Position numbers and translations under genes: made by a program | The notes under the pieces: generated by a model | Told to the model about the DNA's origin: nothing | The model's input: the letters and a program-made list of their open reading frames with translations, nothing else | The model's database searches: none | DNA from: an uncultured Lachnospiraceae bacterium | GTDB taxonomy: Bacteria; Bacillota; Clostridia; Lachnospirales; Lachnospiraceae | NCBI GenBank assembly: GCA_900315505.1 | Contig: OMZG01000006.1 | Span: forward strand, 1 to 64,000 | Direction: 5' to 3' | DNA length: 64,000 nucleotides | Part shown: positions 1-64,000 of the stretch, one piece after another | Numbering within the stretch: position 1 is the stretch's first letter | How the letters are laid out: the number at the start of each line of letters is the position of its first letter

Positions 1-171
1 AAAACCACAGCTTATTGCTTCACTACATATATACGATAGTCTGGAACTGTATACTACTTGCAGAGCACACCTATATAATGCCTTTATGAAACAGCCCTAG
101 ATCAGCGCATTTATGGAGAGTCAGGCGTTACGGATCTGATCACGAATGTTCCGGAACGGTATTTGATGTAG

Positions 172-309
172 ATTTTTGTTTTATTTGAAGAATGGATTCC
201 GACACTTGAAGAGCTGCTGTGGCTGTCGACGCTTGGTGTGGATGCGATCATCACTGACTGTCCGGACTGTGCGAGTGCAATAGTGGATGGAGATTATAAC
301 GCTCTGTAA
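172..309 (+). pseudogene. C-terminal remnant of a glycerophosphodiester phosphodiesterase (GDPD) gene
   Basis: Frame 1 gives ...EEWIPTLEELLWLSTLGVDAIITDCPDCASAIVDGDYNAL*, typical of a GlpQ/UgpQ C-terminus (GVDxIITDxP). Stops interrupt every frame upstream and there is no start codon. Confidence 0.35.
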
Positions 310-321
310 GAGTTTAAAGGC

Positions 322-358
322 CCGTCAGGAATTGTTTCCTGGCGGGCTTTTTTTCTGC
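322..358 (+). terminator. Intrinsic terminator
   Basis: Hairpin gcccgtcagga..tcctggcgggc followed by TTTTTTT. Confidence 0.5.
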
Positions 359-413
359 AATTTATCAGAATCTATGATACAATAGAGCTGAATCTGACAG
401 ACTGTGAGAACGA

Positions 414-2105
414 ATGCCGGAGGTTTGTATGCGTGCGATAAATATTGGCGGTCAGGGATATGACAAGCTAAAAGAGAATAATTACTTCCTTGTGGATAAG
501 ACGTCTTTCATAAAAGACTGGTGGGAAGCTGGCAGGGATGTTACTCTGATCACCAGACCGCGAAGATTCGGCAAGACTCTAAATATGAGCATGCTGGAAT
601 GTTTCTTTTCCAATAGGTGTGAGGGAAGGTCTGATCTGTTCGAGGGCATGGAAATCTGGAAAGATGAGAAGTACAGACAGATGCAGGGGACGTGGCCGGT
701 TATTTTTCTCTCATTTGCGAATGTGAAGGAGTCTACCTTTGAGGGAGCGAGAAGAAGCATTATCAGAGTCCTGCAGCGGGTATTTGACAGCTATAGATCT
801 CTGTGGACAGAGGATGAGAAACAATCTGATGAATATACATTCATGAATCTGACTACCGAAACGCCGGATTCGGATGTATGCATTTCTGTAAATCTTCTAT
901 GCAAGTACCTTGAATCGAATTATAAGAAAAAGGTTCTTATTTTCCTTGATGAATATGACACCCCTATGCAGGAGGCGTATGTGAGCGGTTACTGGGATCA
1001 GATGTCCGGATTCATGCGCAGCTTTTTCAATGCGACGTTCAAGACGAATCCATATATGGAGCGGGCTCTGATGACTGGGATCACGAGGATCAGTCAGGAG
1101 TCCATGTTCTCTGATTTCAACAATCCGGATGTGATCACGACAACTACTAATGAGTATGAGACTGCGTTCGGCTTTACAGAGGATGAGGTATGGGCGGCTC
1201 TTGATGAGTACGGTCTGTCTGATCAGAAGGAAATGGTGAAGAAGTGGTACGACGGATTTACTTTTGGAGACAGAAGAGATATATACAATCCGTGGTCGAT
1301 CATCAACTTCCTGGACAAGAAGCAGTTCGGTACATACTGGGTCAACACGAGTTCCAATAGCATGATTTCAGATATGATGAGATATGCCGATTCCGATATC
1401 AAGAATCAGCTCGAGCAGCTGATGAACGGTGGCTGCGTGGAGACGGTGGTAAATGAGGAGGTCAACTTTTCACAGATGGGAGATGTGCCGGAGGCTATCT
1501 GGAGTCTGTTCCTGGCAGCAGGCTATCTGAAAGTAGAGAGAAAATGGTTTGACAGCCGCAGGTACAATTACGCGCTTTCCATTACGAATATGGAAGTCTC
1601 ACTGATGTTTGAAGACCTGATCACCAGATGGTTTGCTGTGGCGGGATCGAACAATGATCAGTTCGTAAAGGCGATGATCCGCGGAGATGTCCAGCAGATG
1701 AATGGTTACATGAACCGCATCGCTCTTAGTACAATCAGCTTTTTTGATACAGGAAATACTGCCTCTGCTGAGACTACTCCCGAGAGATTCTATCATGGAT
1801 TTGTGCTTGGACTGCTGGTGAGAGAACAGGACAGCTATTCTATTAAGTCTAATAGAGAAAGTGGTCTGGGTCGTTACGACATCTGCCTGTACCCGAAGAA
1901 AACGGATCTTCCGGGAATCGTGATCGAATTCAAGGTTATGGATCCTGATACAGGCGAGAAAGATCTATCTGACACAGCTGATTCTGCTATCGCTCAGATA
2001 AAGGATAAGGACTATGCCGCTGACCTGCGTGGGGCCGGTGTGACTGATATACTGGAGTATGGCTTTGCTTTCGCTGGCAAGAAAGTCCTTATCAAAAAGG
2101 TGTGA
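414..2105 (+). CDS. AAA-ATPase-like domain protein with C-terminal PD-(D/E)XK nuclease-like domain (DUF1703-type)
   Basis: 563 aa. N-terminal ATPase-like region (TRPRRFGKT) and C-terminal DICLYPK..IVIEFK motif, as in predicted AAA-ATPase/PDDEXK proteins. Confidence 0.55.
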   Translation: MPEVCMRAINIGGQGYDKLKENNYFLVDKTSFIKDWWEAGRDVTLITRPRRFGKTLNMSMLECFFSNRCEGRSDLFEGMEIWKDEKYRQMQGTWPVIFLSFANVKESTFEGARRSIIRVLQRVFDSYRSLWTEDEKQSDEYTFMNLTTETPDSDVCISVNLLCKYLESNYKKKVLIFLDEYDTPMQEAYVSGYWDQMSGFMRSFFNATFKTNPYMERALMTGITRISQESMFSDFNNPDVITTTTNEYETAFGFTEDEVWAALDEYGLSDQKEMVKKWYDGFTFGDRRDIYNPWSIINFLDKKQFGTYWVNTSSNSMISDMMRYADSDIKNQLEQLMNGGCVETVVNEEVNFSQMGDVPEAIWSLFLAAGYLKVERKWFDSRRYNYALSITNMEVSLMFEDLITRWFAVAGSNNDQFVKAMIRGDVQQMNGYMNRIALSTISFFDTGNTASAETTPERFYHGFVLGLLVREQDSYSIKSNRESGLGRYDICLYPKKTDLPGIVIEFKVMDPDTGEKDLSDTADSAIAQIKDKDYAADLRGAGVTDILEYGFAFAGKKVLIKKV

Positions 2106-2111
2106 GACGCG

Positions 2112-3455
2112 ATGACTAAAGTAATTACCTATGGTACCTTTGATCTCTTCCACAAGGGCCATTACAATCTATTAAAGCACGCTCGAGAGCTTGGTGACTA
2201 TCTGATCGTCGGGGTGACGAGTGAGCACTTCGATGAGACCAGAGGCAAGATAAATGTGATCGACGATGTGCTGACCCGTGTGCAGCATGTGAGGGAGACC
2301 GGGTTCGCAGATCAGATCATTATAGAGGATCATGTCGGCCAGAAGATAGAGGATATCCAGAGATACGATGTGGATATCTTCACTGTCGGATCCGACTGGG
2401 TAGGTGCGTTCGACTATCTGAAGCAGTATTGCGAGGTGGTTTACCTGCCGCGCACTCCGGAGATCTCTTCGACTGAGATCAGGAACTCTATCTTCCAGCC
2501 GGTACGGATAGGGATCGTAGGGACAGGCCGAATCGCCCCGAGGTTTCTCGAAGAAGCCAAGTACGTAAGTGGAGCTGTCCCAGTGGCAGCATACAATCCT
2601 GACTGGAATGAAGTGCGCGATTTCAAGGGAAAGCACAAGGAACTGATCTGTGTAGATGACTATGATGACCTACTGAAGCAGGTGGATGCCGTATATATCG
2701 CTTCTCCGAATGAGACTCATTTCGACTATGCGAGGAGAGCTCTTGAGAATGGCGTGCATGTGATCTCGGAGAAGCCTCTTGCTTTTACGAGAAGAGAGAC
2801 CGAGCAGCTGTATTCTCTTTCTGAAAAAAATAATCTGGTTCTTCTTGAGGCTGTCAAAGCCGCTTACAGTCCCGGCTTCCAGGAGCTCATAAATGTAGCG
2901 AAAAGTGGCAGGATTGGCGAGATACGGGATATCGAGAGCAACTACACCCGTCTGGCAAATTCTGATTCACGCGAGAGGACTGATGCTAAGTACGGCGGTG
3001 CTTTTCTCGAATTCGGGCCGTCTGTCATGCTTCCGGTTATAAAGCTCTTAGGGCCTGACTACAGATCTATTTCCTTCCACAGCCTGTGGGATGAGAATGG
3101 TGTAGATATCTACAACAAGCTCGACTTTGTATATGACAATGCCCTCGCTACGACGAAGTGTGGAGTCGCAGTAAAGACTGAAGGCCAGCTCGTGGTATCC
3201 GGTACGAAAGGATACATTCTGGCTCCGTCTCCGTGGTGGCTGATGAAGCATTTTGAAGTACACTTCGAGGATGCATCGGAGATAGAAAATTACGACCCTC
3301 CATTCCGCGGTGATGGACTGAGATACGAGATTTCTGAATTCGTGCGAAAGATAAACGGCATTGGCCGTGACGGATACAAACTGACGCGCGGTGAATCGAT
3401 CACGATGTCTGAGATCACAGAGAAGTACATGGAGTACAAGAAAAGCATACATTGA
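2112..3455 (+). CDS. Fusion of a TagD-like cytidylyltransferase and a Gfo/Idh/MocA NAD(P) oxidoreductase
   Basis: N-terminus ITYGTFDLFHKGHYNLL is the glycerol-3-phosphate cytidylyltransferase HxGH motif. Residues ~130-447 have a Rossmann GIVGTGRIA motif and a Gfo/Idh/MocA-like fold. Confidence 0.6.
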   Translation: MTKVITYGTFDLFHKGHYNLLKHARELGDYLIVGVTSEHFDETRGKINVIDDVLTRVQHVRETGFADQIIIEDHVGQKIEDIQRYDVDIFTVGSDWVGAFDYLKQYCEVVYLPRTPEISSTEIRNSIFQPVRIGIVGTGRIAPRFLEEAKYVSGAVPVAAYNPDWNEVRDFKGKHKELICVDDYDDLLKQVDAVYIASPNETHFDYARRALENGVHVISEKPLAFTRRETEQLYSLSEKNNLVLLEAVKAAYSPGFQELINVAKSGRIGEIRDIESNYTRLANSDSRERTDAKYGGAFLEFGPSVMLPVIKLLGPDYRSISFHSLWDENGVDIYNKLDFVYDNALATTKCGVAVKTEGQLVVSGTKGYILAPSPWWLMKHFEVHFEDASEIENYDPPFRGDGLRYEISEFVRKINGIGRDGYKLTRGESITMSEITEKYMEYKKSIH

Positions 3456-3521
3456 CACATATGCAGAAAAATAATAGAATTTACACGAAGTTTATATTTA
3501 TTATTCAGCAAAGGAGTTTAC

Positions 3522-4085
3522 ATGAAGATCAAAGAGATTACTTTTACTGCACTGATGGCAGCGGTATGCTGCATACTCGCACCGATTTCGGTTCCTATCG
3601 GACCGGTTCCGGTATCGCTAGTGGTGCTTGCAGCCCTGCTGTGTGTGTTTGCTATCGGGACCAGGCTTGGCACTGTGGCATTTACCATTTTCCTGCTCTT
3701 AGGAGCTGCAGGAATGCCTGTGTTCTCAGGATGGCAGGGTGGCATCGGGAAGCTTGCCGGACCTACGGGCGGATACCTGATCGGATGCATACCTCTGATC
3801 CTTATCGCAGGAGCATTCATCACCATTTCTGAGAAGAGGAAGGGTGCTCTGAAGTATGTGATCCAGGCCCTTGGTCTGGCTATCGGAGTTCTCGTATGCT
3901 ATGCGCTCGGTACTGCATGGTTCATGATAGAGTCAGGAAGTGATCTCATGACGAGCCTTACTCTCTGCGTGCTTCCGTTCCTGCCATTCGATGCTATCAA
4001 GATCGCTATCGCAATGATCGTCGGCAATCCGCTCAGAGTCGCTCTGTCAAAGGCTGATCTGATGCACTATGGAGCAAAGGCCTGA
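3522..4085 (+). CDS. bioY: Biotin transporter BioY
   Basis: 187-aa polytopic membrane protein. The pattern PISVPIGPVPVSLVVLAALL...GGYLIG is characteristic of BioY. Confidence 0.8.
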   Translation: MKIKEITFTALMAAVCCILAPISVPIGPVPVSLVVLAALLCVFAIGTRLGTVAFTIFLLLGAAGMPVFSGWQGGIGKLAGPTGGYLIGCIPLILIAGAFITISEKRKGALKYVIQALGLAIGVLVCYALGTAWFMIESGSDLMTSLTLCVLPFLPFDAIKIAIAMIVGNPLRVALSKADLMHYGAKA

Positions 4086-4109
4086 TATTTCAGGAAAAGG
4101 AGGAAATTA

Positions 4110-5228
4110 ATGGGTTTTATAAAGGCATTTGCAGGCTCAGTATCCGGTGAGCTTGCGAACCAGTGGAAGGAGTTCTATACCTGTGACTCACTGCCGGCGC
4201 AGGTTCTTATCAGACGCGCGTCTCATATGGTGAGCGGCAGATCATCGAATAAGAGGGCTGATGCCGATGATATTTCGAAGGGGTCCACGGTCATTGTAAA
4301 TGAAGGTCAGTGTGCGATCTTCGTTAGTCAGGGGCAGATTCTTGATGTTGCTGCCGAGCCGGGCGCATATACCTGGGATGATGGGACCTCGCCGTCATTC
4401 TTCTCAGGAAGCCTCTCGGACGTCGTGAAGAAGGGCTGGGAGAGATTCTCATACGGAGGTCAGAACCCGGTACAGCAGCGTATCTACTATGTGAATATGA
4501 AGGAGCTCCTGGGCTGTAAGTTCGGGACTCCGCAGCCTGTACCATTCCGTATTGTTGATGCGAATATCGGTCTGGATTTCGATACTACTGTCAGATGCAA
4601 TGGCACATATACTATGCATGTATCTGATCCTGTGGTTCTCTATACTGCGATTGCAGGGAATGTGGCTGATGAGTTCACTGTGGATCAGATGAATGACCAG
4701 CTCCGGGCTGAGTTCGTGCAGGCCCTGCAGCCTGCATTTGCGCAGCTGAGCGGCATAGGAATACGCCCGTCTGCTCTTCCGGGTCAGACGAGGGCTATCA
4801 GTGATGCCATGAAGCAGGAGCTTGATGAGTCATGGGGACAGCATTATGGACTGGCTCTTACCTCAGTCCAGATCCTTTCAGCTACGATTCCGGAAGAGGA
4901 CCAGAAGCTGCTCCAGGATGTCCAGAGACAGGCCGTGTACAAGAATCAGGGCATGGCCGGCGCTGCTCTCGTGCAGGCTCAGGCTGAGGCGATGCGTACT
5001 GCTGCTGGCAATGCAAATGGAGCCATGATGGGCTTTGCAGGACTTAATATGGCAAATAATGCCGGCGGTATCAATGCGAACCAGTTCTTCCAGAATCAGG
5101 ACAATGGTCAGCCCAAGCAGCAGAGCGTTGAAGCACCAAAGCCTGGCGAGTGGTTCTGCCCGAGGTGCGGCACGAGGTCCGATGGCAATTTCTGTCCTAA
5201 GTGTGGCACACCGAAGCCGGAGTTTTAA
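4110..5228 (+). CDS. SPFH/Band-7-like protein with C-terminal zinc ribbon (YdjI-like)
   Basis: 372 aa. Gln/Ala-rich coiled region and a C-terminal CPRCG..CPKCG. Resembles Psp-associated YdjI (Band_7_1). Confidence 0.6.
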   Translation: MGFIKAFAGSVSGELANQWKEFYTCDSLPAQVLIRRASHMVSGRSSNKRADADDISKGSTVIVNEGQCAIFVSQGQILDVAAEPGAYTWDDGTSPSFFSGSLSDVVKKGWERFSYGGQNPVQQRIYYVNMKELLGCKFGTPQPVPFRIVDANIGLDFDTTVRCNGTYTMHVSDPVVLYTAIAGNVADEFTVDQMNDQLRAEFVQALQPAFAQLSGIGIRPSALPGQTRAISDAMKQELDESWGQHYGLALTSVQILSATIPEEDQKLLQDVQRQAVYKNQGMAGAALVQAQAEAMRTAAGNANGAMMGFAGLNMANNAGGINANQFFQNQDNGQPKQQSVEAPKPGEWFCPRCGTRSDGNFCPKCGTPKPEF

Positions 5229-5239
5229 GGAGAGAGCGT

Positions 5240-6622
5240 ATGGCGAATCTGTTTCCATGCCCGTCGTGCGGCGGGCAGCTTATATACGATGTTAAGAGTC
5301 ACCAGATGAAATGTCAGTCGTGTGGCGTTTTTTTTCCCATTGATGAATATCGCTCACAGGAATTCGACTATACCAGGGAGGTAGTCACCTGTCCGAATTG
5401 TGGCGGGGAGGTGGCAGCTCCATCTCTTGACGGGATGAATTTCTGTCCGTACTGTGGAGCAGAAATAGCGAATGCGGAGCATTTTTCCGCAAAAGGGTAT
5501 CCGGAGAAAATAATTCCTTTTGCCCTGTCGAAGCAGGACTGTATTGACAGATACCAGAGGATGGTGGATGGAGTTCCTTTCCTGCCGGATGATCTGAAGA
5601 CGTCGGATGGGCTCCAGTCGTTTGTCGGTCTCTACACTCCATACTGGATTTATAATTACGAGGCGAAGGGCAGGGTGTCTGTGCCGATCGAGAGATTCGA
5701 TTCGGATGCCATGTATGACTATCATTACACAGCTGACATGGAGACCGATCTTGACTGCGAGATAAGCGTAGGGCAGGATGCCTCGGAGACTCTTGATGAT
5801 ACGGTGAGCGGACAGATAGATCCTTTTTTCTATGAGAAAATATGCGACTTCAATCCGAACTATATGGCCGGGTTCTATGCGGAGAATTCGACTGTCGATC
5901 CGTCGATCTATGAGGACTCATCGAAGCGCAAATGTGCTGATGCCATCAGAATACGGATGGATCAGAAGGCCTGTGAGAATGATGGCTACAGTCTGGCTGA
6001 GAATTCCGCTGAGATGGAGCGGGAGCTGGACCCATACATTAGCGAAAGGGATCATGCAGAGGGCGCTTATCTGCCTCTGTGGTTTCTTACCACGAGGAAG
6101 AATGACCGGGTGGCCTATACCGTCGTGAACGGACAGACCGGAGCGACTCACGCTGACCTGCCTGTTGACTTCGGGAAATATGTGAGGTCGTCGCTTATAG
6201 CTTCTGCTATCAGTGCGGTGATCCTGCTGCTTCTTTTTGCAGTTTTCGGTACTATCGATATGAAGGTAGTGCCGGTTGTGACGCTGATCCTTTCCATAAT
6301 TCTGATGGTTGTTTCTATGGCACAGGCCAACAGTATCTATCGGAAAGAGAATCATCTCGATGATGCCGGATATACCGGGAATCGGCAGATGACGCAGAGA
6401 CCTATGCTCTCTACAGTGCTGTCAGCAGTTGGTATAGTGCTGTCGGGTGCTGATATTTTCCTCGACCCGCATTCAGATGTGATCATGTATCTGCTGCTTA
6501 TCGTATGCATCGCGATCATGATCGTGGTGGCGCTGATAATGGCACGGGATTACAACAGGATTGCGACGAATCCGGTGCCGCAGTTTAGCAAGACTGGAGG
6601 GAATCTGAATGGAAAATACTAA
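5240..6622 (+). CDS. Zinc-ribbon membrane protein (YdjG-like)
   Basis: RBS AAGGAGAG precedes the ATG at 5240. Four CxxC pairs at the N-terminus and several C-terminal TM helices. The track ORF at 5201 is a GTG extension. Confidence 0.55.
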   Translation: MANLFPCPSCGGQLIYDVKSHQMKCQSCGVFFPIDEYRSQEFDYTREVVTCPNCGGEVAAPSLDGMNFCPYCGAEIANAEHFSAKGYPEKIIPFALSKQDCIDRYQRMVDGVPFLPDDLKTSDGLQSFVGLYTPYWIYNYEAKGRVSVPIERFDSDAMYDYHYTADMETDLDCEISVGQDASETLDDTVSGQIDPFFYEKICDFNPNYMAGFYAENSTVDPSIYEDSSKRKCADAIRIRMDQKACENDGYSLAENSAEMERELDPYISERDHAEGAYLPLWFLTTRKNDRVAYTVVNGQTGATHADLPVDFGKYVRSSLIASAISAVILLLLFAVFGTIDMKVVPVVTLILSIILMVVSMAQANSIYRKENHLDDAGYTGNRQMTQRPMLSTVLSAVGIVLSGADIFLDPHSDVIMYLLLIVCIAIMIVVALIMARDYNRIATNPVPQFSKTGGNLNGKY

Positions 6623-7460
6623 CAGAACACCGCAGGGAGACGACACCAGGATTACAATGCGTCAAGCCGCCCAACCGGGTGTCTTCACGCTTGCCAGAGT
6701 TTGCTGTGCCGTCTGCCTGCTTGCTATGGTGATCATACTTTTCTTTCAGACAGTTCCTGTCTTCGCTGCCAGCGGTAACGTCTACATCTATGACGGGGCT
6801 GGACTGCTGACGGATTCCGAGAAGCAGGAATTACAGAACCAGTTGTCAGGCTATTCGAAGGACAGGAACTATCTGATTGTGACTGAGAATGATTACATGT
6901 CGGCCTATGGCGATATGCATGCCGAGATGGATGCCTGCTATCATTATAGGTTCGGGTATGACGATGGTGTTGCCTTCATCATCAATATGTCCGACAGGCA
7001 GCTGTACTCCGGCGGCTTCGGGAAGTGCAGGAACGAGTACACGAGCGGCGATGCCCGTGATGTTACGGACAATGTCTATCGGTATGCATCGAACGGCTAT
7101 TACTACAGGTGCCTGAGTGAGGCCTTTGCACAGATTGATCAGGTTGTGAGCAACGGCTTCATTATCCGTCCTATGAGATATGCAGTTGCTATTCTTCTGG
7201 GACTGTTCTTCGGATTCTTTATCATGTTTGTCGTCATGGTGACCTCGAGAAAGAACAGAAGTGTTGCCCCGGCGATCCCTTCGGATATCGGAGAGACATC
7301 GTTTCGATCAGGAGTTTTCTATGGACATATGAATCCCGTATTTCTGAATGTCGTGATGCACAGGACCCGCAGGCAGAGCTCGTCATCGAGTGGAGGCTCA
7401 TCAGGTGGCGGATTCTCAGGAGGTGGGAGCAGCTCGTCAGGGGGAGGACACGGATTCTAA
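6609..7460 (+). CDS. TPM-domain protein (YdjH-like) with Gly/Ser-rich tail
   Basis: N-terminal TM segment, a YIYDGAGLLTDSEKQEL TPM-type motif, and a C-terminal GGSSGGGFSGGG tail. Overlaps the upstream gene by 14 nt. Confidence 0.6.
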   Translation: MENTNRTPQGDDTRITMRQAAQPGVFTLARVCCAVCLLAMVIILFFQTVPVFAASGNVYIYDGAGLLTDSEKQELQNQLSGYSKDRNYLIVTENDYMSAYGDMHAEMDACYHYRFGYDDGVAFIINMSDRQLYSGGFGKCRNEYTSGDARDVTDNVYRYASNGYYYRCLSEAFAQIDQVVSNGFIIRPMRYAVAILLGLFFGFFIMFVVMVTSRKNRSVAPAIPSDIGETSFRSGVFYGHMNPVFLNVVMHRTRRQSSSSSGGSSGGGFSGGGSSSSGGGHGF

Positions 7461-9899
7461 ATGACATACTTTACCAGATTCTATCTGGATAACGAAAAGG
7501 ACATCGTCGTTACCCTCTACTGGGAGCTGGACGACCTATACTATTGTCTGTCGACCCCGAACCACCACACCGGCAATCTCATCAGGAATCTCGCTCGGCT
7601 TATTGATGAGCCACTGTCCGAGGATGAGAACGGTCTCCTGGTGATCAAGGGGAAGGTGCCATGCTATGTGGACGGGAATAATGAGGATGTCTGGGTCTTC
7701 CGCATGGGCAATATGAAGGTAGCGAATATCCATGCCAACGGCCGGGTGGAGCTGAAGGCGAGGATACCTGCCATTTCGAAGACTCTGATGAGTCAGACGA
7801 AGGACTACAGCACGGACCTATGGCGGACGATTTTCAAGGATTATATTCCCAGGGACTATAAGTTCCGCTCAGATCTGCATACCCATATGAATGCGAATCT
7901 GTCGGGTGATATTCTGATCGCTCTCGGAATCATCCATCAGATCAGATATCCTCTCTACTATGTGAGGAAGCTGGAGCTGGCGCTGACTCCTGCGCAGGAA
8001 GCACTGATGGCACAGAGACGTGCCAGGGTAGAGAAGCAGTTCGTGGATTCTGATCTGCAGGGCAAGTATCTTGCGAGAAAGATAAATGACAATACCTTTA
8101 TCAATTTTGCAGATCTGATCCTTCACAATCTCGATAATGCCGAGGAGAATATCGCGAAGATCCGCGCCTCACTATCAATCCTTAAGGATGGCCAGGCAGT
8201 TTTTACTAATCTCGAGAAAGTTTACCTCTACCGCTATGTCTTCTGTAAAGGAAGAGAGGCAGATGATACTTTTCGTCTTGTAAACGTAGGCCAGATTCCG
8301 GACGATGATATCAGGCATTATGTCTACCAGATGATGAAGGACAGAGAGGATAAGAGATATCATAAGAATTCTCTGTTTCAGGATCTGCTGCTGTGGATTG
8401 CAAGGACATATCAGTCGCAGGGAATAGTATATGCTGAGATCAGTGATACTACTCTTGTGAAGAAATACGAGTCCATCCATATGCTTGAAGAAGTCCATGA
8501 GGTTATGCCTGAGATCTATAAGGAGACAGGTGTGATGCTTCGTTTTCTTGCAGCTATCCGCCGAATACCACTCACGATAGTAAAGGATGCTGTGACACCT
8601 GATGACTATCTGTCCCAGAATATCGCAGCACTTAAGGGAACAGCACTGGATCCATATGTGGCAGGTGTGGACTTCGTCGGTGAAGAGATAAACGATATCA
8701 TTTCCCTGAAGCCTGTCTTCAGGGAGATTGCAAAAATAGCAGCCGATGATCCTGACTTCGTGATCAGGGTCCATGCCGGCGAAAATGACAGCCAGAAGGA
8801 AAATATAGCTCATTCCATAGAGTGTGTAAGAGATTCGCTGGCATCTGGTCAGAAAATGCCGCGTATGCGTATAGGTCATGGACTCTACACCTATTCGCTG
8901 AGCTCGCAGAAGGGACGTGAGCTGATGGAGGCAATCAGGGATTCACACATAGTTCTTGAATTCCAGATCACATCGAATGTACGACTGAATAATCTGAATT
9001 CACTTGAGAACCATCCCCTGAAGCAGTATCTCGAGGAGGGGATCATGTGTGTCCAGGGAACAGATGGAGCCGCCATCTATGGTACCTCGCCACGTGACGA
9101 GCAGCTGTCTCTTATGTACCTTCTTGGACTTGACCCTGATCAGGTCGCGTCTATGAAGCATACAGACCAGTATATTATAGACAATAGCGTGGAAGGATTC
9201 GAACGTAAGCAGAAGCGCTTTGAGAAGATAAAAGGAGACCATACAATCGAAGAGACAATCCTGTCTCATATGGGAAAGCGTCATATCGATGGCCTCTATA
9301 TCAATAAGAACCGCCATCTGGACGCTGTGACAGAACTCAAGAGCCAGATAGACGACCTGCCATGGGACAGGACACCGGTGATACTCGTCGGAGGAAGCTT
9401 CAATACAGAAAAGAGGACGACCAGGACGACGGATGAGGGAATAGCGCAGCTTCATTCGCTAATGGAAAAGCTTGACCCGTCAGAATACTTTTTCGTGATC
9501 GGACACAAGCTGAGTGGCTATGAAAAGCAGCTGGTAGATTTCAATAGGGATATGGCGGATCCATTCGATATCTATGCATTTGTGCCATCACTTCTGACAT
9601 CGAAGGAGCGCAATGCTCTGAAGGATTCAGGAGTTAACATCCGCATCTCTCCTGACCTCGAAGGAATGGGGATCTACAAGAGTGTGAATTATGAGATATA
9701 CGAGCGTCGCCCGTCGATACTTATAGCCATGGATGGCAATTCCGCCGGAGAGAATATGATCCAGGAAGCGAAGAACGGCAAGGGCAAGGCACGTATCTAC
9801 GTTTGGAAGGGTGCAAGACACCTTCTTACGAAGGCGGAATCCCTCGAGGGATATGTGAGGTTTTTTGACAGTGACAGGCCGCTTGAGTCCATGATATGA
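7461..9899 (+). CDS. Adenosine/AMP-deaminase-like amidohydrolase fused to a C-terminal LOG-like domain
   Basis: 812 aa. Has the HxH metal site (DLHTHMN), the HAGE motif and a TDGAA block in ADA order. The C-terminus (VILVGGS...SKERNALK...MDGNSAGENMIQEA) follows the LOG/PpnN pattern. Confidence 0.55.
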   Translation: MTYFTRFYLDNEKDIVVTLYWELDDLYYCLSTPNHHTGNLIRNLARLIDEPLSEDENGLLVIKGKVPCYVDGNNEDVWVFRMGNMKVANIHANGRVELKARIPAISKTLMSQTKDYSTDLWRTIFKDYIPRDYKFRSDLHTHMNANLSGDILIALGIIHQIRYPLYYVRKLELALTPAQEALMAQRRARVEKQFVDSDLQGKYLARKINDNTFINFADLILHNLDNAEENIAKIRASLSILKDGQAVFTNLEKVYLYRYVFCKGREADDTFRLVNVGQIPDDDIRHYVYQMMKDREDKRYHKNSLFQDLLLWIARTYQSQGIVYAEISDTTLVKKYESIHMLEEVHEVMPEIYKETGVMLRFLAAIRRIPLTIVKDAVTPDDYLSQNIAALKGTALDPYVAGVDFVGEEINDIISLKPVFREIAKIAADDPDFVIRVHAGENDSQKENIAHSIECVRDSLASGQKMPRMRIGHGLYTYSLSSQKGRELMEAIRDSHIVLEFQITSNVRLNNLNSLENHPLKQYLEEGIMCVQGTDGAAIYGTSPRDEQLSLMYLLGLDPDQVASMKHTDQYIIDNSVEGFERKQKRFEKIKGDHTIEETILSHMGKRHIDGLYINKNRHLDAVTELKSQIDDLPWDRTPVILVGGSFNTEKRTTRTTDEGIAQLHSLMEKLDPSEYFFVIGHKLSGYEKQLVDFNRDMADPFDIYAFVPSLLTSKERNALKDSGVNIRISPDLEGMGIYKSVNYEIYERRPSILIAMDGNSAGENMIQEAKNGKGKARIYVWKGARHLLTKAESLEGYVRFFDSDRPLESMI

Positions 9900-9976
9900 G
9901 TCAGTTTTCCCTTGCAAATATATACAGAAAAATGTAGAATAGGCGTATATTTTTTGAAAGGAAGGCTTTTATTTTC

Positions 9977-10804
9977 ATGAATACGAAAAAAGAGACCTTA
10001 AGTCTGGTGCTTACAGCACTGTTTACGGCAATCATTATCATCATGGCATTCACTCCGCTCGGATACATCCCGCTTGGTGTCATCAATGCCACGATCATTC
10101 ACATCCCGGTCATTCTGGGTGCGATTTTTCTGGGACCGAAGAAAGGATCGTTTCTGGGATTTGTCTTTGGTCTGACCAGTTTCATCAAGAACACAGTCAC
10201 ACCTGCGACGGTCAGTGCATTTGTATTCTCGCCGGTGCTTGCAGCATCGCAGTTCGGAGTGTCTGGAGTATTCAAGAGCGCTTTTATCTGCTTCGTACCG
10301 AGGATACTCGTAGGAGTGTTCCCATACTATGTATTTCTTCTGGTGAAGAAGCTTTCGGGTGGAAATGCAGCTAAAGCGAAAGTAACAGTCCTTGATGCTG
10401 TTATCAGTGTGATAGCTTTTATCGGTCTGTCACAGCTATTACAGAGACAGATGAAAAACGGGACGGCAGCAATGGTACTGTCTGTTGTCATTGCGGCAGC
10501 AGTCTTTGCAGCACTTCTTGCACTCTCGCTGACAAAGGATTCGGGAGCGCTTGGATATGCATATGCCGGGCTTACAGGTGCACTTACGAATACATTTATC
10601 GTGATGCCATCGATCTATATACTTTATCATGATGCCTATGCAAAGGCTACAAATGTGGCACAGGATGCACTTCTTGGAGTGATCCTCGGAGTCATCGGAT
10701 TTAATGGCGTGATCGAGGCTGTTCTTGCAGCCGTGATCGTTGCAGCTATTGCTGGAGCACTGGTACACGTGGTTCCAACATACGCTGCCCGAAAGACAGC
10801 CTGA
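9977..10804 (+). CDS. Polytopic membrane protein resembling an ECF-transporter S component
   Basis: The N-terminus (IMAFTPLGYIPLGVINATIIHIPVILGAIFLGPKKG) resembles S components. It is longer (275 aa) than typical ones. Confidence 0.4.
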   Translation: MNTKKETLSLVLTALFTAIIIIMAFTPLGYIPLGVINATIIHIPVILGAIFLGPKKGSFLGFVFGLTSFIKNTVTPATVSAFVFSPVLAASQFGVSGVFKSAFICFVPRILVGVFPYYVFLLVKKLSGGNAAKAKVTVLDAVISVIAFIGLSQLLQRQMKNGTAAMVLSVVIAAAVFAALLALSLTKDSGALGYAYAGLTGALTNTFIVMPSIYILYHDAYAKATNVAQDALLGVILGVIGFNGVIEAVLAAVIVAAIAGALVHVVPTYAARKTA

Positions 10805-10827
10805 TATTTTCAGGAGAAGGAGAAGCT

Positions 10828-11733
10828 ATGCAGCAGATACTTGAGAAGAATCAGACCCTCGCGTACAGGATGTATGATCATCACCTGATAGCAGATGAGG
10901 ATGGCAGGTATTACTGCAGGGCAGCGAATACAGTCCTTGAACCGGACTTTGCTATATGTACGGACTGTCCGCTATGCAGCGGGAATTATCCGGATAATGA
11001 CTGCAGGTACTTTGATCTCGATGATCCGAAGGATCATTATGAGCAGCTGTACACGACACCGGAGATGGAGATGACCCGTATCCATGATTTCATAGAGACG
11101 GGTATTACCGGGGAGTTTCCGGAATTCATCGAGGAGGATGGCTCGGAAGGACAGCTGACAGTAGAAAGGGCTATCAGGTTCGCGGCAATGGCGCATAAGG
11201 GTGCCTACAGGAAGGGCAATCACGTACCGTATATCGTCCATCCTATAGAGACTATGATGCTTGTCGCAAAGATGACAGATGATACAGATGTCATCGCAGC
11301 GGCAGCTCTTCATGACGTAATAGAGGATACACAATACACAGCCGATGATCTTTGTCAGATATTCGGAGAGCGGATCACTGATCTGGTCGCTTCAGAGTCA
11401 GAGGACAAGCGGGCAGGCCAGCCTAAGGGCGATACCTGGAAGATAAGGAAGGAAGAGAATCTCGAGCATGTGAAGAATGCTCCGGTAGAGTCGCAGATGA
11501 TAATGCTTGCAGACAAGGTGAGTAATCTCCGTGCGACGGTCAGGGATTTCCGCCAGAGCGGCTCAGATATCTGGGACAAGTTCAATATGAAGGATGAGGC
11601 GCAGCAGGCGTGGTATTACAAGAGCGTGGCGCATGTGCTTAAGAATCTGTCGTATCTTCCGGCATATCAGGAGTATCTGTATATGCTCGAGGAGGTGTTC
11701 GAGGGAGTGGACACTCCGCCGCTTATCCAGTAA
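10828..11733 (+). CDS. HD-domain (p)ppGpp-hydrolase-like protein (SpoT/SAH type) with N-terminal Cys4 segment
   Basis: YIVHPIETMMLV...AAALHDVIEDT matches the RelA/SpoT hydrolase HD motif. The N-terminal 70 aa carries C..C..C..C. Confidence 0.6.
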   Translation: MQQILEKNQTLAYRMYDHHLIADEDGRYYCRAANTVLEPDFAICTDCPLCSGNYPDNDCRYFDLDDPKDHYEQLYTTPEMEMTRIHDFIETGITGEFPEFIEEDGSEGQLTVERAIRFAAMAHKGAYRKGNHVPYIVHPIETMMLVAKMTDDTDVIAAAALHDVIEDTQYTADDLCQIFGERITDLVASESEDKRAGQPKGDTWKIRKEENLEHVKNAPVESQMIMLADKVSNLRATVRDFRQSGSDIWDKFNMKDEAQQAWYYKSVAHVLKNLSYLPAYQEYLYMLEEVFEGVDTPPLIQ

Positions 11734-11749
11734 AAAGTGCTTGAAATCA

Positions 11750-11778
11750 GCTGCATTTTATTATAGAATAGAAATCAC
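11750..11778 (+). promoter_or_regulatory. Sigma70-like promoter
   Basis: TTGAAA, a 17-nt spacer, then TAGAAT. Confidence 0.35.
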
Positions 11779-11840
11779 GTGAGGGTTTCCCTCAGCAGCT
11801 GTGAAAGAATAGCAGGAACAGTTATAAGAGGAAATAGTTC

Positions 11841-12177
11841 AATGAGTCTTTCAGTAGGAAGAGTAGGCGGGGTTTCGACTTCCTCAGTATCTTCTGTAGG
11901 TACGAGGAATTATGCATATAATGTATCGAACAGGAGCGACGTCAGTGATGTTTACACCGAGCGGATATCAGAGATTGATCCGTCACAGGCGGTAGACCCG
12001 ACCAGCCCGGTAAAATACGCATCAGCCACAAGAGGCAGGGAGAAGGCTTTGGAATCAAAGGAGGCCAGCGCAGGATATAATGATCTGGCTTCCAGCTTCA
12101 ATATAGGCGGCTATGACGGCTCCGGCAGTTCATTCGCGTATTCAGTAGTCGGGAAGAATTACGACGAGTTCGTGTGA
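11841..12177 (+). CDS. Small Ser/Gly-rich hypothetical protein
   Basis: The ATG at 11841 follows an AAGAGGA RBS. 112 aa, low complexity. The track ORF at 11779 looks like a non-ATG extension. Confidence 0.3.
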
Positions 12178-12235
12178 TCATTGATTATGAATGACGATCA
12201 GACAGAGCAGGGACGGGTTCATTTTTTATCATCAG

Positions 12236-12270
12236 ATGAAAAAGGGACCCGTCCCTTTTTTCATCTTTCA
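12236..12270. terminator. Palindromic terminator module, copy 1
   Basis: GATGAAAAAGGGAC-CC-GTCCCTTTTTTCATC, followed by a T run. Confidence 0.55.
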
Positions 12271-12281
12271 GAGAGGTGTAT

Positions 12282-13433
12282 ATGTACGAGTTGATGGCGC
12301 CATGCCACTTTGGCCTGGAGGCGGTGCTTAAGAGAGAAATATACGATCTGGGATACGAGATTACGAGTGTTGAGGATGGCCATGTATGTTACTCGGCCGA
12401 TGAGCAGGGCATGGTACTGTCCAATCTGTGCCTCAGGACTGCTGAGAGAGTGCTCCTGGTCGTGGGCAGATTTACAGCAAGAGATTACGAGAGCTTTTTT
12501 CAGGGGATAGTATCACTCCCGTGGGAGAAGTACCTTCCGCGGAATGCGAGATTCTGGGTGACGAAGGCTACTACGGTGAAGAGTGCGCTTTTTTCAACGA
12601 CTGATCTGCAGAGGGTCGGGAAGAGGGCGATGGTGAAGAGACTCTCACAGATGTATGGTATAGACCTTTTCCCGGAAGATGGGGCTGATTATCCGGTCAG
12701 GCTTTTTCTGTACAAGGATGTGGTGACGGTGACTCTTGATACATCGGGAGAGGCGCTGCATAAGAGAGGTTACAGGAAGAAGACAGGTAAGGCTCCGATA
12801 TCAGAGACACTTGCCTCGGCTCTTCTGATGCTTACTCCGTGGCGGGCAGAGCGGATCCTTGCTGATCCGTTCTGCGGCAGCGGAACCTTTCTCATAGAAG
12901 CAGCTCAGATGGCAGCAGGTATCGCACCGGGACTGTACCGTGATTTTTCCTCGATGAGGTGGACGAATCTCATCGACAGTAAGATATGGAAGGAAGAAAA
13001 GAAGTGGCTGCTTGAGGCAGTGAACAAGTCAGTGCCGACTCATCTGTACGGTAGTGATACGGACCCGGAGATGATCACTGTGGCGAGAGAAAATGCCCGC
13101 CGCGCAGGAGTGGAGCGGATGATCACGTTCAGAAGGGCGGATGTGGCTGATTTCTCCAATAAGGAGCCGTACGGATTCATCGTTACGAATCCGCCGTATG
13201 GTGAGAGGATTTCAGAAAAGGAAGAGCTGCCGGAGCTGTACAGGAAGCTTGCTGAAGCATACAGAGGGCTTGACAGATGGTCGATGTATGTGATCACGGC
13301 GTGGGAGGATGCACCGAGGTATCTGGGCAGGCCGGTGAAGAACAGGAAGATATACAATGGCATGATGAAGACGTACTACTATCAGTATCCGGGGCCACGG
13401 CCGCCGAAGGGGTATTTCGATGACAAGGATTGA
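12282..13433 (+). CDS. THUMP-domain class I SAM-dependent RNA methyltransferase (RlmL/YpsC-like)
   Basis: Carries the NPPYGERI motif and an N-terminal THUMP-like region. RBS GAGAGG is 5 nt before the ATG. Confidence 0.75.
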   Translation: MYELMAPCHFGLEAVLKREIYDLGYEITSVEDGHVCYSADEQGMVLSNLCLRTAERVLLVVGRFTARDYESFFQGIVSLPWEKYLPRNARFWVTKATTVKSALFSTTDLQRVGKRAMVKRLSQMYGIDLFPEDGADYPVRLFLYKDVVTVTLDTSGEALHKRGYRKKTGKAPISETLASALLMLTPWRAERILADPFCGSGTFLIEAAQMAAGIAPGLYRDFSSMRWTNLIDSKIWKEEKKWLLEAVNKSVPTHLYGSDTDPEMITVARENARRAGVERMITFRRADVADFSNKEPYGFIVTNPPYGERISEKEELPELYRKLAEAYRGLDRWSMYVITAWEDAPRYLGRPVKNRKIYNGMMKTYYYQYPGPRPPKGYFDDKD

Positions 13434-14538
13434 GACAAGGGTTATGGCCCTGATCACGGTGATAGTGACAGCGATCGCAGTCTCAGGTATCCTTATCATC
13501 TACCTTATGCAGGGCACGCCGATGCTTGCCCGCACCCGTGTGCCGGACAAGAGCGGATCGCTGATCGCATATATCAGACAGCAGCAGAAGAATGCCTCTG
13601 CATACGACAGGCTGCATGAACTCGAGCTGCATATCCCTACAGGCCACAAGGCATCGGACTTTACGATTGAGGCGAAGGATGAGTATAAGGGATATATCAT
13701 TCACATACCGGGCATCAATGCCTCGTATTTCGCGGACTATCCGGTATCAGGAAATGGAAGAAATATAAGCGACATGACTTACAATGTCACCCACAAGGGT
13801 GGCTCGATAAATATCACCACTGACCAGCCGTTTTTCATAAAGAAGTCATCCGATGGGAAGAGAGTCTTCTTTGACTTCACTGCGCCGAGGGATTATTTCG
13901 ACAAGATAGTGGTCATAGATGCCGGTCATGGCGGCCGCGACAAGGGTGCAGAGTGCGAGGGAGTATATGAGAAGTATATTACCCTTGCGATTGCAAAAAA
14001 GATAAAGGCCATCACCGGTACTGATGCGATGCCGGAACTCACTGAGTATGGTGATGAGCTTTCGGCTATGCAGATAGACGGAGTCGGGAAGGTTGGCTTT
14101 TTCTATACGAGACTGACTGACAGGAAGGTTTTCCTGAATGAACGTGGCAGATTTGCACGTACCTTTGATCCGGATCTGTTCCTGTCAGTTCATATCAATT
14201 CGACGTCGACAGGCAGGATCTCATATATCAATGGCGCAAGCGTCCTCTACCGCGCTGGCGACAGGACCGGCGAGTCAAAGAAATTTGCAGACCTGATCCT
14301 TAAGAACCTGCTGAAGGATCTGAAGTGTACGAGCAAGGGAACCATAGCCGGAGATGAGATGTATCTGATACGTACCTCAGCCGAGCCGTGCGCGCTTGCA
14401 GAGATCGGATTCCTGACGAATCCGGATGAGCATAAGAAGCTGATTTCAGATTCATACCAGCAGAAGGCTGCACAGTCGCTCGTGGATTCGATAGAGCAGT
14501 ATCTTAAAAGGGGTCAGGAGTCAGAGGACAGGGATTAG
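13420..14538 (+). CDS. N-acetylmuramoyl-L-alanine amidase (Amidase_3), membrane-anchored
   Basis: N-terminal TM segment. IDAGHGGRDKGA...SVHINS are Amidase_3 motifs. Confidence 0.75.
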   Translation: MTRIETRVMALITVIVTAIAVSGILIIYLMQGTPMLARTRVPDKSGSLIAYIRQQQKNASAYDRLHELELHIPTGHKASDFTIEAKDEYKGYIIHIPGINASYFADYPVSGNGRNISDMTYNVTHKGGSINITTDQPFFIKKSSDGKRVFFDFTAPRDYFDKIVVIDAGHGGRDKGAECEGVYEKYITLAIAKKIKAITGTDAMPELTEYGDELSAMQIDGVGKVGFFYTRLTDRKVFLNERGRFARTFDPDLFLSVHINSTSTGRISYINGASVLYRAGDRTGESKKFADLILKNLLKDLKCTSKGTIAGDEMYLIRTSAEPCALAEIGFLTNPDEHKKLISDSYQQKAAQSLVDSIEQYLKRGQESEDRD

Positions 14539-14569
14539 GTGAGAGGCGTGATTACTGGTTGGAGGTTTT

Positions 14570-15166
14570 ATGAACAGAATTATTTTTGCAACAGGAAATA
14601 AAAACAAGGTTCGTGAATGTCATGAGATACTGAAGGACGTGGCTGACGAGATCATTTCGATGAAGGAAGCAGGACTTGATCCTGATATAGATGAGAACGG
14701 GAAGACATTTGAAAAAAATGCGATGATAAAGGCGAAGGCAGTCCATGATCTGGCACCTGACTGCATCGTGATAGCAGATGATTCAGGACTCGTGGTTGAT
14801 GCATTAAATGGTGAGCCTGGAATCTATTCTGCCAGATATCTTGGAGAAGATACCTCATATGATATCAAGAATGCAAAAATACTTGAGCGCATGCAGGGTG
14901 TCCCAAGAGAAAAGCGCACGGCGAGATTCGTCTGTGCAATGGCAGTCATCATGCCTGATGGAGATTCATTTACGAAGACAGGCGTGATGGAGGGCTATAT
15001 AGGAGACCATGCGGAGGGTGAGAACGGATTTGGCTATGATCCTATATTTTTCGTAGAGCCGCAGAACTGCTCAACTGCAGTACTGTCTCCGGATGAAAAG
15101 AATGCTATATCTCACAGGGGACAGGCGATGAGAGCGATGAGGGAAGAGCTGGTTAAGAGGATATAG
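14570..15166 (+). CDS. rdgB: Non-canonical purine NTP pyrophosphatase (RdgB/HAM1)
   Basis: MNRIIFATGNKNKVRE signature. 198 aa. Confidence 0.85.
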   Translation: MNRIIFATGNKNKVRECHEILKDVADEIISMKEAGLDPDIDENGKTFEKNAMIKAKAVHDLAPDCIVIADDSGLVVDALNGEPGIYSARYLGEDTSYDIKNAKILERMQGVPREKRTARFVCAMAVIMPDGDSFTKTGVMEGYIGDHAEGENGFGYDPIFFVEPQNCSTAVLSPDEKNAISHRGQAMRAMREELVKRI

Positions 15167-15234
15167 GATATAGGGGATAGGGGATAGGGGATAGGGGATA
15201 GGCTGTCCCTAACCCCTGACCCCTAATCCCTCAC
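15163..15234 (+). repeat. Tandem-repeat hairpin (GGGGATA)4 with a C-rich partner arm
   Basis: ATAGGATATAGGGGATAGGGGATAGGGGATAGGGGATAGG, loop CTGT, then CCCTAACCCCTGACCCCTAATCCC. Confidence 0.5.
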
Positions 15235-15247
15235 GAAGGAGACCTAT

Positions 15248-15739
15248 ATGAATGATACACTAGTCCTTGTAGTAAGCGATTCACATGGCAGGCAGGAAAA
15301 TCTCGACCGTGCCATCATACAGACGCAGCCGGATATCATCTATCACCTTGGAGATGCACAGGGGTATGAGGATGAGATCAGAGCAGAGTGCGGCGTACCA
15401 TTTTTCTATGTGAGAGGGAACTGCGACTGGGGCAGCGATGCGCCGCTGTATCAGGTGACTTCACTCGGAAAGCACAAGATTTTCCTGACCCATGGACACA
15501 TGTATGATGTGAAGTATTCGGACTATGATCTGATAGAGGCTGCACAGAAGGAAGGCTGCGATGTGGCAATATACGGGCATACGCACATACCAGAGCTTGT
15601 GCAGGCAGACGGAATGACGATCCTCAATCCCGGATCCATTTCCCTTCCACGCCAGCCGGACAGGATACCGACCTTTGCGACGATAGATGTGGACCGGGAC
15701 GGAGAGCTGCATTTTACCATAAATGAGATGAAGCCTTGA
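15248..15739 (+). CDS. YfcE/MJ0936-family metallophosphoesterase
   Basis: VVSDSHG, GDAQG, GNCD and GHTH motifs in the order typical of a calcineurin-like phosphoesterase. Confidence 0.8.
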   Translation: MNDTLVLVVSDSHGRQENLDRAIIQTQPDIIYHLGDAQGYEDEIRAECGVPFFYVRGNCDWGSDAPLYQVTSLGKHKIFLTHGHMYDVKYSDYDLIEAAQKEGCDVAIYGHTHIPELVQADGMTILNPGSISLPRQPDRIPTFATIDVDRDGELHFTINEMKP

Positions 15740-15764
15740 CAAAGAAGCCTTAAGCACATAGAAT
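15736..15764 (+). promoter_or_regulatory. Consensus sigma70 promoter for ileS
   Basis: TTGACA, a 17-nt spacer, then TAGAAT. The -35 box overlaps the yfcE stop codon. Confidence 0.5.
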
Positions 15765-15782
15765 TAACATTCAGGGTTTAAT

Positions 15783-15842
15783 AGTTCGTAGTTCTGAGTT
15801 CTGAGTTAATAGCTAAGAACTATGAACTACGAACTATGAACT
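15783..15842 (+). repeat. Tandem-repeat imperfect hairpin in the ileS leader
   Basis: (AGTTCKTAGTTCTG)n, centre TAATAGCTAA, then (AGAACTATGAACTAC)n. Confidence 0.45.
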
Positions 15843-15867
15843 AAAATAAATGAAAGGATCTGCGTAT

Positions 15868-18800
15868 ATGAAAACTATCTACGACAGCGTAAATACTGAC
15901 ATGGATTTCGTCGGCAGGGAGCACCAGGTCGAGGAATTCTGGAGAGATGAGAATATCTTCGAGAAGTCAGAAGAAGATAATAAAGGCAAGGGGGAGACCT
16001 ATACCTTCTATGACGGACCACCGACGGCAAACGGCAAGCCGCATATAGGACATGTACTGACACGAGTGATCAAGGACATGATCCCGAGATACCAGACCAT
16101 GAAGGGTAAGTATGTACCGAGAAAGGCCGGCTGGGACACACACGGACTCCCGGTAGAGCTCGAGGTAGAGAAGAAGCTCGGCCTCGATGGCAAGGATCAG
16201 ATCGAGAAGTACGGAATCGAGCCATTCGTCAGGCAGTGTAAGGAAAGCGTCTGGAAGTACAAGGGGATGTGGGAAAAGTTCTCTGACCAGGTAGGATTCT
16301 GGGCAGATATGAAGCACCCGTACATCACCTACGATAATAATTTCATTGAGTCCGAGTGGTGGGCTCTGAAGGAGATCTGGGACAAGGGACTCCTGTACAA
16401 GGGCTTCAAGGTAGTACCATACTGTCCTCGCTGCGGAACTCCTCTTTCAGCACAGGAGGTAGCACAGGGATATAAGACAGTAAAGGAGCGCTCGGCAATC
16501 GTCCGCTTCAAGGCGGTCGGTGAGGATGCATATTTCCTCGCATGGACGACTACACCGTGGACGCTTCCATCGAATGTAGCACTATGCGTGAATCCGGATG
16601 AGAGCTATGTGAAGGTAAAATGTGCAGACGGCTACACCTATTATATGGCCGAGGCACTTCTTGATACTGTATTAGGAAAATTCGCTGAGGATGACAAGCC
16701 TGCATACGAGATCCTTGAGAGATACAAGGGAATCGATCTCGAGCACAAGGAATACGAGCCGCTCTATGACTGCGCAAAGGCAAGAGCCGACAAGCAGCAC
16801 AAGAAGGGCTTCTATATCACTGCAGACAGCTATGTCACTATGACAGACGGTACCGGAATTGTACATATTGCTCCTGCATTCGGTGAGGACGACAGCAAGG
16901 TCGGCAAGGAGTATGATCTGCCGTTTGTCCAGTTCGTGGATGACAAGGGAAATATGACCGGGGAGACCCCGTTCGCAGGACTCTTCGTAAAGAATGCAGA
17001 CCCGGAGGTTCTGAAGGATCTCGACAAGAGAGGACTCCTTTTCGATGCCCCGAAGTTCGAGCATGACTATCCACACTGCTGGAGATGCGATACACCGCTT
17101 ATCTACTATGCCCGTGAGTCATGGTTTATCAAGATGACAGAGGTCAGGGACGAGCTTGTCGCAAATAATAAGACAGTCAACTGGATCCCGCCATCAATCG
17201 GAGAGGGCAGATTTGGAAACTGGCTTGAGAACGTCCAGGACTGGGGCGTTTCAAGAAACAGATACTGGGGCACCCCGATGAATATCTGGGAGTGCGAGGA
17301 CTGCGGATATCAGGAGGCTATCGGAAGCAGGGCAGAGCTTGCTGAAAGAAGCGGCAATCCTGATGATGCAAAGGTCGAGCTTCACAGACCATATATCGAT
17401 AAGGTGACGATGAAGTGCCCGAAGTGTGGTAAGACAATGCACCGCATTCCGGAGGTACTTGACTGCTGGTTCGATTCAGGCGCAATGCCATTTGCACAGC
17501 ATCATTATCCATTCGAGAATCAGGAGACCTTCAAGGAGCAGTTCCCGGCAGAGTTCATTTCAGAGGCAGTGGACCAGACCCGTGGATGGTTCTATTCACT
17601 GATGGCAGAGTCAACACTTCTTTTCCACTGTGCGCCATACAAGAACGTCATCGTGCTTGGCCATGTACAGGACAAGAACGGCCAGAAGATGAGCAAGAGC
17701 AAGGGCAATGCAGTAGATCCTTTCGAGGCTCTCGATAAGTTCGGAGCAGATGCGATCAGATGGTATTTCTATATTAATTCCGCACCATGGCTCCCGAACA
17801 AGTTCCACGAGGACGCAGTAAAGGACGGTCAGAAGAAGTTCTTATCTACACTCTGGAATACATACGCATTCTATGTGCTGTATGCAAATATCGATAATTT
17901 CGACCCGACGAAGTACACGCTTGACTATGACAAGCTGCCTGTAATGGACAGATGGGTTCTGTCAAGACTCAATACCACGGTTGGTGAAGTGGATAATGAC
18001 CTCGGAAGCTACAAGATCCCTGAGGCTGCAAGAGCACTTGAATCCTTCGTGGATGAGCTTTCGAACTGGTATGTGCGCCGCTGCCGTGAGAGATTCTGGG
18101 CAAAGGGCATGGAGCAGGACAAGATAAATGCCTACGAGACACTCTATACCTGTCTCGTGACGATCTCCAGGACTGCAGCACCGATGATCCCGTTCATGAC
18201 AGAGGAGATCTATCAGAATATCGTAAGAAAGGTAGATGCATCAGCACCTGAGTCAATCCATCTGTGTAAGTTCCCTGAGGTTAATGAGGCTTACATTGAC
18301 AAGGACCTCGAGGACAGGATGGGTGAGCTGCTCAAGGTAGTAGTAGCCGGACGTGCCTGCCGTAATGCAAGCAATATCAAGAACAGACAGCCTCTTGCAC
18401 AGATGTTTATCAAGGCTGATGAGAAGCTCGACAAGTTCTATACAGATATCATCGCAGACGAGCTGAATGTGAAGAAGGTAGAGTTCAGAGATGACGTATC
18501 AGACCTTACGACATACACCTTCAAGCCTCAGCTGAAGACAGTCGGACCTAAGTACGGCAAGTTCCTCGGAAAGATTCAGGCAGCACTGAAGGAGCTAGAT
18601 GGCAACAAGGCAATGGCAGAGCTTAATGAGAACGGAGTTCTGAAGTTCCCTGAGATAGATAGCAGTATTGAGTTGTCAAAGGATGACCTTCTGATCACTG
18701 AAGAGGCAGAGCCGGGCTATGTGACAAGCAGCAATGGCCCAGTCACAGTAGTCATGGATACGAACCTGACACCAGAACTCATTGAAGAGGGATTTGTCAG

Positions 18801-19038
18801 AGAACTGATCTCCAAGATCCAGACAATGAGAAAAGAAGCAGGATTCGAGGTCATGGACCGCATCTCTGTGGGCTATTCAGGCAATGACAGGATCAAAGAG
18901 ATTTTTGAAAAGAATAGTGATATCATAAGTGGTGAAATTTTAGCTGACAGCATTACGGAAGGAGATATACCTGAAGGTTATCAGAAGGAGTGGAACATCA
19001 ACGGAGAAAGGGTTTCGCTTTCGGTTAAAAAGAACTAA
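15868..19038 (+). CDS. ileS: Isoleucine--tRNA ligase
   Basis: HIGH motif (PHIGHVLTR) and KMSKS motif. 1057 aa. RBS AAAGGA precedes the ATG at 15868; the track start at 15850 lacks an RBS. Confidence 0.95.
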   Translation: MKTIYDSVNTDMDFVGREHQVEEFWRDENIFEKSEEDNKGKGETYTFYDGPPTANGKPHIGHVLTRVIKDMIPRYQTMKGKYVPRKAGWDTHGLPVELEVEKKLGLDGKDQIEKYGIEPFVRQCKESVWKYKGMWEKFSDQVGFWADMKHPYITYDNNFIESEWWALKEIWDKGLLYKGFKVVPYCPRCGTPLSAQEVAQGYKTVKERSAIVRFKAVGEDAYFLAWTTTPWTLPSNVALCVNPDESYVKVKCADGYTYYMAEALLDTVLGKFAEDDKPAYEILERYKGIDLEHKEYEPLYDCAKARADKQHKKGFYITADSYVTMTDGTGIVHIAPAFGEDDSKVGKEYDLPFVQFVDDKGNMTGETPFAGLFVKNADPEVLKDLDKRGLLFDAPKFEHDYPHCWRCDTPLIYYARESWFIKMTEVRDELVANNKTVNWIPPSIGEGRFGNWLENVQDWGVSRNRYWGTPMNIWECEDCGYQEAIGSRAELAERSGNPDDAKVELHRPYIDKVTMKCPKCGKTMHRIPEVLDCWFDSGAMPFAQHHYPFENQETFKEQFPAEFISEAVDQTRGWFYSLMAESTLLFHCAPYKNVIVLGHVQDKNGQKMSKSKGNAVDPFEALDKFGADAIRWYFYINSAPWLPNKFHEDAVKDGQKKFLSTLWNTYAFYVLYANIDNFDPTKYTLDYDKLPVMDRWVLSRLNTTVGEVDNDLGSYKIPEAARALESFVDELSNWYVRRCRERFWAKGMEQDKINAYETLYTCLVTISRTAAPMIPFMTEEIYQNIVRKVDASAPESIHLCKFPEVNEAYIDKDLEDRMGELLKVVVAGRACRNASNIKNRQPLAQMFIKADEKLDKFYTDIIADELNVKKVEFRDDVSDLTTYTFKPQLKTVGPKYGKFLGKIQAALKELDGNKAMAELNENGVLKFPEIDSSIELSKDDLLITEEAEPGYVTSSNGPVTVVMDTNLTPELIEEGFVRELISKIQTMRKEAGFEVMDRISVGYSGNDRIKEIFEKNSDIISGEILADSITEGDIPEGYQKEWNINGERVSLSVKKN

Positions 19039-19078
19039 GTCAAGGAGACGCAGACGACCAGTACGCAGGGAGGACACA

Positions 19079-21556
19079 ATGAGCCATTTAGAGAAACTGG
19101 ACAAGGACACTATCAAGGATGAGATAAAGAAAAATGTCAGGCATCTTTATCGTAAGGAGTTTAAGGAAGCTACAGAGAAGGAGATATTCCAGGCAGTTTC
19201 CCTGGTGGTAAAGGACGAGATCATTGACGACTGGCTCGCAACCCAGAAGGCAATGGAAAAGGAAGACCCGAAGACCGTTTACTACATGTCGATGGAATTC
19301 CTGATGGGCCGTGCTTTAGGAAACAATATGCTCAACCTCTGTGTATATGATGAGTTCAAGCAGGCACTTGATGAGCTCGGAGTCGATATCGTATCGATCG
19401 AGGATCAGGAGCCTGATCCGGCTCTCGGAAATGGAGGACTTGGAAGGCTTGCAGCATGTTTCCTTGATTCTCTTTCTACTCTTGGCTATCCGGCATATGG
19501 ATGCGGAATCCGCTACAGATACGGTATGTTCAAGCAGAAGATTGAGGATGGCTATCAGAAGGAGGTCCCTGATGACTGGCTCAAGGAAGGCTATCCGTTC
19601 GAGCTGAAGAGAGAGGAGTACACCTTCGAGGTAAAGTTCGGAGGCTATGTCCGCTCAGAGGTAGGCCCGGATGGCAATATCAAGTTCATACAGGAGAATT
19701 ACAATTCAGTACTCGCAGTACCGTATGATATGCCAATCGTCGGCTACAATAATCACGTGGTAAATTCCCTGATGATATGGGATGCGCAGCCGAAGCAGGT
19801 ATTTTCACTTGAGTCATTTGACAAGGGAGATTATCAGAAGGCAGTAGAGGATGAGAATCTTGCGAGATCACTTGTAGAGGTCCTCTATCCGAATGATAAT
19901 CATATCTCAGGAAAGGAGCTTCGTCTGAAGCAGCAGTACTTCTTCGTATCAGCTTCACTTCAGAGAGCTATCCAGAGATTCAAGAAATATCATGATGATA
20001 TCCATGACCTCCCGAAGAAGGTTGTCTTCCAGATGAATGATACGCACCCGACTCTTACAGTCGCAGAGCTTATGAGACTCCTGATGGATGTCGAGGGCTT
20101 AGGCTGGGATGAGGCGTGGGATATCACGACTCACTGCGTGGCATATACGAATCACACTATCATGAACGAGGCGCTGGAGAAGTGGCCAATCGAGATTTTC
20201 TCAAGACTTCTTCCACGTATCTACAATATCGTAGAGGAGATCAACCGTCGTTTCTGTCTGCAGGTTCAGGAGAAGTATCCTGGCGACCAGGGCAAGGTAG
20301 ACCGCATGTCTATCATCTACAATGGCCAGGTGAGAATGGCATATCTCGCTATCGCAGCTGCATATTCAGTAAACGGCGTGGCAAAGCTTCATACAGAGAT
20401 CCTGAAGAAGGAGACCCTGAAAGACTTCTACGAGATGTACCCTGAGAAGTTCAATAACAAGACGAACGGTATCACCCAGAGAAGGTTCCTTCTCCACGGC
20501 AATCCGCTTCTTGCATCATGGGTTACAGACAAGATCGGCGACGGCTGGATCACAGATCTCTCACAGATGAGCAAGCTCAAGGTATTCGTAGATGATGAAA
20601 AGGCACAGCAGGAGTTCCGCACCATCAAGTACAAGAACAAGGTCCGTCTGGCTAAGTATATCAAGGAGCATAATGGAATCGATGTAGATCCGAACTCCAT
20701 CTTCGATGTCCAGGTCAAGAGACTCCATGAGTACAAGAGACAGCTCTTAAATATTCTTCATGTGATGTATGAGTACAACCAGCTCAAGGAGCATCCTGAG
20801 ATTCCTTACTATCCGAAGACATACATATTCGGTGCGAAGGCAGCAGCAGGCTATCGTATCGCCAAGCTTACGATCAAGCTCATCAATAACGTTGCAGCTG
20901 TCATCAATAATGACAAGAGTATCAATGGAAAAATAAAGGTCGTATTCATCGAGGATTACAAGGTATCCAATGCAGAGCTCATCTTCGCGGCTGCTGATGT
21001 ATCAGAGCAGATTTCTACCGCATCGAAGGAGGCTTCCGGTACTTCAAATATGAAGTTCATGCTGAATGGTGCAGTAACCATCGGTACTATGGACGGAGCT
21101 ACCGTAGAGATGGTAGATGAGATGGGTAAGGAGAACGCATTCATCTTCGGTATGAGCGCTGATGAGGTCATAGAGCATGAGCAGAAGAGAGATTACAATC
21201 CTATGGATATCTTCAACTCTGATCAGGACATCAGAAAGGTTCTGATGCAGCTCGTGAGTGGCTTCTACAGCCCTGACAATACCGAGCTGTTCAGACCGAT
21301 CTACAATTCTCTTCTGAATACGAACGATACCCAGTACGCTGATACCTACTTTAACCTCAAGGATTTCAGATCCTATGCCGATGCACAGGCTAAGATTTCC
21401 GAGACCTACCAGGATGAGCAGAAGTGGACACATATGGCGATGATGAATACCGCATGCTGTGGAAAGTTCAGCTCAGACCGTACAATACAGCAGTATGTGG
21501 ACGACATCTGGCATCTCGATCATGTCGTTGTGTCCCCACTTACTGATGAGGAGTGA
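19079..21556 (+). CDS. glgP: Glycogen/maltodextrin phosphorylase
   Basis: PLP-site signature EASGTSNMKFMLNG. 825 aa. Confidence 0.9.
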   Translation: MSHLEKLDKDTIKDEIKKNVRHLYRKEFKEATEKEIFQAVSLVVKDEIIDDWLATQKAMEKEDPKTVYYMSMEFLMGRALGNNMLNLCVYDEFKQALDELGVDIVSIEDQEPDPALGNGGLGRLAACFLDSLSTLGYPAYGCGIRYRYGMFKQKIEDGYQKEVPDDWLKEGYPFELKREEYTFEVKFGGYVRSEVGPDGNIKFIQENYNSVLAVPYDMPIVGYNNHVVNSLMIWDAQPKQVFSLESFDKGDYQKAVEDENLARSLVEVLYPNDNHISGKELRLKQQYFFVSASLQRAIQRFKKYHDDIHDLPKKVVFQMNDTHPTLTVAELMRLLMDVEGLGWDEAWDITTHCVAYTNHTIMNEALEKWPIEIFSRLLPRIYNIVEEINRRFCLQVQEKYPGDQGKVDRMSIIYNGQVRMAYLAIAAAYSVNGVAKLHTEILKKETLKDFYEMYPEKFNNKTNGITQRRFLLHGNPLLASWVTDKIGDGWITDLSQMSKLKVFVDDEKAQQEFRTIKYKNKVRLAKYIKEHNGIDVDPNSIFDVQVKRLHEYKRQLLNILHVMYEYNQLKEHPEIPYYPKTYIFGAKAAAGYRIAKLTIKLINNVAAVINNDKSINGKIKVVFIEDYKVSNAELIFAAADVSEQISTASKEASGTSNMKFMLNGAVTIGTMDGATVEMVDEMGKENAFIFGMSADEVIEHEQKRDYNPMDIFNSDQDIRKVLMQLVSGFYSPDNTELFRPIYNSLLNTNDTQYADTYFNLKDFRSYADAQAKISETYQDEQKWTHMAMMNTACCGKFSSDRTIQQYVDDIWHLDHVVVSPLTDEE

Positions 21557-21640
21557 CAGATAAGTCGATGCTCAGCCGACACAGATAGTTGCAAACGCGC
21601 AACTTCTGTGTCGTCTTCACATCTCTTAATTGATAATACT

Positions 21641-23173
21641 ATGAGTAATAATGATTTCAGAGAAGTACCTGATGACGAGATAACAGATGTGTCCGGGGAA
21701 GATAAAAAAGAATCTGACAGCGACTACGAGGACATCTGCTATATGTGCAGACGGCCGGAGCATGTAGCCGGGAAGATGATACATATGCCGGGAGGCATCT
21801 CAATCTGCCATGACTGCATGCAGAAGACGTTTGATACGATGGGAAATTACGCGCCGGGATCATTTTTCCCTGGTGGCGGCTTTACCGGGCTTGATCCGGA
21901 TGATTCGCATTCTACGAACAATTCGAACTACAATGGCATTCCGCTCTTCAACCTGAATGACATAGCAAGCTTCCTTTCGACTACTCCGGGTGTTCCCGAG
22001 AATCAGAAGCTGAAGAAGAAAAAAAAGAAGAAGGATGAAGACGGCGAGGAGAAGGAAGCACCTGCACTCGACATCAAGAACATCCCGCCTCCGCACAAGA
22101 TAAAGGCAAAGCTTGATGAGTACATAGTGGGCCAGGATAAGGCGAAGAAGATCATGTCTGTCGCTGTTTACAATCATTACAAGAGAGTTGTCGAGAGTGA
22201 GAATCTCCTTGATAATGACGACGATGTAGAGATCGAGAAGAGCAATATCCTGATGCTGGGTCCTACCGGCTCAGGAAAGACCTACATGGTAAAGACCCTT
22301 GCGAAGCTTCTCGATGTGCCTCTTGCCATCACTGATGCCACGTCTCTCACAGAGGCCGGCTACATAGGTGACGATATAGAGTCTGTCGTGAGCAAGCTTC
22401 TTGCAGCAGCTGACAATGATGTGGAGAAGGCCGAGAAGGGCATTATTTTCATCGATGAGATAGACAAGCTGGCAAAGAAGAATTCAGCTACGAACCGTGA
22501 TATCAATGGTGAGTCAGTCCAGCAGGGAATGCTGAAGCTCCTTGAGGGAGCAGAGGTCGAGGTTCCTGTCGGAGCATCAAGCAAAAATGCTATGGTTCCA
22601 ATGACTATCGTTGATACAAGCAATATCCTGTTTATCTGCGGCGGTGCTTTCCCCAGACTTACCGATGTGATAAAGGAGAGACTCAAGAAGTCAAGCTCCA
22701 TCGGATTCGTTTCAGATCTAGGTGATGAGTACGACGATGATGAGAATATCCTCGACAAGGTGACATCTGAGGATCTCCGCAAGTTCGGATTCATCCCTGA
22801 GTTCATCGGCCGACTGCCTGTGATCTGCACGCTTCAGCCACTCAGCAAGGAGATGCTGGTAAAGATACTTACAGAGCCAAAGAATGCTATTATCAAGCAG
22901 TACCAGAAGCTCTTATCTCTTGATGAGGTGAAGCTCAATTTCGAGACGGAAGCACTCGACTATATAGCCGAGGAGGCCCAGAAGAGAAAGCTTGGTGCCC
23001 GTGCCCTCCGCTCGATCATCGAGGAATTCATGAATGATATCATGTATGAGATCCCGAAGGATCCGAATATAGGTGAAGTCACTATCACAAAGGACTATAT
23101 AGAGGGCAAGGGTTCGCCGAAGATCACAATGAGATCAAGCGATGTAGTGCCAAAGCTGGCAGTAAACGAATGA
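21641..23173 (+). CDS. clpX: ClpX-type AAA+ unfoldase with Lys/Asp/Glu-rich insert
   Basis: C4 zinc-binding N-domain (CYMC...CHDC), Walker A motif GPTGSGKT, and IIFIDEIDK. A low-complexity KKKKKKKDEDGEEKE insertion is present. The track start at 21608 is GTG. Confidence 0.75.
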   Translation: MSNNDFREVPDDEITDVSGEDKKESDSDYEDICYMCRRPEHVAGKMIHMPGGISICHDCMQKTFDTMGNYAPGSFFPGGGFTGLDPDDSHSTNNSNYNGIPLFNLNDIASFLSTTPGVPENQKLKKKKKKKDEDGEEKEAPALDIKNIPPPHKIKAKLDEYIVGQDKAKKIMSVAVYNHYKRVVESENLLDNDDDVEIEKSNILMLGPTGSGKTYMVKTLAKLLDVPLAITDATSLTEAGYIGDDIESVVSKLLAAADNDVEKAEKGIIFIDEIDKLAKKNSATNRDINGESVQQGMLKLLEGAEVEVPVGASSKNAMVPMTIVDTSNILFICGGAFPRLTDVIKERLKKSSSIGFVSDLGDEYDDDENILDKVTSEDLRKFGFIPEFIGRLPVICTLQPLSKEMLVKILTEPKNAIIKQYQKLLSLDEVKLNFETEALDYIAEEAQKRKLGARALRSIIEEFMNDIMYEIPKDPNIGEVTITKDYIEGKGSPKITMRSSDVVPKLAVNE

Positions 23174-23664
23174 ACAGTATCGAAATAAAAGGTGTAAAAA
23201 GCATAATGACCCATCTCCTGACACGTGAGACGTTTGACGGTTTCATAATCAGCGAGGCAAGGGTCAGGACTTTTGTGACCTATACTATCGACGGGACTTT
23301 CCAGCCGGATTTTTTTACCGAAGAAGAAAAAGAAAGTGACAACTTCCCCACGGAGACATTTGTAAGATATGCTTCCGTGAGGAAATTTTTGTTTGAGATA
23401 ATAAAGGGCAAGAGGACTCCGACGTACATGAAGCTTGTATTTCATGCGCCTTCACTGCTCATTGAGCGTCTTATCGAAAAAAGTGGATCAACTTTTACAA
23501 AGGATGATGTGAATTCACTGACTGCCACAGTTTCTTTCAGAGGCGGAAAAGTGACGATTGTGACGGGTACGAACTACAGGGTTTTCTCGCCGGACAGATC
23601 ACTTGACGAAGCCTGGGACAGTTTTTTTGAGAGATTTCTGACAAAAAACAACATAGAATTTTGA
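23170..23664 (+). CDS. Hypothetical protein
   Basis: 164 aa. Overlaps the clpX stop by ATGA. No recognizable motif. Confidence 0.4.
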   Translation: MNSIEIKGVKSIMTHLLTRETFDGFIISEARVRTFVTYTIDGTFQPDFFTEEEKESDNFPTETFVRYASVRKFLFEIIKGKRTPTYMKLVFHAPSLLIERLIEKSGSTFTKDDVNSLTATVSFRGGKVTIVTGTNYRVFSPDRSLDEAWDSFFERFLTKNNIEF

Positions 23665-23764
23665 AAATGTACTTTACTTCGAACGAAAAGTGGATTACAA
23701 TAAGTATGTTATAAGTTTATGATGTTTTAATAATTAAAGCATCGGTTTTTGGAGGATCAAAGAA

Positions 23765-23965
23765 ATGAGAGGTACAGTCAAGTGGTTTAATAACCAGAAG
23801 GGATATGGTTTCATCTCTGACGGCGAAGGAAAGGACGTATTCGTTCACTATTCAGGAATCGCCGGAGAAGGATTCAAGACTTTAGCCGAGGGCGCCACAG
23901 TCGAGTACGATGTGACCGAAGGAGCCAAGGGACCTCAGGCAGTCAATGTCAAGGTAGTCAAGTAA
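23765..23965 (+). CDS. Cold-shock protein (CspA family)
   Basis: [17 protein letters not shown] signature. 66 aa. Confidence 0.9.
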
Positions 23966-23972
23966 AACATGA

Positions 23973-24012
23973 GATGAAAAAGGGGACAGGTCCCTTTTTC
24001 ATCTTTTTTTTT
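23973..24012. terminator. Palindromic terminator module, copy 2
   Basis: GATGAAAAAGGGGAC-AG-GTCCCTTTTTCATC followed by T9. Confidence 0.6.
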
Positions 24013-24069
24013 GCATCAAAATCATATATAATAAGTTGGACTGGCAAATGAAAAGAAACAGGACAACAG

Positions 24070-24927
24070 ATGTATAAGATTATTATAGACAGTTGCGGTG
24101 AGTTCACGCCGCATATGAAGGAAGATAAAGAACATTTCGCACATGTGGCTCTGACGCTTCAGGTAGGAAGCTGGGAACAGATCGATGACGAGACCTTTGA
24201 CCAGAGGATTTTTCTCAAGAAGATGAAGGACTCCAAAGAGCCGCCACATTCTGCCTGTCCATCACCGGCAGCGTATCTCGCAGCGATTGAGGATGCTGAC
24301 GCAGAGAATGTATATATAATCACGCTTTCAGCAAAGCTTTCAGGTTCATACAATGCAGCAGTCCTTGCGAAGAGCCTCTACGAAGAGGATCATGAGGATG
24401 AAGAGGATGAGCAGAAGAATATACATGTCTTTGATTCGAAGTCTGCGTCGATCGGGCAGACGCTCATTGCTCAGCATATAGAGGCAGCCGAGAAAGAAGG
24501 GCTGTTATTTGATGAAGTGATAAAAAAGGTGGATGCTTTTATAAAAGAAGAGCACACATTTTTCGTACTTGAATCCCTTGATACATTAAGAAAAGCAGGA
24601 CGTCTGGGGTCGCTAAAGGCAATGCTTGCAACAACGCTTTCGATAAAGCCTGTAATGGGCTCGACTCCTGAGGGTTCGATACAGCAGCTCAGCCAGGCAA
24701 GAGGAATGGTAAGGTCACTTGACAAGATGGTCGAGTGTATGGTGCAGGTGACGGCACATCCACAGGACAAGGTCGTGGCGATTTCACACTGCAACGCCCC
24801 GGACACGGCTTCCTCTCTCAAGGAAAAGGTGAAGCGGACAGGGCTCTTCAAGGACGTGTTCGTGCTGGATACAGACGGGGTTGCATCGATGTATGCGGGT
24901 CCTGGTGGGGTTATTATGGCAGTATAG
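24070..24927 (+). CDS. DegV-family fatty-acid-binding protein
   Basis: MYKIIIDSCGEF start and the overall DegV pattern. Confidence 0.75.
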   Translation: MYKIIIDSCGEFTPHMKEDKEHFAHVALTLQVGSWEQIDDETFDQRIFLKKMKDSKEPPHSACPSPAAYLAAIEDADAENVYIITLSAKLSGSYNAAVLAKSLYEEDHEDEEDEQKNIHVFDSKSASIGQTLIAQHIEAAEKEGLLFDEVIKKVDAFIKEEHTFFVLESLDTLRKAGRLGSLKAMLATTLSIKPVMGSTPEGSIQQLSQARGMVRSLDKMVECMVQVTAHPQDKVVAISHCNAPDTASSLKEKVKRTGLFKDVFVLDTDGVASMYAGPGGVIMAV

Positions 24928-24971
24928 GCCTGGTACGGACTATAACGGATAATGACTACATGAGGATTTGC

Positions 24972-26246
24972 ATGAACACATACAACGACACTGTAAAGAA
25001 AATAGAAAATATTAAGCGGTTTGGCAACAAATCCGGTCGCGAGGTGACAGAGCGTCTGTTGCCCAGGCTTGGGAATCCTGATAAGGGGATGAAGATTTTC
25101 CATATTGCAGGAACAAATGGCAAGGGCTCTGTCGCTATGTATATCGCTGCGGCTCTTGAAGCTAATGGCTATAAGACCGGACTCTTTACCTCTCCGCACC
25201 TGATCACGATTCGTGAGAGAATCCAGGTGAACCGTGAGTACATCAGTGAGGATGATTTCGCAAGACTTGCAGAGCAGGTGCTTTCAGTTCAGATGGATGA
25301 AGGATATGAGCCGACGTTTTTTGATATATGTCTGGCAATTGCACTTCTGTACTTCAGGGAGCAGGAATGTGACTATGTAGTCCTGGAGACCGGTCTCGGT
25401 GGGAGGCTTGATTCCACGAGAGGCATATCCGAGACTCCGGTGGTCGGTGTGATCACGGCTATCGGATATGACCACACAGCGATCCTTGGCGATACGCTCG
25501 AGAAGATTGCCGGGGAAAAGGCCGGCATCATCAGAGAGAATATGCCGATGGTATTTGCTCATAATCTGCCAACGGTAATAAGGACCCTTGAGAGCTATAC
25601 AAATGGCTACTATGAGTGTGATGAGGCCTATGACAAGACAGTGCATGATTCGGTTTCGGCACCACTCATAATGGCCTCTATGAAAGCACAGCTCAGGGAT
25701 CCGTCTATGAGACCGCCGCTCCTAGGAGAATTCCAGTACGACAATCTGGCAGCTGCATTTGCAGCGCTTGAATTCTCTGAGTCATATTGTGATGCAGAGA
25801 AGGCCATGGAAGGTATCCGTTCCGTGAAGTGGCCGGCACGAATTCAGAAGATAAGTGATGATCCGCTTTTTATAGTAGATGGTTCCCACAACCCACAGGG
25901 AGTCAAGGCTCTTTCTGATACATTAAAAAAGGCTTATCCCGGCCGGAAGTTTGTTTTTCTCATGGCGGCTATGGCGGATAAGGATGTGCGCCACATGATA
26001 GGGCGCACGAGGTCGATAGCAGAGATGTATCTGTGTGTGAAGGCTGACAATCCGAGAAGCCTGGATGCCGGGGCACTTGCAGGGATGGTTCGGGACGCAG
26101 GTGCGCAGGCCGAGCCCTTTGGAAACCTCAGTGATGCGCTGACGCTTGCGATGGAGCTTGCCACGAAGAACAGGTCGCTTGGAATCGTGGCATTCGGGTC
26201 ACTGTATTTCGCAGGAGAGATTTTAGAAAATGTATCTGGCAATTAA
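24972..26246 (+). CDS. folC: Folylpolyglutamate synthase/dihydrofolate synthase
   Basis: Mur-ligase P-loop IAGTNGKGS. RBS GAGGA is 5 nt before the ATG at 24972. The track ORF at 24735 is an upstream extension that overlaps the DegV gene. Confidence 0.85.
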   Translation: MNTYNDTVKKIENIKRFGNKSGREVTERLLPRLGNPDKGMKIFHIAGTNGKGSVAMYIAAALEANGYKTGLFTSPHLITIRERIQVNREYISEDDFARLAEQVLSVQMDEGYEPTFFDICLAIALLYFREQECDYVVLETGLGGRLDSTRGISETPVVGVITAIGYDHTAILGDTLEKIAGEKAGIIRENMPMVFAHNLPTVIRTLESYTNGYYECDEAYDKTVHDSVSAPLIMASMKAQLRDPSMRPPLLGEFQYDNLAAAFAALEFSESYCDAEKAMEGIRSVKWPARIQKISDDPLFIVDGSHNPQGVKALSDTLKKAYPGRKFVFLMAAMADKDVRHMIGRTRSIAEMYLCVKADNPRSLDAGALAGMVRDAGAQAEPFGNLSDALTLAMELATKNRSLGIVAFGSLYFAGEILENVSGN

Positions 26247-27066
26247 TAGCGGAGTCCTGACGGACTGGCTTAAGAAATTCTTATCCGGCTCTCTGGACTT
26301 TTTCTGGAGCGTGGTGATCGCCCTGATCGTCTGGTTCGTTGGGGCGAAGGTCATCAGGTTCATTCGAAAGGTGGTACGTACCGCCCTTGAGAAAAGAGAT
26401 GTCGATAAGGGGGTAGCGCAGTTCACCGACGGAGTGCTGAATGTCGCCTGTTATGTGGTGCTCATCCTTATTATCTTAAATCTGTTCGGGATTCAGACCT
26501 CATCAGTCGCAGCCGCTGTGGCATCTCTCGGACTGACCGCCGGACTTGCACTGCAGGGTTCTCTGTCGAACTTCGCAGGCGGAGTACTCATACTCGTGCT
26601 GAAGCCGTTTAAGGTCGGTGATTATATCATCGAGGACACGCACAAGAACGAAGGAACGGTTGCAGAGATATCGATATTCTACACCCGCCTCCGCACGATT
26701 GATAATAAGATAGTCGTGATCCCGAACGGGACTCTCGCGAATTCATCTCTTACCAATGTGACGACATCCGATCGCAGGCAGATCGATCTGACATTCGGGA
26801 TCAGCTATGAGGATGATCTGAAGAAGGCAAAGGAGATCCTCTATCATATCGCGCAGACTACAGAGAAGCGGGTAAAGGATACAGACATCCAGGTCTTCGT
26901 GAGAGAGCTCGCAGAGTCATCGGTCAATCTCGGATTCAGGATCTGGGTACCGATGGACGACTACTGGAGCGTACTCTGGGAGATAAACGAACGGGTGAAG
27001 CTGACCTTCGATAAGGAAGGCATCACGATACCGTATAATCAGCTGGATGTGACACTTAAAAGTTGA
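26230..27066 (+). CDS. MscS-family mechanosensitive channel
   Basis: The PFKVGDYI...IPNGTLANSSLTNVT MscS core and three N-terminal TM segments. Confidence 0.85.
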   Translation: MYLAINSGVLTDWLKKFLSGSLDFFWSVVIALIVWFVGAKVIRFIRKVVRTALEKRDVDKGVAQFTDGVLNVACYVVLILIILNLFGIQTSSVAAAVASLGLTAGLALQGSLSNFAGGVLILVLKPFKVGDYIIEDTHKNEGTVAEISIFYTRLRTIDNKIVVIPNGTLANSSLTNVTTSDRRQIDLTFGISYEDDLKKAKEILYHIAQTTEKRVKDTDIQVFVRELAESSVNLGFRIWVPMDDYWSVLWEINERVKLTFDKEGITIPYNQLDVTLKS

Positions 27067-27168
27067 GAGTTGAGAGTTAAGAGTTAAGAGTTTAACGTTA
27101 GAATTTTGTTATAACTCATAACTTTAAACTCTTAACTTTAAACTCATAACTTTAAACTTACAGAGAAA
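27066..27168 (+). repeat. Tandem-repeat strand-asymmetric hairpin
   Basis: (GAGTTRA)n arm, then (AACTY/TTTAAACTC)n arm. 27086-27095 pairs perfectly with 27123-27132. Confidence 0.45.
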
Positions 27169-27175
27169 GGACTTC

Positions 27176-30121
27176 ATGGAAAAAATACCAGAACAATACG
27201 AACTCATCTTACAGCAGGAATTAACTGATATTCATTCTAAGGGATGGCTTCTGCGTCATAAGAAGAGCGGTGCCTGGATCACACTGATAGAGAATGATGA
27301 TGTGAATAAGGTCTTCTACATAGGATTCCGCACGACACCTGACAATTCAAAGGGAACCCCGCATATCATCGAGCATACAGTGCTCTGTGGATCAGATAAG
27401 TATCCGGTAAAGGACCCTTTTGTCGAGCTCGTCAAAGGTTCGATGAATACTTTTCTCAATGCGATGACCTATCCTGACAAGACGGTATATCCGGTCGCCT
27501 CGACGAATGACAAGGACTTCGACAATCTGATCGATGTTTATATGGATGCGGTTTTTCATCCGAACATATACAAGCATGAGGAGATATTCCGTCAGGAGGG
27601 CTGGCACTATGAGATGGAGGACAAGGATTCTCCGCTCACGATCAATGGTGTCGTGTACAATGAGATGAAGGGAGCTTTTTCCTCGCCGGACGATGTGCTT
27701 GAGAGGGAGATCACGCACTCACTCTATCCTGATACTACCTACGGCGTGGAGAGCGGCGGAGATCCGAAGGATATCCCGACGCTCACCTATGAGGAGTACA
27801 AGGCCTTCCATCAGAGATATTATCATCCATCGAATTCATACATCTACATCTATGGCGACTGTGACATGGCACAGAAGCTTGATTACCTCGACCGGGAGTA
27901 TCTGTCACACTATGATGCGATAGACCCGAAGACTGAGATAAAGCAGCAGGCTCCTTTTGATAAGCAGCATGAGGAGTCAATTGCTTATCCTGTATCAGCT
28001 GACGAGAGCGAAGATGGCAAGACATATCTGTCTCTCAATTACGTGATCGGTGATGCACTTGATACCAAGCTCGTTGCAGCCTTTGATATCCTTGACTATG
28101 CTCTTCTTGAAGCACCGGGTGCGCCACTCAGACAGGCAATACTTGATGCAGGCATCGGAACTGATGTGTATGGCGGGATGCAGACCATACAGCAGCCATA
28201 TTTTTCTATAACGGTAAAGGGCAGCGACCTGTCGAAGAAGGAGCAGTTTAAGGAATTAGTAGAAAAAACTCTTGCTGATCTGGCGAAAAATGGTCTCGAC
28301 CACAGGTCGCTTCTCGCAGGTATCAATTCAGATGAGTTCAAGTATCGTGAGGCTGACTTCGGCGGTTATCCGAAGGGGCTCATCTGGGGACTTGGCATCC
28401 TTGATTCATGGCTCTATGATCACAGGGCAGCCTTCCAGAGGCTCAGTGTCCTTCCGATATATGCAGAGCTGAAGCAGGATATTGACAGCAATTATTTCGA
28501 AGATCTGATACAGAAGTATCTGCTTGGCAATCCGCACAGTTCGCTGGTGGAGTGCTATCCAAAGGCAGGACTGCAGAAGGAAGAGGACGAAGCATTCAGG
28601 AAGCAGATGGCTGAGAAAAAGGCTTCGCTTTCCGACGAAGAGATTGAAAAAATAGTTGCAGACACCAGGCATCTGAAGGAGTATCAGGGAACACCGTCTT
28701 CACAGGAAGATCTGGCAAAGATACCGGTACTTTCACGTGATGATCTCGAGAAAAAGGCAAGACCGCATAACAAGAAGATATATATCCGTGAGGGCGTTCC
28801 GGTTATCTTCACCGATGTTGAGACGAACGGAATAGATTACCTGAACATCCTCTTTGACATTGGAAATATAGGACTTGACGATGCCCCTGCATTCGCATTC
28901 GGGATGAGGCTTCTCGGACTTCTGGATACAGAGAAGTACAGTTATAAGGATTTCGCGACAGAGGTGAATCTCCATCTTGGTTCCCTGTCAGCTGATGTAC
29001 GGGCAGCAGGCATTGGAAATGGTGATATAGAGCCGCTTCCTGGCAGCAAGACAGAAGGGTATCGGTTCTTTGCAGATATCAAGACGAAGTTCGTCTATGA
29101 AGAGGCTGACTCAGCAATGGAGCTTCTGTACCAGATGCTGTTTAAGACTGATTTCTCTGATAAGAAAAGGATCCGTGAAGTCCTCATGGAAGAGAAAAAT
29201 AGTATCGAGACTCACTTCCTGACAGCAGGCCATTCGGCAGCTGCTATGCGTGGACTGTCTCATTTAAAGAAAACCGCGGCTCTTTCCGATGCAGTCGGCG
29301 GAGTCAGGTACTTAAGATTCATTCAGGATTTTGCAGAGCATTTTGATGAAAAGATAGACGGATTCGTATCGAAGTTCAGAGAGGAATTAAAGACTGCTCT
29401 GTCACTTAATACGATGATCGTAAGCACGACCGGCCGTGACAATGTAATGGATATCATAGATCAGTATCAGGAGAAGGCAAAGGAAGTCCTTAATCCTGTA
29501 AATGATCTGCCGGGAGCAGAGATTGATCTTGATACAGATATGAAGAATGAAGGCTTCAAGTCTGCATCCAAGGTGAACTTTGTAAGTACAGTCGGCAATT
29601 TCAGGGACAAGGGATTCGAGTACAATGGAGCCCTGCAGATCCTGAAAGTGGCATTGAGCTATGACTATCTCTGGATCAATATCCGTGTCAAAGGAGGAGC
29701 CTATGGCTGCATGGCCAATTTCGCCAGAAGCGGCAATACAACACTCATGACATATCGTGATCCGCATCTTAAGGAGTCACGTGACATCCTTCTCGCAACA
29801 CCTGACTATATCAGGAATTTCGATGTGTCAGACCGTGACATGACAAAGTATGTGATCGGAGCCATCAGCAATATTGATACACCGCTTACACCGTCTATGG
29901 AAGGCCAGAGAGCACTCTCAGCCGTGATCGGTGGAATATCAGATGAGGCAGTCCAGAAGACCCGTGACCAGGTCCTCTCGGCTACACAGCAGGATATCAG
30001 GAATCTGGCAGATACAGTCGAGGCAGCACTGAAGGATTCGGTGCTTACAGTAGTCGGATCTGAAGATGCCATAGCTGAAAACGAAGAACTCTTTGATAGA
30101 ACTGAAAACCTTTTTGAATAA
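27176..30121 (+). CDS. M16-family zinc metallopeptidase (PreP/pitrilysin-like)
   Basis: Inverted zinc motif HIIEHTVLCGS (HxxEH). 981 aa. Confidence 0.85.
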   Translation: MEKIPEQYELILQQELTDIHSKGWLLRHKKSGAWITLIENDDVNKVFYIGFRTTPDNSKGTPHIIEHTVLCGSDKYPVKDPFVELVKGSMNTFLNAMTYPDKTVYPVASTNDKDFDNLIDVYMDAVFHPNIYKHEEIFRQEGWHYEMEDKDSPLTINGVVYNEMKGAFSSPDDVLEREITHSLYPDTTYGVESGGDPKDIPTLTYEEYKAFHQRYYHPSNSYIYIYGDCDMAQKLDYLDREYLSHYDAIDPKTEIKQQAPFDKQHEESIAYPVSADESEDGKTYLSLNYVIGDALDTKLVAAFDILDYALLEAPGAPLRQAILDAGIGTDVYGGMQTIQQPYFSITVKGSDLSKKEQFKELVEKTLADLAKNGLDHRSLLAGINSDEFKYREADFGGYPKGLIWGLGILDSWLYDHRAAFQRLSVLPIYAELKQDIDSNYFEDLIQKYLLGNPHSSLVECYPKAGLQKEEDEAFRKQMAEKKASLSDEEIEKIVADTRHLKEYQGTPSSQEDLAKIPVLSRDDLEKKARPHNKKIYIREGVPVIFTDVETNGIDYLNILFDIGNIGLDDAPAFAFGMRLLGLLDTEKYSYKDFATEVNLHLGSLSADVRAAGIGNGDIEPLPGSKTEGYRFFADIKTKFVYEEADSAMELLYQMLFKTDFSDKKRIREVLMEEKNSIETHFLTAGHSAAAMRGLSHLKKTAALSDAVGGVRYLRFIQDFAEHFDEKIDGFVSKFREELKTALSLNTMIVSTTGRDNVMDIIDQYQEKAKEVLNPVNDLPGAEIDLDTDMKNEGFKSASKVNFVSTVGNFRDKGFEYNGALQILKVALSYDYLWINIRVKGGAYGCMANFARSGNTTLMTYRDPHLKESRDILLATPDYIRNFDVSDRDMTKYVIGAISNIDTPLTPSMEGQRALSAVIGGISDEAVQKTRDQVLSATQQDIRNLADTVEAALKDSVLTVVGSEDAIAENEELFDRTENLFE

Positions 30122-30136
30122 AGTACTAAGAGGGAA

Positions 30137-30267
30137 GAGTGGCACATGAGTTGTGAGAGACCTTTCGAAACGCCGGCGCTTGGCGGCTGTTTTTCAAGCC
30201 GCCTATGCGTCCGTTGCGTTGAGAACAGAGCGAGAGCGTGTCTCGAGCAACTGCATGTGCCACTCTG
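30137..30267. repeat. Long inverted-repeat element, copy B
   Basis: GAGTGGCACATGAGTTG...CAACTGCATGTGCCACTC encloses an inner hairpin GGCGGCTGTTTTTCAAGCCGCC. Confidence 0.4.
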
Positions 30268-30283
30268 ACCGTCAAAGGATATT

Positions 30284-31180
30284 ATGAGAAGTGGATTTGT
30301 AACATTAATTGGTCGTCCTAATGTCGGCAAGTCAACGCTCATGAACCGCATCATCGGTCAGAAGATCGCGATCACGAGCAACAAGCCGCAGACGACGAGA
30401 AACAGAATAGAAACCGTATTCACGGATGACAGGGGACAGATCGTCTTCCTTGATACGCCGGGCATTCACAAGGCAAAGAACAAGCTTGGCGAGTATATGC
30501 AGAAGGTGACGGCTGCTGCCATGAAAGGTGTTGACCTGATCCTCTGGCTTATAGAGCCTGACGAATTCGTTGGCGGCGGAGACGAGTACATCGCAGAACG
30601 TCTCAAGGGCAATAAGACGCCTGTCATTCTCGTGATCAATAAGATAGATACCATACCGCATGAGAATATTCTGATGACTATTGATGCATATAAGGATCTT
30701 CTTGATTTCAGGGAGATCATCCCGGTATCGGCTCTTCGGAAAAAAGGAATCGATGACCTCGTGCAGACAATATTCAACTATCTGCCTGAGGGACCATATT
30801 TCTTCGATCCTGACACTATCACCGATCAGCCTGAGAAGGCAATAGTTGCGGAGATGGTCCGTGAGAAGGCCCTGCAGGCCTTATCTGATGAGGTGCCGCA
30901 TGGAATCGCTGTGATGGTTGAGTCTATGAAGGACAGGCCTGACAGGCATATCTGTGACATAGATGCGACGATCATCTGTGAGAAGGATTCGCACAAGGGA
31001 ATCATCATAGGAAAGCATGGCTCGATGCTCAAAAAGATCGGAACCAACGCCCGATATGAGATCGAGCGTCTGCTCGGATGCAAGGTGAATCTGAAGCTCT
31101 TTGTCAAGGTAAAAGAAAACTGGCGTGACAGTGAAGTACTTCTTGCCAACTACGGTTTCAAGAAAGAAGACGAGGAATAA
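30284..31180 (+). CDS. era: GTPase Era
   Basis: G1 motif GRPNVGKST, DTPG, NKID and a C-terminal KH domain. Confidence 0.95.
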   Translation: MRSGFVTLIGRPNVGKSTLMNRIIGQKIAITSNKPQTTRNRIETVFTDDRGQIVFLDTPGIHKAKNKLGEYMQKVTAAAMKGVDLILWLIEPDEFVGGGDEYIAERLKGNKTPVILVINKIDTIPHENILMTIDAYKDLLDFREIIPVSALRKKGIDDLVQTIFNYLPEGPYFFDPDTITDQPEKAIVAEMVREKALQALSDEVPHGIAVMVESMKDRPDRHICDIDATIICEKDSHKGIIIGKHGSMLKKIGTNARYEIERLLGCKVNLKLFVKVKENWRDSEVLLANYGFKKEDEE

Positions 31181-31183
31181 AGA

Positions 31184-31939
31184 GTGCCTGACGACAGTCA
31201 TTTCATCAAAGCAAACGGCTTCGTCATTTCATCGATGCCCATAGGCGAGACTGACAGGCGTATCGAAATCCTCACAAAAGAGCTCGGAAAAACATCTGCC
31301 TTCGTCCGTGGCGGTGCGAAGCCGAAGAGTCCGCTGCTTGCGGCGACGAATCCTTTTTTCTTCGGAGAATTCGAATTTTATGCCGGAACGAACAGCTACA
31401 CTCTGCGAAGCGCCAGGCAGAAGGCGAGATTCGATGAGATCCTGTCGGATCTCGATGATACCTACATGGGTACATATTTTCTTGAGATCGCACAGTTTTT
31501 TGGAAAAGAAGGAATCGATGAGAGTGAGAGACTGAACCTGCTGTACGCGGCACTGAAGGCACTGATCAGGCATGAACCGAAGCGGGAAATGGTTCGCATC
31601 GTGTACGAGCTTCGCACCATGATGGTCAATGGTGTTTACACTGACTCGTTCAGCTGTCATCACTGCGGTAAGCATCTCGATGTGAATGAGGTGAACTATT
31701 TCAGCGTGGGCGACTGCTTTTTCTATGACAGTGACTGCCGTTCGCAGATCAGAGGCACAGCGATGGAACTCACACCAACGGTGCTATATACGCTGCAGCT
31801 TATTTTTTCCCTGCCTATGGCGAGGATTTTTTCCTTCGAGGTAAAAGGACAGGTGCTTGCAGATCTCAAATATATAGCGAAAAGAATGAGAGCCGTATTT
31901 TTCGGGCATACCTTTCATTCTGAGAGGTTTCTGGACTGA
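31184..31939 (+). CDS. recO: DNA repair protein RecO
   Basis: Immediately downstream of era. N-terminal OB-fold-like region and a C-terminal Cys cluster (CHHCG...CF). The start codon may be GTG. Confidence 0.8.
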   Translation: MPDDSHFIKANGFVISSMPIGETDRRIEILTKELGKTSAFVRGGAKPKSPLLAATNPFFFGEFEFYAGTNSYTLRSARQKARFDEILSDLDDTYMGTYFLEIAQFFGKEGIDESERLNLLYAALKALIRHEPKREMVRIVYELRTMMVNGVYTDSFSCHHCGKHLDVNEVNYFSVGDCFFYDSDCRSQIRGTAMELTPTVLYTLQLIFSLPMARIFSFEVKGQVLADLKYIAKRMRAVFFGHTFHSERFLD

Positions 31940-31959
31940 GATGTCAGAATATTCCAAAA

Positions 31960-31992
31960 GATGAAAAAGGGACCTGTCCCCTTTTTCACCTT
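31960..31992. terminator. Palindromic terminator module, copy 3
   Basis: GATGAAAAAGGGACC-TGTCCCCTTTTTCACC. Confidence 0.55.
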
Positions 31993-32027
31993 GAAAAAAA
32001 TGGCAAACGGCGTATAATAAAAAGGCT

Positions 32028-32687
32028 ATGGATAGACACTATACGGAAGAAGAATTAAGACTCAGAAGACTGAAGCGACGTCGGGAGAAGCTGCGAAAGC
32101 AGAGAAGGAACAGGAAGCTTCTGCTGATCCTGCTGGCCGCCATAGTGGTGGTGATCATTTTCTTTATAGCATATCTGCGGGGCGCGTTCGAGACGAGAGC
32201 GAGCGAGAATATGCTCACAGTAGAAAAGAATGGGACCATCATCTATGAAGAGGTCCAGCCGTCGACCGACAATGCAAAGGAGATAAAGGAATTCGCCCAG
32301 AAGCAGATTGAGGCATACAATCAGAAGGAAGGCTCAGAGGACGTGAAGCTCGACCGCTTCTCGACCGATGATGACCATATCTATCTGCGTGCCTCCTACA
32401 AGGATGCAGCGACCTACACCGACTTCACAGGGTACGAACTCTACGTCGGAACAGTGGCAGGCGCAAAAAAGGCAGGATACGATACTTCAGATATAGCCGT
32501 AACTAAGGTGACAAAGTCATCACCGAAAAAGATACTTGTGATAAAGGAATATACAGCAGTGAATGTACCGGGAACAATAACAGGTTATTCGGGAAGTGGC
32601 ATTTCTATAACGGCTCCGGGCACGGCGGAGATAAAAAAGCCGTCAACCGATGCGCCGGCTTCATTAGTATATTTGTTATATCGTTAA
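32028..32687 (+). CDS. Hypothetical membrane-anchored protein
   Basis: Arg/Lys-rich N-terminus followed by one TM segment. No recognizable domain. Confidence 0.45.
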   Translation: MDRHYTEEELRLRRLKRRREKLRKQRRNRKLLLILLAAIVVVIIFFIAYLRGAFETRASENMLTVEKNGTIIYEEVQPSTDNAKEIKEFAQKQIEAYNQKEGSEDVKLDRFSTDDDHIYLRASYKDAATYTDFTGYELYVGTVAGAKKAGYDTSDIAVTKVTKSSPKKILVIKEYTAVNVPGTITGYSGSGISITAPGTAEIKKPSTDAPASLVYLLYR

Positions 32688-32723
32688 AGTATAGATTAAA
32701 GAATCAGAGAGGAATTTTTTATC

Positions 32724-34121
32724 ATGGAAAAAAGTCTTGACACAATCGTCCAGCTTGCAAAGAACCGCGGATTCGTATATCCGGGCTCAGAGATCTACGG
32801 AGGCCTTGCAAATACCTGGGATTACGGTAATCTCGGTGTAGAGCTGAAGAACAATGTAAAGAAGGCCTGGTGGCAGAAGTTCGTTCAGGAGAGCCCGTAC
32901 AATGTAGGTGTTGACTGCGCTATCCTCATGAATCCACAGACCTGGGTAGCATCAGGACATCTCGGTGGCTTCTCAGATCCTCTGATGGACTGTAAAGAGT
33001 GCCACGAGAGATTCAGAGCAGACAAGCTGATCGAAGATTTTGCTCAGGAGAACGGCATAGAGCTCGAGAGCTCTGTAGACGGCTGGACAAATGAGCAGAT
33101 GGAGAACTGGATCGAAGAGCACAATGTACCATGCCCATCATGCGGCAAGCACAATTTCACACCGATCAGACAGTTCAACCTGATGTTCAAGACCTTCCAG
33201 GGAGTCACAGAGGATGCAAAGAATACTGTATATCTGCGTCCTGAGACAGCCCAGGGTATATTTGTCAATTTCAAAAATGTAGCCCGTACTTCAAGAAAGA
33301 AGATTCCGTTCGGAATAGGTCAGATCGGTAAGTCATTCAGAAACGAGATCACACCTGGTAACTTCACCTTCCGTACAAGAGAGTTCGAGCAGATGGAGCT
33401 TGAGTTCTTCTGTGAGCCGGGAACAGACCTTGAGTGGTTCCATTACTGGAGAAAGTTCTGCCATGACTGGCTTCTTTCTCTCGGGATACAGGATTCGCAC
33501 TTACGTCTCAGAGACCATGATCCTGCAGAGCTTGCATTCTATTCAAAGGGTACAACCGATATCGAGTACACCTTCCCGTTTGGCTGGGGTGAGCTCTGGG
33601 GAATCGCAGATCGTACAGACTATGACCTTGGCCGTCATCAGGAAGTATCAGGACAGGATCTCACATATTTCGACGATGCAAAGAACGAAAAGTATCTGCC
33701 ATATGTCATCGAGCCATCACTCGGTGCAGACCGTGTGGTACTTGCATTCCTCTGCGAGGCATATGATGAGGAAAATATCGGAACTGAGGAGAAGCCTGAC
33801 ATGCGTACAGTGCTTCATTTCCATCCGGCACTTGCACCAGTAAAGGTCGGTGTTCTTCCACTTTCCAAGAAGCTGGCTGAACCGACACAGAAGCTCTGGG
33901 CACAGCTGTCAAAGAAGTACAACTGCGAGTATGATGACAGAGGAAATATCGGAAAGAGATACCGCCGTCAGGACGAGATCGGAACTCCATACTGCGTGAC
34001 CTACGATTTCGATTCAGAGGAGGATCACAAGGTGACAGTCCGTGACCGTGATACTATGGAGCAGGAGCGAATCGCCATCGACGAGCTGGATGCGTATTTT
34101 GAGGATAAGTTCACTTTCTAA
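32724..34121 (+). CDS. glyQS: Glycine--tRNA ligase (alpha2 homodimeric type)
   Basis: Class II aaRS with the characteristic N-terminus [17 protein letters not shown]. 465 aa. Confidence 0.9.
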
Positions 34122-34247
34122 GTTTATAATTTAAAGTCAGAAGTTAGAAGTTAGAAGTTTATAGTTAGAAGTTAGAAGTTTATAGTTAGAAGTTTAAAGT
34201 TAAAAGTTATCATACTCATAACTCATAACTCATAACTCATAACTCCC
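34122..34247 (+). repeat. Tandem-repeat strand-asymmetric element
   Basis: (AGAAGTTAGAAGTTTATAGTT)n, then (ATAACTC)4. Confidence 0.45.
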
Positions 34248-34265
34248 GACTTATCAGGAGACAAA

Positions 34266-35294
34266 ATGAGACATAGAGTTGCCGGAATTATTGGAATCAT
34301 AATTACAGCAATATTACTTGTGCTTTATCTGCCGCCGCTCATACTGTACGGAATCCTTGATATAGGAAATATCATAGGACTTGTGGTGGCAGCCCTGGTG
34401 CTGGTTTTCTCAATCCAGCAGTTTATAAAGGCTTCGGCTGGGGCTGCCAAGAGAAGCTATGACCGTTCCCAGGCTGGCGGTACCAGAGGAAAGCTGCATC
34501 ACCAGTTCAATCATGATATGGGCAGGAATACCGTGCTCATCGAACGTGGAGGACTCGGCAAGTTCACGGCTGACAGATCGATAGGGTATGACGGTGACAG
34601 GGAAAGCCATGCAGGCGCGATTATATGGACTATCATATTTGCACTTATCATAGCTTTCTATGCCCAGGGATTTGTGAGGATGTATACAGCACTCACATAC
34701 GAGAACAGCAGGAGCACTCTGAGTGACAGTAGCATTGTTGTTCTGGGATGCGGAGTCAGAGGAGAGAGACCGACAAGGATGCTGCGTGAGCGCATAGAGG
34801 CTGCCAGAGTTGCCCTGATCAGTGACGAGGGTGAAGAAGATGTGGCCGTTGTGACAGGTGGCAGAGGTGCCGGTGAAAACATCACTGAGGCCTATTGCAT
34901 GCAGCAGTACCTGACACAACAGGATAAGGCGAATGAGGACAGTGCATACTTCAGAGCGGCCTGTGAGATTCACGGAGTCGACTATGATAAGGTTCTTTCG
35001 GAGAATAGTGGGAATGTCCCGGTGATCGATGAGAGCAGGATTCTGATGGAGGCTGAGGCCACAAATACAGAAGAGAATATTGTGAATTCAATGCAGACTT
35101 TATCGGAGCATGGATACGATTCTACAAGCCTTGTGATCGTGACTCAGAGATACCATATTTATCGTGCTGATAGGATAGCAGAACAGAATGGTGCAGAAGC
35201 AACCGGCTATACCGCACCGATCGACTGGTGGAATGAGGCAACCTATGCCACGAGAGAATGTGCATCACTCCTGTATCATGCGATAGCAGGCTGA
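34266..35294 (+). CDS. DUF218/YdcF-SanA-like membrane protein
   Basis: N-terminal TM region. VVLGCGVRGERPTRMLRERIEAA matches the DUF218 core. Confidence 0.6.
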   Translation: MRHRVAGIIGIIITAILLVLYLPPLILYGILDIGNIIGLVVAALVLVFSIQQFIKASAGAAKRSYDRSQAGGTRGKLHHQFNHDMGRNTVLIERGGLGKFTADRSIGYDGDRESHAGAIIWTIIFALIIAFYAQGFVRMYTALTYENSRSTLSDSSIVVLGCGVRGERPTRMLRERIEAARVALISDEGEEDVAVVTGGRGAGENITEAYCMQQYLTQQDKANEDSAYFRAACEIHGVDYDKVLSENSGNVPVIDESRILMEAEATNTEENIVNSMQTLSEHGYDSTSLVIVTQRYHIYRADRIAEQNGAEATGYTAPIDWWNEATYATRECASLLYHAIAG

Positions 35295-35427
35295 GATGTG
35301 ATATTTAATAAACTTTTCATACGGTGAACACATTCTTTTCACATTCTCTTGATATACTTATAACTGTCGAAAGGAACAAAGCCTTTCGATGAAAATTGTT
35401 TTCGTTTTTCATACTCCCCCTCTTTTT

Positions 35428-35456
35428 AGGAATCCCCTCGCGGGATTCCTTTTTTT
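35428..35456. terminator. Intrinsic terminator between convergent genes
   Basis: AGGAATCCCCTCGCGGGATTCCT followed by T7. Confidence 0.55.
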
Positions 35457-35514
35457 ACGCGTATTAGTTGATAGTATCCGCGTAGCGTCTGCGAATGCAT
35501 CACGCAGTTACTGA

Positions 35515-36561
35515 TCATTCCTCAGGTAACTCAAATTCATCCGCCTTCTTCTCATACTCTTCTGCGAGATCACGGTACCGGTCGCTCTCCTGCCCGTCAG
35601 TCTGTTCTGAGAGATGTGCATAGGTCATGCCCAGGGCACGGTAGGCGAGGTCAGTACCTGCGTGGATATCAAGTGCGGGCTGCTGCTCAGTGGCATTGTA
35701 GTACCACAGAGAGGCCTCGATGTAGTCACCCGCATCATAGAAATACTGACCCAGCTCGTAGCAGGCCTCAGAGCATGGCTCATCAACAGCCAGAAGCCTT
35801 GACGTGTATTTAAGCATTGCAGGGGCATTGTTTTCCTTTCTTGCATCCAGCGCCAGCACACACAGCAGCTTTACGAGAAGCTTTTCATCGAGGGTTCCGG
35901 TGCTTATCACTTCTTTAAATATATCAGCGCCCCGTCTCAGCTCGTCCTCAGAAGCATTTCTATACAGCTCTCTTGCATACATGGAATACAGATTCGTCGA
36001 TAGTACTCCGTTCTCATGATATGCTTTTTCAAAAATAGCAAAGTCCCTTGAGGTATGAGGCTTCTCGGGGTCGTGAGTGATCACGATATCAGAATCGAAG
36101 ACGAGCGGCTCAGTGGATACAGTCTCATGCACCGGATCTACCCATCTGAAGGTGCGCAGTCTCTTGTACAGCTTCGGACGCAGCTCTGATTTCGCATTCA
36201 GCACGCTCGATATTCTGGGCTCATAATAGTGCATCTGTACGATCTCTATAGCCGGATCGAGCACGGACAGCAGATTCCTGAAGGCCGTCTGATTCTGCTC
36301 GTCGATATATTCGTCCGCATCGGCGGAGTATATGTAGTCGCAGGTGCATTTGCTGAAGGCAAAATTTCTCGCCTTGGAAAAATCATCCACCCATTTGAAA
36401 TCATATACCTTGTCAGTATATCTATGGGCGATTTCCTTCGTGGCATCGGTAGAACCGGTATCAACGATCACAATCTCATCCACGATATCCTTAAGCGAAT
36501 CAAGGCATCTGGCAAGGACATGCTCCTCATTCTTTACTATCATGCATAGTGAAACAGTCAT
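35515..36561 (-). CDS. Family-2 glycosyltransferase with C-terminal TPR-like region
   Basis: N-terminal GT-A signature CMIVKNEE..VIVDTGSTD. The C-terminal half is helical-repeat. Confidence 0.7.
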   Translation of the reverse strand: MTVSLCMIVKNEEHVLARCLDSLKDIVDEIVIVDTGSTDATKEIAHRYTDKVYDFKWVDDFSKARNFAFSKCTCDYIYSADADEYIDEQNQTAFRNLLSVLDPAIEIVQMHYYEPRISSVLNAKSELRPKLYKRLRTFRWVDPVHETVSTEPLVFDSDIVITHDPEKPHTSRDFAIFEKAYHENGVLSTNLYSMYARELYRNASEDELRRGADIFKEVISTGTLDEKLLVKLLCVLALDARKENNAPAMLKYTSRLLAVDEPCSEACYELGQYFYDAGDYIEASLWYYNATEQQPALDIHAGTDLAYRALGMTYAHLSEQTDGQESDRYRDLAEEYEKKADEFELPEE

Positions 36562-36571
36562 TTGAATTACC

Positions 36572-37456
36572 CTATGAGATCACCTTTGACGCAGCAAGGA
36601 CGATAACGAGCGCACCGAGTGCGATACGGTACCAGCCGAATACCTTGAAATCATGCTTCCTGATATAGCTCATGAAGAAGCGGATGACGATCATTGAGAC
36701 CACAAAGGCTACTATGCAGCCGACTGCAAGGTCGGCACTTTCGAGGGCGCTCATATGGACTCCCGCGTGGATGTATTTTGCTACCTTGAGCAGTGATGCG
36801 CCGAGCATCACAGGTACTGCAAGGAAAAATGTGAATTCAGCAGCAGCCTCGCGGCTCGCGCCTACGATCAGAGCGCCGATGATAGTGGCACCGGATCTCG
36901 AGGTTCCTGGGAAAATTGCGGCTATCGTCTGTGCCACACCAATCCACCATACCATCATGAAGCTCATCTCTGCAATGGATGAGGCTTCAGGTGCTTTGTT
37001 CTTCGCTATCGTATTTTCTACAATGATGAAAACTATTCCGACGATGATCAGTGCGAGTGCTACAGGAATTGGGTGATAGAAGAGCCTGTCGATCTCATCA
37101 TCGAAGAGCACTCCGACAACAGCGGCTGGTATGCAGCAGATAATAATCTTGAGCCACATATCTATAGAGCCTTTTTTCCAGGCCGGCACTGACTTCGAAG
37201 CCATGCGTCCGGGAATCTTTTCTTTTTTCAGATACCATGGCCACAGCTGATCCCAGAACGTGATGACGACTGCCATGATCGCTCCGAGCTGTATGACGAC
37301 TTCGAACATGCTGTAGAACTCATCGGAAACCGACAGCTTCAGTGGAGTGCTGTTGAGCAGGATCATGTGTCCTGTGCTTGATATCGGAAGCCATTCGGTG
37401 ATCCCTTCGACGATGCCGAAGAGAGCGGCCTTTAGTATTTCAAGAAATGCCTGCAT
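36572..37456 (-). CDS. uppP: Undecaprenyl-diphosphatase
   Basis: WLPISSTGHMIL and PGTSRSGATI motifs. Confidence 0.9.
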   Translation of the reverse strand: MQAFLEILKAALFGIVEGITEWLPISSTGHMILLNSTPLKLSVSDEFYSMFEVVIQLGAIMAVVITFWDQLWPWYLKKEKIPGRMASKSVPAWKKGSIDMWLKIIICCIPAAVVGVLFDDEIDRLFYHPIPVALALIIVGIVFIIVENTIAKNKAPEASSIAEMSFMMVWWIGVAQTIAAIFPGTSRSGATIIGALIVGASREAAAEFTFFLAVPVMLGASLLKVAKYIHAGVHMSALESADLAVGCIVAFVVSMIVIRFFMSYIRKHDFKVFGWYRIALGALVIVLAASKVIS

Positions 37457-37459
37457 TTA

Positions 37460-38659
37460 TTATTTCATCCTTCTTTTCTTCTTTATTTCCCTGTTCAGAT
37501 TCTCGATGGTATCCTCATCTATGCCATTCATCTCGTAGTAAGACTTCTTTATATTCCTGCTTCTGATACGGAGCAGAATGATCACGACTACGGCAGCTGC
37601 CAGTATTACGGCGGCGATTGCAATTATAACAAGACGTCTCTGATGCTTCAGTTCAGCTTCAAGTCTCTCGTCAGCGGCGGCCTTCTCAGCGGACGAGGCA
37701 AAAGCCTCTTCCTCGGTCTTGCTGTCATCCTTTCCTACACCGGGATTGGTTTTTGCGGCAGTATTCCAGCTCTTTTTATCTATTTTCCAGCGGACGGGCG
37801 CAAAGCCCTTTACTATCAGAGTGATCTCATCGCCGTCATTTACCTGCATGTCGCTGTCGCCGAGCAGATGGATGGTGACCACATCATCGATATGACCGAC
37901 AAGGGAATTCACTACCTTTGTCGCATTGCCCTCACTGAAACGGTAAACCTCTCCGCCTGATATCTTGATGAATTTCTTCAGGTGCTGTGTCTGCTTCTTC
38001 GTCACCTTACCGACCTGCATGGCATACACGGCGATACCGCTGTTCTTCAGGGTGTCGGTCAGCTGGCGCTCGGTCATGCCGGCATCAGTGTCATCGACTC
38101 CGTCTGATACGACGATGGCGACGGTACGCATGCCCTTTGCCTTCTTTGATACGGAGATCAGCTTGTCCATTGCGGTGTAGAACTTCGTAGTCTGATCCTT
38201 TGCCTTCAGGCCCTTCAGCGCCTTCAGCGTGTCAGCCGGCCTTCTCGAACCGTCTGAGATGACCTTTACCTTATCACCGAAGGTGATCACAGCCAGCTTG
38301 TCATCTGAGCCCATGCCATCTGCAATCCTGGATATGGACCTTATAGCTGCGTCGAGTGATGACTGCGGGATCGAGCCGGATATATCGAGAAGAAAGGCAT
38401 AGAAAATACCGTCTGTGTCGCGATCCTGTGCCTTCACTGAATCCACATCAAAGGTGTAGCTTCCGACCGTTGCCGACACATCATCCTTCGTGATGCCGGA
38501 CATATCTACACCATCGGAATATACATAGAAGTCCATGTCCGGAGGCGACAGCTGCACCTGCTCTACGGTAAGGGATTCTGCCGCCATTGCAGGAACGCAT
38601 GAGGCTGTCACAAATAATATACATAGAAAAAAAGCCAGTGCACTGAATAATTTCTTCAT
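37460..38659 (-). CDS. Secreted, membrane-anchored VWA-domain protein
   Basis: Signal peptide, MIDAS-like LLDISGSI, a C-terminal TM helix and a basic tail. Confidence 0.65.
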   Translation of the reverse strand: MKKLFSALAFFLCILFVTASCVPAMAAESLTVEQVQLSPPDMDFYVYSDGVDMSGITKDDVSATVGSYTFDVDSVKAQDRDTDGIFYAFLLDISGSIPQSSLDAAIRSISRIADGMGSDDKLAVITFGDKVKVISDGSRRPADTLKALKGLKAKDQTTKFYTAMDKLISVSKKAKGMRTVAIVVSDGVDDTDAGMTERQLTDTLKNSGIAVYAMQVGKVTKKQTQHLKKFIKISGGEVYRFSEGNATKVVNSLVGHIDDVVTIHLLGDSDMQVNDGDEITLIVKGFAPVRWKIDKKSWNTAAKTNPGVGKDDSKTEEEAFASSAEKAAADERLEAELKHQRRLVIIAIAAVILAAAVVVIILLRIRSRNIKKSYYEMNGIDEDTIENLNREIKKKRRMK

Positions 38660-39963
38660 TGATCAAGAACCTCTCTGATGCTGCGCAGGACTAAATCCTT
38701 CTCAAATGGCTTCGTAATGAACTGCTTTGCTCCGAGCTTAAGAGCCTCGACGACCTTTGACTGCTGGCCTGCGGCCGTGATCATGATGACCTTCTGGTCA
38801 GGATCGATATCGAGGATCCTCTTCAGACATTCGACTCCGTCCATCTCTGGCATTGTGATATCAAGGGTGATGAGGTCAGGGAAATTGTCGTGGAAGATTT
38901 CGACTGCCTCCCGACCATTAGTAGCCTCTGCAATGACCGAGTAGCCATTCCTCTCGAGCAGATCCTTCAGTACAGTCCTTGCCATGTGCGAGTCATCGAC
39001 TATCATGACTGAGGCCCTGCTGTCATCAGCCAGCTGATATACCTGCTTGGTATTTGATTCGAACTCGAACCTCGTCTGCCCCGGAGTGATATCCTGGTCT
39101 GCGATGACCAGGGTTATTGGCTGCTCCTCTATATATATTGGGAGAATGTAAAAGTCGCCTGTGACCTTCTGGTCCTGGTAAGCTTCCACAGGCTCCAGCT
39201 CGAATTCTCTGCCGGCATTCTCACTCTGGTCTGAAGCGAAAAGACCGTCATTTACATTGATGAATTCGCAGACTCCATCGAAGCTGTCTGCACTGCCTCT
39301 GGCGGCCTTCACTCCTGAGAACCTTCCTGCGACCAGCTGGAACGCCTCATCATCGGCAGATGCAGCAAGCGCTGTATAGAAGGTGCCTCGGCCTGTGATC
39401 CTCTGGCCTGCCAGACAGTGGTAGGAGAGCGACTTTGCTTTACTTATATGGCCGATATAGTAATCTCTCGTGATGAAACGGTTCACGTTCTTTATTACGA
39501 GACCGGCGATTGCCGTGACCAGAGGATTATCCGACTTTGCAAATACAGGGATCAGAGCACCGATATCATCATTCTTCAGAGCCTCCATATCCTGGTCTGT
39601 AAAGCCGTTCTCCTTCTGGCAGACAGCAAGAGTCTTCTCGATGACTCCGGCCGACAGCCCTGCGCTCTGCGTGATCGATTCTACAAACTGCATGTACGGA
39701 TTCCCCTGCTTCGCAAGCAGGGTACCGATCTGATCATCAGTGAGCAGTCCCATTTCTACTGCGATATCTCCGAAACGCTTGTCTTGCTGCATCTGCAGGC
39801 GGTTGATATCATCTACCTGCTCCTCGGTGAGCAGCCCCTCTGTGATGGCGATGGTGCCCAGCTTTACCCTTACCTTCAGCTGGTTCTCGATCGTCGCCCT
39901 GTACTCATCCGGGGTGATGATTCTCTTATCTACGAGATAGTGTCCGAATAACTGGGAAAACAT
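38656..39963 (-). CDS. Response regulator with a C-terminal REC domain and N-terminal T2SSE_N/MshEN-like repeats
   Basis: C-terminal VMIVDDSHMAR...DITMPEMDG is a CheY-like receiver. The N-terminus has two LG-I-E-LLTEEQ-type repeats. Overlaps the VWA gene by 4 nt. Confidence 0.6.
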   Translation of the reverse strand: MFSQLFGHYLVDKRIITPDEYRATIENQLKVRVKLGTIAITEGLLTEEQVDDINRLQMQQDKRFGDIAVEMGLLTDDQIGTLLAKQGNPYMQFVESITQSAGLSAGVIEKTLAVCQKENGFTDQDMEALKNDDIGALIPVFAKSDNPLVTAIAGLVIKNVNRFITRDYYIGHISKAKSLSYHCLAGQRITGRGTFYTALAASADDEAFQLVAGRFSGVKAARGSADSFDGVCEFINVNDGLFASDQSENAGREFELEPVEAYQDQKVTGDFYILPIYIEEQPITLVIADQDITPGQTRFEFESNTKQVYQLADDSRASVMIVDDSHMARTVLKDLLERNGYSVIAEATNGREAVEIFHDNFPDLITLDITMPEMDGVECLKRILDIDPDQKVIMITAAGQQSKVVEALKLGAKQFITKPFEKDLVLRSIREVLDQ

Positions 39964-40066
39964 AGCGCTCCCTCCTTTTTATAAACAGAATCTATTCTTA
40001 TTCTACTATAATAGAAGGGAAAAATAAAGAGCTGCGGACAAATATATCCGCAACTCCTGAATGTAC

Positions 40067-40139
40067 TGAGGCACGCGGGATTTGAACCCGCGACAACTTG
40101 ATTAAAAGTCAAGTGCTCTACCAACTGAGCTAGTACCCC
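40067..40139 (-). tRNA. tRNA-Lys(UUU)
   Basis: Cloverleaf can be drawn. Anticodon loop CTTTTAA, T-loop TTCAAAT. Confidence 0.85.
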
Positions 40140-40162
40140 GCGATAGATACATAACCCCGTAA

Positions 40163-40234
40163 CTGGGCCAGCCGGATTCGAACCGGCGAATGCAGGAATC
40201 AAAATCCTGTGCCTTACCGCTTGGCGATAGCCCA
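40163..40234 (-). tRNA. tRNA-Gln(UUG)
   Basis: TGGGCTATCGCCAAGCGGTAAGGC... with anticodon loop TTTTGAT. Confidence 0.85.
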
Positions 40235-40269
40235 ACGAATCCAACTGATATATAGAAATGATAGTAAAG

Positions 40270-40344
40270 GGTGGATAAAGGGATTCGAACCCTTGGCCTC
40301 CAGAGCCACAATCTGGCGCGCTAACCAGCTGCGCTATACCCACC
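40270..40344 (-). tRNA. tRNA-His(GUG) with encoded G-1
   Basis: Anticodon loop TTGTGGC. An extra 5' G pairs with discriminator C. Confidence 0.85.
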
Positions 40345-40424
40345 ACGTCGCTGCGAACTCCGCTGCGTCTCCTTTTCCCTACGAGGGCACCCTCGTGGGA
40401 ACCCCAGGACCTGCTGCCTGGTAA

Positions 40425-40498
<74 letters not shown>

Positions 40499-40524
40499 AC
40501 ATAAATGCATGTAAACATTTAAAA

Positions 40525-40595
40525 AGCAGGTGATGAGAATCGAACTCACGTATCCAGCTTGGAAGGCTGGTGTTCTACCATTGAACTACACCTGC
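40525..40595 (-). tRNA. tRNA-Gly(UCC)
   Basis: GCAGGTGTAGTTCAATGGTAGAAC..., anticodon loop CTTCCAA. Confidence 0.85.
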
Positions 40596-40600
40596 GTAAA

Positions 40601-40674
40601 TCGAGGTGACAGGATTCGAACCTGCGACCCCCTGGTCCCAAACCAGGTGCTCTAGCCAAACTGAGCCACACCTC
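40601..40674 (-). tRNA. tRNA-Pro(UGG)
   Basis: Anticodon loop TTTGGGA, acceptor stem CGAGGTG/CACCTCG. Confidence 0.85.
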
Positions 40675-40709
40675 GATATGTAATTCGTTTCTTCCGAAAC
40701 GCAAGTAAC

Positions 40710-40738
40710 AGTATATAACAACATAGAGGCCTTGTCAA
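40710..40738 (-). promoter_or_regulatory. Sigma70 promoter for the tRNA operon
   Basis: Minus strand reads TTGACA, a 17-nt spacer, then TATACT, about 30 nt upstream of the tRNA-Pro 5' end. Confidence 0.45.
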
Positions 40739-40865
40739 GCACAAATTTAAAATTCGAGAAAATAGAATTGTAGTTCTACTACATAGCAGATTTCGAATAT
40801 CTCGAATATATATGAGTATTCTTTTGCTGTAACCATTTTTTCAAGAAAGAAGGAAAGGAGCAGCA

Positions 40866-41282
40866 ATGGGTATTTTCAAGGAGACAGACTCGAAGGAGAC
40901 TATGGAGGAGAAGAAGGAGAAGGAGGCGAAGAGAATTGAGCGTACTTTCGCAGACAGGCTCGAGCAGGTGCTTCTCGAACGTGATCTGAGCAAGAAAAAG
41001 TTTGCACAGAGCATAGGCATTGCACCGAATACCCTGAGTGGTTATCTGACGGGCCAGCATTCACCGGATCTCGTGACCTTTGACATTATATGCCGGCAGC
41101 TTGATGTGAGTGCCGACTACATGCTTGGGCGCAGCGACAACCCGAATGTCGACAAGGGACACACATCTAATGAGAATGAGCTGCTGTCCTTTTACAGGCT
41201 CATATCATCAAAGTACCAGAACCAGGTCATTGGTGAAGTCAGGGGAATTGCCAAGCTTGAGAACAGGCTTAACCGAAAATAA
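40866..41282 (+). CDS. XRE-family helix-turn-helix transcriptional regulator
   Basis: HTH region LSKKKFAQSIGIAPNTLSGYLTG. 138 aa. Confidence 0.7.
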   Translation: MGIFKETDSKETMEEKKEKEAKRIERTFADRLEQVLLERDLSKKKFAQSIGIAPNTLSGYLTGQHSPDLVTFDIICRQLDVSADYMLGRSDNPNVDKGHTSNENELLSFYRLISSKYQNQVIGEVRGIAKLENRLNRK

Positions 41283-41372
41283 GGCGTTCCTAACAAAAAC
41301 TCTTGAAAAACGATATTCAATCTGCTAAACTAATAGAGGAACGAAAAATCCGGATTATATTAAAATTCTTAA

Positions 41373-42677
<1,305 letters not shown>

Positions 42678-42726
42678 ATGCTTGACTATCATCTCATGAA
42701 AAGTTAACATATTACGCAGAGTGTAC

Positions 42727-42786
42727 GAGAGCGCACGAAGGGGCACACCACCTTGGGTGTGAGTCCTTTCGTGCGCTCTTTTTTAC
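42727..42786 (+). terminator. Intrinsic terminator of eno
   Basis: GAGAGCGCACGAAGG...CCTTTCGTGCGCTCT followed by T6. Confidence 0.6.
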
Positions 42787-42789
42787 GCG

Positions 42790-42935
42790 TAATAAATGAG
42801 CGGTGCTGAAATGGAATATCGGTGCCGGCGGACGCTTGCGTACGCATAGGCGGCCGATATTCCATTTCAATAGCGCGAACGCGCGAATGAGCACGAAGCG
42901 AAGCGGAGTGCGAATCGCACCGCTCATACACTAAA
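42790..42935. repeat. Long inverted-repeat element, copy A
   Basis: ATGAGCGGTGC...GCACCGCTCAT encloses GAAATGGAATATCGG...CCGATATTCCATTTC. Shares GCCGCCTATGCGT (as reverse complement) with copy B. Confidence 0.4.
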
Positions 42936-42999
42936 AGGAGATGACCAATGCAGGAAGAGTATCGAAGAGATTCTGAAGGAAAGAGGACTTACAAAAGAG

Positions 43000-43113
43000 A
43001 TGGTGGCGGTGGAACTCAATGAGAAGATCCTGCCGAAGAGTGAATACGGAAGCTATGTTCCGAAAGAAAGCGATGTGATTGAAATTGTGCAGTTCATGGG
43101 TGGGGGCTGTTAA
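43000..43113 (+). CDS. thiS: Sulfur-carrier protein ThiS, apparently N-terminally truncated
   Basis: MVAVELNEKILPKSEYGSYVPKESDVIEIVQFMGGGC* matches the C-terminal half of ThiS. The frame stays open upstream to 42889 with no start codon. Confidence 0.45.
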   Translation: MVAVELNEKILPKSEYGSYVPKESDVIEIVQFMGGGC

Positions 43114-43197
43114 CTGGAGCGTCTAAGCATTAGCGAAAGCGTGCCTTGAGATGACTGCCTGCGAATGGCTGCCCGAAGGTACTTAGAAAGGAAAAGT

Positions 43198-43962
43198 ATG
43201 TCTGACACATTTAAACTGGGAGAAAAAGAATTTACGTCAAGATTCATTCTTGGCTCCGGAAAATATTCGGTTGACCTGATAAAGGCGGCCGTGAATGAGG
43301 CTCATGCACAGATCATTACGCTGAGCGTACGCAGGACAAATACACAGAAGCATGAGAATATCCTCGAGTATATTCCTGACAATGTGACTCTTCTTCCGAA
43401 CACCTCTGGTGCAAGGAATGCTGGGGAGGCTGTCAGGATCGCACATCTGGCCAGAGAGCTCGGATGCGGTGATTTTGTAAAAATCGAGATCATGGGAGAT
43501 ACGAAGTATCTGCTCCCTGACAATAATGAGACTATTAAGGCTACAGAGATCCTTGCAAAAGAAGGATTCACTGTACTTCCATATATGTATCCTGATCTGT
43601 ATGCAGCCAGAGCACTCCGCGATGCCGGTGCTGCAGCCGTTATGCCGCTTGCATCACCGATTGGCTCGAACAGAGGTCTTTCTACGAAGGAATTCATCCA
43701 GATCCTTATCGATGAGATTGATCTTCCGGTCATTGTAGATGCCGGAATCGGCAAGCCGTCAGAGGCTGCTGCCGCAATGGAGATGGGTGCTGCTGCCGTA
43801 ATGAGCAACACCGCCATCGCCACCTCAGAGAACATTCCTCTGATGGCAAGTGCTTTTGCAGAGGCAATAAGCGCTGGCCGTAAGGCATTCCTCGCCGGTA
43901 CCGGACGTGTGCTCGAGCGTGGTGCAGAGTCGAGTGATCCGTTGCTTGGATTTTTAAGGTAA
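43198..43962 (+). CDS. thiG: Thiazole synthase
   Basis: [12 protein letters not shown] start, then ...IMGD..LLPD and ...[19 protein letters not shown] precedes the ATG at 43198. Confidence 0.9.
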
Positions 43963-44050
43963 TAGGATATAGGATATAGGATATAGGATATAGGATATAG
44001 GGGATAGGAATTGATAAACCCTAACCCCTAACCCCTACCCCCTAACCCCT
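43963..44050 (+). repeat. Tandem-repeat hairpin (TAGGATA)5..GGGGATAGG with a (CCCTAAC)n telomere-like arm
   Basis: Same repeat family as 15163-15234. The C-rich arm is CCCTAACCCCTAACCCCTACCCCCTAACCCC. Confidence 0.5.
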
Positions 44051-44070
44051 CTAAATACAAAGGATACAAA

Positions 44071-45324
44071 ATGAAAAACCAATTTTACGTTGATGGCAAG
44101 CAGCTGAGTGGTGCTGCGCTTAAGAGAAAGCATGAGCTTGAGACTGATCCGTCCACAAGAACGGACTGTATGAAGTTCATGCCGGGTATGGACCAGATCG
44201 ATCCGACTATCAGGAATACCGTGCTTGATCAGATGAATTCATATGATTATGACAAGTACACGGATATGGATGTGCGAAGAGCGCTCAGGAAAAGAAGGAT
44301 AGATGTCGAGGATTTCAAGGCACTTCTGTCTCCGGCAGCTTTTCCACATCTGAATGAGATGGCAGAGCGGGCGAGATACGAGACTGCCAGACAGTTCGGC
44401 AATACGGTGTATATGTTTACACCGCTTTATATCGCAAACTACTGCGAGAACTACTGTATCTACTGCGGGTTCAACTGCTACAATGATATCCACAGGAAGC
44501 AGCTCGACAAGGACGAGATCCGTCACGAGATGGAGGTCATTGCAAAGACAGGCATTGAAGAAATCCTGATCCTTACCGGTGAGAGCAAAAAGAAGAGCTC
44601 CATTGAGTATATCGGTGAGGCCTGCAAGCTTGCAAAGGAATATTTCAGGAATGTAAGCCTTGAGGTCTATCCAGCCAATATAAAGGATTACAGGTACTGG
44701 CATGAATGCGGAGCCGACTATGTGACAGTTTTCCAGGAGACATATGATGCGAAAAAATATGAGACTCTGCATCTGTTAGGCCACAAGAGAATTTTCCCAT
44801 ACAGATTCGAGGCACAGGAAAGAGCAATCATGGGCGGCATGAGAGGAGTTGGCTTCTCAGCACTCCTTGGACTCTCTGATTTCAGAAAGGATGCGCTTGC
44901 AACGGGACTTCATGTATATTATCTCCAGAGAAAATATCCGTGGGTCGAGTATTCCCTGTCCTGCCCGCGTCTTCGCCCGATCATCAATAATGAGAAGATC
45001 AATCCTCTCGATGTAGGCGAGGCACAGCTGACACAGATACTGTGTGCATACAGGATCTTCCTTCCTTTTGCTGGAATAGTGGTAAGCTCCCGTGAGACAA
45101 AGCGTTTCAGAAACGGCATTGTAAAGATAGCAGCTACAAAGGTATCAGCCGGCGTATCTACCGGAATCGGCGACCATGAGGCCAAGTACACCCATACCGA
45201 GGAAGAGGGTACAGGTGACGAGCAGTTTGAGATAGCTGATACCAGATCATTTGACGATATGTATGGCGACCTCGAAGGCGAGGGAATGCAGCCTGTCACC
45301 AATGACTATGTATATGTAGGCTGA
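44071..45324 (+). CDS. thiH: 2-iminoacetate synthase (radical SAM) with acidic C-terminal extension
   Basis: CENYCIYCGF radical-SAM cysteine triad. Sits in thiS-thiG context. 417 aa. Confidence 0.8.
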   Translation: MKNQFYVDGKQLSGAALKRKHELETDPSTRTDCMKFMPGMDQIDPTIRNTVLDQMNSYDYDKYTDMDVRRALRKRRIDVEDFKALLSPAAFPHLNEMAERARYETARQFGNTVYMFTPLYIANYCENYCIYCGFNCYNDIHRKQLDKDEIRHEMEVIAKTGIEEILILTGESKKKSSIEYIGEACKLAKEYFRNVSLEVYPANIKDYRYWHECGADYVTVFQETYDAKKYETLHLLGHKRIFPYRFEAQERAIMGGMRGVGFSALLGLSDFRKDALATGLHVYYLQRKYPWVEYSLSCPRLRPIINNEKINPLDVGEAQLTQILCAYRIFLPFAGIVVSSRETKRFRNGIVKIAATKVSAGVSTGIGDHEAKYTHTEEEGTGDEQFEIADTRSFDDMYGDLEGEGMQPVTNDYVYVG

Positions 45325-45452
45325 GTCGCAACAACTGAATAAATTCAAAAACTTTTATGAAACCTCTTTATTTTTTTGCAGTTATGTGAGAAAATACAAG
45401 AGGTTTTGACATAAGTCGGACTTCAAAAGTATGTATGTGGAAGGAGATCGTA

Positions 45453-46145
45453 ATGATTTACACAACCGAAGTGGAGAACATGTGCCCGGTTGCTAAGGGC
45501 GCAAAGCATGAGCCGGCTCCAATCCCTGAAGAGGGTAAGTGGGTCCATGCCAAGAAGATCGAGGATATCTCAGGCTTTACTCATGGAGTAGGCTGGTGTG
45601 CTCCTCAGCAGGGATGCTGCAAGCTTTCTCTGAATATCAAGAATGGCATTATTGAGGAAGCTCTTATCGAGACAGTAGGATGTTCAGGAATGACTCATTC
45701 AGCAGCAATGGCAGCAGAGATCCTTCAGGGCAAGACAATTCTTGAGGCTCTGAATACAGACCTTGTATGTGATGCCATCAATACAGCTATGAGAGAGCTC
45801 TTCCTTCAGATCGTGTATGGCCGTTCACAGTCAGCATTTTCAGATAACGGACTTTCAGTTGGCGCAGGTCTTGAGGACCTTGGTAAGGGACTTCGTTCAC
45901 AGGTCGGCACAATGTACGGCACCAAGGCAAAGGGTGTTCGTTACCTTGAGATGACAGAGGGCTATGTCACAGAGATGGCACTCGATGAGAACGACGAAGT
46001 AATCGGATACAAGTATGTCAACCTCGGTAAGATGACCGACTTCATTAAGAAGGGTGATGATCCTAATACAGCCTGGGAGAAGGCTAAGGGTCAGTATGGC
46101 CGTATTGATGATGCAGTGAAGTTTATCGATCCACGTAAAGAGTGA
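45453..46145 (+). CDS. NifU/IscU-like Fe-S scaffold-domain protein
   Basis: TVGCSGMTHSAAMAAEILQGKT resembles the IscU GCGSAIASSS region. AAGGAG RBS precedes the ATG at 45453. Confidence 0.55.
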   Translation: MIYTTEVENMCPVAKGAKHEPAPIPEEGKWVHAKKIEDISGFTHGVGWCAPQQGCCKLSLNIKNGIIEEALIETVGCSGMTHSAAMAAEILQGKTILEALNTDLVCDAINTAMRELFLQIVYGRSQSAFSDNGLSVGAGLEDLGKGLRSQVGTMYGTKAKGVRYLEMTEGYVTEMALDENDEVIGYKYVNLGKMTDFIKKGDDPNTAWEKAKGQYGRIDDAVKFIDPRKE

Positions 46146-46175
46146 TCATTTTTAGAATAAAGAAAGGAGACTATA

Positions 46176-47186
46176 ATGGCTTTATTCGAAAATTATGAGG
46201 CCAGGATCGATCAGATCAATGCCACATTAAATAAATACGGAATCAAGGATATAAAGGAAGCAGAGAAGGTTACTAAGGATGCCGGACTTGATGTATATCA
46301 TCAGGTAGAGGGAATCCAGGGTATCTGCTTCGAGAATGCAAAGTGGGCATACACAGTTGGCGCAGCCATCGCCATCAAGAAGGGATGCCGTCGTGCAGCA
46401 GATGCAGCAGCAGCTATCGGAGAAGGACTTCAGTCATTCTGTATTCCTGGATCAGTTGCTGACCACCGTAAGGTAGGTCTTGGACATGGTAATCTCGGCA
46501 AGATGCTCCTCGAGGAGGATACAGAGTGCTTCTGTTTCCTTGCTGGACATGAGTCATTCGCAGCAGCAGAGGGTGCCATCGGTATCGCAAATAATGCCAA
46601 TAAGGTACGTAAAAAGCCTCTTCGTGTAATCTTAAACGGACTCGGCAAGGATGCAGCTCAGATCATCAGCCGTATCAACGGATTCACATTCGTAGAGACT
46701 CAGTACGACTACAAGAACGCCAAGCTCAATATCGTAAGCGAGACACCATATTCCAAGGGCGACCGCGCCAAGGTAAGATGCTATGGCGCAGATGATGTTC
46801 AGGAAGGTGTTGCCATCATGTGGCATGAGAACGTTGGAGTATCAATCACTGGTAACTCAACGAACCCTACACGTTTCCAGCATCCGGTAGCAGGTACATA
46901 CAAGAAGGAGCGTATTGAGGCTGGCAAGCCATACTTCTCAGTAGCATCAGGCGGCGGCACAGGACGTACACTCCATCCTGATAATATGGCAGCAGGTCCG
47001 GCTTCATATGGTATGACAGATACTATGGGACGTATGCATTCAGATGCTCAGTTCGCTGGATCTTCATCAGTTCCTGCTCACGTAGAGATGATGGGACTTA
47101 TCGGAATGGGCAACAACCCTATGGTTGGCGCAACAGTTGCAGTAGCAGTTTCTGTAGAAGAAGCAGCAAAGGCTGGCAAGTTCTGA
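46176..47186 (+). CDS. GGGtGRT-motif protein
   Basis: Contains SGGGTGRTLHP and several CxxC and His motifs. Usually paired with the preceding NifU-like gene. Confidence 0.65.
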   Translation: MALFENYEARIDQINATLNKYGIKDIKEAEKVTKDAGLDVYHQVEGIQGICFENAKWAYTVGAAIAIKKGCRRAADAAAAIGEGLQSFCIPGSVADHRKVGLGHGNLGKMLLEEDTECFCFLAGHESFAAAEGAIGIANNANKVRKKPLRVILNGLGKDAAQIISRINGFTFVETQYDYKNAKLNIVSETPYSKGDRAKVRCYGADDVQEGVAIMWHENVGVSITGNSTNPTRFQHPVAGTYKKERIEAGKPYFSVASGGGTGRTLHPDNMAAGPASYGMTDTMGRMHSDAQFAGSSSVPAHVEMMGLIGMGNNPMVGATVAVAVSVEEAAKAGKF

Positions 47187-47204
47187 TAATTTTTTAAAAG
47201 AATA

Positions 47205-47240
47205 AGAGACGCCACTCACCTTGTTATGAGGTGGGTGGTT
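47205..47240 (+). terminator. Intrinsic terminator
   Basis: GCCACTCACC...GGTGGGTGG followed by T6. Confidence 0.5.
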
Positions 47241-47300
47241 TTTTGTTGTAAGAATTCATAAGAAATGATATATTAGAAAAAACGAAAAGGATCTAGTCTT

Positions 47301-47972
47301 ATGAGAGTCATCTGTATTACAAATCACGACCTTCTGCCTGACCAGAAGATGGCAGAGATGTCGTACAAGGCGTGGAGAGATACATATGTTGATGCTATAG
47401 ACGGGATTGCAGCCTGCCATCCACAAGCCATAGTGCTTCGTGAAAAACTGCTCTCAGGCATTGATTACACCAATCTGTATGAGGCGGTGCTGAGAAAGAC
47501 TGCAGCAGAGGATACTTTCATCATCTGGCATGATCATTATGAGGCTCTGCGGCTGTTCATGAGATTTCACAGGAGAGAAGAGTGGCCACTGGAGGCCTTT
47601 TTTTCGGGGAGAGAGGCGAAAGCCATGACAGGGGCGGACTTCAGGGAGCTGAAGCGGGAAGGGATAAGGTATGGCCTGCCCTGCCACAGTATGATAGAGC
47701 TCTCCGATGCCGTGCGCTCCGATGCGGATTTCATCGCGGCCAGTCATATCTTTGAGACGGAGTGCAAGAGAGGAAGGAAACCGAAGGGGACGGAGTTCCT
47801 CAGAGAAATAACGGGAGTCACGGATATACCGGTCATTGCGCTTGGCGGGATTAATACGGCAAATGCCGTTTCCTGCACAGAGGCAGGGGCAGCAGGGGTA
47901 GCTGTAATGTCGCTTGCGATGAGAGAAGACAAGAGCGCATTAAGGGAGCTTGTTGAAATGCAGGGCTCCTGA
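47301..47972 (+). CDS. thiE: Thiamine-phosphate synthase family protein (ThiE/TenI-like)
   Basis: TIM-barrel C-terminus PVIALGGINTANA...AAGVAVMS. 223 aa. Confidence 0.65.
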   Translation: MRVICITNHDLLPDQKMAEMSYKAWRDTYVDAIDGIAACHPQAIVLREKLLSGIDYTNLYEAVLRKTAAEDTFIIWHDHYEALRLFMRFHRREEWPLEAFFSGREAKAMTGADFRELKREGIRYGLPCHSMIELSDAVRSDADFIAASHIFETECKRGRKPKGTEFLREITGVTDIPVIALGGINTANAVSCTEAGAAGVAVMSLAMREDKSALRELVEMQGS

Positions 47973-48065
47973 GATCTGACATAATATTCAGAAAATTACG
48001 ACTTCCACACTTTTTTCAATTTACCCCTTTTATTATTATCACGAATGTATTATCATATAACCCGT

Positions 48066-48114
48066 ACACAACATCTAGTGTTTTTGCAGTGAGAACACAA
48101 CTACACTTAGTTGT
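48066..48114 (+). promoter_or_regulatory. Tandem NrdR-box-like palindromes upstream of nrdD
   Basis: ACACAACATCTAGTGT and ACACAACTACACTTAGTTGT, centres ~31 bp apart. Confidence 0.5.
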
Positions 48115-48192
48115 TGCATGAATCCACAAAGAATAGGTTCCGGCGGGGTTATAGAAGAACTCATAGGAGCGAGGGAAGGAAGTTTACATTTA

Positions 48193-50514
48193 ATGGACAC
48201 AATCGTGGTAAAGACAAATGTGATCAAGCGTAACGGGCGTGAGGTCCGCTTCGACGAGCAGAAGATCATCAATGCGATCATGGCAGCAAATAAGGAGGTG
48301 GAGGGAATCCACCAGCTGAATCATGCACAGGTTCAGGCAGTAGCCGATGGCATCTCGAAGCAGGTGGCGCAGTCGCCGCATGCCGTCAATGTCGAGGATA
48401 TCCAGGATCTCGTCGAGAAGGGCATCATGGAGATGAGATGCTATGAGGTCGCGCAGAAGTACGTCAGATACAGATACAAGCGTGAGCTCTCCCGTAAGTC
48501 CAATACCACGGATAATGGAATCCTGGCCCTTATTGATCAGGTCAATGAGGAGGTAAAGCAGGAGAATTCCAACAAGAACCCGGTCATCAATTCCACACAG
48601 CGTGACTATATGGCTGGTGAGGTATCAAAGGATCTCACGAACCGTGTACTGCTTCCTGAAGAGATAGTCAGGGCACATAAAGAGGGAATCATTCATTTCC
48701 ATGATGCCGATTATTTTGCACAGAGAGAGCACAACTGCGATCTGATCAATCTTGAGGATATGCTTCAGAATGGCACGGTCATTTCGGAGACCATGATCGA
48801 GAAGCCGAAGAGCTTCTATACAGCCTGCAATATCACGACACAGATCGTGGCTCAGGTCGCATCGAATCAGTACGGCGGCCAGTCATTCTCACTGGCACAT
48901 CTGGCACCATTCGTAGATGTCTCCAGACAGAAGATCAGGAAGCAGGTCATCGAGGAGAGAAAAGAGGTCGGCGATGATCTCGATGAAGAAAAGGTCATGA
49001 AGATCGTAGACCACAGGCTTCAGTCGGAGATCGAGTCAGGTATCCAGACTATCCAGTATCAGCTGGTGACACTCATGACGACAAATGGGCAGACACCGTT
49101 TGTCACAATGTTTATCTATCTCGATGAGGTGCCGGAGGGACAGACAAGGGATGACCTCGCCCGTCTTGCGAAGGAGGTATTCAGACAGAGAATTCAGGGT
49201 ATCAAGAATGAAAAGGGAGTCTGGGTCACACCTGCATTCCCGAAGATCATCTACACGCTTGATGCGGATAATATCGAGGAAGGCACACCGTACTATGATC
49301 TGACGAAGCTCGCGGCAGAATGCACAGCCAAGAGGATGGTTCCTGATTATATCTCGGCGAAGGTCATGAGAGAGCTGAAGGGCGATGTATATACCTGCAT
49401 GGGCTGCCGTTCATTCCTCACGCCTGATAATGAAGACAACGCAGAGGGCCTCTGCAATGCTGGCAATAAGAGCGGAGCACTTGATTATAAAGAAGGCGAG
49501 CACAAGTATTACGGCCGTTTCAATCAGGGTGTCGTGACGATCAACCTCGTTGATGTGGCCTGCTCAGCAGTCAAGGAGTCCAATGAAAAGGGAACAGACA
49601 GATTTGATGAGTTCTGGAAGATATTCGATGACAGACTCGAGCTCTGTCACAGGGCACTTCAGTGCAGACACAACCGTCTGCTTGGCACATCATCTGATGT
49701 AGCTCCGATCCTCTGGCAGCATGGAGCCCTCGCCCGCCTGAAGAAGGGTGAGAAGATCGACAAGCTTCTCTTCGGCAATTATTCTACGATCAGCCTCGGA
49801 TACTGTGGTATTTCAGAGATGACATATGAGATGATGGGAGTGAGCCATACAGATCCTAAGGGCAAGGAATTCGCTCTGAAGGTTATGCAGCATCTCAATG
49901 ACAAGTGCGCCGAGTGGAGAAAGGCAGAGAAGATCAGCTATTCACTCTATGGCACTCCGATGGAGTCGACTACATATAAGTTTGCAAAGTGCCTGCAGAA
50001 GAGATTTGGTATCATCCCTCATGTGACAGACAAGAACTATATCACCAATAGCTATCATGTCCATGTGACAGAGGAGATAGATGCGTTCAAGAAGCTGAAG
50101 TTCGAGAGCGAGTTCCAGAAGCTCTCACCAGGCGGAGCAATCAGCTATGTCGAGGTACCGAATCTCCAGACCAATGTACCAGCAGTCCTTTCGATCATGA
50201 AGTACATTTATGAGAATATCATGTATGCAGAGCTCAATACCAAGAGTGACTACTGCGAGGTGTGCGGATATGACGGCGAGATCCGTATCGTAGAGGATGA
50301 TAATGGCAAGCTGGTATGGGAGTGCCCGAAGTGCGGCAACCGTGACCAGAACAAGATGAGCGTAGCCCGTCGTACCTGTGGCTACATTGGCACCCAGTTC
50401 TGGAACCAGGGCCGTACGCAGGAGATCCGTGACCGTGTCCTCCATCTCTCAATCCCAGAATTCGAAGGCACAGAAGAGATGAACGTCAACGCCTCAGTAA
50501 GATTTTTAATGTAA
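48193..50514 (+). CDS. nrdD: Anaerobic ribonucleoside-triphosphate reductase
   Basis: ATP-cone N-terminus, C-terminal Cys4 (CEVCG...CPKCG) and glycyl-radical motif RRTCGYIGT. RBS GAAGGA precedes the ATG at 48193. Confidence 0.9.
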   Translation: MDTIVVKTNVIKRNGREVRFDEQKIINAIMAANKEVEGIHQLNHAQVQAVADGISKQVAQSPHAVNVEDIQDLVEKGIMEMRCYEVAQKYVRYRYKRELSRKSNTTDNGILALIDQVNEEVKQENSNKNPVINSTQRDYMAGEVSKDLTNRVLLPEEIVRAHKEGIIHFHDADYFAQREHNCDLINLEDMLQNGTVISETMIEKPKSFYTACNITTQIVAQVASNQYGGQSFSLAHLAPFVDVSRQKIRKQVIEERKEVGDDLDEEKVMKIVDHRLQSEIESGIQTIQYQLVTLMTTNGQTPFVTMFIYLDEVPEGQTRDDLARLAKEVFRQRIQGIKNEKGVWVTPAFPKIIYTLDADNIEEGTPYYDLTKLAAECTAKRMVPDYISAKVMRELKGDVYTCMGCRSFLTPDNEDNAEGLCNAGNKSGALDYKEGEHKYYGRFNQGVVTINLVDVACSAVKESNEKGTDRFDEFWKIFDDRLELCHRALQCRHNRLLGTSSDVAPILWQHGALARLKKGEKIDKLLFGNYSTISLGYCGISEMTYEMMGVSHTDPKGKEFALKVMQHLNDKCAEWRKAEKISYSLYGTPMESTTYKFAKCLQKRFGIIPHVTDKNYITNSYHVHVTEEIDAFKKLKFESEFQKLSPGGAISYVEVPNLQTNVPAVLSIMKYIYENIMYAELNTKSDYCEVCGYDGEIRIVEDDNGKLVWECPKCGNRDQNKMSVARRTCGYIGTQFWNQGRTQEIRDRVLHLSIPEFEGTEEMNVNASVRFLM

Positions 50515-50542
50515 CAGAAAAAAATTTTTTTGAGAAAAGTAC

Positions 50543-50680
50543 AAAAACGTACAAAATAAGTCGTGTAAACTACTTTTCAAAAAAGCTGTTGTTTTCTTAA
50601 AAACGTACATTATTGTTCGTGTAAACTACTTTTATAGCTACATGGATAATGTACGAAAAACGTACATTATTTTTCTGAGA
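50543..50680. repeat. Roughly 40-nt direct repeats plus a palindrome at the island boundary
   Basis: AAAAACGTACA(A/T)..TCGTGTAAACTACTTTT occurs two to three times. TAATGTACG-AAAAA-CGTACATTA palindrome at ~50645-50668. Confidence 0.5.
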
Positions 50681-50705
50681 GTATTCTGAAAAAAGAACGA
50701 CCAAT

Positions 50706-50750
50706 CCCTAAACAGGATGGCCGTTCTTTTTATTTCGCGTATAATGATGA
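50706..50750. terminator. Bidirectional intrinsic terminator
   Basis: AAAAAAGAACGACC..GGCCGTTCTTTTT. Serves the end of the minus-strand operon. Confidence 0.5.
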
Positions 50751-50753
50751 GGG

Positions 50754-53699
50754 TCAATAATAATGCCTCAGCTTAAGTCGCCGTCCTTTACAGAATGGGC
50801 AAGGCTCTCTATGACGTTTCTGGAACATGATTCGTTTGGCAGGAGACATTGGATAATGATGCCCTTGAGAACACTCCCACCAAACTTTTTTATTATAATT
50901 CTCATTTATCTGATCAGGGTCAGCCAGCAAGGAATTGTTCAGATACAACCATTCATCCATAAGATCAGGATGTTTGATCTTAAATGAATTAAATCCCGGA
51001 AGCACCTGTCTGCCGGTGCAGTAAGGACAGTCAGCTTCGCCCGAAACCATGTCTTTGATAGAAGCACTATAGCTACCATGACAGGTAGGACATATCCATT
51101 GAACGTATCTTGGTGAGCTGGAAAGCACATCATCAGTGGATATATCGTTCTCATCAGACCACAAGGAAGCGATTTCAGGATATTTGACTTTAAGGCTGTT
51201 AAATCCCGGAAGTACCTTTCTGTCATTGCAGTAAGGACAGTCAGCTTCGCCCGAAACCATGTCTTTGATAGAAGCACCATAAGTACCATGACAGGTAGGA
51301 CAAACCCATTTAACGTACTTTGCGGAGTCAGGAAAAACATCATCAGCAGATATGTCATTTTCATCAGACCACCAAGAAGCGATATCAGGGTACCTGACTT
51401 TAAGACTGTTGAATCCGGGTAGCACCTGTCTGTCATTACAGTAAGGACATTCAGCCTTGCCAGAGACAATATCCTGAATAGTACTGCTATATTTACCGCC
51501 ACAATCGGGACAGATCCAATAAAATCTGGATGCAGCATTGTAAGATATCTTATCTGGTTCTTTATCATTATCGGGATACCACATTGAAAGATACTGAGGA
51601 TAAACATCAGCAAAACTTTCTCCGGGTTTTACCCTGATGAGGGCACAGTATGGGCAACCCGTACGACCTTTTTTTAGTGCTATTATGATGCGGGCAGTCG
51701 AGGTCTTGTATCTTTTTTTACAAGTAGGGCAGATCCATGTCATAGGTATATATGAATCGTCGTAAGTACGTATTGAAAAAATGGTTCTGCCACTGGCCTG
51801 TTCATCACACATATCAACTAGCTGGGGATACTCCTCCGCGTACGGTATATCACGACTATGACCACTGCTGCACTTTTGACAGTCTATAAAGATAAGATCA
51901 TTTTTGTCTTTACCATAACGAAAACGACTTGCTATTGTTCCCCGCCATCTGTTACCACATTTTTTACACTTATAATTTACAATCTTTGCAGAATGAACAC
52001 CCTCGGAATAGATGTCAATATCAGGATTGTTATCAAAATCGAATAATGATGAAAATTCGGGTTTTACTGTAAGGACGTCATTTACTCCTTTTACTATTAC
52101 ATTGCCGACTTCACAGCATGGACAGTTCCTTGAAATAAGACGACTCTTAGCCGTTGCCTCCCATTCACGTCCGCAAACAGGACATTTCCAGAAAAAAGTT
52201 TCTCTGCTTCCGGCTTGTATAACACGTGGATCAATTCCGGCATTTTTTTCAAAATCCCAGAATCTGAGTAAATCTGGTATGTCGTATACTGATGCGATAC
52301 TATTATTCTTTTTCTGTTTTACAGTTGAACCTTTATTTATTCCGCAGTTGGGACATCCTGCAAATGATTTCTTTGTTTTGCCTCCGGTCATGCCAAAAAA
52401 CGTACTTTGCCACGCATATCCGCAGTGGGGACATTTCCAGTCGAACAGTGGAATCTTGGAGTTATAAGAAACTGAGTATGGATCCAGGCCGGTATTCTTA
52501 TCAAAATCATAATATTTTTTTGCCTGTGGGAATATGGTGAAAATATCATTGACACCTTTTTTTACGGAATAGTCTCTTTTTTCACCGCAATGAGGGCATC
52601 GGTCTGATGCATCAAGACGCACTGCTACACTTGTTTCCCATTCGTATCCACAGTCGGGACATTTCCAGTATACCCTTTTGCTAGAATTGGATGGGGTTTT
52701 TGCCGGATCCATTGTATTATGTTCTTTATCCCAGAATTTCATGAGCTTTGGCACTTCAGAAACCTTTTCCTTGTCTTCCGGCTTTATCTTTGAGGTATCC
52801 TTATGCTGACAGGGCATAAAGCGATATGTTCCGTCTTTTTTCTTATCAACACGTCTGCTCATTGCTTTACGGAATTTGCGACCGCACACGGGGCATTTCC
52901 AATTAACGACAGTTTTGGAGCCAACACCGATTTTCTTTATATCTATCCCTTCCGAAGCATTAGCGTCAAAGTCCCACTCGTTAAGTGCATCTGGCAGTAT
53001 GGTAGATATGTCATTGTATCCTGGTGATACACCATGTCCCTGATCACAGCATGGGCATTCTGCCTTTGCCTTGTATCTGCTATATACTGGTGCAGTCCAT
53101 TTAAAATGACATCTTTTACATTTCCAATGAACCGAAGGACGTTTCATCATGACAGATGTTGTATTGATATCTATCCCTTTATTTTCGTCGAAATCCCAGA
53201 AATCGACAAGTTTTTCTACTTCTGATATCATAGGGATATCTTGTCTTTTATGAGTACAGGAAACGAACAGATATGTTCCGTCCTTTTGCTTACGAATTCT
53301 ATTTCCAATCGCCATCCGAAACTCACGATGACAGACAGGACACTTCCAGTATGCCATCTTCTTGGAGCCTACGCCTTCATTCTCCAGGTGGATGTCTTCA
53401 ACGTCATTCTTTTCTTTGTCCCATTCATCCATAATGCCAGGTACAAGCGTAACTGCATCATTATGTCCTGACCATATGACTTTTTTCTGTTCGCAGCGGG
53501 GACACTCACCCTTTGAGATATAACGGTTATAAACCGACGCTTTCCACTCATACCCACATCTCTTACATTTCCAGGAGAGGAGTGGTTTCTGTGCAAGGGC
53601 TGATGTCATATTTATATCGATTCCTTTATTTTTCTCAAAGTTCCAGAATTTTGTAATCTTTGGAACCGATGATGCCGGAATGAATTCTTTCACTTTCAT
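50754..53699 (-). CDS. 981-aa protein of about 13 tandem four-Cys zinc-ribbon modules (DUF4379-like)
   Basis: Each module reads W(K/I)CxxC(G/H)..W...(11-14 aa)..CPxC, then a linker V.xGxND..T..P....EWD...N. The C-terminal three modules are almost identical at the DNA level. Confidence 0.7.
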   Translation of the reverse strand: MKVKEFIPASSVPKITKFWNFEKNKGIDINMTSALAQKPLLSWKCKRCGYEWKASVYNRYISKGECPRCEQKKVIWSGHNDAVTLVPGIMDEWDKEKNDVEDIHLENEGVGSKKMAYWKCPVCHREFRMAIGNRIRKQKDGTYLFVSCTHKRQDIPMISEVEKLVDFWDFDENKGIDINTTSVMMKRPSVHWKCKRCHFKWTAPVYSRYKAKAECPCCDQGHGVSPGYNDISTILPDALNEWDFDANASEGIDIKKIGVGSKTVVNWKCPVCGRKFRKAMSRRVDKKKDGTYRFMPCQHKDTSKIKPEDKEKVSEVPKLMKFWDKEHNTMDPAKTPSNSSKRVYWKCPDCGYEWETSVAVRLDASDRCPHCGEKRDYSVKKGVNDIFTIFPQAKKYYDFDKNTGLDPYSVSYNSKIPLFDWKCPHCGYAWQSTFFGMTGGKTKKSFAGCPNCGINKGSTVKQKKNNSIASVYDIPDLLRFWDFEKNAGIDPRVIQAGSRETFFWKCPVCGREWEATAKSRLISRNCPCCEVGNVIVKGVNDVLTVKPEFSSLFDFDNNPDIDIYSEGVHSAKIVNYKCKKCGNRWRGTIASRFRYGKDKNDLIFIDCQKCSSGHSRDIPYAEEYPQLVDMCDEQASGRTIFSIRTYDDSYIPMTWICPTCKKRYKTSTARIIIALKKGRTGCPYCALIRVKPGESFADVYPQYLSMWYPDNDKEPDKISYNAASRFYWICPDCGGKYSSTIQDIVSGKAECPYCNDRQVLPGFNSLKVRYPDIASWWSDENDISADDVFPDSAKYVKWVCPTCHGTYGASIKDMVSGEADCPYCNDRKVLPGFNSLKVKYPEIASLWSDENDISTDDVLSSSPRYVQWICPTCHGSYSASIKDMVSGEADCPYCTGRQVLPGFNSFKIKHPDLMDEWLYLNNSLLADPDQINENYNKKVWWECSQGHHYPMSPAKRIMFQKRHREPCPFCKGRRLKLRHYY

Positions 53700-53708
53700 A
53701 TATTACCC

Positions 53709-54464
53709 TCACTCGAATTTATCGAACAATCCCTTTACTACGTTGCTTTCGATTCCTGAAGAATCGTTTGCTGTTTCATCTTCCGTCTGAGAAGTGTCTG
53801 TACTATCATCAGACGTATCTATATCAGTATCAGGTCTTATGGCCCTGGCTTCGGCTTTTTCTGCATCAATATGTGTGGACACCGTACCTTTGAGCTCACC
53901 GTCTTCCTTTAACAGCTCATTAGCCATCTCTGGATATACATTATCTTCTATGAACTTTTTCATGTACTTATTCTTTTTACGGAGTTCGGTCAACTCTGTC
54001 TTTTGTTCTACATATTTCTGCCTGAGCTCAACGTTATCCTTTTTTATCTTATCCAGCTCGGAACTCATTTTATCGTGCTCTTCAACGAGTCTGCGGTTTT
54101 CCTGCTTTATCGTAATAGCTGACTCAGAAATATTTCTGTAATGGGTATCCAGTTCCGTCAGCGATCTTCTCATTGCATCACGGGACTGGTTGTTGTCGAT
54201 AAAGGCATCCACATCGAGCGTGGTATATGTTGTGATGTTTACCGATGCTTTTTCAATATTCCCCTTCAAAGAGGAGATATAACTCCTTGCGGCCGTATTT
54301 CTGCGAAGGGTTGTAACGGAATATCCTGTGAATCCGTTATCACTTACATACTGGGCAATCTGCGGAAACCTCAGCAGAGAGCCGTTTCCATGACACACGT
54401 CGTTATAATATTTTTTTATAAGATCAAGAAGGACGTCATCCTCGATCTGCTTTTTCCTTGCCAT
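53709..54464 (-). CDS. Coiled-coil protein with acidic Ser/Thr/Asp-rich tail
   Basis: 251 aa. Central heptad region ELDKIKKDNVELRQKYVEQKTELTELRKK. 9 nt upstream of the zinc-ribbon gene. Confidence 0.5.
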   Translation of the reverse strand: MARKKQIEDDVLLDLIKKYYNDVCHGNGSLLRFPQIAQYVSDNGFTGYSVTTLRRNTAARSYISSLKGNIEKASVNITTYTTLDVDAFIDNNQSRDAMRRSLTELDTHYRNISESAITIKQENRRLVEEHDKMSSELDKIKKDNVELRQKYVEQKTELTELRKKNKYMKKFIEDNVYPEMANELLKEDGELKGTVSTHIDAEKAEARAIRPDTDIDTSDDSTDTSQTEDETANDSSGIESNVVKGLFDKFE

Positions 54465-54502
54465 ATACCGCTCCTTTCATGACTCTCATAAGTCCCTGTC
54501 TC

Positions 54503-56179
54503 TTAACTTTCCTGTGTCTTTTTCCTGTCATACATTTTTTTCTGCATGAGATAATTTCTGTAAGACGTGGAACTTTCCTGGACTTTTAACATTGCTTCTC
54601 CTATGTCTTCAACAGCACCTTTGTCGTGCCTTACTCTGTCTACGGCTTCTACAAGAGCCGTACAGTCGTCTTTAAGATCTCTTCTGTATATATCATCACC
54701 CTCGAAGAAGGAGATTGACGGTCCTCTGTAGAACCGGCATGAAAGGCAGTAACCGATTTCACCGTTCTCGCCACATGCTTTACGGCAATCCGTTATACTG
54801 CCGCTCATATATGCACTGGAATAGCATGTGCCACCATCTGCAAGTGAAACGTGCTTTTCAGCGGGAGGAAGAAGACCCTGTACAGAGATCTGATACTTTT
54901 TATCGCTGCCTATGTATTTCCTGTATTCCCTGTATGTCTGACATTCTATCATGGTTTCAAGGTTACTGTAATAATGGGCTGCCATTTCTTCATTGGTATG
55001 CCCTGCAAGGAACATTGCCGTGGCCGGAGTGCCGCCTTCCTGCATGAGATTGATAAGTGCGACATGCCTTGCATCTCCGAGACGTATCCTCTGTATCTCC
55101 TTATCTTCCAGATGTCTTGTCTCCTCGTCTGAAATGATGCGGTATCCGTATATTCCACAAATAACCTCTGAATAAAAATATCTGAGTATCGTGACCATGT
55201 TCACATATGTGAGAAAACGGCTGTTGCTGTGTTTGCCCTGCTTCCATTTTCTGTAGTGCGGATCAGTGACAAAAAGCGTATCTATATCAGTGCTGTCATA
55301 TTTATCCGTTGCTTTCAGATATCCGTTGATCTCTTCATAAAGTTTGTCCGGTATACGAAAAGTAGTAGTAAAATAATCCGCGCTGATCTTATAGGACTTT
55401 TCACGCTTGCTGCCTTTAAGCCTGTTCCTGCGAAGCGTTATATAATGCTTTCCCTTCGCATCAGTTGAGAGACAGTCCCTTGTTGTGAGAAGGAATTCCC
55501 TCGGTCGTAGAGGTATACATCCTGTCAGGTTCCACCAGATATAAAGGGGCAGGTAGAACAGTCTGTCCTCGGTATTGAGATCATGACTCCAGTAATCGTT
55601 TATGATGTCATTAAATACAGCGTATGTATCGAAAGCTGCAAGAGATCGTGAACGCGGGCCTTTTTGCTTTGCAATCCTGGTCTCCGAACAGATATCGAGC
55701 ATATCCATAATGTCATTTGTAAAATCACCTGATGTATCAGGAAGCATGGAGAAAAAGTCTGAACACTGGGCAGGTCGTGTGAGTGTATAGCCTGCCTCTT
55801 CTGTGCCTATAGCCACCGGATCGTTGGCTGTTATATGCCTGAGATCGAGTATAACATTTTCCATTGATACAAGGGCTGTCTTACTGAAGAGCGTTGTAAT
55901 ATATGATTTAACCCTTGAAACGAATTCATCGAAGGACAGATTCAGTCCCTTGGCATAGTATTCATCATACTTTTCTCTGTCAAACGAGAAATGAAGTCCG
56001 ACATTTGAATACTCATCTGTTGTGTACCATACATCATCCTCAAATGATGAGCCTTCTTTTATGACACCGGCATCCCTGAACGCGTCAAAACGCTCCCTGG
56101 CAGCCGATACTGAAGTCTGATCAAGAAGTATGAAGTTAAGTGATGAGGAGAAAAGCTCCTCTGCCGTGGAAACATTCAT
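54503..56179 (-). CDS. Tyrosine recombinase, third of trio, with C-terminal Cys-rich extension
   Basis: Catalytic residues in order: LRPREF (R), ARHVALINLM (RH), AGHTNEEMAAHYY (H..Y). Extra Cys-rich segment CxxxxC...CxxC after the catalytic domain. Confidence 0.65.
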   Translation of the reverse strand: MNVSTAEELFSSSLNFILLDQTSVSAARERFDAFRDAGVIKEGSSFEDDVWYTTDEYSNVGLHFSFDREKYDEYYAKGLNLSFDEFVSRVKSYITTLFSKTALVSMENVILDLRHITANDPVAIGTEEAGYTLTRPAQCSDFFSMLPDTSGDFTNDIMDMLDICSETRIAKQKGPRSRSLAAFDTYAVFNDIINDYWSHDLNTEDRLFYLPLYIWWNLTGCIPLRPREFLLTTRDCLSTDAKGKHYITLRRNRLKGSKREKSYKISADYFTTTFRIPDKLYEEINGYLKATDKYDSTDIDTLFVTDPHYRKWKQGKHSNSRFLTYVNMVTILRYFYSEVICGIYGYRIISDEETRHLEDKEIQRIRLGDARHVALINLMQEGGTPATAMFLAGHTNEEMAAHYYSNLETMIECQTYREYRKYIGSDKKYQISVQGLLPPAEKHVSLADGGTCYSSAYMSGSITDCRKACGENGEIGYCLSCRFYRGPSISFFEGDDIYRRDLKDDCTALVEAVDRVRHDKGAVEDIGEAMLKVQESSTSYRNYLMQKKMYDRKKTQES

Positions 56180-58089
56180 GCGACCGCCTCCTTCAGATAA
56201 TTTTCGTACTGTTCATATGTCTTTTCACCATACTGATCCTTTATGCAGGTGAGCATCTCATCCAGTTTCGGGAGAAGTATTTCCTTTGCAATGCTACCGT
56301 ATTTCTGTTTTTCAAGCGGTGATGTGGCAGCATTATACAGCTTCTGTATGCGCTTTATTTCTGATATGACGAGAAGAAACGTCGATTTTGTGCTTATTTC
56401 ATACGGACACCCCACGCACTGCCTGCTGTCAGTGTACGGACAGATCTTTCCTATTGCTGATTTAAGGCATAGTGATTCTGCCTCTTTCGAGAAGGCCTGT
56501 CCTGAGCCTATGCGGTGCAGAGCTGTAAGTATATCGGTGTCGGAACCTGAGGCCTCTCTGACGGCCAGCACGGCTCTCTGGCGGCCTTCTTCTACAAGAG
56601 AGACGACCTCATCTGTTTCTTTCGGGGAAAGATTCAGAAGATGGTGGGCCTCCGTCTGCTCTTCAACGCTTAATGTTTTATAATCTTTCCCCTCGATCAT
56701 TTCAAGGAGCATCGACGAGACAAATGAACATACACCTCTTTCCAACAGCTCATAGGCAACGAAGTCGGGTGTAAGACCATCGAATTTTGCATCTTTCAGA
56801 TATTCCATTGTCGTATTTGCAAACTCTCCGAAACTTCCTTTGTGTGAACGGGCGAGAGAAGCAAATATATATCCTTTCACGCTTGCGGCATTGGCATCAA
56901 CGTCCCCGTCTTCCCGCAGTATCTCATCAGCGTGCATATATATGGACTGAAGATATGATTTTGTGGCGGATCTGGATCTGAAATCAGATTCAAGAAACAG
57001 GTTTCCGATATCCTCTCCCATGTATCTGGTTATCTGTTCATATGTCGAGATCTTTCTTATAATAGGAGCGTCAGGGTTGCCATCAATCTGTCTGTGGGCT
57101 TCTGCAAGGGCAAATAATATCCCGAAATGTGTCTCACATGAGTGCGGCACTGTAAATTTTACATATTCGTCATGTCCCCGTCCTGATGTCTTGTTTACCG
57201 TAAGAGGTAAAAGGCATAGCCTCTGTGTGATGGAACGCAGAACACTCTGTGCGTCGTCGTCCGTAAACTCTCCGTTGCGTACTTTCCGCAATACTTCATC
57301 CGGTGGATATGGAAGATCGGGATGATATATCCGTTCAAGATCGGTCAGCCGCAGGGAGCAGATGAAGTTGATCGACAGATAAAGCCATGTATCCGTATAG
57401 TCTGTTGAATCAGCAGCTTTTGCATACATGTCGTTTTCTTCGATATAGTCCTCATTCAGCAGATAGTAGAGCAGTTCCAGATATTCATCCATTTCATAGG
57501 CTTCGTTCTGGATATCCATAGTGTATCGGTTTCCCATGACATAATCACGATTGTAATTTGTCTTCGTTCTCTGCCTGAGCCAGGAGATAAAGAAAGTGAG
57601 ATCATCTCCGAATGCCTTTGTGAGTTCATCCGCTGCTGCTTTCACAATGCTTTCCATATCAGTATCTGTATAGAACATCATCTCCCTGTCAAGATGGTAC
57701 AGGAGAAAATCGGTGATATACATTACCGATTCATCAGGAAGCTCTACGGCCTTTGCAAATTCTTCAAGATAGCGGGCAGTAGAGGGAAAACGTACAGACA
57801 GATCTCCTGAAAGAGTATCTTCGCTGAAATCCGATGATAAAAATGATGACAGATTATCCTTCAGCAGTTCTGCATCATCTTCGGATAAGGTAAAACCGCC
57901 ATCTGCATTACCGTCTTTTACCGGCTTTATCCCAAACCATCCGTTGCTTTCAAGAAAGAGCACGGTATCGTCCATTGATTTGTTATATGGATTGCTGCCG
58001 TTTAATGCCTCCGTTACGATCTTATTAAGGCTTTCCATCACCATGCCCCCTTTCGGCTGCCCACATATGATAGTCGAACAGCTCATCAT
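56176..58089 (-). CDS. Putative divergent tyrosine recombinase (Tn554 TnpB-like size), second of trio
   Basis: 637 aa. Overlaps neighbours by 4 nt and 65 nt. Candidate box-I SLRLTDLE and ARSHKGS..EY. The assignment is weak. Confidence 0.4.
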   Translation of the reverse strand: MMSCSTIICGQPKGGMVMESLNKIVTEALNGSNPYNKSMDDTVLFLESNGWFGIKPVKDGNADGGFTLSEDDAELLKDNLSSFLSSDFSEDTLSGDLSVRFPSTARYLEEFAKAVELPDESVMYITDFLLYHLDREMMFYTDTDMESIVKAAADELTKAFGDDLTFFISWLRQRTKTNYNRDYVMGNRYTMDIQNEAYEMDEYLELLYYLLNEDYIEENDMYAKAADSTDYTDTWLYLSINFICSLRLTDLERIYHPDLPYPPDEVLRKVRNGEFTDDDAQSVLRSITQRLCLLPLTVNKTSGRGHDEYVKFTVPHSCETHFGILFALAEAHRQIDGNPDAPIIRKISTYEQITRYMGEDIGNLFLESDFRSRSATKSYLQSIYMHADEILREDGDVDANAASVKGYIFASLARSHKGSFGEFANTTMEYLKDAKFDGLTPDFVAYELLERGVCSFVSSMLLEMIEGKDYKTLSVEEQTEAHHLLNLSPKETDEVVSLVEEGRQRAVLAVREASGSDTDILTALHRIGSGQAFSKEAESLCLKSAIGKICPYTDSRQCVGCPYEISTKSTFLLVISEIKRIQKLYNAATSPLEKQKYGSIAKEILLPKLDEMLTCIKDQYGEKTYEQYENYLKEAVA

Positions 58090-59389
58090 TTATCTTTGTA
58101 TATTTTCTTTCAAGCTCTCCCTTGTTTTTCAGGTATGTGAGCGAGCTGTCAGGCGAAGTGTCTCCCCTGAAATGCATGAGTGTTCCGATATCGGTAATGC
58201 CTGAAAGAACGAGCTGTACCGTGAACCAGTGTCTGAAAATATGTGGTGATATGTTATGCTCCAGTAGTATTTTCCCATATGTGACAAGTTCAGGATCATC
58301 ACTGGATAGATAGAGCGGTATCATTTCGTCTTTTATGATGTCCTGAAAACGCTGATAATATGACTTGTATGTCATCGCCATGTGTCTGCTATTGACTGTG
58401 AACGGGCCATAATCGGTCTCATATGGTATGTTGTTCATGTATTCGATGTAGATATTATATGCCTTTATAAAAGCATCACGGAAGATGTCAGGTATATCCT
58501 GCATACGCTCTTTCTTGATCTTTCCGACAGGGACGGCATCGCTCCTGAGATTGTATTCATGATTGAGATCGATACGGATCTTTGTGACTGTCAAACACTT
58601 GGTATAGCCGGTTTCGATACAGTCGATGAGAATTCCTGGTCCTAACGGACTGTCCGTGCGGCGTACATTACAGGCTTCAGACGGACGAAGACCGCAGAAT
58701 GCCGAGAGTATCACAAGTCCGAGCATGTCCTTGTGATGCTGGAGGATATGGTCGAAAAGAAGCCTAAAAGCCTTGTCCGGCATATCCCTGAATATGGCAT
58801 GGGTGCTTCCTGTATATTTCACATCAAAGACGGGAACCTGTGTATCTATGACCTTTCCATGCTTGTCACGCTTCTTGACTGTCCTGTACAGATCTTTCAC
58901 CCTGATGCTGCACCTGGTCTTTCTGTCTTCTATCAGGAGCTGTAGAAAGTCCAGAACAGATGATACGGCTCTCTCGACAGTGGCTTTGGCGCGGGATGTA
59001 TCATCGTCGTCATCAGGAAGAGTGCAGGTGCCGTAAGCATTGAGATAATCTTTTACGATATCGACTGTGAGCTTGTCAAGAGACCTGATCCCGCGTTCAA
59101 AAAATGCATAGTTAAGTAAAGGTGTGACAAATGCAAATCTGCTGTTGCCATCATCCTGTATGCTGCGTACTTTTGAATGGGTTGATCTCACATATTTGTG
59201 AAAATCTGTGAATCTGATGGTTCCGTCACTGTATTCGAGGACTATGAACTGTCGCGGTATTATAAGGTTATCCGATGTAACGTAATGGTGTTTATAAACC
59301 TTGAACCTTACCGGTACAGGCGTATCAGATATGGATATGCTGCCAGTTGTATCCATAAGCGTCTCCTCTCCGGGAGGCGGATGTATCAT
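58025..59389 (-). CDS. Tyrosine recombinase/integrase, first of trio
   Basis: GLRPSEACNV (box I Arg), HIFRHWF (HxxRH) and LTYL (Tyr). RBS AAAGGA. Confidence 0.7.
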   Translation of the reverse strand: MIHPPPGEETLMDTTGSISISDTPVPVRFKVYKHHYVTSDNLIIPRQFIVLEYSDGTIRFTDFHKYVRSTHSKVRSIQDDGNSRFAFVTPLLNYAFFERGIRSLDKLTVDIVKDYLNAYGTCTLPDDDDDTSRAKATVERAVSSVLDFLQLLIEDRKTRCSIRVKDLYRTVKKRDKHGKVIDTQVPVFDVKYTGSTHAIFRDMPDKAFRLLFDHILQHHKDMLGLVILSAFCGLRPSEACNVRRTDSPLGPGILIDCIETGYTKCLTVTKIRIDLNHEYNLRSDAVPVGKIKKERMQDIPDIFRDAFIKAYNIYIEYMNNIPYETDYGPFTVNSRHMAMTYKSYYQRFQDIIKDEMIPLYLSSDDPELVTYGKILLEHNISPHIFRHWFTVQLVLSGITDIGTLMHFRGDTSPDSSLTYLKNKGELERKYTKINDELFDYHMWAAERGHGDGKP

Positions 59390-59512
59390 CGGCAGTCCTT
59401 TGATTTAAATGATTTATGATAAATAATCCCTTGACTTATAGCAGCCAAAGTGTTATATTTACCTTAATTGAAAAGAACTTGATGATATGGGCGCCGACCC
59501 GTGTCATACTTA

Positions 59513-59557
59513 AAGCATCAGTTACCGCCAAGTAAAGCTGGTGCTTTTTTGTTGCTT
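59513..59557 (+). terminator. Possible stem-loop terminator
   Basis: AGCATCAG..CTGGTGCT followed by T6. Confidence 0.3.
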
Positions 59558-59693
59558 GTATCTCACATTATACATCTTACTTCTGAAGTTTTCAAGGTCA
59601 TTCGACAATAATATTATCTCATTTTTATCTATTGTTATTGTTTTTTATATAATATATGCTATAATGTATAGACATAGGAGGAATACCACGCTT

Positions 59694-62600
59694 ATGGCAA
59701 GGACATTCAACGAAGATACACGGGTGAAGATACCGGCAACACTCCAGTTCCTGCGGATTGGATACAACTATCAGTCAATGCAGGATTCTGATATAGATTT
59801 CGAGACAAAGATATTTGTGAACAGGTTCAGACCGGCTGTAGAAAAGATCAACGGCAGGTCATTCTCTGATGAAGAAATTGAGTTTCTGCTTACGGAAATC
59901 CGCACTCTCATAAAGAGCAATGACATGGGTCATGCCTTTTATAACAGGCTCATCAGCACCACTGATGATGTAAAGCTAGTAGACTGGGATGATATTCAGA
60001 AGAATGACTTCGCTGTCGTTGATGAGCTTCCATTTACCGTAGAAAAAGGCACAGAAGAAGGCTCTTTCAGACCTGATATCAACATACTGATCAATGGGAT
60101 GCCGTTGGCCTTTCTTGAAGTCAAAAAGCCTAATAATGAAGGCACCATTCAGGCAGAGTTTGACCGTATGCTCAACAGAAGGCTTTCAAATAATGCTTAT
60201 CGAAAGTTCTTCAATCTCATACAGTTCGTATCCTTTTCCAATAATATGGAGTATGAGAACAGTGATGCAGATGCCGTAGAGCTTGTAAAGGCAGGTTCTT
60301 TCTATACGACCCCGAACGGCCAGCAGACCAGCTTCTCTTTCTTCCGTGAGGACGAAAAAGGATATATAGAGGGGTATCAATATACATCATTAAGTGATGA
60401 CCTATGCAGGAAGGTAATAAAGGATCTCGGTTATAACCCGGCTGTATTTGACACAGATGAATTTCAGACTGCAAATGTTACAGATTCTCCATGTAACCGC
60501 TTCATCACATCAATGTATGATAAGGAGCGGTTCCTTTTCATACTGAAATACGGGATACTATATATAAAAGGCAGGATACCGGAAAAGCATATCATGAGGT
60601 ATCCACAATTCTTTGCTACCAGAGCCATTATAAAAAGACTTGAAAGCGGCGGTAAGCGTGGTATCATATGGCATACACAGGGTTCGGGAAAGACGGAGCT
60701 TGCCTGCTATGCAAACAGGATAATACGGGATTACTATGCAAAGAAGAATGTCGTAACACGTTTCTTCTTTGTGGTAGACCGCCTTGAACTGCTAAGACAA
60801 GACAACAGTGAATTTTCATCAAGGCATTTTTCTGTCACTAACTGCACCAAGAAGTCCGGTTCGGGCGGCTTTGACGAAGAGCTTGCCCGCACGATGCCTG
60901 TCATAAAGTCCGACGACATTGGTGAATTCGTTGTCGTGAACATCCAGAAGTTTGAAGATGCCATTCCTAAAGCCAGAAACGAGTATGATACCAATGTGCA
61001 GAGGATATTCTTCATAGACGAGGCACACCGTTCATACAAGATGAACGGGCAGTATTTCAAGAACCTTATTCTCTGTGACAGAAACGCTGTATTCATCGCC
61101 CTTACGGGGACACCGCTGCTGACAAAGAAAGAGCGCAGCAATCTGAAGTTCGGTGACTACATACATAAGTATTTTTATGACAAGAGCATCGCTGACGGCT
61201 ATACACTCCGAATCAAGAAGGAAAAGATCAAGTCAGTAGTAAAGAAGGATATCAAGGAAGATCTCGAGCTGCAGTCAGATGAAATAGACTTTGATTCCGC
61301 AACCGTGTACGAATCTGATGCCTTTGTAGGCTCTCTCTGCAAGTATATAGAAAAGGACTTCAAGAATTTCCGTATCACGAATGGCGACCAGTCAATAGGC
61401 GGTATGGTCGTCTGCAAGTCAAATGAACAGGCAAAAAAAATCTGCCAGTGGTTTGTTGAAAACAGCAGACTTTCGGCAGGCCTTGTTATTTCTGACAGCG
61501 ATCCGAAGCAGGATGAGATAAACAAGAACAACCAGCTTGACTTTAAAAACGAGGGTCATCCTGATCTGCTCATAGTCCATTATATGCTTACGACAGGATA
61601 TGATGTAAAGCGCCTGAAGAAAATGTACCTGCTTCGTGGGCCGCATGCTCAGAACCTGCTCCAGACCATAAGCCGTGTCAACAGGCCGTACAAAGCTCCG
61701 AACGGAAAGATATACAAGTTCGGTTATATCACCGATTTTGTGGATATAGACAAAGAGTATGACCGTACTGTTGATGACTACCTCAAAGAACTCGAGAAGG
61801 ATATAAATAACGAGGATGACGATGAGGAAGGACACAACAGCCTTAGCGGACTTCTGGTAGACGTTGACAACATAAGTAGGACATATGAACAGGCGAAGTC
61901 TGAGTTTGAAAAGATAGCTCCGTCTGAAGATCTTGAACAGTTCAGCAGTAATCTTACAATGTTCAACAAAGACACTCTCCACCGCATTAAACGGCTTCTG
62001 AACACTATGCAGGACTGTTATGTGGAGTTCCTTCTGTCTCAGGCAGACGAGCTTGCAGATAAGGTTGATATCGATTTGATAAAGAGAAAAATCCGGTCTG
62101 TACAGGAACGTATAGATTTTGTAAATCTTAAGGAACAACCTGTGGAGATGATGGATATCATTTCTGACAAGGAAATTGTAGAGATATTCTATGAGTTTCT
62201 GAAGACATCTGTCGATATTATAGACCTGTCAAAGTACACCGATGGAGATGAAAGCGGCTCATATAAGAAATTTACTGAGACGATGAAAAAAGTACAGTCT
62301 GAGATAAAGAAGAACCGCAACAAGGATGACATAAGGATAATACATCTAAATGAACTTCTGAAGCAGCTATTCAACAATCTTGATATAACAGACGTGTCTG
62401 ATCTCGATAGCCTTTCTGAGAAGATGAAGAAGATTCTCGAAGAAGCAGAAGCTATAAACCGAGAGAATGACCGGCTGGCTGCTATATATGACGATAATTT
62501 TGCTATGGTCAAGAGTTATCAGGATGCTGTAGCCAAACGTCCGGACCTTGATAATAAGGACATCGAGCAGATGATGCTTGCTATTTATGCTGAGATCAAA

Positions 62601-62777
62601 GATGTCATAGGCATTGATACCCTAGCCATCCAGGGACGGGAAGGTTTTATAGATGAGACAAAGAAGAAAGTAATAAAGAAGCTCCTGAAGTCCGGTTTGT
62701 ACCAGAAACTGCAGCTTAAAGACTGGATAGATCCGCTTCTTTCTGAGATGTATACAAACTTACAGAACTTTAATTAA
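59694..62777 (+). CDS. hsdR: Type I restriction enzyme R subunit
   Basis: HSDR_N PD-(D/E)XK (FLEVKKP), helicase Walker A (QGSGKTE) and DEAH (FFIDEAHRS). RBS AGGAGGA precedes the ATG at 59694. Confidence 0.9.
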   Translation: MARTFNEDTRVKIPATLQFLRIGYNYQSMQDSDIDFETKIFVNRFRPAVEKINGRSFSDEEIEFLLTEIRTLIKSNDMGHAFYNRLISTTDDVKLVDWDDIQKNDFAVVDELPFTVEKGTEEGSFRPDINILINGMPLAFLEVKKPNNEGTIQAEFDRMLNRRLSNNAYRKFFNLIQFVSFSNNMEYENSDADAVELVKAGSFYTTPNGQQTSFSFFREDEKGYIEGYQYTSLSDDLCRKVIKDLGYNPAVFDTDEFQTANVTDSPCNRFITSMYDKERFLFILKYGILYIKGRIPEKHIMRYPQFFATRAIIKRLESGGKRGIIWHTQGSGKTELACYANRIIRDYYAKKNVVTRFFFVVDRLELLRQDNSEFSSRHFSVTNCTKKSGSGGFDEELARTMPVIKSDDIGEFVVVNIQKFEDAIPKARNEYDTNVQRIFFIDEAHRSYKMNGQYFKNLILCDRNAVFIALTGTPLLTKKERSNLKFGDYIHKYFYDKSIADGYTLRIKKEKIKSVVKKDIKEDLELQSDEIDFDSATVYESDAFVGSLCKYIEKDFKNFRITNGDQSIGGMVVCKSNEQAKKICQWFVENSRLSAGLVISDSDPKQDEINKNNQLDFKNEGHPDLLIVHYMLTTGYDVKRLKKMYLLRGPHAQNLLQTISRVNRPYKAPNGKIYKFGYITDFVDIDKEYDRTVDDYLKELEKDINNEDDDEEGHNSLSGLLVDVDNISRTYEQAKSEFEKIAPSEDLEQFSSNLTMFNKDTLHRIKRLLNTMQDCYVEFLLSQADELADKVDIDLIKRKIRSVQERIDFVNLKEQPVEMMDIISDKEIVEIFYEFLKTSVDIIDLSKYTDGDESGSYKKFTETMKKVQSEIKKNRNKDDIRIIHLNELLKQLFNNLDITDVSDLDSLSEKMKKILEEAEAINRENDRLAAIYDDNFAMVKSYQDAVAKRPDLDNKDIEQMMLAIYAEIKDVIGIDTLAIQGREGFIDETKKKVIKKLLKSGLYQKLQLKDWIDPLLSEMYTNLQNFN

Positions 62778-62788
62778 GGAAACAAAAC

Positions 62789-63010
62789 ATGAGAAGGGTT
62801 ATATGCTATGGGCCTTTAGGAGAAACAACTATTTATAATAGCATTGCAGAGGCAGCAAGAAAACTCAATGCATCAGCATCCAGTATAGAGGAAAGTTGTC
62901 GTAGACCAAAATACAGTTACAATGTATATGGCGACTCATGGTCTGATACTCTTAACGAAATGAGTCGATATGCATACAATTTCCAGTATTACGATGGTAA
63001 AGGAGAATGA
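62789..63010 (+). CDS. Small hypothetical protein, possibly a DNA-binding HTH protein
   Basis: 73 aa. The ..SIAEAARKL..S.SSI pattern resembles NUMOD/HTH modules. Confidence 0.35.
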   Translation: MRRVICYGPLGETTIYNSIAEAARKLNASASSIEESCRRPKYSYNVYGDSWSDTLNEMSRYAYNFQYYDGKGE

Positions 63011-63011
63011 A

Positions 63012-64000
63012 AATGCCAGATTATTATGATCTTGAAACAAAGATTGAGCAAATGATAGATGAGCTTCAGGGACTGTGCAGTACAAACGGACTATCAAATA
63101 CTGCTTCTGAGGAAGTCGTAGTTACCTCAGTATTCCTTTATAAATTCCTTAATGACAAGTTCATGTACAATCTGCGGAAGTTTGCCGAAGAGATGGAAGT
63201 TGGTCCTGAGGAAGTGCTTGCCAACAAGAACAGCTATCTGGACGGTTTCTATGATGCATACCCACAGGATGTAGCTTTCAGAAAAGAAGATACCATAGAA
63301 GAACTTTCAAACCAGTCGCTTAAGCCTGGATTTGGAAAGATATTCGACGATACCCTTGAAAGGATATCAAACTATCCATCGAATGAGAAATTCAAGGTAG
63401 AGACAGATGAAGGTACAAAGGAGCCTCTGTTTACACGTATCACCGAGACGGTTGAAAAGGGTAAGCGTGATGCCTTCGCACAGAACATTTTCTCAATAAT
63501 TACCAGGGACAAGTTCGACTTCTCACCTGCATACTCTACGAATTTCGACTTCTATTCTAGCATTTTTGAGCACTTGATAAAGAACTACAATGTGGCAAGC
63601 GGCACTTATGCCGAGTATTTTACGCCACAGGCGGTTTCTTCCATTATCAGCAAGTGTCTGGTACATATATCTGACATCGATGACAATAAGCTGTATGACA
63701 TATACGATGCAGCGGCAGGCAGTGGTTCCCTTGTTCTGCACCTGGCTAACGAGCTAGGAAAAGGCAAGTTCGGAAACAAGGCAAGAATATATACCCAGGA
63801 TATATCACAGAAGTCATCACGATTCCTTCGTATAAACATGATGCTGAATGGGCTTACAGAGTCTCTTGGCAATATTGTCCGCGGTGACACTCTGCTCACT
63901 CCAGCTCAGTATAATGTAAAAGGTGACCCTGCGTCAGGATACAGAAAGTTCGACTTCGCAACAATAAATCCGCCTTTCAAAATGGATTTCTCATCATCAC
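63012..64000 (+). CDS. hsdM: Type I restriction-modification N6-adenine methyltransferase M subunit, partial (runs off window)
   Basis: AEYFTPQAV, DAAAGSGSL (motif I) and NPPF (motif IV). No stop before 64000. Confidence 0.85.

What the first reader, a model, noticed from the sequence alone, without database searches (positions are those of the whole stretch)
50515..59520. Five-gene minus-strand operon: three tandem tyrosine recombinases, a coiled-coil protein and a giant zinc-ribbon repeat protein, next to a type I R-M locus
Downstream of nrdD, where nrdG normally sits, is a compact operon reading integrase (454 aa), TnpB-sized recombinase-like protein (637 aa), a third tyrosine recombinase (558 aa), a 251-aa coiled-coil acidic protein, and a 981-aa protein made only of zinc-ribbon modules. 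Gene overlaps of 4 and 65 nt and gaps of 9 and 38 nt indicate co-transcription. The gene order looks like Tn554-type or recombinase-in-trio elements. However, the third recombinase is far larger than Tn554 TnpC, and the cargo is not resistance genes but an uncharacterized repeat protein beside hsdR and hsdM. I cannot name the coiled-coil plus zinc-ribbon pair as a known defense or housekeeping system. It could be an undescribed mobile cargo system.
Basis: partly seen in the sequence, partly recalled or inferred. Interest (0 to 1): 0.75.

Follow-up and report, generated by a model that had tools for sequence, protein, structure and literature searches.

The report
Five-gene integration module of a defence island
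The five genes are the conserved integration machinery of a 19-kb mobile island that sits between nrdD and nrdG and carries the neighbouring restriction system as swappable cargo; related islands are widespread in gut and oral Gram-positive bacteria and I found no published description of them.

Summary
The five minus-strand ORFs exist as described. They are not recombinases plus cargo. All five (A 454 aa, B 637, C 558, D 251, E 981) form one conserved block in about 70 of 76 Bacillota genome loci, including Lachnospiraceae, oral Streptococcus, Enterococcus and Lactobacillaceae.

Strains of the same species have empty sites (nrdD–179 bp–nrdG). The insert is 19,285 bp, window 50511 to about 69795, so its far end lies outside the window. 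Its layout is: terminus, E-D-C-B-A, hsdRMS cassette, RHH–resolvase–PIF1–second nrdG, terminus.

A sister element in a host whose nrdD is only 83% identical shares both arms at 96–100% but carries a different defence cassette.

The ends are imperfect inverted repeats (GTAAC…GTTAC). Both carry clustered CGTACATTAT repeats. The 6-bp flank toggles between junction variants, as in Tn554, SE and GInt elements.

A and C are divergent tyrosine recombinases. B is not demonstrably one and resembles SE Tfp. D resembles Srap/GinD in architecture. E, a 13-module DUF4379 zinc-ribbon array, has no counterpart in those families and is probably DNA-binding.

Verdict: real, mobile, and a new variant of the multi-recombinase integrative-element kind. 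E's function is unknown.

The parts
50505..50510 (.). 6-bp coupling (crossover-flank) hexamer TTTAAT just outside the left terminus
   Evidence: The same site reads GATTTA in L017 (empty-site sequence GATCTA) and TTTAAT in L016, L019, L010 and the window. TTTAAT is also the hexamer flanking the right terminus in L017 and L018.
50511..50531 (.). Left terminus of the element: GTAACAG followed by A7T7. It is an imperfect inverted repeat of the right end (…ACGAAAAAATGTAGTTAC, outside the window at about 69778-69795). The nrdD stop codon (50512-50514) lies inside it.
   Evidence: Near-identity with L001 and L099, which are different hosts, begins exactly at GTAACAG. Streptococcus relatives end in …A7T5-7nGTTA(C/T).
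50543..50675 (.). Sub-terminal repeats: two 35-nt direct repeats (50543-50577, 50599-50633) plus a partial third. CGTACATTAT occurs at 50604(+), 50646(-) and 50661(+). Putative recombinase or accessory-protein binding sites.
   Evidence: In L017, 9 of 11 matches with at most one mismatch lie within the two ends, against 1.6 expected over the whole locus. Equivalent GTACA-type repeat clusters at about 55-bp spacing occur at both ends of relatives.
50690..50731 (-). Hairpin plus T-run: terminator of the A-E operon
   Evidence: Inverted repeat I16; sequence.
50754..53699 (-). E: 981-aa array of 13 DUF4379 (treble-clef zinc-ribbon) modules, pI 8.8, no catalytic domain. Last gene of the module.
   Evidence: Present after D in about 65 loci, 617-1457 aa. 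dN/dS 0.11 against the L001 allele. Distant E-like proteins sit in the same 5-gene order.
53709..54464 (-). D: 251-aa accessory protein with a basic N-terminal helical (HTH-like) domain, an 80-residue coiled coil, a conserved YVYPEIANELL motif and an acidic tail
   Evidence: No significant family or fold hit.
54503..56179 (-). C: 558-aa large, divergent tyrosine recombinase (R225, R371-H372, H394, Y403) with a C-terminal Cys4 cluster
   Evidence: The homologue on pAZOPL1 is annotated as a tyrosine recombinase and matches at 99.8% probability.
56176..58089 (-). B: 637-aa acidic protein (probable start about 58041) with no recognisable domain. Possible integrase core-binding-like fold, and a C-terminal Cys4 cluster. 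Tfp-like.
58025..59389 (-). A: 454-aa divergent tyrosine recombinase (R235, H383-x-x-R386-H387, Y419)
59390..59672 (.). Conserved regulatory arm. The best promoter-like site for the A-E operon lies at 59595-59567 (minus strand). AT-rich TATAAT boxes face outward towards the cargo. Conservation with the sister element ends at 59672.
59673..64000 (+). Cargo cassette, running on to about 66130 outside the window: hsdR (59694-62777), a 73-aa NUMOD1-like ORF (62789-63010), and hsdM (63013 onwards). hsdS follows outside the window.
   Evidence: This segment is replaced by Vsr/SNF2/GHKL/HNH/Dcm in L001 and L002.

Best explanation
The five genes are the recombination module of a site-specific integrative island of about 19.3 kb (window 50511 to about 69795). 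[quoted passage not shown]

Inferred mechanism:
- A (ordinary tyrosine recombinase) and C (large tyrosine recombinase) cut and rejoin DNA at a 6-bp crossover next to the GTAAC/GTTAC termini.
- B is a recombinase-related, probably non-catalytic partner, like SE Tfp.
- D (HTH-like domain plus coiled coil) is an accessory or directionality factor, like Srap, GinD or TnpC.
- E, a 13-module zinc-ribbon array of a type used as DNA-binding modules by homing endonucleases, binds DNA. It most likely binds the clustered sub-terminal repeats and/or the target, to build or direct the recombination complex.

The element targets intergenic DNA beside conserved genes: the nrdD 3' end here, the difSL-xerS locus in streptococci, and HU in other Lachnospiraceae.

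Between its two conserved arms it holds an expression slot for exchangeable defence cassettes, here hsdRMS. It also carries its own nrdG copy, which probably compensates for separating nrdG from nrdD.

Shown by computation: the insertion polymorphism, cross-host near-identity, termini, hexamer variants, module conservation, the A and C catalytic motifs, and the cargo swap. Inferred: the catalytic roles, and the roles of B, D and E.
For: Insertion polymorphism:
- Empty sites in L008, L009, L012, L013 and L015; occupied sites in L010 and L016-L019.
- The insert is L017 818-20102, 19,285 bp.

Horizontal transfer:
- Both arms are 96-100% identical in L001/L002, while the adjacent nrdD is 83% identical.
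- A third host carries a solo end at the same target.

Ends:
- GTAAC…GTTAC imperfect inverted repeats.
- The CGTACATTAT motif is concentrated in both ends: 9 of 11 hits against 1.6 expected.
- The same architecture and the A7T7-GTTAC terminus occur in Streptococcus.

Coupling hexamer:
- It toggles between GATTTA and TTTAAT at the left junction. TTTAAT is at the right junction.
- This matches reported Tn554, SE and GInt behaviour (PMC10214605, PMC5385486, PMC12486829).

Proteins:
- A: PF00589 in 20/25 members, XerA alignment with R, HxxRH and Y in register.
- C: PF00589 in 14/24 members.
- D: HTH-like domain plus 80-residue helix, the layout described for Srap and GinD.
- E: strict synteny, dN/dS 0.11, and DUF4379/CapR-like modules interpreted as DNA-binding in homing endonucleases.

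Cargo across the family is dominated by R-M and Abi genes.

A 'target-gene-like' gene is also carried by a Tn554-type element, which parallels the second nrdG.
Against: - No circular junction or excision product was observed. The one metagenome scan found only one further locus, a solo end.
- The occupied site lacks the whole 179-bp spacer of the empty sites, so it is not a clean insertion.
- A-E gave no match at E<=0.1 to any NCBIfam gamma-mobile-trio model. Protein searches of the plasmid collection with B and C returned no staphylococcal or Tn554-annotated hit. Kinship with those families therefore rests on architecture and behaviour, not on demonstrated homology.
- The operon points outward towards its end, the reverse of Tn554, SE and GInt.
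- E's role is pure inference, and a relative without E exists (Paenibacillus plasmid).
- No transfer functions were identified.
Confidence: 0.8

Rival explanations
1. D and E, or E alone, are not part of the recombination machinery. They would be a fixed passenger function, such as an exclusion, anti-defence, addiction or defence module, that always travels with an A-B-C recombinase core.
For: - Tn554, SEs and GInts work without any E-like protein.
- A homologous A/B/C block on Paenibacillus pAZOPL1 lacks E.
- D gives a weak PADLOC SduA/DUF4263 hit at E=3e-4.
- The body of E is a deeply diverged allele inside an otherwise identical element pair, a pattern sometimes seen for specificity or immunity genes.
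Against: - E follows D immediately or overlaps it, in the same operon and the same order, in about 65 loci and in 3 of 3 distant relatives.
- E always lies next to the element end that carries the repeats.
- dN/dS of 0.11 shows no arms-race signature.
- E has no PADLOC hit.
- E's modules are of a type associated with DNA recognition.
Confidence: 0.15
2. The 19.3-kb insert is a composite of two independent elements: a 9-kb five-gene transposon, and a separate resolvase/PIF1/R-M island that happened to land beside it.
For: - Conservation with the sister element breaks sharply at 59672 and at the RHH start codon.
- Streptococcal relatives lack the resolvase/PIF1 arm.
Against: - The terminal repeat clusters and the GTAAC/GTTAC termini lie only at the two outer ends. 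None lies at the inner borders.
- Both arms co-occur around different cassettes in two hosts.
- Complete relatives (L057, L092) also have repeat clusters only at the outer ends, bracketing the cargo.
- Empty sites lack the whole 19.3 kb.
Confidence: 0.05
3. The block is a domesticated, immobile chromosomal recombinase system, for example one that drives phase variation of the adjacent R-M genes, or a prophage or satellite remnant.
For: - It lies close to a type I R-M system and a resolvase.
- No excision product was observed.
Against: - Presence/absence polymorphism within a species, and about 99% identity across hosts whose flanking gene is 83% identical.
- Defined termini.
- No phage or viral-contig matches.
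- No inverted hsdS repeats were seen in the part read.
Confidence: 0.03

Closest known systems
[quoted passage not shown]
   Same: - Same gene order: ordinary tyrosine recombinase, then a recombinase-related protein without a recognisable catalytic domain, then a large tyrosine recombinase, then a small accessory protein with a coiled coil.
- The module sits at one end of the element.
- Imperfect terminal inverted repeats.
- 6-bp flank that differs between junctions and moves between them.
- A few specific targets, cargo next to the module, no transfer genes.
   Different: - No detectable sequence similarity. No NCBIfam gamma-mobile-trio model matched A-E.
- The host phylum is Bacillota, whereas the SE tfp-srap blocks were reported only from Gammaproteobacteria.
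- The operon reads outward towards its end.
- A fifth core gene (E) is present.
- D is twice the size implied for Srap-type proteins.
- Clusters of sub-terminal repeats are present.
- The cargo is defence genes, not AMR genes.
- Strand-biased copy-out was not tested.
Tn554 family (tnpA-tnpB-tnpC; Tn553/'Tn552-II', PMC12486829)
   Same: - Firmicutes host.
- Two tyrosine recombinases, one large, plus a small accessory protein.
- Site-specific insertion.
- A 6-7-bp att sequence 'brought in' to the other junction.
- An internal 'target-gene-like' gene, here a second nrdG.
   Different: - Five core genes instead of three.
- A B-type middle protein.
- Protein searches of the plasmid collection with B and C returned no staphylococcal or Tn554-annotated hit.
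- The module reads outward.
- Defence cargo rather than resistance genes.
GInts (ginABCD; Bardaji 2017, PMC5385486)
   Same: - A four-gene recombination operon at one end, then variable cargo, then a short AT-rich far end.
- Site-specific insertion beside a conserved gene.
- att variants generated by 6-nt staggered exchange.
- Interspecies spread.
   Different: - In GInts the degenerate recombinase is the third gene, and the fourth is a small HLH protein.
- Proteobacterial hosts.
- No E-like gene.
- No sequence similarity detected.
DUF4379/CapR-like zinc-ribbon modules of Vsr/EDxHD homing endonucleases and giant-virus 'restriction endonucleases' (PMC12350094, PMC5513546)
   Same: The same ~56-60-aa treble-clef module in tandem arrays, interpreted there as modular DNA-binding domains.
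   Different: Those proteins have 3-5 modules fused to a nuclease domain. E has 13 modules (9 to about 20 across the family) and no nuclease or other domain, and it is encoded inside a recombinase operon.

Membership tests
Tn554 family | Sequence homology of the recombinases to TnpA/TnpB of Tn554 | tested here: inconclusive
   tblastn of B and C against 72,556 plasmids gave no staphylococcal or Tn554-annotated hits. Only generic PF00589 signal was seen for A and C. No Tn554 sequences were available for a direct profile comparison.
Tn554 family | Three-gene module tnpA (about 360 aa), tnpB (about 630 aa), tnpC (about 125 aa) at the left end, reading inward | tested here: not met
   There are five genes (454, 637, 558, 251 and 981 aa). 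The middle 637-aa protein lacks a PF00589 signal, and the operon reads outward towards the end.
Tn554 family | 6-7-bp att/coupling sequence that differs between junctions and is carried over ('brought in') | tested here: met
   The left-junction hexamer is GATTTA in L017 and TTTAAT in L016, L019, L010 and the window. The right-junction hexamer is TTTAAT. The empty site reads GATCTA.
SE (strand-biased circularizing integrative elements) | Core genes in the order intA, tfp (recombinase fold, no RHRY), intB (large), srap (coiled-coil accessory) | tested here: inconclusive
SE (strand-biased circularizing integrative elements) | Homology to SE proteins (NCBIfam gamma-mobile-trio GmtX/Y/Z-type models) | tested here: not met
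   The NCBIfam scan of A-E at E<=0.1 returned no Gmt model. The models exist in the library: GmtY appears among weak hits of the Xer-like neighbours.
SE (strand-biased circularizing integrative elements) | Imperfect 13-19-bp terminal inverted repeats | tested here: met
   The left end is GTAACAGAAAAAAATTTTTTT. The right end is ACGAAAAAATGTAGTTAC. They share the GTAAC/GTTAC tips and an A-tract, with a 5-bp indel.
SE (strand-biased circularizing integrative elements) | [quoted passage not shown] | not testable with these tools
   This needs PCR or sequencing of attS and attB in a carrier strain.
GInt | ginA and ginB catalytic, ginC (third gene) lacking the first Arg, ginD a small HLH protein, with 10-11-nt imperfect direct repeats at the borders | tested here: not met
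   Here the non-recognisable protein is the second gene, and the third (C) keeps R225. The borders show a 6-bp hexamer, not 10-11-nt repeats.
RIT (recombinase-in-trio) elements | Three full-length tyrosine recombinases in tandem, flanked by long inverted repeats, usually without cargo | tested here: not met
   B has no integrase signal in 39 members. The element has a 10-kb cargo and arm region. The terminal repeats are short.
IMEX (elements integrating at dif via host Xer) | Integration into the dif site itself by host XerC/D/S, with no recombinase of the element's own | tested here: not met
   In streptococci the difSL-like site is intact 20-40 bp beyond the terminus. The element encodes its own recombinases. 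The window copy is at nrdD, not at dif.
Known anti-phage defence systems (PADLOC) | D and/or E match a catalogued defence protein | tested here: not met
   E has no hit. D has only a weak SduA/DUF4263 hit at E=3e-4 over its coiled coil.

The most novel reading that the evidence does not exclude
E is a modular, array-type DNA reader recruited by a tyrosine-recombinase machine. Its 9-20 zinc-ribbon modules would read the element's sub-terminal repeats and/or the chromosomal target. They would thereby assemble or direct integration beside conserved loci such as nrdD, HU and difSL-xerS. That would make this a new class of accessory or targeting protein for site-specific recombination, and the family an undescribed, phylum-wide vehicle for swapping defence cassettes in gut and oral Bacillota.
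Probability: 0.3. Interest if true: 0.85.

Novelty: new variant of a known kind. Interest (0 to 1): 0.72.

Why it matters
**Host range of the kind.** Multi-recombinase integrative elements (Tn554, SEs, GInts) are few, poorly understood and thought to be taxonomically narrow. SEs were reported only from Gammaproteobacteria. This family puts an SE-like four-gene logic, plus a fifth obligatory gene, into Lachnospiraceae, Oscillospiraceae, many oral streptococci, Enterococcus and lactobacilli.

**Defence-gene traffic.** The family moves restriction-modification and abortive-infection cassettes through a defined expression slot. That bears on how phage-defence repertoires turn over in human-associated Firmicutes.

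**Testability.** Relatives occur in genetically tractable streptococci, inserted 20-40 bp from difSL-xerS. So the mechanism, and the role of the zinc-ribbon array, can be tested directly.

**Annotation.** B, D and E are currently 'hypothetical' or 'zinc-ribbon domain-containing' proteins in every source seen here.

Tried and rejected
**B as a recombinase**
- Profile search of B against PDB sequences: no hit.
- hhalign of B against A and against C: nothing significant.
- AlphaFold model of B: mediocre, pLDDT 68.9, with the putative catalytic region below 50.
- Foldseek against the PDB: λ integrase and Cre on top, but E>0.3.
- The AFDB50 library was unavailable.

**Other proteins**
- C profile against the PDB: no recombinase hit.
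- D fold search: nothing significant.
- The N-terminal extension of the ~1000-aa B-like proteins is not A-like.

**Ideas rejected**
- 'E is hypervariable through diversifying selection': rejected, dN/dS 0.11.
- The second 981-aa and 251-aa ORFs in the window are related to E and D: rejected, no similarity for the 981-aa ORF.

**Searches that led nowhere or were blocked**
- Looking for circular forms or further junctions by scanning for the left terminus gave one JGI metagenome locus (a solo end) and no viral contigs.
- No phage hits for B.
- Two cargo scans failed on the residue limit and were repeated on a smaller set.
- A correlation between E module number and repeat number was considered but not attempted, because too few complete elements were available.


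Full report
**Observation**

One search lists the five minus-strand ORFs at the stated coordinates: A 58025-59389, B 56176-58089, C 54503-56179, D 53709-54464 and E 50754-53699. The B/C overlap is 4 nt, and the gaps are 38 and 9 nt. The 65-nt A/B overlap depends on taking the longest B ORF. Public gene calls and the family consensus start B about 16-17 codons later, which leaves a 14-nt overlap. G+C falls from about 0.48 to about 0.42 at 50.5 kb and stays low to the end of the window. E contains 13 DUF4379 modules (E=1e-131). nrdD lies upstream and hsdR downstream.

**It is an insertion, and larger than proposed**

Looking up the exact product of a host gene upstream of nrdD returned two kinds of contig from the same species. 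Five have nrdD followed directly by nrdG, and others carry the block. Looking up hsdR returned contigs that extend beyond the window.

The window matches L017 at 99.96% over 14.3 kb. Comparing empty and occupied sites places the insert at L017 818-20102. That is 19,285 bp, equal to window 50511 to about 69795. Its layout is:
- left terminus
- E-D-C-B-A
- a 283-bp conserved promoter region
- hsdR, a 73-aa ORF, hsdM and hsdS
- a 60-aa RHH protein, a resolvase, a PIF1-type helicase and a second full-length nrdG (71% nucleotide identity to the host copy)
- right terminus, followed by host nrdG

The insert replaces the 179-bp nrdD-nrdG spacer rather than simply interrupting it. I cannot explain this.

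**Evidence of horizontal movement**

A contig from another host (L001) has the same block after its own nrdD. The module is 98-100% identical there, while nrdD is about 83% identical. Near-identity starts exactly at GTAACAG beside the nrdD stop codon. The far arm (RHH, resolvase, PIF1) is also shared at 96-98% identity. The 6.5-kb stretch between the arms is different: Vsr, a 266-aa protein, an SNF2 helicase, a GHKL ATPase, an HNH protein and a C5 methylase replace hsdRMS. The borders of the swapped segment are sharp. One is at window 59672/59673, just after AT-rich promoter-like boxes. The other is at the start codon of the RHH gene. A third host carries only a 165-bp solo left end after its nrdD.

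**Ends and junctions**

The element begins GTAACAG-A7T7 and ends …ACGAAAAAATGTAGTTAC, so the ends are imperfect inverted repeats. The decamer CGTACATTAT, allowing one mismatch, occurs 11 times in L017. Nine of those lie in the two terminal regions, against 1.6 expected by chance for the whole locus. In the window the left end holds two 35-nt direct repeats plus a partial third, spaced 56-57 nt apart.

Within the same species and site, the six bases next to the left terminus vary:
- GATTTA in L017, where the empty site reads GATCTA
- TTTAAT in L016 and L019
- TTTAAT in L010 and the window, with a further small change beside it

TTTAAT is also the hexamer next to the right terminus in L017 and L018. 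This is the behaviour reported for the 6-7-bp coupling or att sequences of Tn554-type elements, SEs and GInts. It suggests repeated excision and re-integration in natural populations. In the window variant, the nrdD stop codon lies inside the element terminus and NrdD is 798 instead of 795 aa.

**The module is a conserved five-gene unit**

B has more than 280 close homologues and 709 cluster representatives. All are unannotated. A scan of species-representative genomes returned 76 loci. They come from Lachnospiraceae, Oscillospiraceae, many oral Streptococcus species, Enterococcus avium, Secundilactobacillus, Thomasclavelia and others. A-, C-, D- and E-like genes flank B in the same order in essentially every locus long enough to show them. 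Three distant E-like proteins, 25-30% identical to E, also sit last in the same five-gene order. D and E are therefore core genes, not cargo.

**Proteins**

- **A** is a divergent tyrosine recombinase. Twenty of 25 members hit PF00589. The family profile hits XerA, with R235, H383-x-x-R386-H387 and Y419 in register.
- **C** is also a tyrosine recombinase. Fourteen of 24 members hit PF00589. Its R371-H372, H394 and Y403 align with box II of A. A homologue on a Paenibacillus plasmid is annotated as a tyrosine recombinase and matches at 99.8% probability.
- **D** models as an HTH-like bundle, an 80-residue helix and an acidic tail. This is the layout described for Srap and GinD. It has no significant fold match.
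- **E** is basic (pI 8.8) and consists only of zinc-ribbon modules. Such modules, in arrays of 3-5, are fused to Vsr/EDxHD homing endonucleases and are interpreted there as DNA-binding units. E is 617-1457 aa across the family.

Between the window and L001, E's body has dS 0.65 while A-C have dS 0-0.04. Its dN/dS is 0.11. E is therefore a constrained, functional gene whose centre is a recombinant allele. It is not a rapidly diversifying gene.

**Targets and cargo in the family**

The gene just beyond the E-side end is:
- XerS in 41 loci (NF003462, 398-557 bits against a cutoff of 267)
- a Xer-like gene in 5 Lachnospiraceae loci
- HU in 5 loci
- nrdD in a few loci

In streptococci the element ends …A7T5-7nGTTA(C/T), which is the reverse complement of the window's left terminus. 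That end is preceded by AAAGTACATT repeats at about 55-bp spacing. An intact difSL-like site follows 20-40 bp later, and then xerS.

The region upstream of A is extremely variable: 145 clusters from 235 ORFs. It is dominated by restriction-modification and abortive-infection genes.

The module was not found in phage genomes or viral contigs. The only full relative found on a plasmid lacks E and is flanked by YolD-like genes.

**Comparison with known elements**

The gene order, the degenerate middle protein, the coiled-coil accessory protein, the terminal repeats, the 6-bp junction behaviour and the site specificity match SEs most closely. They also recall Tn554 and GInts. Membership by sequence is not shown. 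No gamma-mobile-trio model matched A-E, and there were no Tn554-type hits.

Differences are:
- the fifth core gene
- the outward orientation of the operon
- the sub-terminal repeat clusters
- the host phylum
- the defence-cassette slot

Full-text searches for SEs, GInts, DUF4379 and Tn554-like defence elements found no description of this family. That library is incomplete, so absence of a description is not proof of novelty.

**Verdict**

I rate it a new variant of a known kind. The function of E, and the way cassettes are exchanged, remain open questions.

Noticed in passing
L099 4540-4702 (minus strand); equivalent to window 50511-50675: A third host (JGI metagenome contig, nrdD 72-74% identical) has only a solo left end of about 165 bp directly after its nrdD stop, with none of genes A-E. 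This is probably a decayed relic of a past insertion at the same target.
   Followed up: partly
L009 14337-14515; L008 14337-14727 (empty sites): The nrdD-nrdG spacer of the empty-site strains holds a GC-rich long hairpin of about 150 bp. One strain has two such units. It is MITE/REP-like. The whole spacer is absent from occupied sites.
   Followed up: no
window 50494-50517: The junction variant in the window changes the end of NrdD (…SVRFLM*, 798 aa) compared with empty sites and L017 (…SVK*, 795 aa). The stop codon lies inside the element terminus.
   Followed up: yes
L017 19242-19772 (window-equivalent about 68935-69465, outside the window): The element carries its own full-length nrdG (176 aa, Fer4_12/radical SAM, 71% nucleotide identity to the host nrdG) just inside its right end. 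This is analogous to the 'target-gene-like' gene reported in a staphylococcal Tn554-type transposon.
   Followed up: partly
L038, L058, L060, L054 and others: 20-40 bp beyond the E-side terminus: In streptococci, enterococci and Secundilactobacillus the family sits immediately beside an intact difSL-like site and xerS, the chromosome-dimer resolution locus.
   Followed up: partly
L104 (Paenibacillus lautus plasmid pAZOPL1, NZ_CP032413.1 107275-113279): A homologous A-like/B-like/C-like block plus a 196-aa gene, without any zinc-ribbon gene. It is flanked on both sides by YolD-like genes and a DNA polymerase IV gene. It shows that the E-bearing module is a subfamily of a wider group.
   Followed up: partly
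P0199; P0228, P0234, P0236, P0251, P0283, P0305: One B-family representative fuses the B N-terminus to nine DUF4379 modules. Many others are about 1000 aa, with an N-terminal extension of about 380 aa that is not A-like and sometimes carries an excisionase-type HTH_17.
   Followed up: partly
window 54503-56179 (C) and 56176-58089 (B): Both B and C keep an invariant C-terminal four-cysteine cluster: B at C541, C550, C558 and C561; C at C452, C465, C478 and C481. This suggests a zinc-binding appendage on both proteins.
   Followed up: no
window 62789-63010: A 73-aa ORF with a NUMOD1-like (nuclease-associated DNA-binding) motif lies between hsdR and hsdM in the cargo cassette.
   Followed up: no
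window 27176-30121 and 31184-31939: Two plus-strand ORFs have exactly the lengths of E (981 aa) and D (251 aa). BLASTP shows no similarity for the 981-aa ORF. The 251-aa ORF was not compared. The equal lengths appear to be a coincidence.
   Followed up: partly
window 53540-51150 compared with L001 14545-16870: The body of E is only 80-86% identical between two elements that are otherwise 98-100% identical, and it carries a 70-aa module indel. Synonymous divergence is 0.65 against 0-0.07 for A-D. This is a recombinant mosaic under purifying selection.
   Followed up: yes

Follow-up and report, generated by a model that had tools for sequence, protein, structure and literature searches.

Tn554, the GInts and SEs (strand-biased circularizing integrative elements) move resistance and defence genes, and the DNA sites on which they act are poorly defined. 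They make up a super-group with a matching module organisation (PMC5385486; PMC10214605). GInts carry a four-gene operon for three recombinase-like proteins and a small protein, placed at the extreme 5′ end of the element next to attL; the third protein is non-catalytic, the element is flanked by 10–17-nt imperfect direct repeats, and some GInts adjoin the end of a ribonucleotide-reductase gene that is duplicated (PMC5385486). SEs, which have been found only in Gammaproteobacteria, have the gene order intA-tfp-intB-srap, that is, a recombinase, a recombinase-fold protein without HMM matches, a large recombinase and, last, a small protein; the operon lies at the left end, and the elements have terminal inverted repeats, imperfect and 13–19 bp long, with a spacer or footprint of 6 bp (PMC10214605). 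The Tn554 family (tnpA, tnpB and tnpC) inserts site-specifically in Firmicutes hosts (PMC12486829; PMC10214605), and a Tn554-like staphylococcal transposon, ‘Tn552-II’, carries a ‘target-gene-like’ (tgl) copy of the gene that it enters (PMC12486829).

Here we describe a 19.3-kb island with a comparable module, inserted between nrdD and nrdG in an uncultured bacterium. The window, by which we mean the whole stretch of 64,000 nucleotides analysed, contains nrdD (48118–50514, plus strand; Pfam NRDD/ATP-cone/Gly_radical), which encodes an anaerobic ribonucleotide reductase whose protein sequence places the host in the Lachnospiraceae, near ‘Candidatus Weimeria’. A preliminary description of the window had pointed to direct repeats and a palindrome immediately downstream of nrdD. 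On balance, we favour the view that these repeats are subterminal recombinase-binding (arm-type) sites of the island.

Results

Repeats and a perfect palindrome follow nrdD

The spacer downstream of nrdD occupies window positions 50515–50753 and ends at a convergent gene for a 981-aa protein. All elements of the motif pair reported in the preliminary description, twice in full and once in part, could be located here, although 7 nt separate the half-motifs, rather than 8–10 nt. The sequence AAAAACGTACA occurs three times, at 50543, 50599 and 50656, with start-to-start distances of 56 and 57 nt; when one mismatch was allowed, a scan of the window returned six matches against 0.48 expected, a number equalled in none of 100 shuffles. 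The second half-motif, TCGTGTAAACTACTTTT, is present at 50561 and 50617, where the same kind of scan predicts 0.05 copies. Both are confined within the window to this one spot, well over chance. Together they lie in two 35-nt plus-strand units that are 86% identical, the first at 50543–50577 (AAAAACGTACAAAATAAGTCGTGTAAACTACTTTT) and the second at 50599–50633; a third copy is partial. Common to the repeats is a 10-mer, CGTACATTAT, which is exact in the second unit (50604–50613) and degenerate in the first (CGTACAAAAT, 50548–50557).

The same 10-mer makes up both arms of a perfect palindrome at 50646–50670, ATAATGTACG-AAAAA-CGTACATTAT, which thus consists of two exact motif copies in inverted orientation, one on the minus strand (50646–50655) and one on the plus strand (50661–50670). 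The palindrome of the preliminary description is therefore real, but its arms are 10+10 bp around a 5-bp spacer and not 9+9. Its left arm has a second possible pairing partner in the CGTACATTAT copy at 50604–50613, and the sequence TTTTTCT follows directly 3′ of it in the window. All of the repeats fall inside an AT-rich plus-strand block of 160 nt (50511–50670) that is identical in all island strains and has sharp edges, beginning GTAACAG... on the left and finishing ...CGTACATTAT on the right. The GC content of 50503–50689 is 26%. Beyond the block lies a hairpin (50690–50731; AAAAAGAACGACCA ... TGGCCGTTCTTTTT, 93% complementary) that contains GC and has A and T runs on either side; minimum-free-energy folding of either strand includes it, and a simple terminator scan passed it over. 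It is a probable bidirectional terminator, serving nrdD read-through and the convergent island operon.

Several known classes of repeat were considered for this spacer. A CRISPR array was rejected: the 35-nt repeats number only two or three, their identity is 86%, and the spacers are 21–22 nt long. For a dif/Xer site the similarity was limited to the 8-mer TGTAAACT, which resembles the B. subtilis dif XerD arm; there is no inner palindrome. An Rfam scan of 49500–51500 gave noise, with the best matches far under gathering scores, and no NrdR box was found in 50515–50753 at up to three mismatches. The sole match to the 16-bp palindromic consensus ACACWATATWTWGTGT at that threshold in the window is a palindrome, ACACAACATCTAGTGT, at 48066–48081, which precedes the nrdD start codon by about 40 nt and is probably the native NrdR operator.

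The repeats mark one end of an island between nrdD and nrdG

Island-free strains of the same species (L085–L089) have an nrdD that is 99% identical and the same thiamine genes upstream, and in these strains nrdG begins 189 bp after nrdD and is followed by His_Phos_1, polysaccharide deacetylase and GGDEF/EAL genes and by nadABC. In relatives at 93–95% identity the gap between nrdD and nrdG is just 13–14 bp. The remainder of the window's own contig was available as L096, in which positions equal window positions minus 49663. L085 aligns with the window at 97.5–97.9% identity up to 50500, where the alignment ends, and homology restarts at contig-equivalent 69800, 5 nt ahead of the nrdG start codon; an insertion of 19.3 kb is therefore indicated. 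The island spans window position 50501 to contig-equivalent ~69,799 (L096 20136), so that its right end lies ~5.8 kb past the end of the window, directly ahead of nrdG. Mapping empty sites in relatives, as had been suggested, thus confirmed that the repeats sit exactly at the border of core and island DNA, and moved the opposite boundary, which had been placed at 59390–59700 or beyond hsdM, to the nrdG side.

The left junction (50500–50503) reads CAGTAAAG|TTTTAATGTAACAG in other island strains. The insertion alters the final codons of nrdD, from ...NASVK* in island-free strains to ...NASVRFLM* in the window; among proteins that are 99–100% identical the C-terminal variants are VK, VKF, VRF and VRFLM, and the island strains have VKF*, VRF* or VRFLM*. 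The native nrdD–nrdG spacer of the island-free strains is replaced by the island, not merely split. Presence in some strains and absence from L085–L089, precise boundaries and a single chromosomal site make this, by operational criteria, a site-specific integrative island. Its GC content is 41%, compared with 48–49% in the flanks, and falls to 26% and 29% in the two end regions.

From the left, the island consists of the repeat block, the gene for the 981-aa protein, minus-strand genes for proteins of 251, 558, 637 and 454 aa, hsdR, a gene for a 73-aa NUMOD1 protein, hsdM, hsdS, genes for a 60-aa RHH protein and a 232-aa serine recombinase, a PIF1/RecD-like helicase gene, a second copy of nrdG (nrdG′, 176 aa), a 336-bp AT-rich spacer and then native nrdG. 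No conjugation genes were found in it. The cargo includes the 981-aa protein (50754–53699, minus strand), which has 13 DUF4379 treble-clef zinc-finger repeats by Pfam, HNH-endonuclease-like PHROG matches and no PADLOC match, and whose gene contains internal tandem DNA repeats of 210 nt. It also includes the type I restriction subunit HsdR (59664–62777, plus strand; 1037 aa; Pfam HSDR_N/SWI2_SNF2/ResIII); hsdM starts at 63007 on the plus strand and runs past the window end at 64000, where the island continues.

The nrdG′ gene (L096 19272–19802, contig-equivalent 68935–69465) lies 340 bp upstream of native nrdG. Its protein shares 80.6% identity with the product of native nrdG and 82% with that of a sister lineage; the island evidently adjoined nrdG in a different host previously. 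Every island copy recovered belongs to a single species, so the case for mobility of the whole island between hosts is made by the block and nrdG′ only.

Several further observations concern individual strains. The helicase gene carries an interrupting IS66-family insertion in L104, L105 and L110 and is truncated at the contig end in L108, all four being island copies of other samples; these disruptions show that the right half of the island is still decaying. The ends of the L104 and L109 contigs and a scaffold gap in L106 fall within ~40 nt of the last motif copy at the right end, which could reflect strain heterogeneity there. In L112 (1–2020) a Maf-domain gene replaces the thiamine genes upstream of an nrdD that is otherwise 99% identical, by either rearrangement or assembly chimera. 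The nrdD–nrdG spacer of the island-free strains is itself occupied by a palindromic MITE-like element (GGGTGAAAGACACATG...CATGTGTCTTTCACCCC; L085 12417–12555), of which a copy 88–89% identical lies at window 30143–30259; two different insertions have therefore struck this spacer independently. The gap is not a general island hotspot in other species, where larger nrdD–nrdG gaps contain ordinary genes. A nested 9-kb element ending at 59390–59663, where GTTAC is followed by the nrdD-terminus-like sequence CGCCAAGTAAAG, was also rejected (p=0.15 against shuffles, with higher scores elsewhere on the contig).

A 10-bp motif is restricted to the two island ends

The 77-kb composite contig contains seven exact copies of CGTACATTAT, against 0.19 expected, and all seven fall within two windows of at most 340 bp, one at each island end. 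An exact search located those of the left end at 50604 (plus), 50646 (minus) and 50661 (plus) and those of the spacer between nrdG′ and nrdG at 69602 (plus), 69688 (minus), 69710 (plus) and 69771 (minus). With the near-copies at 50548, 69524, 69649 and 69670, the left end has four motifs (one degenerate, three exact) and the right end seven (four exact, three near-exact). The proposal that the other boundary be searched for the same motifs thus gave a positive answer at the true right end, and the scan of 59390–59663, within the interval 59390–59700 originally named, gave nothing similar. In an unbiased count over the 23-kb locus this motif came out as the 9-mer with the most copies, and in ~100 other loci there are just two exact copies. 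Most copies follow an A or T run, the outermost copies at either end point inward, and the right-end cluster is kept in all island-bearing contigs. The inverted pairs have spacers of 5 and 12 bp and measure 25 and 32 bp overall.

The island encodes a putative four-gene recombinase module

The four minus-strand genes of 53709–59389 overlap, are co-oriented and follow the order ordinary recombinase, large middle protein, large recombinase, small protein. Pfam at default thresholds returned nothing for any of them. The first encodes a tyrosine recombinase/integrase of 454 aa (58025–59389) with the motifs GLRPSE...HIFRHW...HFRGD...LTY, read by eye, and matches to phrog_1 integrase (E=4e-11), phrog_216 (E=2e-7) and an XerA-type NCBIfam model (E=1e-4); tblastn matched it to the ‘site-specific integrase’ of B. 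cereus pE33L54. The 558-aa large tyrosine recombinase (54503–56179; LRPREF...ARHVA...GHT...HYY) has weak matches to Pfam Phage_integrase over its catalytic end (E=0.015) and to phrog_1 (E=0.024), and aligns with an annotated tyrosine recombinase of pE33L54 at 28% identity (E=2e-24), with the R, RH, GH and Y residues in register.

Between these two lies the gene for a 637-aa protein (56176–58089; LRLTDL...RSRSAT...RSH...EY). It gave no HMM match, and an AlphaFold2 single-sequence model was unusable (mean pLDDT 39); it is homologous to the second module gene, also situated between two recombinases, of Paenibacillus and B. cereus plasmids, with the R..R..H..Y residues aligned, and so probably has a tyrosine-recombinase fold. 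The fourth gene encodes a 251-aa coiled-coil protein (53709–54464) that corresponds by position to GinD/Srap/TnpC; it has no significant family matches and is not significantly similar to the fourth module gene on pE33L54. PADLOC gave no defence-system match for the module proteins, only a weak SduA/DUF4263 match for the 251-aa protein. A matching module is present beside YolD-like genes on two Bacillota plasmids, B. cereus pE33L54 and Paenibacillus pAZOPL1. On this evidence the island encodes a conserved, previously unrecognised four-gene module of the Tn554/SE/GInt-like kind, three divergent tyrosine-recombinase-like proteins and a small protein, and the R..HxxR..H/W..Y residues of an element-encoded tyrosine recombinase can be read in its sequences. 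The reading of the repeats as recombinase sites in the preliminary description is supported to the extent that recombinases are encoded in the island. The operon lies well inside the island, with 3.2 kb between it and the left end and 10.4 kb between it and the right.

The island also encodes two other proteins that could act on repeated sites, the 232-aa serine recombinase, which is of the resolvase/invertase type with gamma-delta resolvase as its best solved relative, and the 60-aa RHH protein. Every contig with an identical serine recombinase protein also bears the same island, and no close relatives of it were found in viral contigs. We consider it decidedly unlikely that the motifs are sites of the serine recombinase (res or inversion type) or operators or centromere-like sites of the RHH protein. 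The inverted pairs of 25 and 32 bp do recall res subsites, but res sites normally adjoin the resolvase gene, whereas no motif copy comes closer to these genes than 2.3 kb, the distance of the nearer cluster, and the other cluster is 16 kb away. An odd centre makes the 25-bp palindrome ill-suited to a 2-bp staggered cut, and island insertion is not a normal activity of resolvases.

The repeat block is shared across genera

A single scan of JGI metagenomes (241 million records) yielded one additional informative locus, L082, in which 155 of 160 positions are identical to window 50511–50670 (97%), while its nrdD is 71% identical at the DNA level. The block begins right at the end of nrdD and similarity ceases exactly at 50670, after the right arm of the palindrome; the gene neighbourhood is unlike that of the window, and the TCGTGTAAACTACTTTT half-motif is already mutated. 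L113, a relative of L082 at 96% protein identity, has the first 103 nt of the block only, stopping exactly after the CGTACATTAT copy equivalent to 50604–50613; past this point its DNA is homologous to sequence farther downstream in L082. Both loci carry the block after nrdD without the island. In the three genetic backgrounds the exact CGTACATTAT copies are invariant and adjacent bases vary.

The block was not found in the other genomes compared. It is absent from the island-free conspecifics, from the relatives at 93–95% and from a 79% relative of L082; exact, blastn-short and nhmmer searches found none in 80 species-representative nrdD loci, and the intergenic region had no match in phage and plasmid collections (blastn) or in viral contigs (three exact-pattern scans). 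Other short direct repeats (ATGTTCGAGCRAAAAAACG, twice) directly follow nrdD at L117 4517–4580, in the P0244 lineage, and their homology with the block was rejected as not significant (p=0.14). Another nrdD homologue, P0245 (1050 aa), has an insert of ~300 aa after the conserved HEHNC motif, which is probably an intein.

The block is thus sporadic, near-identical across genera and always at the nrdD terminus, with observed right edges that fall where a motif copy has its 3′ edge, and a vertically inherited regulatory region does not fit this distribution. Rather, it has been shared horizontally, with breakpoints at motif edges, and it fits a mobile piece of DNA in which the motif edges are either recombination-prone or mark module boundaries.

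The preliminary description had held that finding the same repeats after nrdD in genomes lacking the island would make them a native regulatory region. Formally, L082 and L113 are such genomes. It is nevertheless highly improbable that the block is a native cis-regulatory or 3′-UTR element of nrdD, whether terminator, attenuator or small RNA, because its 97% conservation is far above the 71% of nrdD, because it is absent from closer relatives, including the island-free conspecifics in which nrdD abuts nrdG, and because similarity ends at motif edges. Its position, after the nrdD stop codon and before the strong hairpin (50690–50731), would suit a regulatory element, and the palindrome and T run could terminate transcription, with two pairing partners open to the left arm; the fold z-score of −4.5 derives mostly from the two hairpins, L082 lacks the T run that follows the palindrome, and Rfam returned no match.

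The occurrence of the block without the island in L082 and L113, its sharp edges on both sides in three contexts and its 97% identity across genera would also be expected of a small non-autonomous (MITE-like) element that targets the nrdD end independently of the island. We regard this as very unlikely. Such elements have dispersed copies and matching autonomous ends, and the block is present in single copy per contig, the window included, was seen after nrdD only, and turned up at one extra locus in the 241 million records; it has neither terminal inverted repeats nor target duplication, and the right-end cluster would be left unexplained. An IS200/IS605-derived origin was rejected, as the insertion sequence near the block in L082 ends in GC-rich hairpins that bear no relation to it, was inserted later and does not occur in L113.

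Persistence without the island raises the further thought that the block might be a relic in L082 and L113. More generally, it could be hitch-hiking DNA, a flank or scar from the nrdD locus of a former host that has no role, in which case the likeness of the two ends would reflect shared ancestry of decayed ends. The island does carry a host-derived flank, nrdG′, at 80.6–82% identity to native nrdG genes, and the already mutated TCGTGTAAACTACTTTT half-motif of L082 points the same way. Against this, the exact CGTACATTAT copies have stayed invariant in three backgrounds as their neighbours changed, the seven copies at the far end go unexplained, and the lineage nearest L082 is without the block, so that we think the relic explanation unlikely.

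Discussion

We propose that the nrdD-proximal repeats form the terminal arm of a 19.3-kb integrative defence island, and that the functional unit would be the 10-bp motif CGTACATTAT, usually placed after an A or T run. Repeated sites of this kind may recruit and organise a recombination complex at each end, the likeliest binders being the proteins of the island's own module (454, 637, 558 and 251 aa), and strand exchange would take place near the extreme ends of the island. The sequence TTTAAT, present at both junctions, is a candidate core, with GTTAC beside the right end and GTAAC beside the left. The junction repeats are weak: TAATGTAACAGAAAAAA resembles TAATGTACGAAAAAA with p=0.046 for the direct comparison, and the inverted similarity of the two ends covers ~10 bp (p=0.21). 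If TTTAAT is the core, the empty site may be rebuilt as ...GTAAAGTTTTAATAACATG..., with nrdD ending VKF* just before nrdG; the predicted circular (attP) joint is ...GGAATAATGTACGAAAAAATGTAGTTACTTTAAT|GTAACAGAAAAAAATTTTTTTGAG... and the predicted restored site ...AACGCCTCAGTAAAGTTTTAATAACATGAACTACGG.... The palindrome would be a pair of inverted arm sites, and may also aid termination of the nrdD transcript in the window.

The suggestion in the preliminary description of recombinase arm or core binding sites, or att sites, is strengthened by the location of the boundary, the recurrence of the motif at the far end and the presence of recombinase genes. The choice of arm over core type and the identity of the binder are matters that we infer, as are excision and integration of the island through these ends and the place of strand exchange.

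An array of repeats at the end of a mobile island is a fairly ordinary kind of feature, which is here unusually well delimited. The locus supplies compact candidate binding sites with clear limits, a natural empty site and two natural truncation products, and would open end recognition by multi-recombinase elements to direct test in a Firmicute of the gut or rumen. The recombinase module is missed by current Pfam models, and the family of the large recombinase alone comprises 829 clusters at 50% identity. The locus also illustrates how the essential nrdDG operon tolerates an island, as the element brings its own nrdG. A more speculative possibility, which we offer tentatively, is that the island represents a Firmicutes element of the Tn554/SE/GInt group with a new end architecture, in which 10-bp arrays on both arms, an internal operon and a spare copy of the displaced gene are combined with motif edges that serve as secondary points of strand exchange. 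If so, exchange at motif edges would yield truncated ‘scars’ of 103 or 160 nt and swap cargo between genera.

The arm-type sites of lambda-like integrases and the multiple end sites of Tn7 and Mu organise a recombination complex. The island resembles these systems in that a short motif recurs several times, facing either way, within 200–300 bp of the ends and apart from the core. The likeness is one of architecture, since neither a lambda-type integrase with a recognisable arm-binding domain nor a DDE transposase was found in the island.

Closer counterparts are the elements with which we began. Like the Tn554 family (tnpA, tnpB, tnpC; PMC12486829; PMC10214605), the island has a Firmicutes host, inserts site-specifically, lacks obvious long terminal repeats and carries a diverged copy of a target-adjacent gene, nrdG′ here and tgl there. 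Unlike Tn554, it has the extra 637-aa middle protein, an operon that is internal rather than at the left end, a length of 19 kb and defence cargo, and its ends carry the arrays of the 10-bp motif, which are not described in PMC12486829 or PMC10214605. The 6–7-bp att/i-att pair of Tn554 is not established in the island, and the likeness described here is one of layout.

With SEs the island shares the gene order, in which its 454-, 637-, 558- and 251-aa proteins take the places of intA, tfp, intB and srap, as well as the small number of insertion sites and the lack of conjugation genes (PMC10214605). It differs in its Lachnospiraceae host, in ends that show only the GTAAC/GTTAC pair (p=0.21), and in a middle protein that appears to retain the R..R..H..Y residues; here too the likeness is one of layout. 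GInts (PMC5385486), which have also been reported in Firmicutes, resemble the island in their four-gene operon, in variable cargo that often includes restriction-modification systems, in insertion at a gene end, in the duplicated ribonucleotide-reductase gene beside some of them and in a short AT-rich operon-distal end with conserved stretches, which corresponds to the 26% GC of 50503–50689. The GInt operon is at the extreme 5′ end next to attL, whereas that of the island (53709–59389) is internal to ends at 50501 and ~69799, with no sign of a junction at 59390–59663, and neither a non-catalytic third protein nor flanking 10–17-nt imperfect direct repeats are demonstrable. As the operon is not at the element end and terminal repeats are not demonstrable, we file the island under none of GInt, SE or Tn554; by analogy of its layout and module, it would nonetheless work in the manner of the elements of this group.

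Follow-up and report, generated by a model that had tools for sequence, protein, structure and literature searches.

We asked what a bacterial protein composed of tandem DUF4379 modules might do, and what its position beside recombinase genes means, in an uncultured Lachnospiraceae bacterium. The gene, here termed Z, is an ATG-to-stop open reading frame on the minus strand of the window, the 64,000-nt stretch of DNA that was analysed. A 981-aa product with about 13 tandem modules had been predicted from the sequence, and this was borne out at exactly 50754–53699. The assignment to DUF4379 also held: a Pfam check on the modules matched PF14311 in 13 stretches (E 1.1e-131, 429.5 bits; gathering cut-off, 24.5 bits), and alignment of the 13 modules recovered both the proposed module motif (W-x-C-x2-C-G/H..W ... 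C-P-x-C) and the linker pattern between modules (G-x-N-D ... P..L..EWD..KN). The modules are 69–83 aa long and span residues 15–89 (M1), 90–163 (M2), 164–238 (M3), 239–316 (M4), 317–392 (M5), 393–475 (M6), 476–547 (M7), 548–626 (M8), 627–699 (M9), 700–769 (M10), 770–839 (M11), 840–912 (M12) and 913–981 (M13), with 23 CxxC motifs in the protein as a whole. The original prediction had four Cys in every module, which is true of 10 of the 13; the others carry His in place of Cys, at the second knuckle in M2 and M4 (C-x-H, as FVSCTHK and FMPCQHK) and at the first knuckle in M13 (C-x3-H-H). When 120 homologous arrays, comprising 1,474 modules, were aligned, Cys filled the four ligand positions in 99, 90, 100 and 94% of modules, and the module surfaces were highly variable.

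Structural comparison placed Z with a small set of solved proteins. The AF2 model of Z (pLDDT 81, pTM 0.36) matched 6yxx_E2 (E 2.3e-10), mS66 (2.2e-5) and mt-SAF33 (5.2e-4) in Foldseek searches, and phmmer comparison of the array with the solved chains also returned mS66 (E 2.5e-6). By HMM, sequence and fold these chains belong to the same family and likewise contain tandem modules; however, they are eukaryotic ribosomal or assembly proteins with 1–4 modules, whereas Z is bacterial, has 13 modules and no other domain, and is borne by a mobile element. The Z modules are classed as DUF4379 treble-clef units that are predicted to bind zinc. Homology to a known enzyme was not seen: Pfam and NCBIfam profile searches found no enzymatic or sensor domain in Z and no nuclease domain of the HNH, PD-(D/E)XK/Vsr or GIY-YIG type, and PADLOC defence-system models gave no match. 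PHROG endonuclease families 559 and 681 do match Z, with the overlap restricted to the array portion of the profiles. With pI values of 6.3–8.9 and a mean net charge of +0.8 per module, the arrays are not markedly basic.

One block of the array varies in copy number. M10–M12 (50964–51602, minus strand) form a triplication of 3 × 210 nt, in which M11 and M12 are 76% identical in amino acids and 82% in nucleotides, and M10 is 50–53% and 61–62% identical to them, respectively. The last three modules had been described as almost identical at the nucleotide level, which is wrong because identity within M10–M12, the modules that do resemble one another, is 61–82%; M13, the last module, is unrelated to the block (36–41% nucleotide identity). 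Nor does DNA-level alignment of the modules, at these identities, support recent expansion or homogenization. The proposal that the block is recombinogenic fared better when repeat number was compared: allele P0001 is 99.8% identical to Z and lacks exactly residues 757–896, corresponding to two 70-aa units, and a second, recombinase-free locus has array alleles of 1,023 and 941 aa that differ by one 82-aa, module-sized indel, in addition to a third allele of 1,017 aa.

The A-B-C-D-Z operon

Z was found in a constant genetic setting. The genes A-B-C-D-Z occur in the same order and on the same strand in all 15 complete loci, even though their arrays are only 26–44% identical; 13 of these loci are the window, L012 and 11 of the 14 loci retrieved with a B-family probe blind to Z, and the remaining two are L044 and L048 (array identity 26–27%). 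In most loci, D and Z are separated by −4 to +9 nt. In the window, the D stop codon lies 9 nt before the Z ATG and is spanned by the RBS-like sequence GAGTGAGGG, features that mark Z as the last, translationally coupled gene of a five-gene operon. The original prediction called it unusual that Z shares an operon with recombinases and a coiled-coil protein; this arrangement is confirmed as a conserved family trait, and the association with recombinases is genuine and of greater significance than had been supposed.

Sequence comparisons support the identification of A and C as tyrosine recombinases. A (454 aa; 58025–59389, minus strand) is a divergent member with invariant R224, K281, H372-x-x-R375 and Y408, which matches a PHROG integrase (E 4e-11) and XerA over both catalytic boxes (E 0.0045); its true start is probably at 59356. 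C (558 aa; 54503–56179, minus strand) is a large tyrosine recombinase with invariant R225, K255, R371, H394 and Y403/Y404, and aligns with WP_063477316 of Paenibacillus plasmid pAZOPL1 (hhalign 99.7%, E 2e-26), a protein that itself passes the Pfam Phage_integrase cut-off. The intervening gene, B (637 aa; 56176–58089, minus strand), is the best conserved of the block in family alignments, and its family comprises 685 representative clusters in public data. Its invariant R247...K300...R373...H416...Y430 pattern may correspond to catalytic residues; B had no Pfam match, no PDB sequence match and no significant fold match, its AF2 model (pLDDT 67) placed lambda integrase among non-significant fold matches only, and hhalign to A was not significant, so that B was rejected as a recognisable tyrosine recombinase. 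B relatives of about 1,000 aa were likewise rejected as A-B fusions, and their N-terminal extensions had no Pfam match and no zinc motifs.

D (251 aa; 53709–54464, minus strand) consists, by family alignment, of a conserved N-terminal domain (residues 1–97), a coiled coil, a VYPEIANELL motif and a C-terminal SGSxVIxGLF motif. Among PADLOC models D gave a weak SduA match (E 3.4e-4), and A, B and C gave none. The best sigma-70-like promoter of the operon (TTGAAA-17-TATAAT, 11/12 matches) lies at 59567–59595 on the minus strand. Between it and A is a conserved hairpin at 59505–59545 (AAAAAAGCACC..CTTTACTTGGCGG..) that is common to L020 and L025 and has a similar counterpart in L027; its origin as a displaced nrdD terminator was ruled out, as the native neighbour of nrdD is nrdG. 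A terminator-like hairpin with 14-nt arms that are 93% complementary (inverted repeat I1; 50690–50731, minus strand) directly follows the Z stop.

A site-specific integrative element at the nrdD 3′ end

The operon lies within an element of 19.3 kb in this genome, the far end of which is outside the window; the original prediction had missed that Z belongs to a mobile element with defined boundaries, inserted at the 3′ end of nrdD (48118–50514, plus strand). Two empty-site contigs from a metagenome DNA scan (L051 and L052) revealed that the element is inserted after position 50500, four nucleotides before the native nrdD stop, and that nrdG is the native neighbour of nrdD in element-free strains. 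When NrdD and ThiE were looked up as exact proteins, every recorded strain proved to have the element. Insertion converts the NrdD C terminus from ...NASVK* to ...NASVRFLM*, with the terminal GTAAC of the element supplying the new TAA stop (50512–50514); an origin of the last 21 NrdD residues from the insertion was ruled out, since just the last residue changes. The Z-side terminus (50511–50531) reads GTAACAG followed by the palindrome AAAAAAATTTTTTT, and this motif is conserved across 11 loci. Ten junction-specific bases, GATTTTTAAT (50501–50510), separate the terminal GTAAC from host DNA; they are absent from both the empty site and the junction of L050, a locus where identity with the window is high up to ...CTGTTAC and about 70% thereafter.

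Inside this terminus are three subterminal repeat units with 56–57-bp spacing (50543–50675), each of the form AAGTAGTTTACACGA ... AATGTACGTTTTT except that the third lacks the first half; a perfect inverted repeat, ATAATGTACG-TTTTT-CGTACATTAT, lies among them at 50646–50670. The architecture recurs in other loci, and the repeats are presumed to be recombinase arm- and core-type sites. The repeats co-vary with the conserved recombinases and not with Z. The termini are inverted GTAAC sequences with AATGTACG clusters at both ends, and of the 8 exact matches to AATGTACG within 23 kb, 7 are found at one or other end of the element.

A near-identical element occupies the same nrdD position in another species, where nrdD DNA is about 70% and NrdD protein 67% identical to that of the window. 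Other loci use different targets that are also gene 3′ ends, namely HU (five loci), an integrase gene (three loci), recD2 and NlpC/P60. The empty site, both junctions, the matching ends and the shared target in different hosts establish a site-specific integrative element. Near-identical DNA of the element was not found in plasmids, phage matches were to distant arrays only, and no known RNA families were found in the element.

The variable cargo of these elements is located upstream of A, and the 3′ side of the operon abuts the element end. In the window the cargo starts with a type I restriction–modification (R-M) module (59694–64000, plus strand) of hsdR (59694–62777), a 73-aa open reading frame and hsdM, of which hsdR matches PADLOC type I R-M models; beyond the window it continues with hsdS, a resolvase, a PIF1-type helicase and an nrdG-like gene before the far end. 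A minimal 9-kb element with Z as its sole cargo was ruled out by the empty site and by the far end 19.3 kb away. We assign Z to the element core because its linkage and spacing are constant and the variable cargo is elsewhere; the five-gene operon is the constant core of a site-specific integrative element present in Lachnospiraceae and other Firmicutes.

Relationship to described elements

A close parallel by gene order is provided by the SE elements, strand-biased circularizing integrative elements with the core intA-tfp-intB-srap (PMC10214605). Both have, by type, an ordinary tyrosine recombinase, a large middle protein, a large tyrosine recombinase and a coiled-coil auxiliary, encoded by overlapping genes, together with site-specific insertion, extra junction bases and no transfer genes. 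However, SE elements are found in Gammaproteobacteria and have four core genes, with the operon at the left end and cargo after srap (PMC10214605), whereas the present element is from Firmicutes, has Z as a fifth core gene, reads its operon outward to the end and carries cargo upstream of A, so the SE layout is not seen here. Compared by description, SE Tfp lacks RHRY, whereas B keeps an R..K..R..H..Y pattern. GInt elements (ginABCD, PMC5385486) similarly have three recombinase-type genes and a small fourth protein; one end is AT-rich, the cargo varies, they insert at a fixed gene end, and their junctions show sequence variants (PMC5385486). In GInt, though, the non-catalytic member is third rather than second, cargo follows ginD, the hosts are Proteobacteria and there is no zinc-finger array (PMC5385486). 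The present element shares the AT-rich repeat end but not the rest of that layout, as the slot after D is always occupied by Z and cargo lies upstream of A.

A module on Paenibacillus lautus plasmid pAZOPL1 (L030) carries an A-type integrase and homologues of B and C in the same order (B, 21% identity over 63% of the query; C, 99.7% probability). It has no DUF4379 gene, and five tandem HTH_17 (excisionase-type) DNA-binding domains are fused to its B. Similarity between D and the fourth protein of this module was not significant. Tn554 has tnpA, tnpB and tnpC, encoding two recombinases, one a tyrosine recombinase of about 630 aa, and the 125-aa TnpC. By description, it shares with the present element a Firmicutes host, an ordinary and a large recombinase, a small auxiliary, strong target specificity and imperfect inverted ends; it differs in having two recombinases and no array, against three large recombinase-type genes, the 251-aa D and Z. 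By position, D is the counterpart of Srap, GinD and TnpC. RIT elements contain only three tyrosine recombinases (315–410 aa), all of which have a catalytic Tyr, flanked by 34-bp inverted repeats. The present element does not fit that definition, as its corresponding proteins measure 454, 637 and 558 aa and it has cargo and two additional core genes. The element family, which occurs in gut Firmicutes, is apparently undescribed.

Array evolution and candidate roles of Z

Z is under purifying selection as estimated from coding sequences, with dN/dS of 0.09–0.13 compared with 0.05–0.12 for A, B and C; diversifying selection was thereby ruled out. These values bear on whether Z is a decaying, functionless relic of a homing-endonuclease-type gene that has lost its nuclease domain. 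Close relatives do include array-plus-nuclease-like proteins beside inteins and TnpB, and module number drifts among alleles. Nevertheless, open reading frames stay intact across arrays of 26–44% identity, ligand columns are 90–100% conserved, four independent comparisons gave dN/dS values of about 0.1, and operon position and coupling are constant. We regard decay as highly improbable and largely refuted by the selection data.

Arrays can also be exchanged. L044 and L048 have near-identical ends, A, B and C that are 93–96% identical, and different targets, recD2 and NlpC/P60, yet their Z proteins are 67% identical and Z dS is 1.9 versus 0.31–0.35, which indicates that the array was replaced by recombination. 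This association of an array swap with a different target comes from a single close pair; in the two close pairs that share a target, the arrays have remained collinear. The target is nrdD in both the window and L025, the arrays of which are 29% identical, and overall array similarity showed no clear relation to the target gene.

The recombinase-free locus no longer has A, B, C or the start codon of D, and retains an intact array with dN/dS of 0.14. It keeps the end repeats, an in-frame D N terminus without its start and an abutting integrase fragment, and is hence a decayed element; these traces ruled out an independent two-gene D–Z system. Persistence of an intact array in a decayed element suggests a role that is not tied to recombination in cis. 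Z and the C-terminal part of D could accordingly form a fixed passenger with a function of its own outside recombination, for example in regulation, defence, anti-defence or element maintenance, situated in the slot where SE and GInt cargo starts. The intact array, its three length alleles and its dN/dS would fit such a passenger, as would the start of GInt cargo right after ginD and the type I R-M defence cargo of the present element. Set against this are the absence of PADLOC, enzymatic and sensor-domain matches in Z and the behaviour of true cargo, which is variable and upstream of A; Z, by contrast, is always present at the same position and is translationally coupled to D. Moreover, Z dS at the remnant locus (0.21) exceeds flank divergence (1–3% of nucleotides), so the selection signal there may partly reflect recombination with functional copies. 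On balance, we consider a passenger role possible but rather doubtful.

In general terms, a multivalent nucleic-acid or protein binder is the most reasonable description of Z. The specific reading that we rank first, tentatively and by analogy, is that Z may be a nuclease-free DNA-recognition or architectural subunit of an integration machine resembling those of SE, GInt and Tn554. DNA binding is suggested by viral DUF4379 arrays. Arrays of giant viruses and phages (including PHROG 559 and 681) share the fold and sequence family of Z and reside in selfish DNA, for which recognition of long DNA sites is a necessity; unlike Z, which lacks a nuclease domain, they sit in nuclease-annotated proteins. 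There were 110 viral structural matches to the array, many annotated as restriction or homing endonucleases, and P0117 combines an array with a sub-threshold DUF559/MTES_1575 domain. CapR/DUF4379-like domains have also been proposed as DNA-binding modules of homing endonucleases from phage group II introns (PMC12350094). The Paenibacillus plasmid module offers a parallel, as the tandem array fused to its B homologue consists of DNA-binding domains. Some nuclease annotations are hollow, as no nuclease domain was detected in the phage 'HNH endonuclease' MEW1 gp45. Several observations count against this reading: the solved relatives are solely trypanosomatid mitoribosome parts, a ribonucleoprotein setting; the arrays are not markedly basic and do not clearly follow the target; an intact array persists in the decayed element; and the conserved subterminal repeats vary together with the recombinases rather than with Z.

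Those same relatives, all mitoribosomal components or assembly factors, raise the alternative that Z is a protein- or RNA-binding scaffold, which would organise the recombinase complex through protein contacts or bind RNA. Near-neutral charge, the variability of module surfaces, the low pTM of the model, which would fit flexible beads on a string, and the resemblance of the D coiled coil and conserved C-terminal motif to an interaction partner are consistent with a scaffold. However, the viral proteins that bear arrays are annotated as nucleases acting on DNA, structured RNA was not found in the element, and 13 modules far exceed the need for bridging four proteins. A scaffold without DNA reading therefore seems quite unlikely to us.

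As a DNA-recognition or architectural subunit, Z would work with D as an adaptor and with the three recombinase-type proteins. Z might pick long target DNA at gene 3′ ends. TnsD, which directs Tn7 insertion just beyond the glmS 3′ end, offers a likeness in function only: a non-catalytic DNA-recognition subunit of the TnsD/TniQ kind would explain Z, although Tn7 uses a DDE transposase rather than a tyrosine recombinase and Z has no TniQ match in Pfam. Alternatively, Z might act like tandem Xis molecules and shape a large att nucleoprotein complex. Every module would combine a constant zinc scaffold with a variable surface, and swapping or resizing arrays would for that reason change the bound target. 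The strongest form of this proposal, which we deem unlikely, is that the arrays are modular DNA-address readers, with about one module per few base pairs, that set the integration site of the five-protein element. If that were true, exchanging or resizing arrays, as between L044 and L048, would retarget the element, making it a naturally programmable integration system, and the DUF4379 domain would gain a DNA-recognition code.

Several hundred long DUF4379 arrays, nearly all of them unnamed, can now be placed in a concrete genetic setting, an integrative element with multiple recombinases whose fifth constant gene encodes the array. This element is common in gut Lachnospiraceae, bears defence cargo and moves between species. 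The mechanism of SE, GInt and Tn554 elements, which were believed to need three or four proteins, is poorly understood, and a Firmicutes branch with an added array of 8–20 modules provides a handle on site choice or recombination-complex assembly. If the modules read DNA, they would constitute a new modular DNA-recognition scaffold, which would also explain the presence of such arrays on viral endonuclease-like proteins.

The array protein and its relatives

The open reading frame of Z runs from ATG to stop exactly at 50754–53699 on the minus strand and encodes 981 aa. The original prediction had described a DUF4379 protein built from tandem zinc-ribbon modules with a recurring linker, and both points were borne out: Pfam places PF14311 (DUF4379, 'probable treble clef zinc finger') on 13 stretches (E = 1.1e-131, 429.5 bits), and alignment of the 13 units gives the shared pattern P..L..EWD..KN ... 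W-x-C-x2-C-G..W ... R ... C-P-x-C ... G-x-N-D. Cut at the first knuckle, the units (M1–M13) span 69–83 aa; Z contains 23 CxxC motifs, and ten of the 13 modules have four cysteines, the second knuckle reading C-x-H in M2 and M4 and the first C-x3-H-H in M13. The near-identical terminal repeats also claimed were not recovered. The related units are M10–M12 (50964–51602, minus strand; 61–82% nucleotide identity), with M11 and M12 sharing 76% amino acid and 82% nucleotide identity and M10 matching either at 50–53% and 61–62%; M13, the true last module, is related to them only at family level. The M1/M3 and M2/M4 pairs (48–50% amino acid identity) reveal an older duplication of a two-module unit. 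Searches of Pfam and NCBIfam detected no catalytic domain in Z, which is a non-catalytic DUF4379 array, and PADLOC no defence-system match. A second reading frame of exactly 981 aa (27176–30121) encodes an M16-family (PreP-like) peptidase, the equal length being coincidental.

At E ≤ 1e-5, Z matches at least 366 proteins, nearly all of them DUF4379-only arrays of 580–1,450 aa. Only a handful carry a source name at all, 'zinc-ribbon domain-containing protein'. The best 120 relatives have 8–20 modules (median 13). Across their 1,474 modules the ligand columns are cysteine in 99, 90, 100 and 94%; the remaining conserved positions, mainly aromatic, Gly, Pro or Asn-Asp, look structural, and individual modules carry net charges between −10 and +12 (mean +0.8). 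The module combines a constant scaffold and variable surfaces. Modelling with AlphaFold2 (pLDDT 81, pTM 0.36) confidently predicts a beta-hairpin and short helix per module with a two-helix linker, and leaves the arrangement between modules undefined.

The five-gene block and the inserted element

Z closes a minus-strand operon in which it follows A (454 aa), B (637 aa), C (558 aa) and D (251 aa), and the identical protein occurs in the same setting on at least 15 metagenome contigs. A B-family probe, independent of Z, recovered 14 genome loci in Lachnospiraceae, Oscillospiraceae, Oribacterium, Clostridium and Secundilactobacillus, 11 of which have a complete A-B-C-D-Z block in the same order and strand; of the others, one loses Z at the contig end (L022), one stops before D (L016) and one is degraded with Z kept (L028). 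Anaerosporobacter faecicola has the same block with an array 31% identical, as do two further loci with arrays only 26–27% identical; complete loci total 15. Block genes abut or overlap, with a D-to-Z spacing of −4 to +9 nt in most loci; in the window the D TGA lies 9 nt ahead of the Z ATG, within a GAGTGAGGG stretch. Between the operon promoter and A, a hairpin (59505–59545) with conserved sequence (AAAAAAGCACC..CTTTACTTGGCGG) is shared with L020 and L025, and a similar one occupies the same position in L027; it had no Rfam match.

Protein A matches a PHROG integrase (4e-11) and XerA across both catalytic boxes, and R224, K281, H372-x-x-R375 and Y408 are invariant in its family, which identifies it as a divergent tyrosine recombinase. 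C is a large tyrosine recombinase: it aligns, at 99.7% hhalign probability, with a Paenibacillus plasmid protein that itself passes the Pfam Phage_integrase cut-off, and its family has invariant R225, K255, R371, H394 and Y403/404. B, the best-conserved block protein (685 representative clusters in public data), had no Pfam, PDB or significant fold match, with lambda integrase among the non-significant hits only; an R..K..R..H..Y pattern that is invariant in B is no more than suggestive. In D, a conserved N-terminal domain is accompanied by a coiled coil, a VYPEIANELL motif and a C-terminal SGSxVIxGLF motif. Many distant B-family members (P0333–P0409) reach about 1,000 aa through N-terminal extensions of 370–450 aa, which have no Pfam match and show HTH-like 'SEAAE.L.VS' motifs by eye; a fusion to A was rejected. 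Another protein (P0303, 1,025 aa) joins the N-terminal ~385 residues of B straight to nine DUF4379 modules; it probably arose by a deletion that removed the remainder of B together with C and D. A distantly related four-gene module on Paenibacillus lautus plasmid pAZOPL1 (L030; NZ_CP032413.1, ~107.3–113.3 kb) encodes an integrase, a B homologue (835 aa) that carries five HTH_17 domains in its N-terminal part, a tyrosine recombinase (543 aa) and a further protein of 196 aa, and has no DUF4379 gene.

A scan with the tail of nrdD, the target gene, identified two contigs from element-free strains (nrdD 97–98% identical to the window) in which nrdD, ending ...NASVK*, is separated from the downstream nrdG by 179 bp. 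Identity between window and empty site ends after 50500, four bases ahead of the native nrdD stop, and on L053, a longer contig of the window's strain, homology resumes 19.3 kb on, just ahead of the nrdG ATG. With the element present nrdD ends ...NASVRFLM*; because the element's terminal GTAAC provides a new TAA, as it does in two species (window 50498–50515; L050 ~3150), the target remains intact with a slightly altered C-terminus. The length of NrdD varies from strain to strain (795, 796 or 798 aa), which suggests small differences close to the junction. Ten extra bases at the window junction (50501–50510) are absent from both the empty site and the L050 junction.

Across the insertion the genes run Z, D, C, B, A; hsdR, a 73-aa ORF, hsdM, hsdS; a 60-aa ORF, a resolvase, a PIF1-type helicase; and a 176-aa nrdG-like gene. 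The Z-side end combines three units at a 56–57-bp spacing with a perfect 10-5-10 inverted repeat, an A7T7 palindrome and a terminal CTGTTAC; the far end spans ~330 bp, closes in ...GTAGTTAC and contains (A)ATGTACG or CGTACAT(T) motifs, at least seven in all. Of eight exact AATGTACG copies in 23 kb, seven sit at these two ends; the whole island is therefore one element, of which the window holds only part. The cargo (window 59694–64000 and L053:10001–19151) comprises a type I restriction-modification system (hsdR, 73-aa ORF, hsdM, hsdS), a serine resolvase with an HTH and the PIF1-type helicase. GC content falls from ~0.48 to 0.41–0.45 from ~50 kb to the window end. The nrdG-like gene (L053:19242–19772; 71% nucleotide identity to host nrdG) adjoins the far end, immediately ahead of native nrdG, which suggests that imprecise excision from an earlier nrdD|nrdG insertion site captured a host gene. 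Elsewhere in the window, a 117-nt highly structured palindromic repeat (30143–30259, predicted −56 kcal/mol) just after the M16 peptidase gene is REP- or MITE-like, since an 88%-identical copy fills the nrdD–nrdG spacer of element-free strains, and six minus-strand tRNA genes (Lys, Gln, His, Arg, Gly, Pro) lie at 40067–40676.

The Z-side architecture recurs at 11 other loci, where the motifs vary by lineage. Clusters of far-end motifs occur 1.7 kb (L025) and 5.3 kb (L029) upstream of A, and the genes in between differ; the cargo upstream of A is therefore variable and A-B-C-D-Z constant. Other insertions occupy gene 3' ends: HU (five loci), nrdD (L025), an integrase gene (three loci), recD2 and NlpC/P60. 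In another species (L050), whose nrdD DNA is only ~70% identical, a near-identical element extends up to ...CTGTTAC at the same nrdD position, which shows recent horizontal transfer and site specificity. Z is a core gene of this mobile, site-specific, multi-recombinase element and is co-translated.

The DUF4379 family, which has solved structures, and the multi-recombinase elements SE, GInt, Tn554 and RIT were already known. A-B-C-D appears to match the SE core intA-tfp-intB-srap (PMC10214605) in protein type and order, and also resembles GInt ginABCD (PMC5385486) and Tn554 tnpABC. We assign the present element to none of the four, because it departs from the layout features of each: the cargo lies upstream of an operon that is read outward, up to the end of the element, three large recombinase-type genes are joined by D and a fifth core gene, and the hosts are Firmicutes. 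Within incomplete literature coverage we found no link between DUF4379 and such elements, papers naming the domain concerning other contexts, and no source with a name for these proteins.

Selection, replacement and persistence of the array

Z and D diverge faster than their neighbours (identity to the window proteins 26–44% and 29–40%, versus 40–58% for A, B and C). The dN/dS of Z (0.09–0.13) lies in the same range as that of A, B and C (0.05–0.12), so Z is under ordinary purifying selection. Values near 0.1 speak against Z being a functionless remnant, a reading we regard as essentially excluded. Between L044 and L048, A, B, C and the element end are 93–96% identical, D 83% and Z 67% with three module-sized indels, and dS is 1.9 for Z versus 0.31–0.35 for A, B and C; recombination has therefore replaced the array and part of D. 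In this single case of replacement the two elements have different targets, and in the close same-target pairs L018/L019 and L021/L029 the arrays are collinear; when all loci are compared, the similarity of the arrays shows no overall correspondence with the target gene. P0001, an allele 99.8% identical to the window array, lacks exactly two 70-aa units, so that unit number is polymorphic. Z is selectively maintained, and can be swapped and resized.

One recombinase-free locus is a decayed element, since the end repeats are still present beside a D that lacks a start codon and is abutted by a foreign integrase fragment. It retains intact arrays of 1,023, 1,017 and 941 aa, with a dN/dS of 0.14 between the 1,023- and 941-aa alleles. 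Such persistence favours the main rival explanation, in which Z would be a fixed passenger serving some separate function; we nonetheless consider this rather unlikely. The decayed element (L009–L015, L042–L043) adjoins an NlpC/P60 gene, has a duplicated terminal A/T-palindrome-ACTTAC motif and is widespread within a single species, one cluster having 583 member sequences.

A possible role in DNA recognition

The only significant solved-structure matches of Z are the trypanosomatid mitoribosome proteins mS66, mt-SAF33 and 6yxx_E2, the last labelled 'DUF4379 domain-containing protein'. These mitoribosomal relatives and the near-neutral module charge favour Z as a protein or RNA scaffold, a role we think improbable. 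Among viral structure models Z has 110 significant matches, many of them arrays in giant-virus or phage proteins named as nucleases (restriction endonuclease, putative or homing endonuclease, Csr/MutH/HJR nuclease, DUF2726). PHROG families annotated as endonuclease match Z through the array part only, the 'HNH endonuclease' of phage MEW1 consists only of DUF4379 and CapR modules, and the nuclease-type domain of P0117, another related protein, is below threshold. Related CapR/DUF4379-like domains have been proposed as DNA-binding modules of phage homing endonucleases (PMC12350094). A DUF4379 array interrupted midway by a sub-threshold DUF559/MTES_1575 domain (L046:6308–13886) has a homing-endonuclease-like setting, with a gene for an intein-containing DNA methylase on one side and one for an IS605-type TnpB on the other.

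Our tentative preference is for a role in DNA recognition, because the same arrays sit in viral proteins annotated as DNA nucleases, because the elements target long, specific sites at gene ends, and because the five tandem excisionase-type HTH_17 domains of the Paenibacillus B homologue are another tandem DNA-binding array in a like machine. Z would then read or shape DNA on behalf of the element's recombinases.
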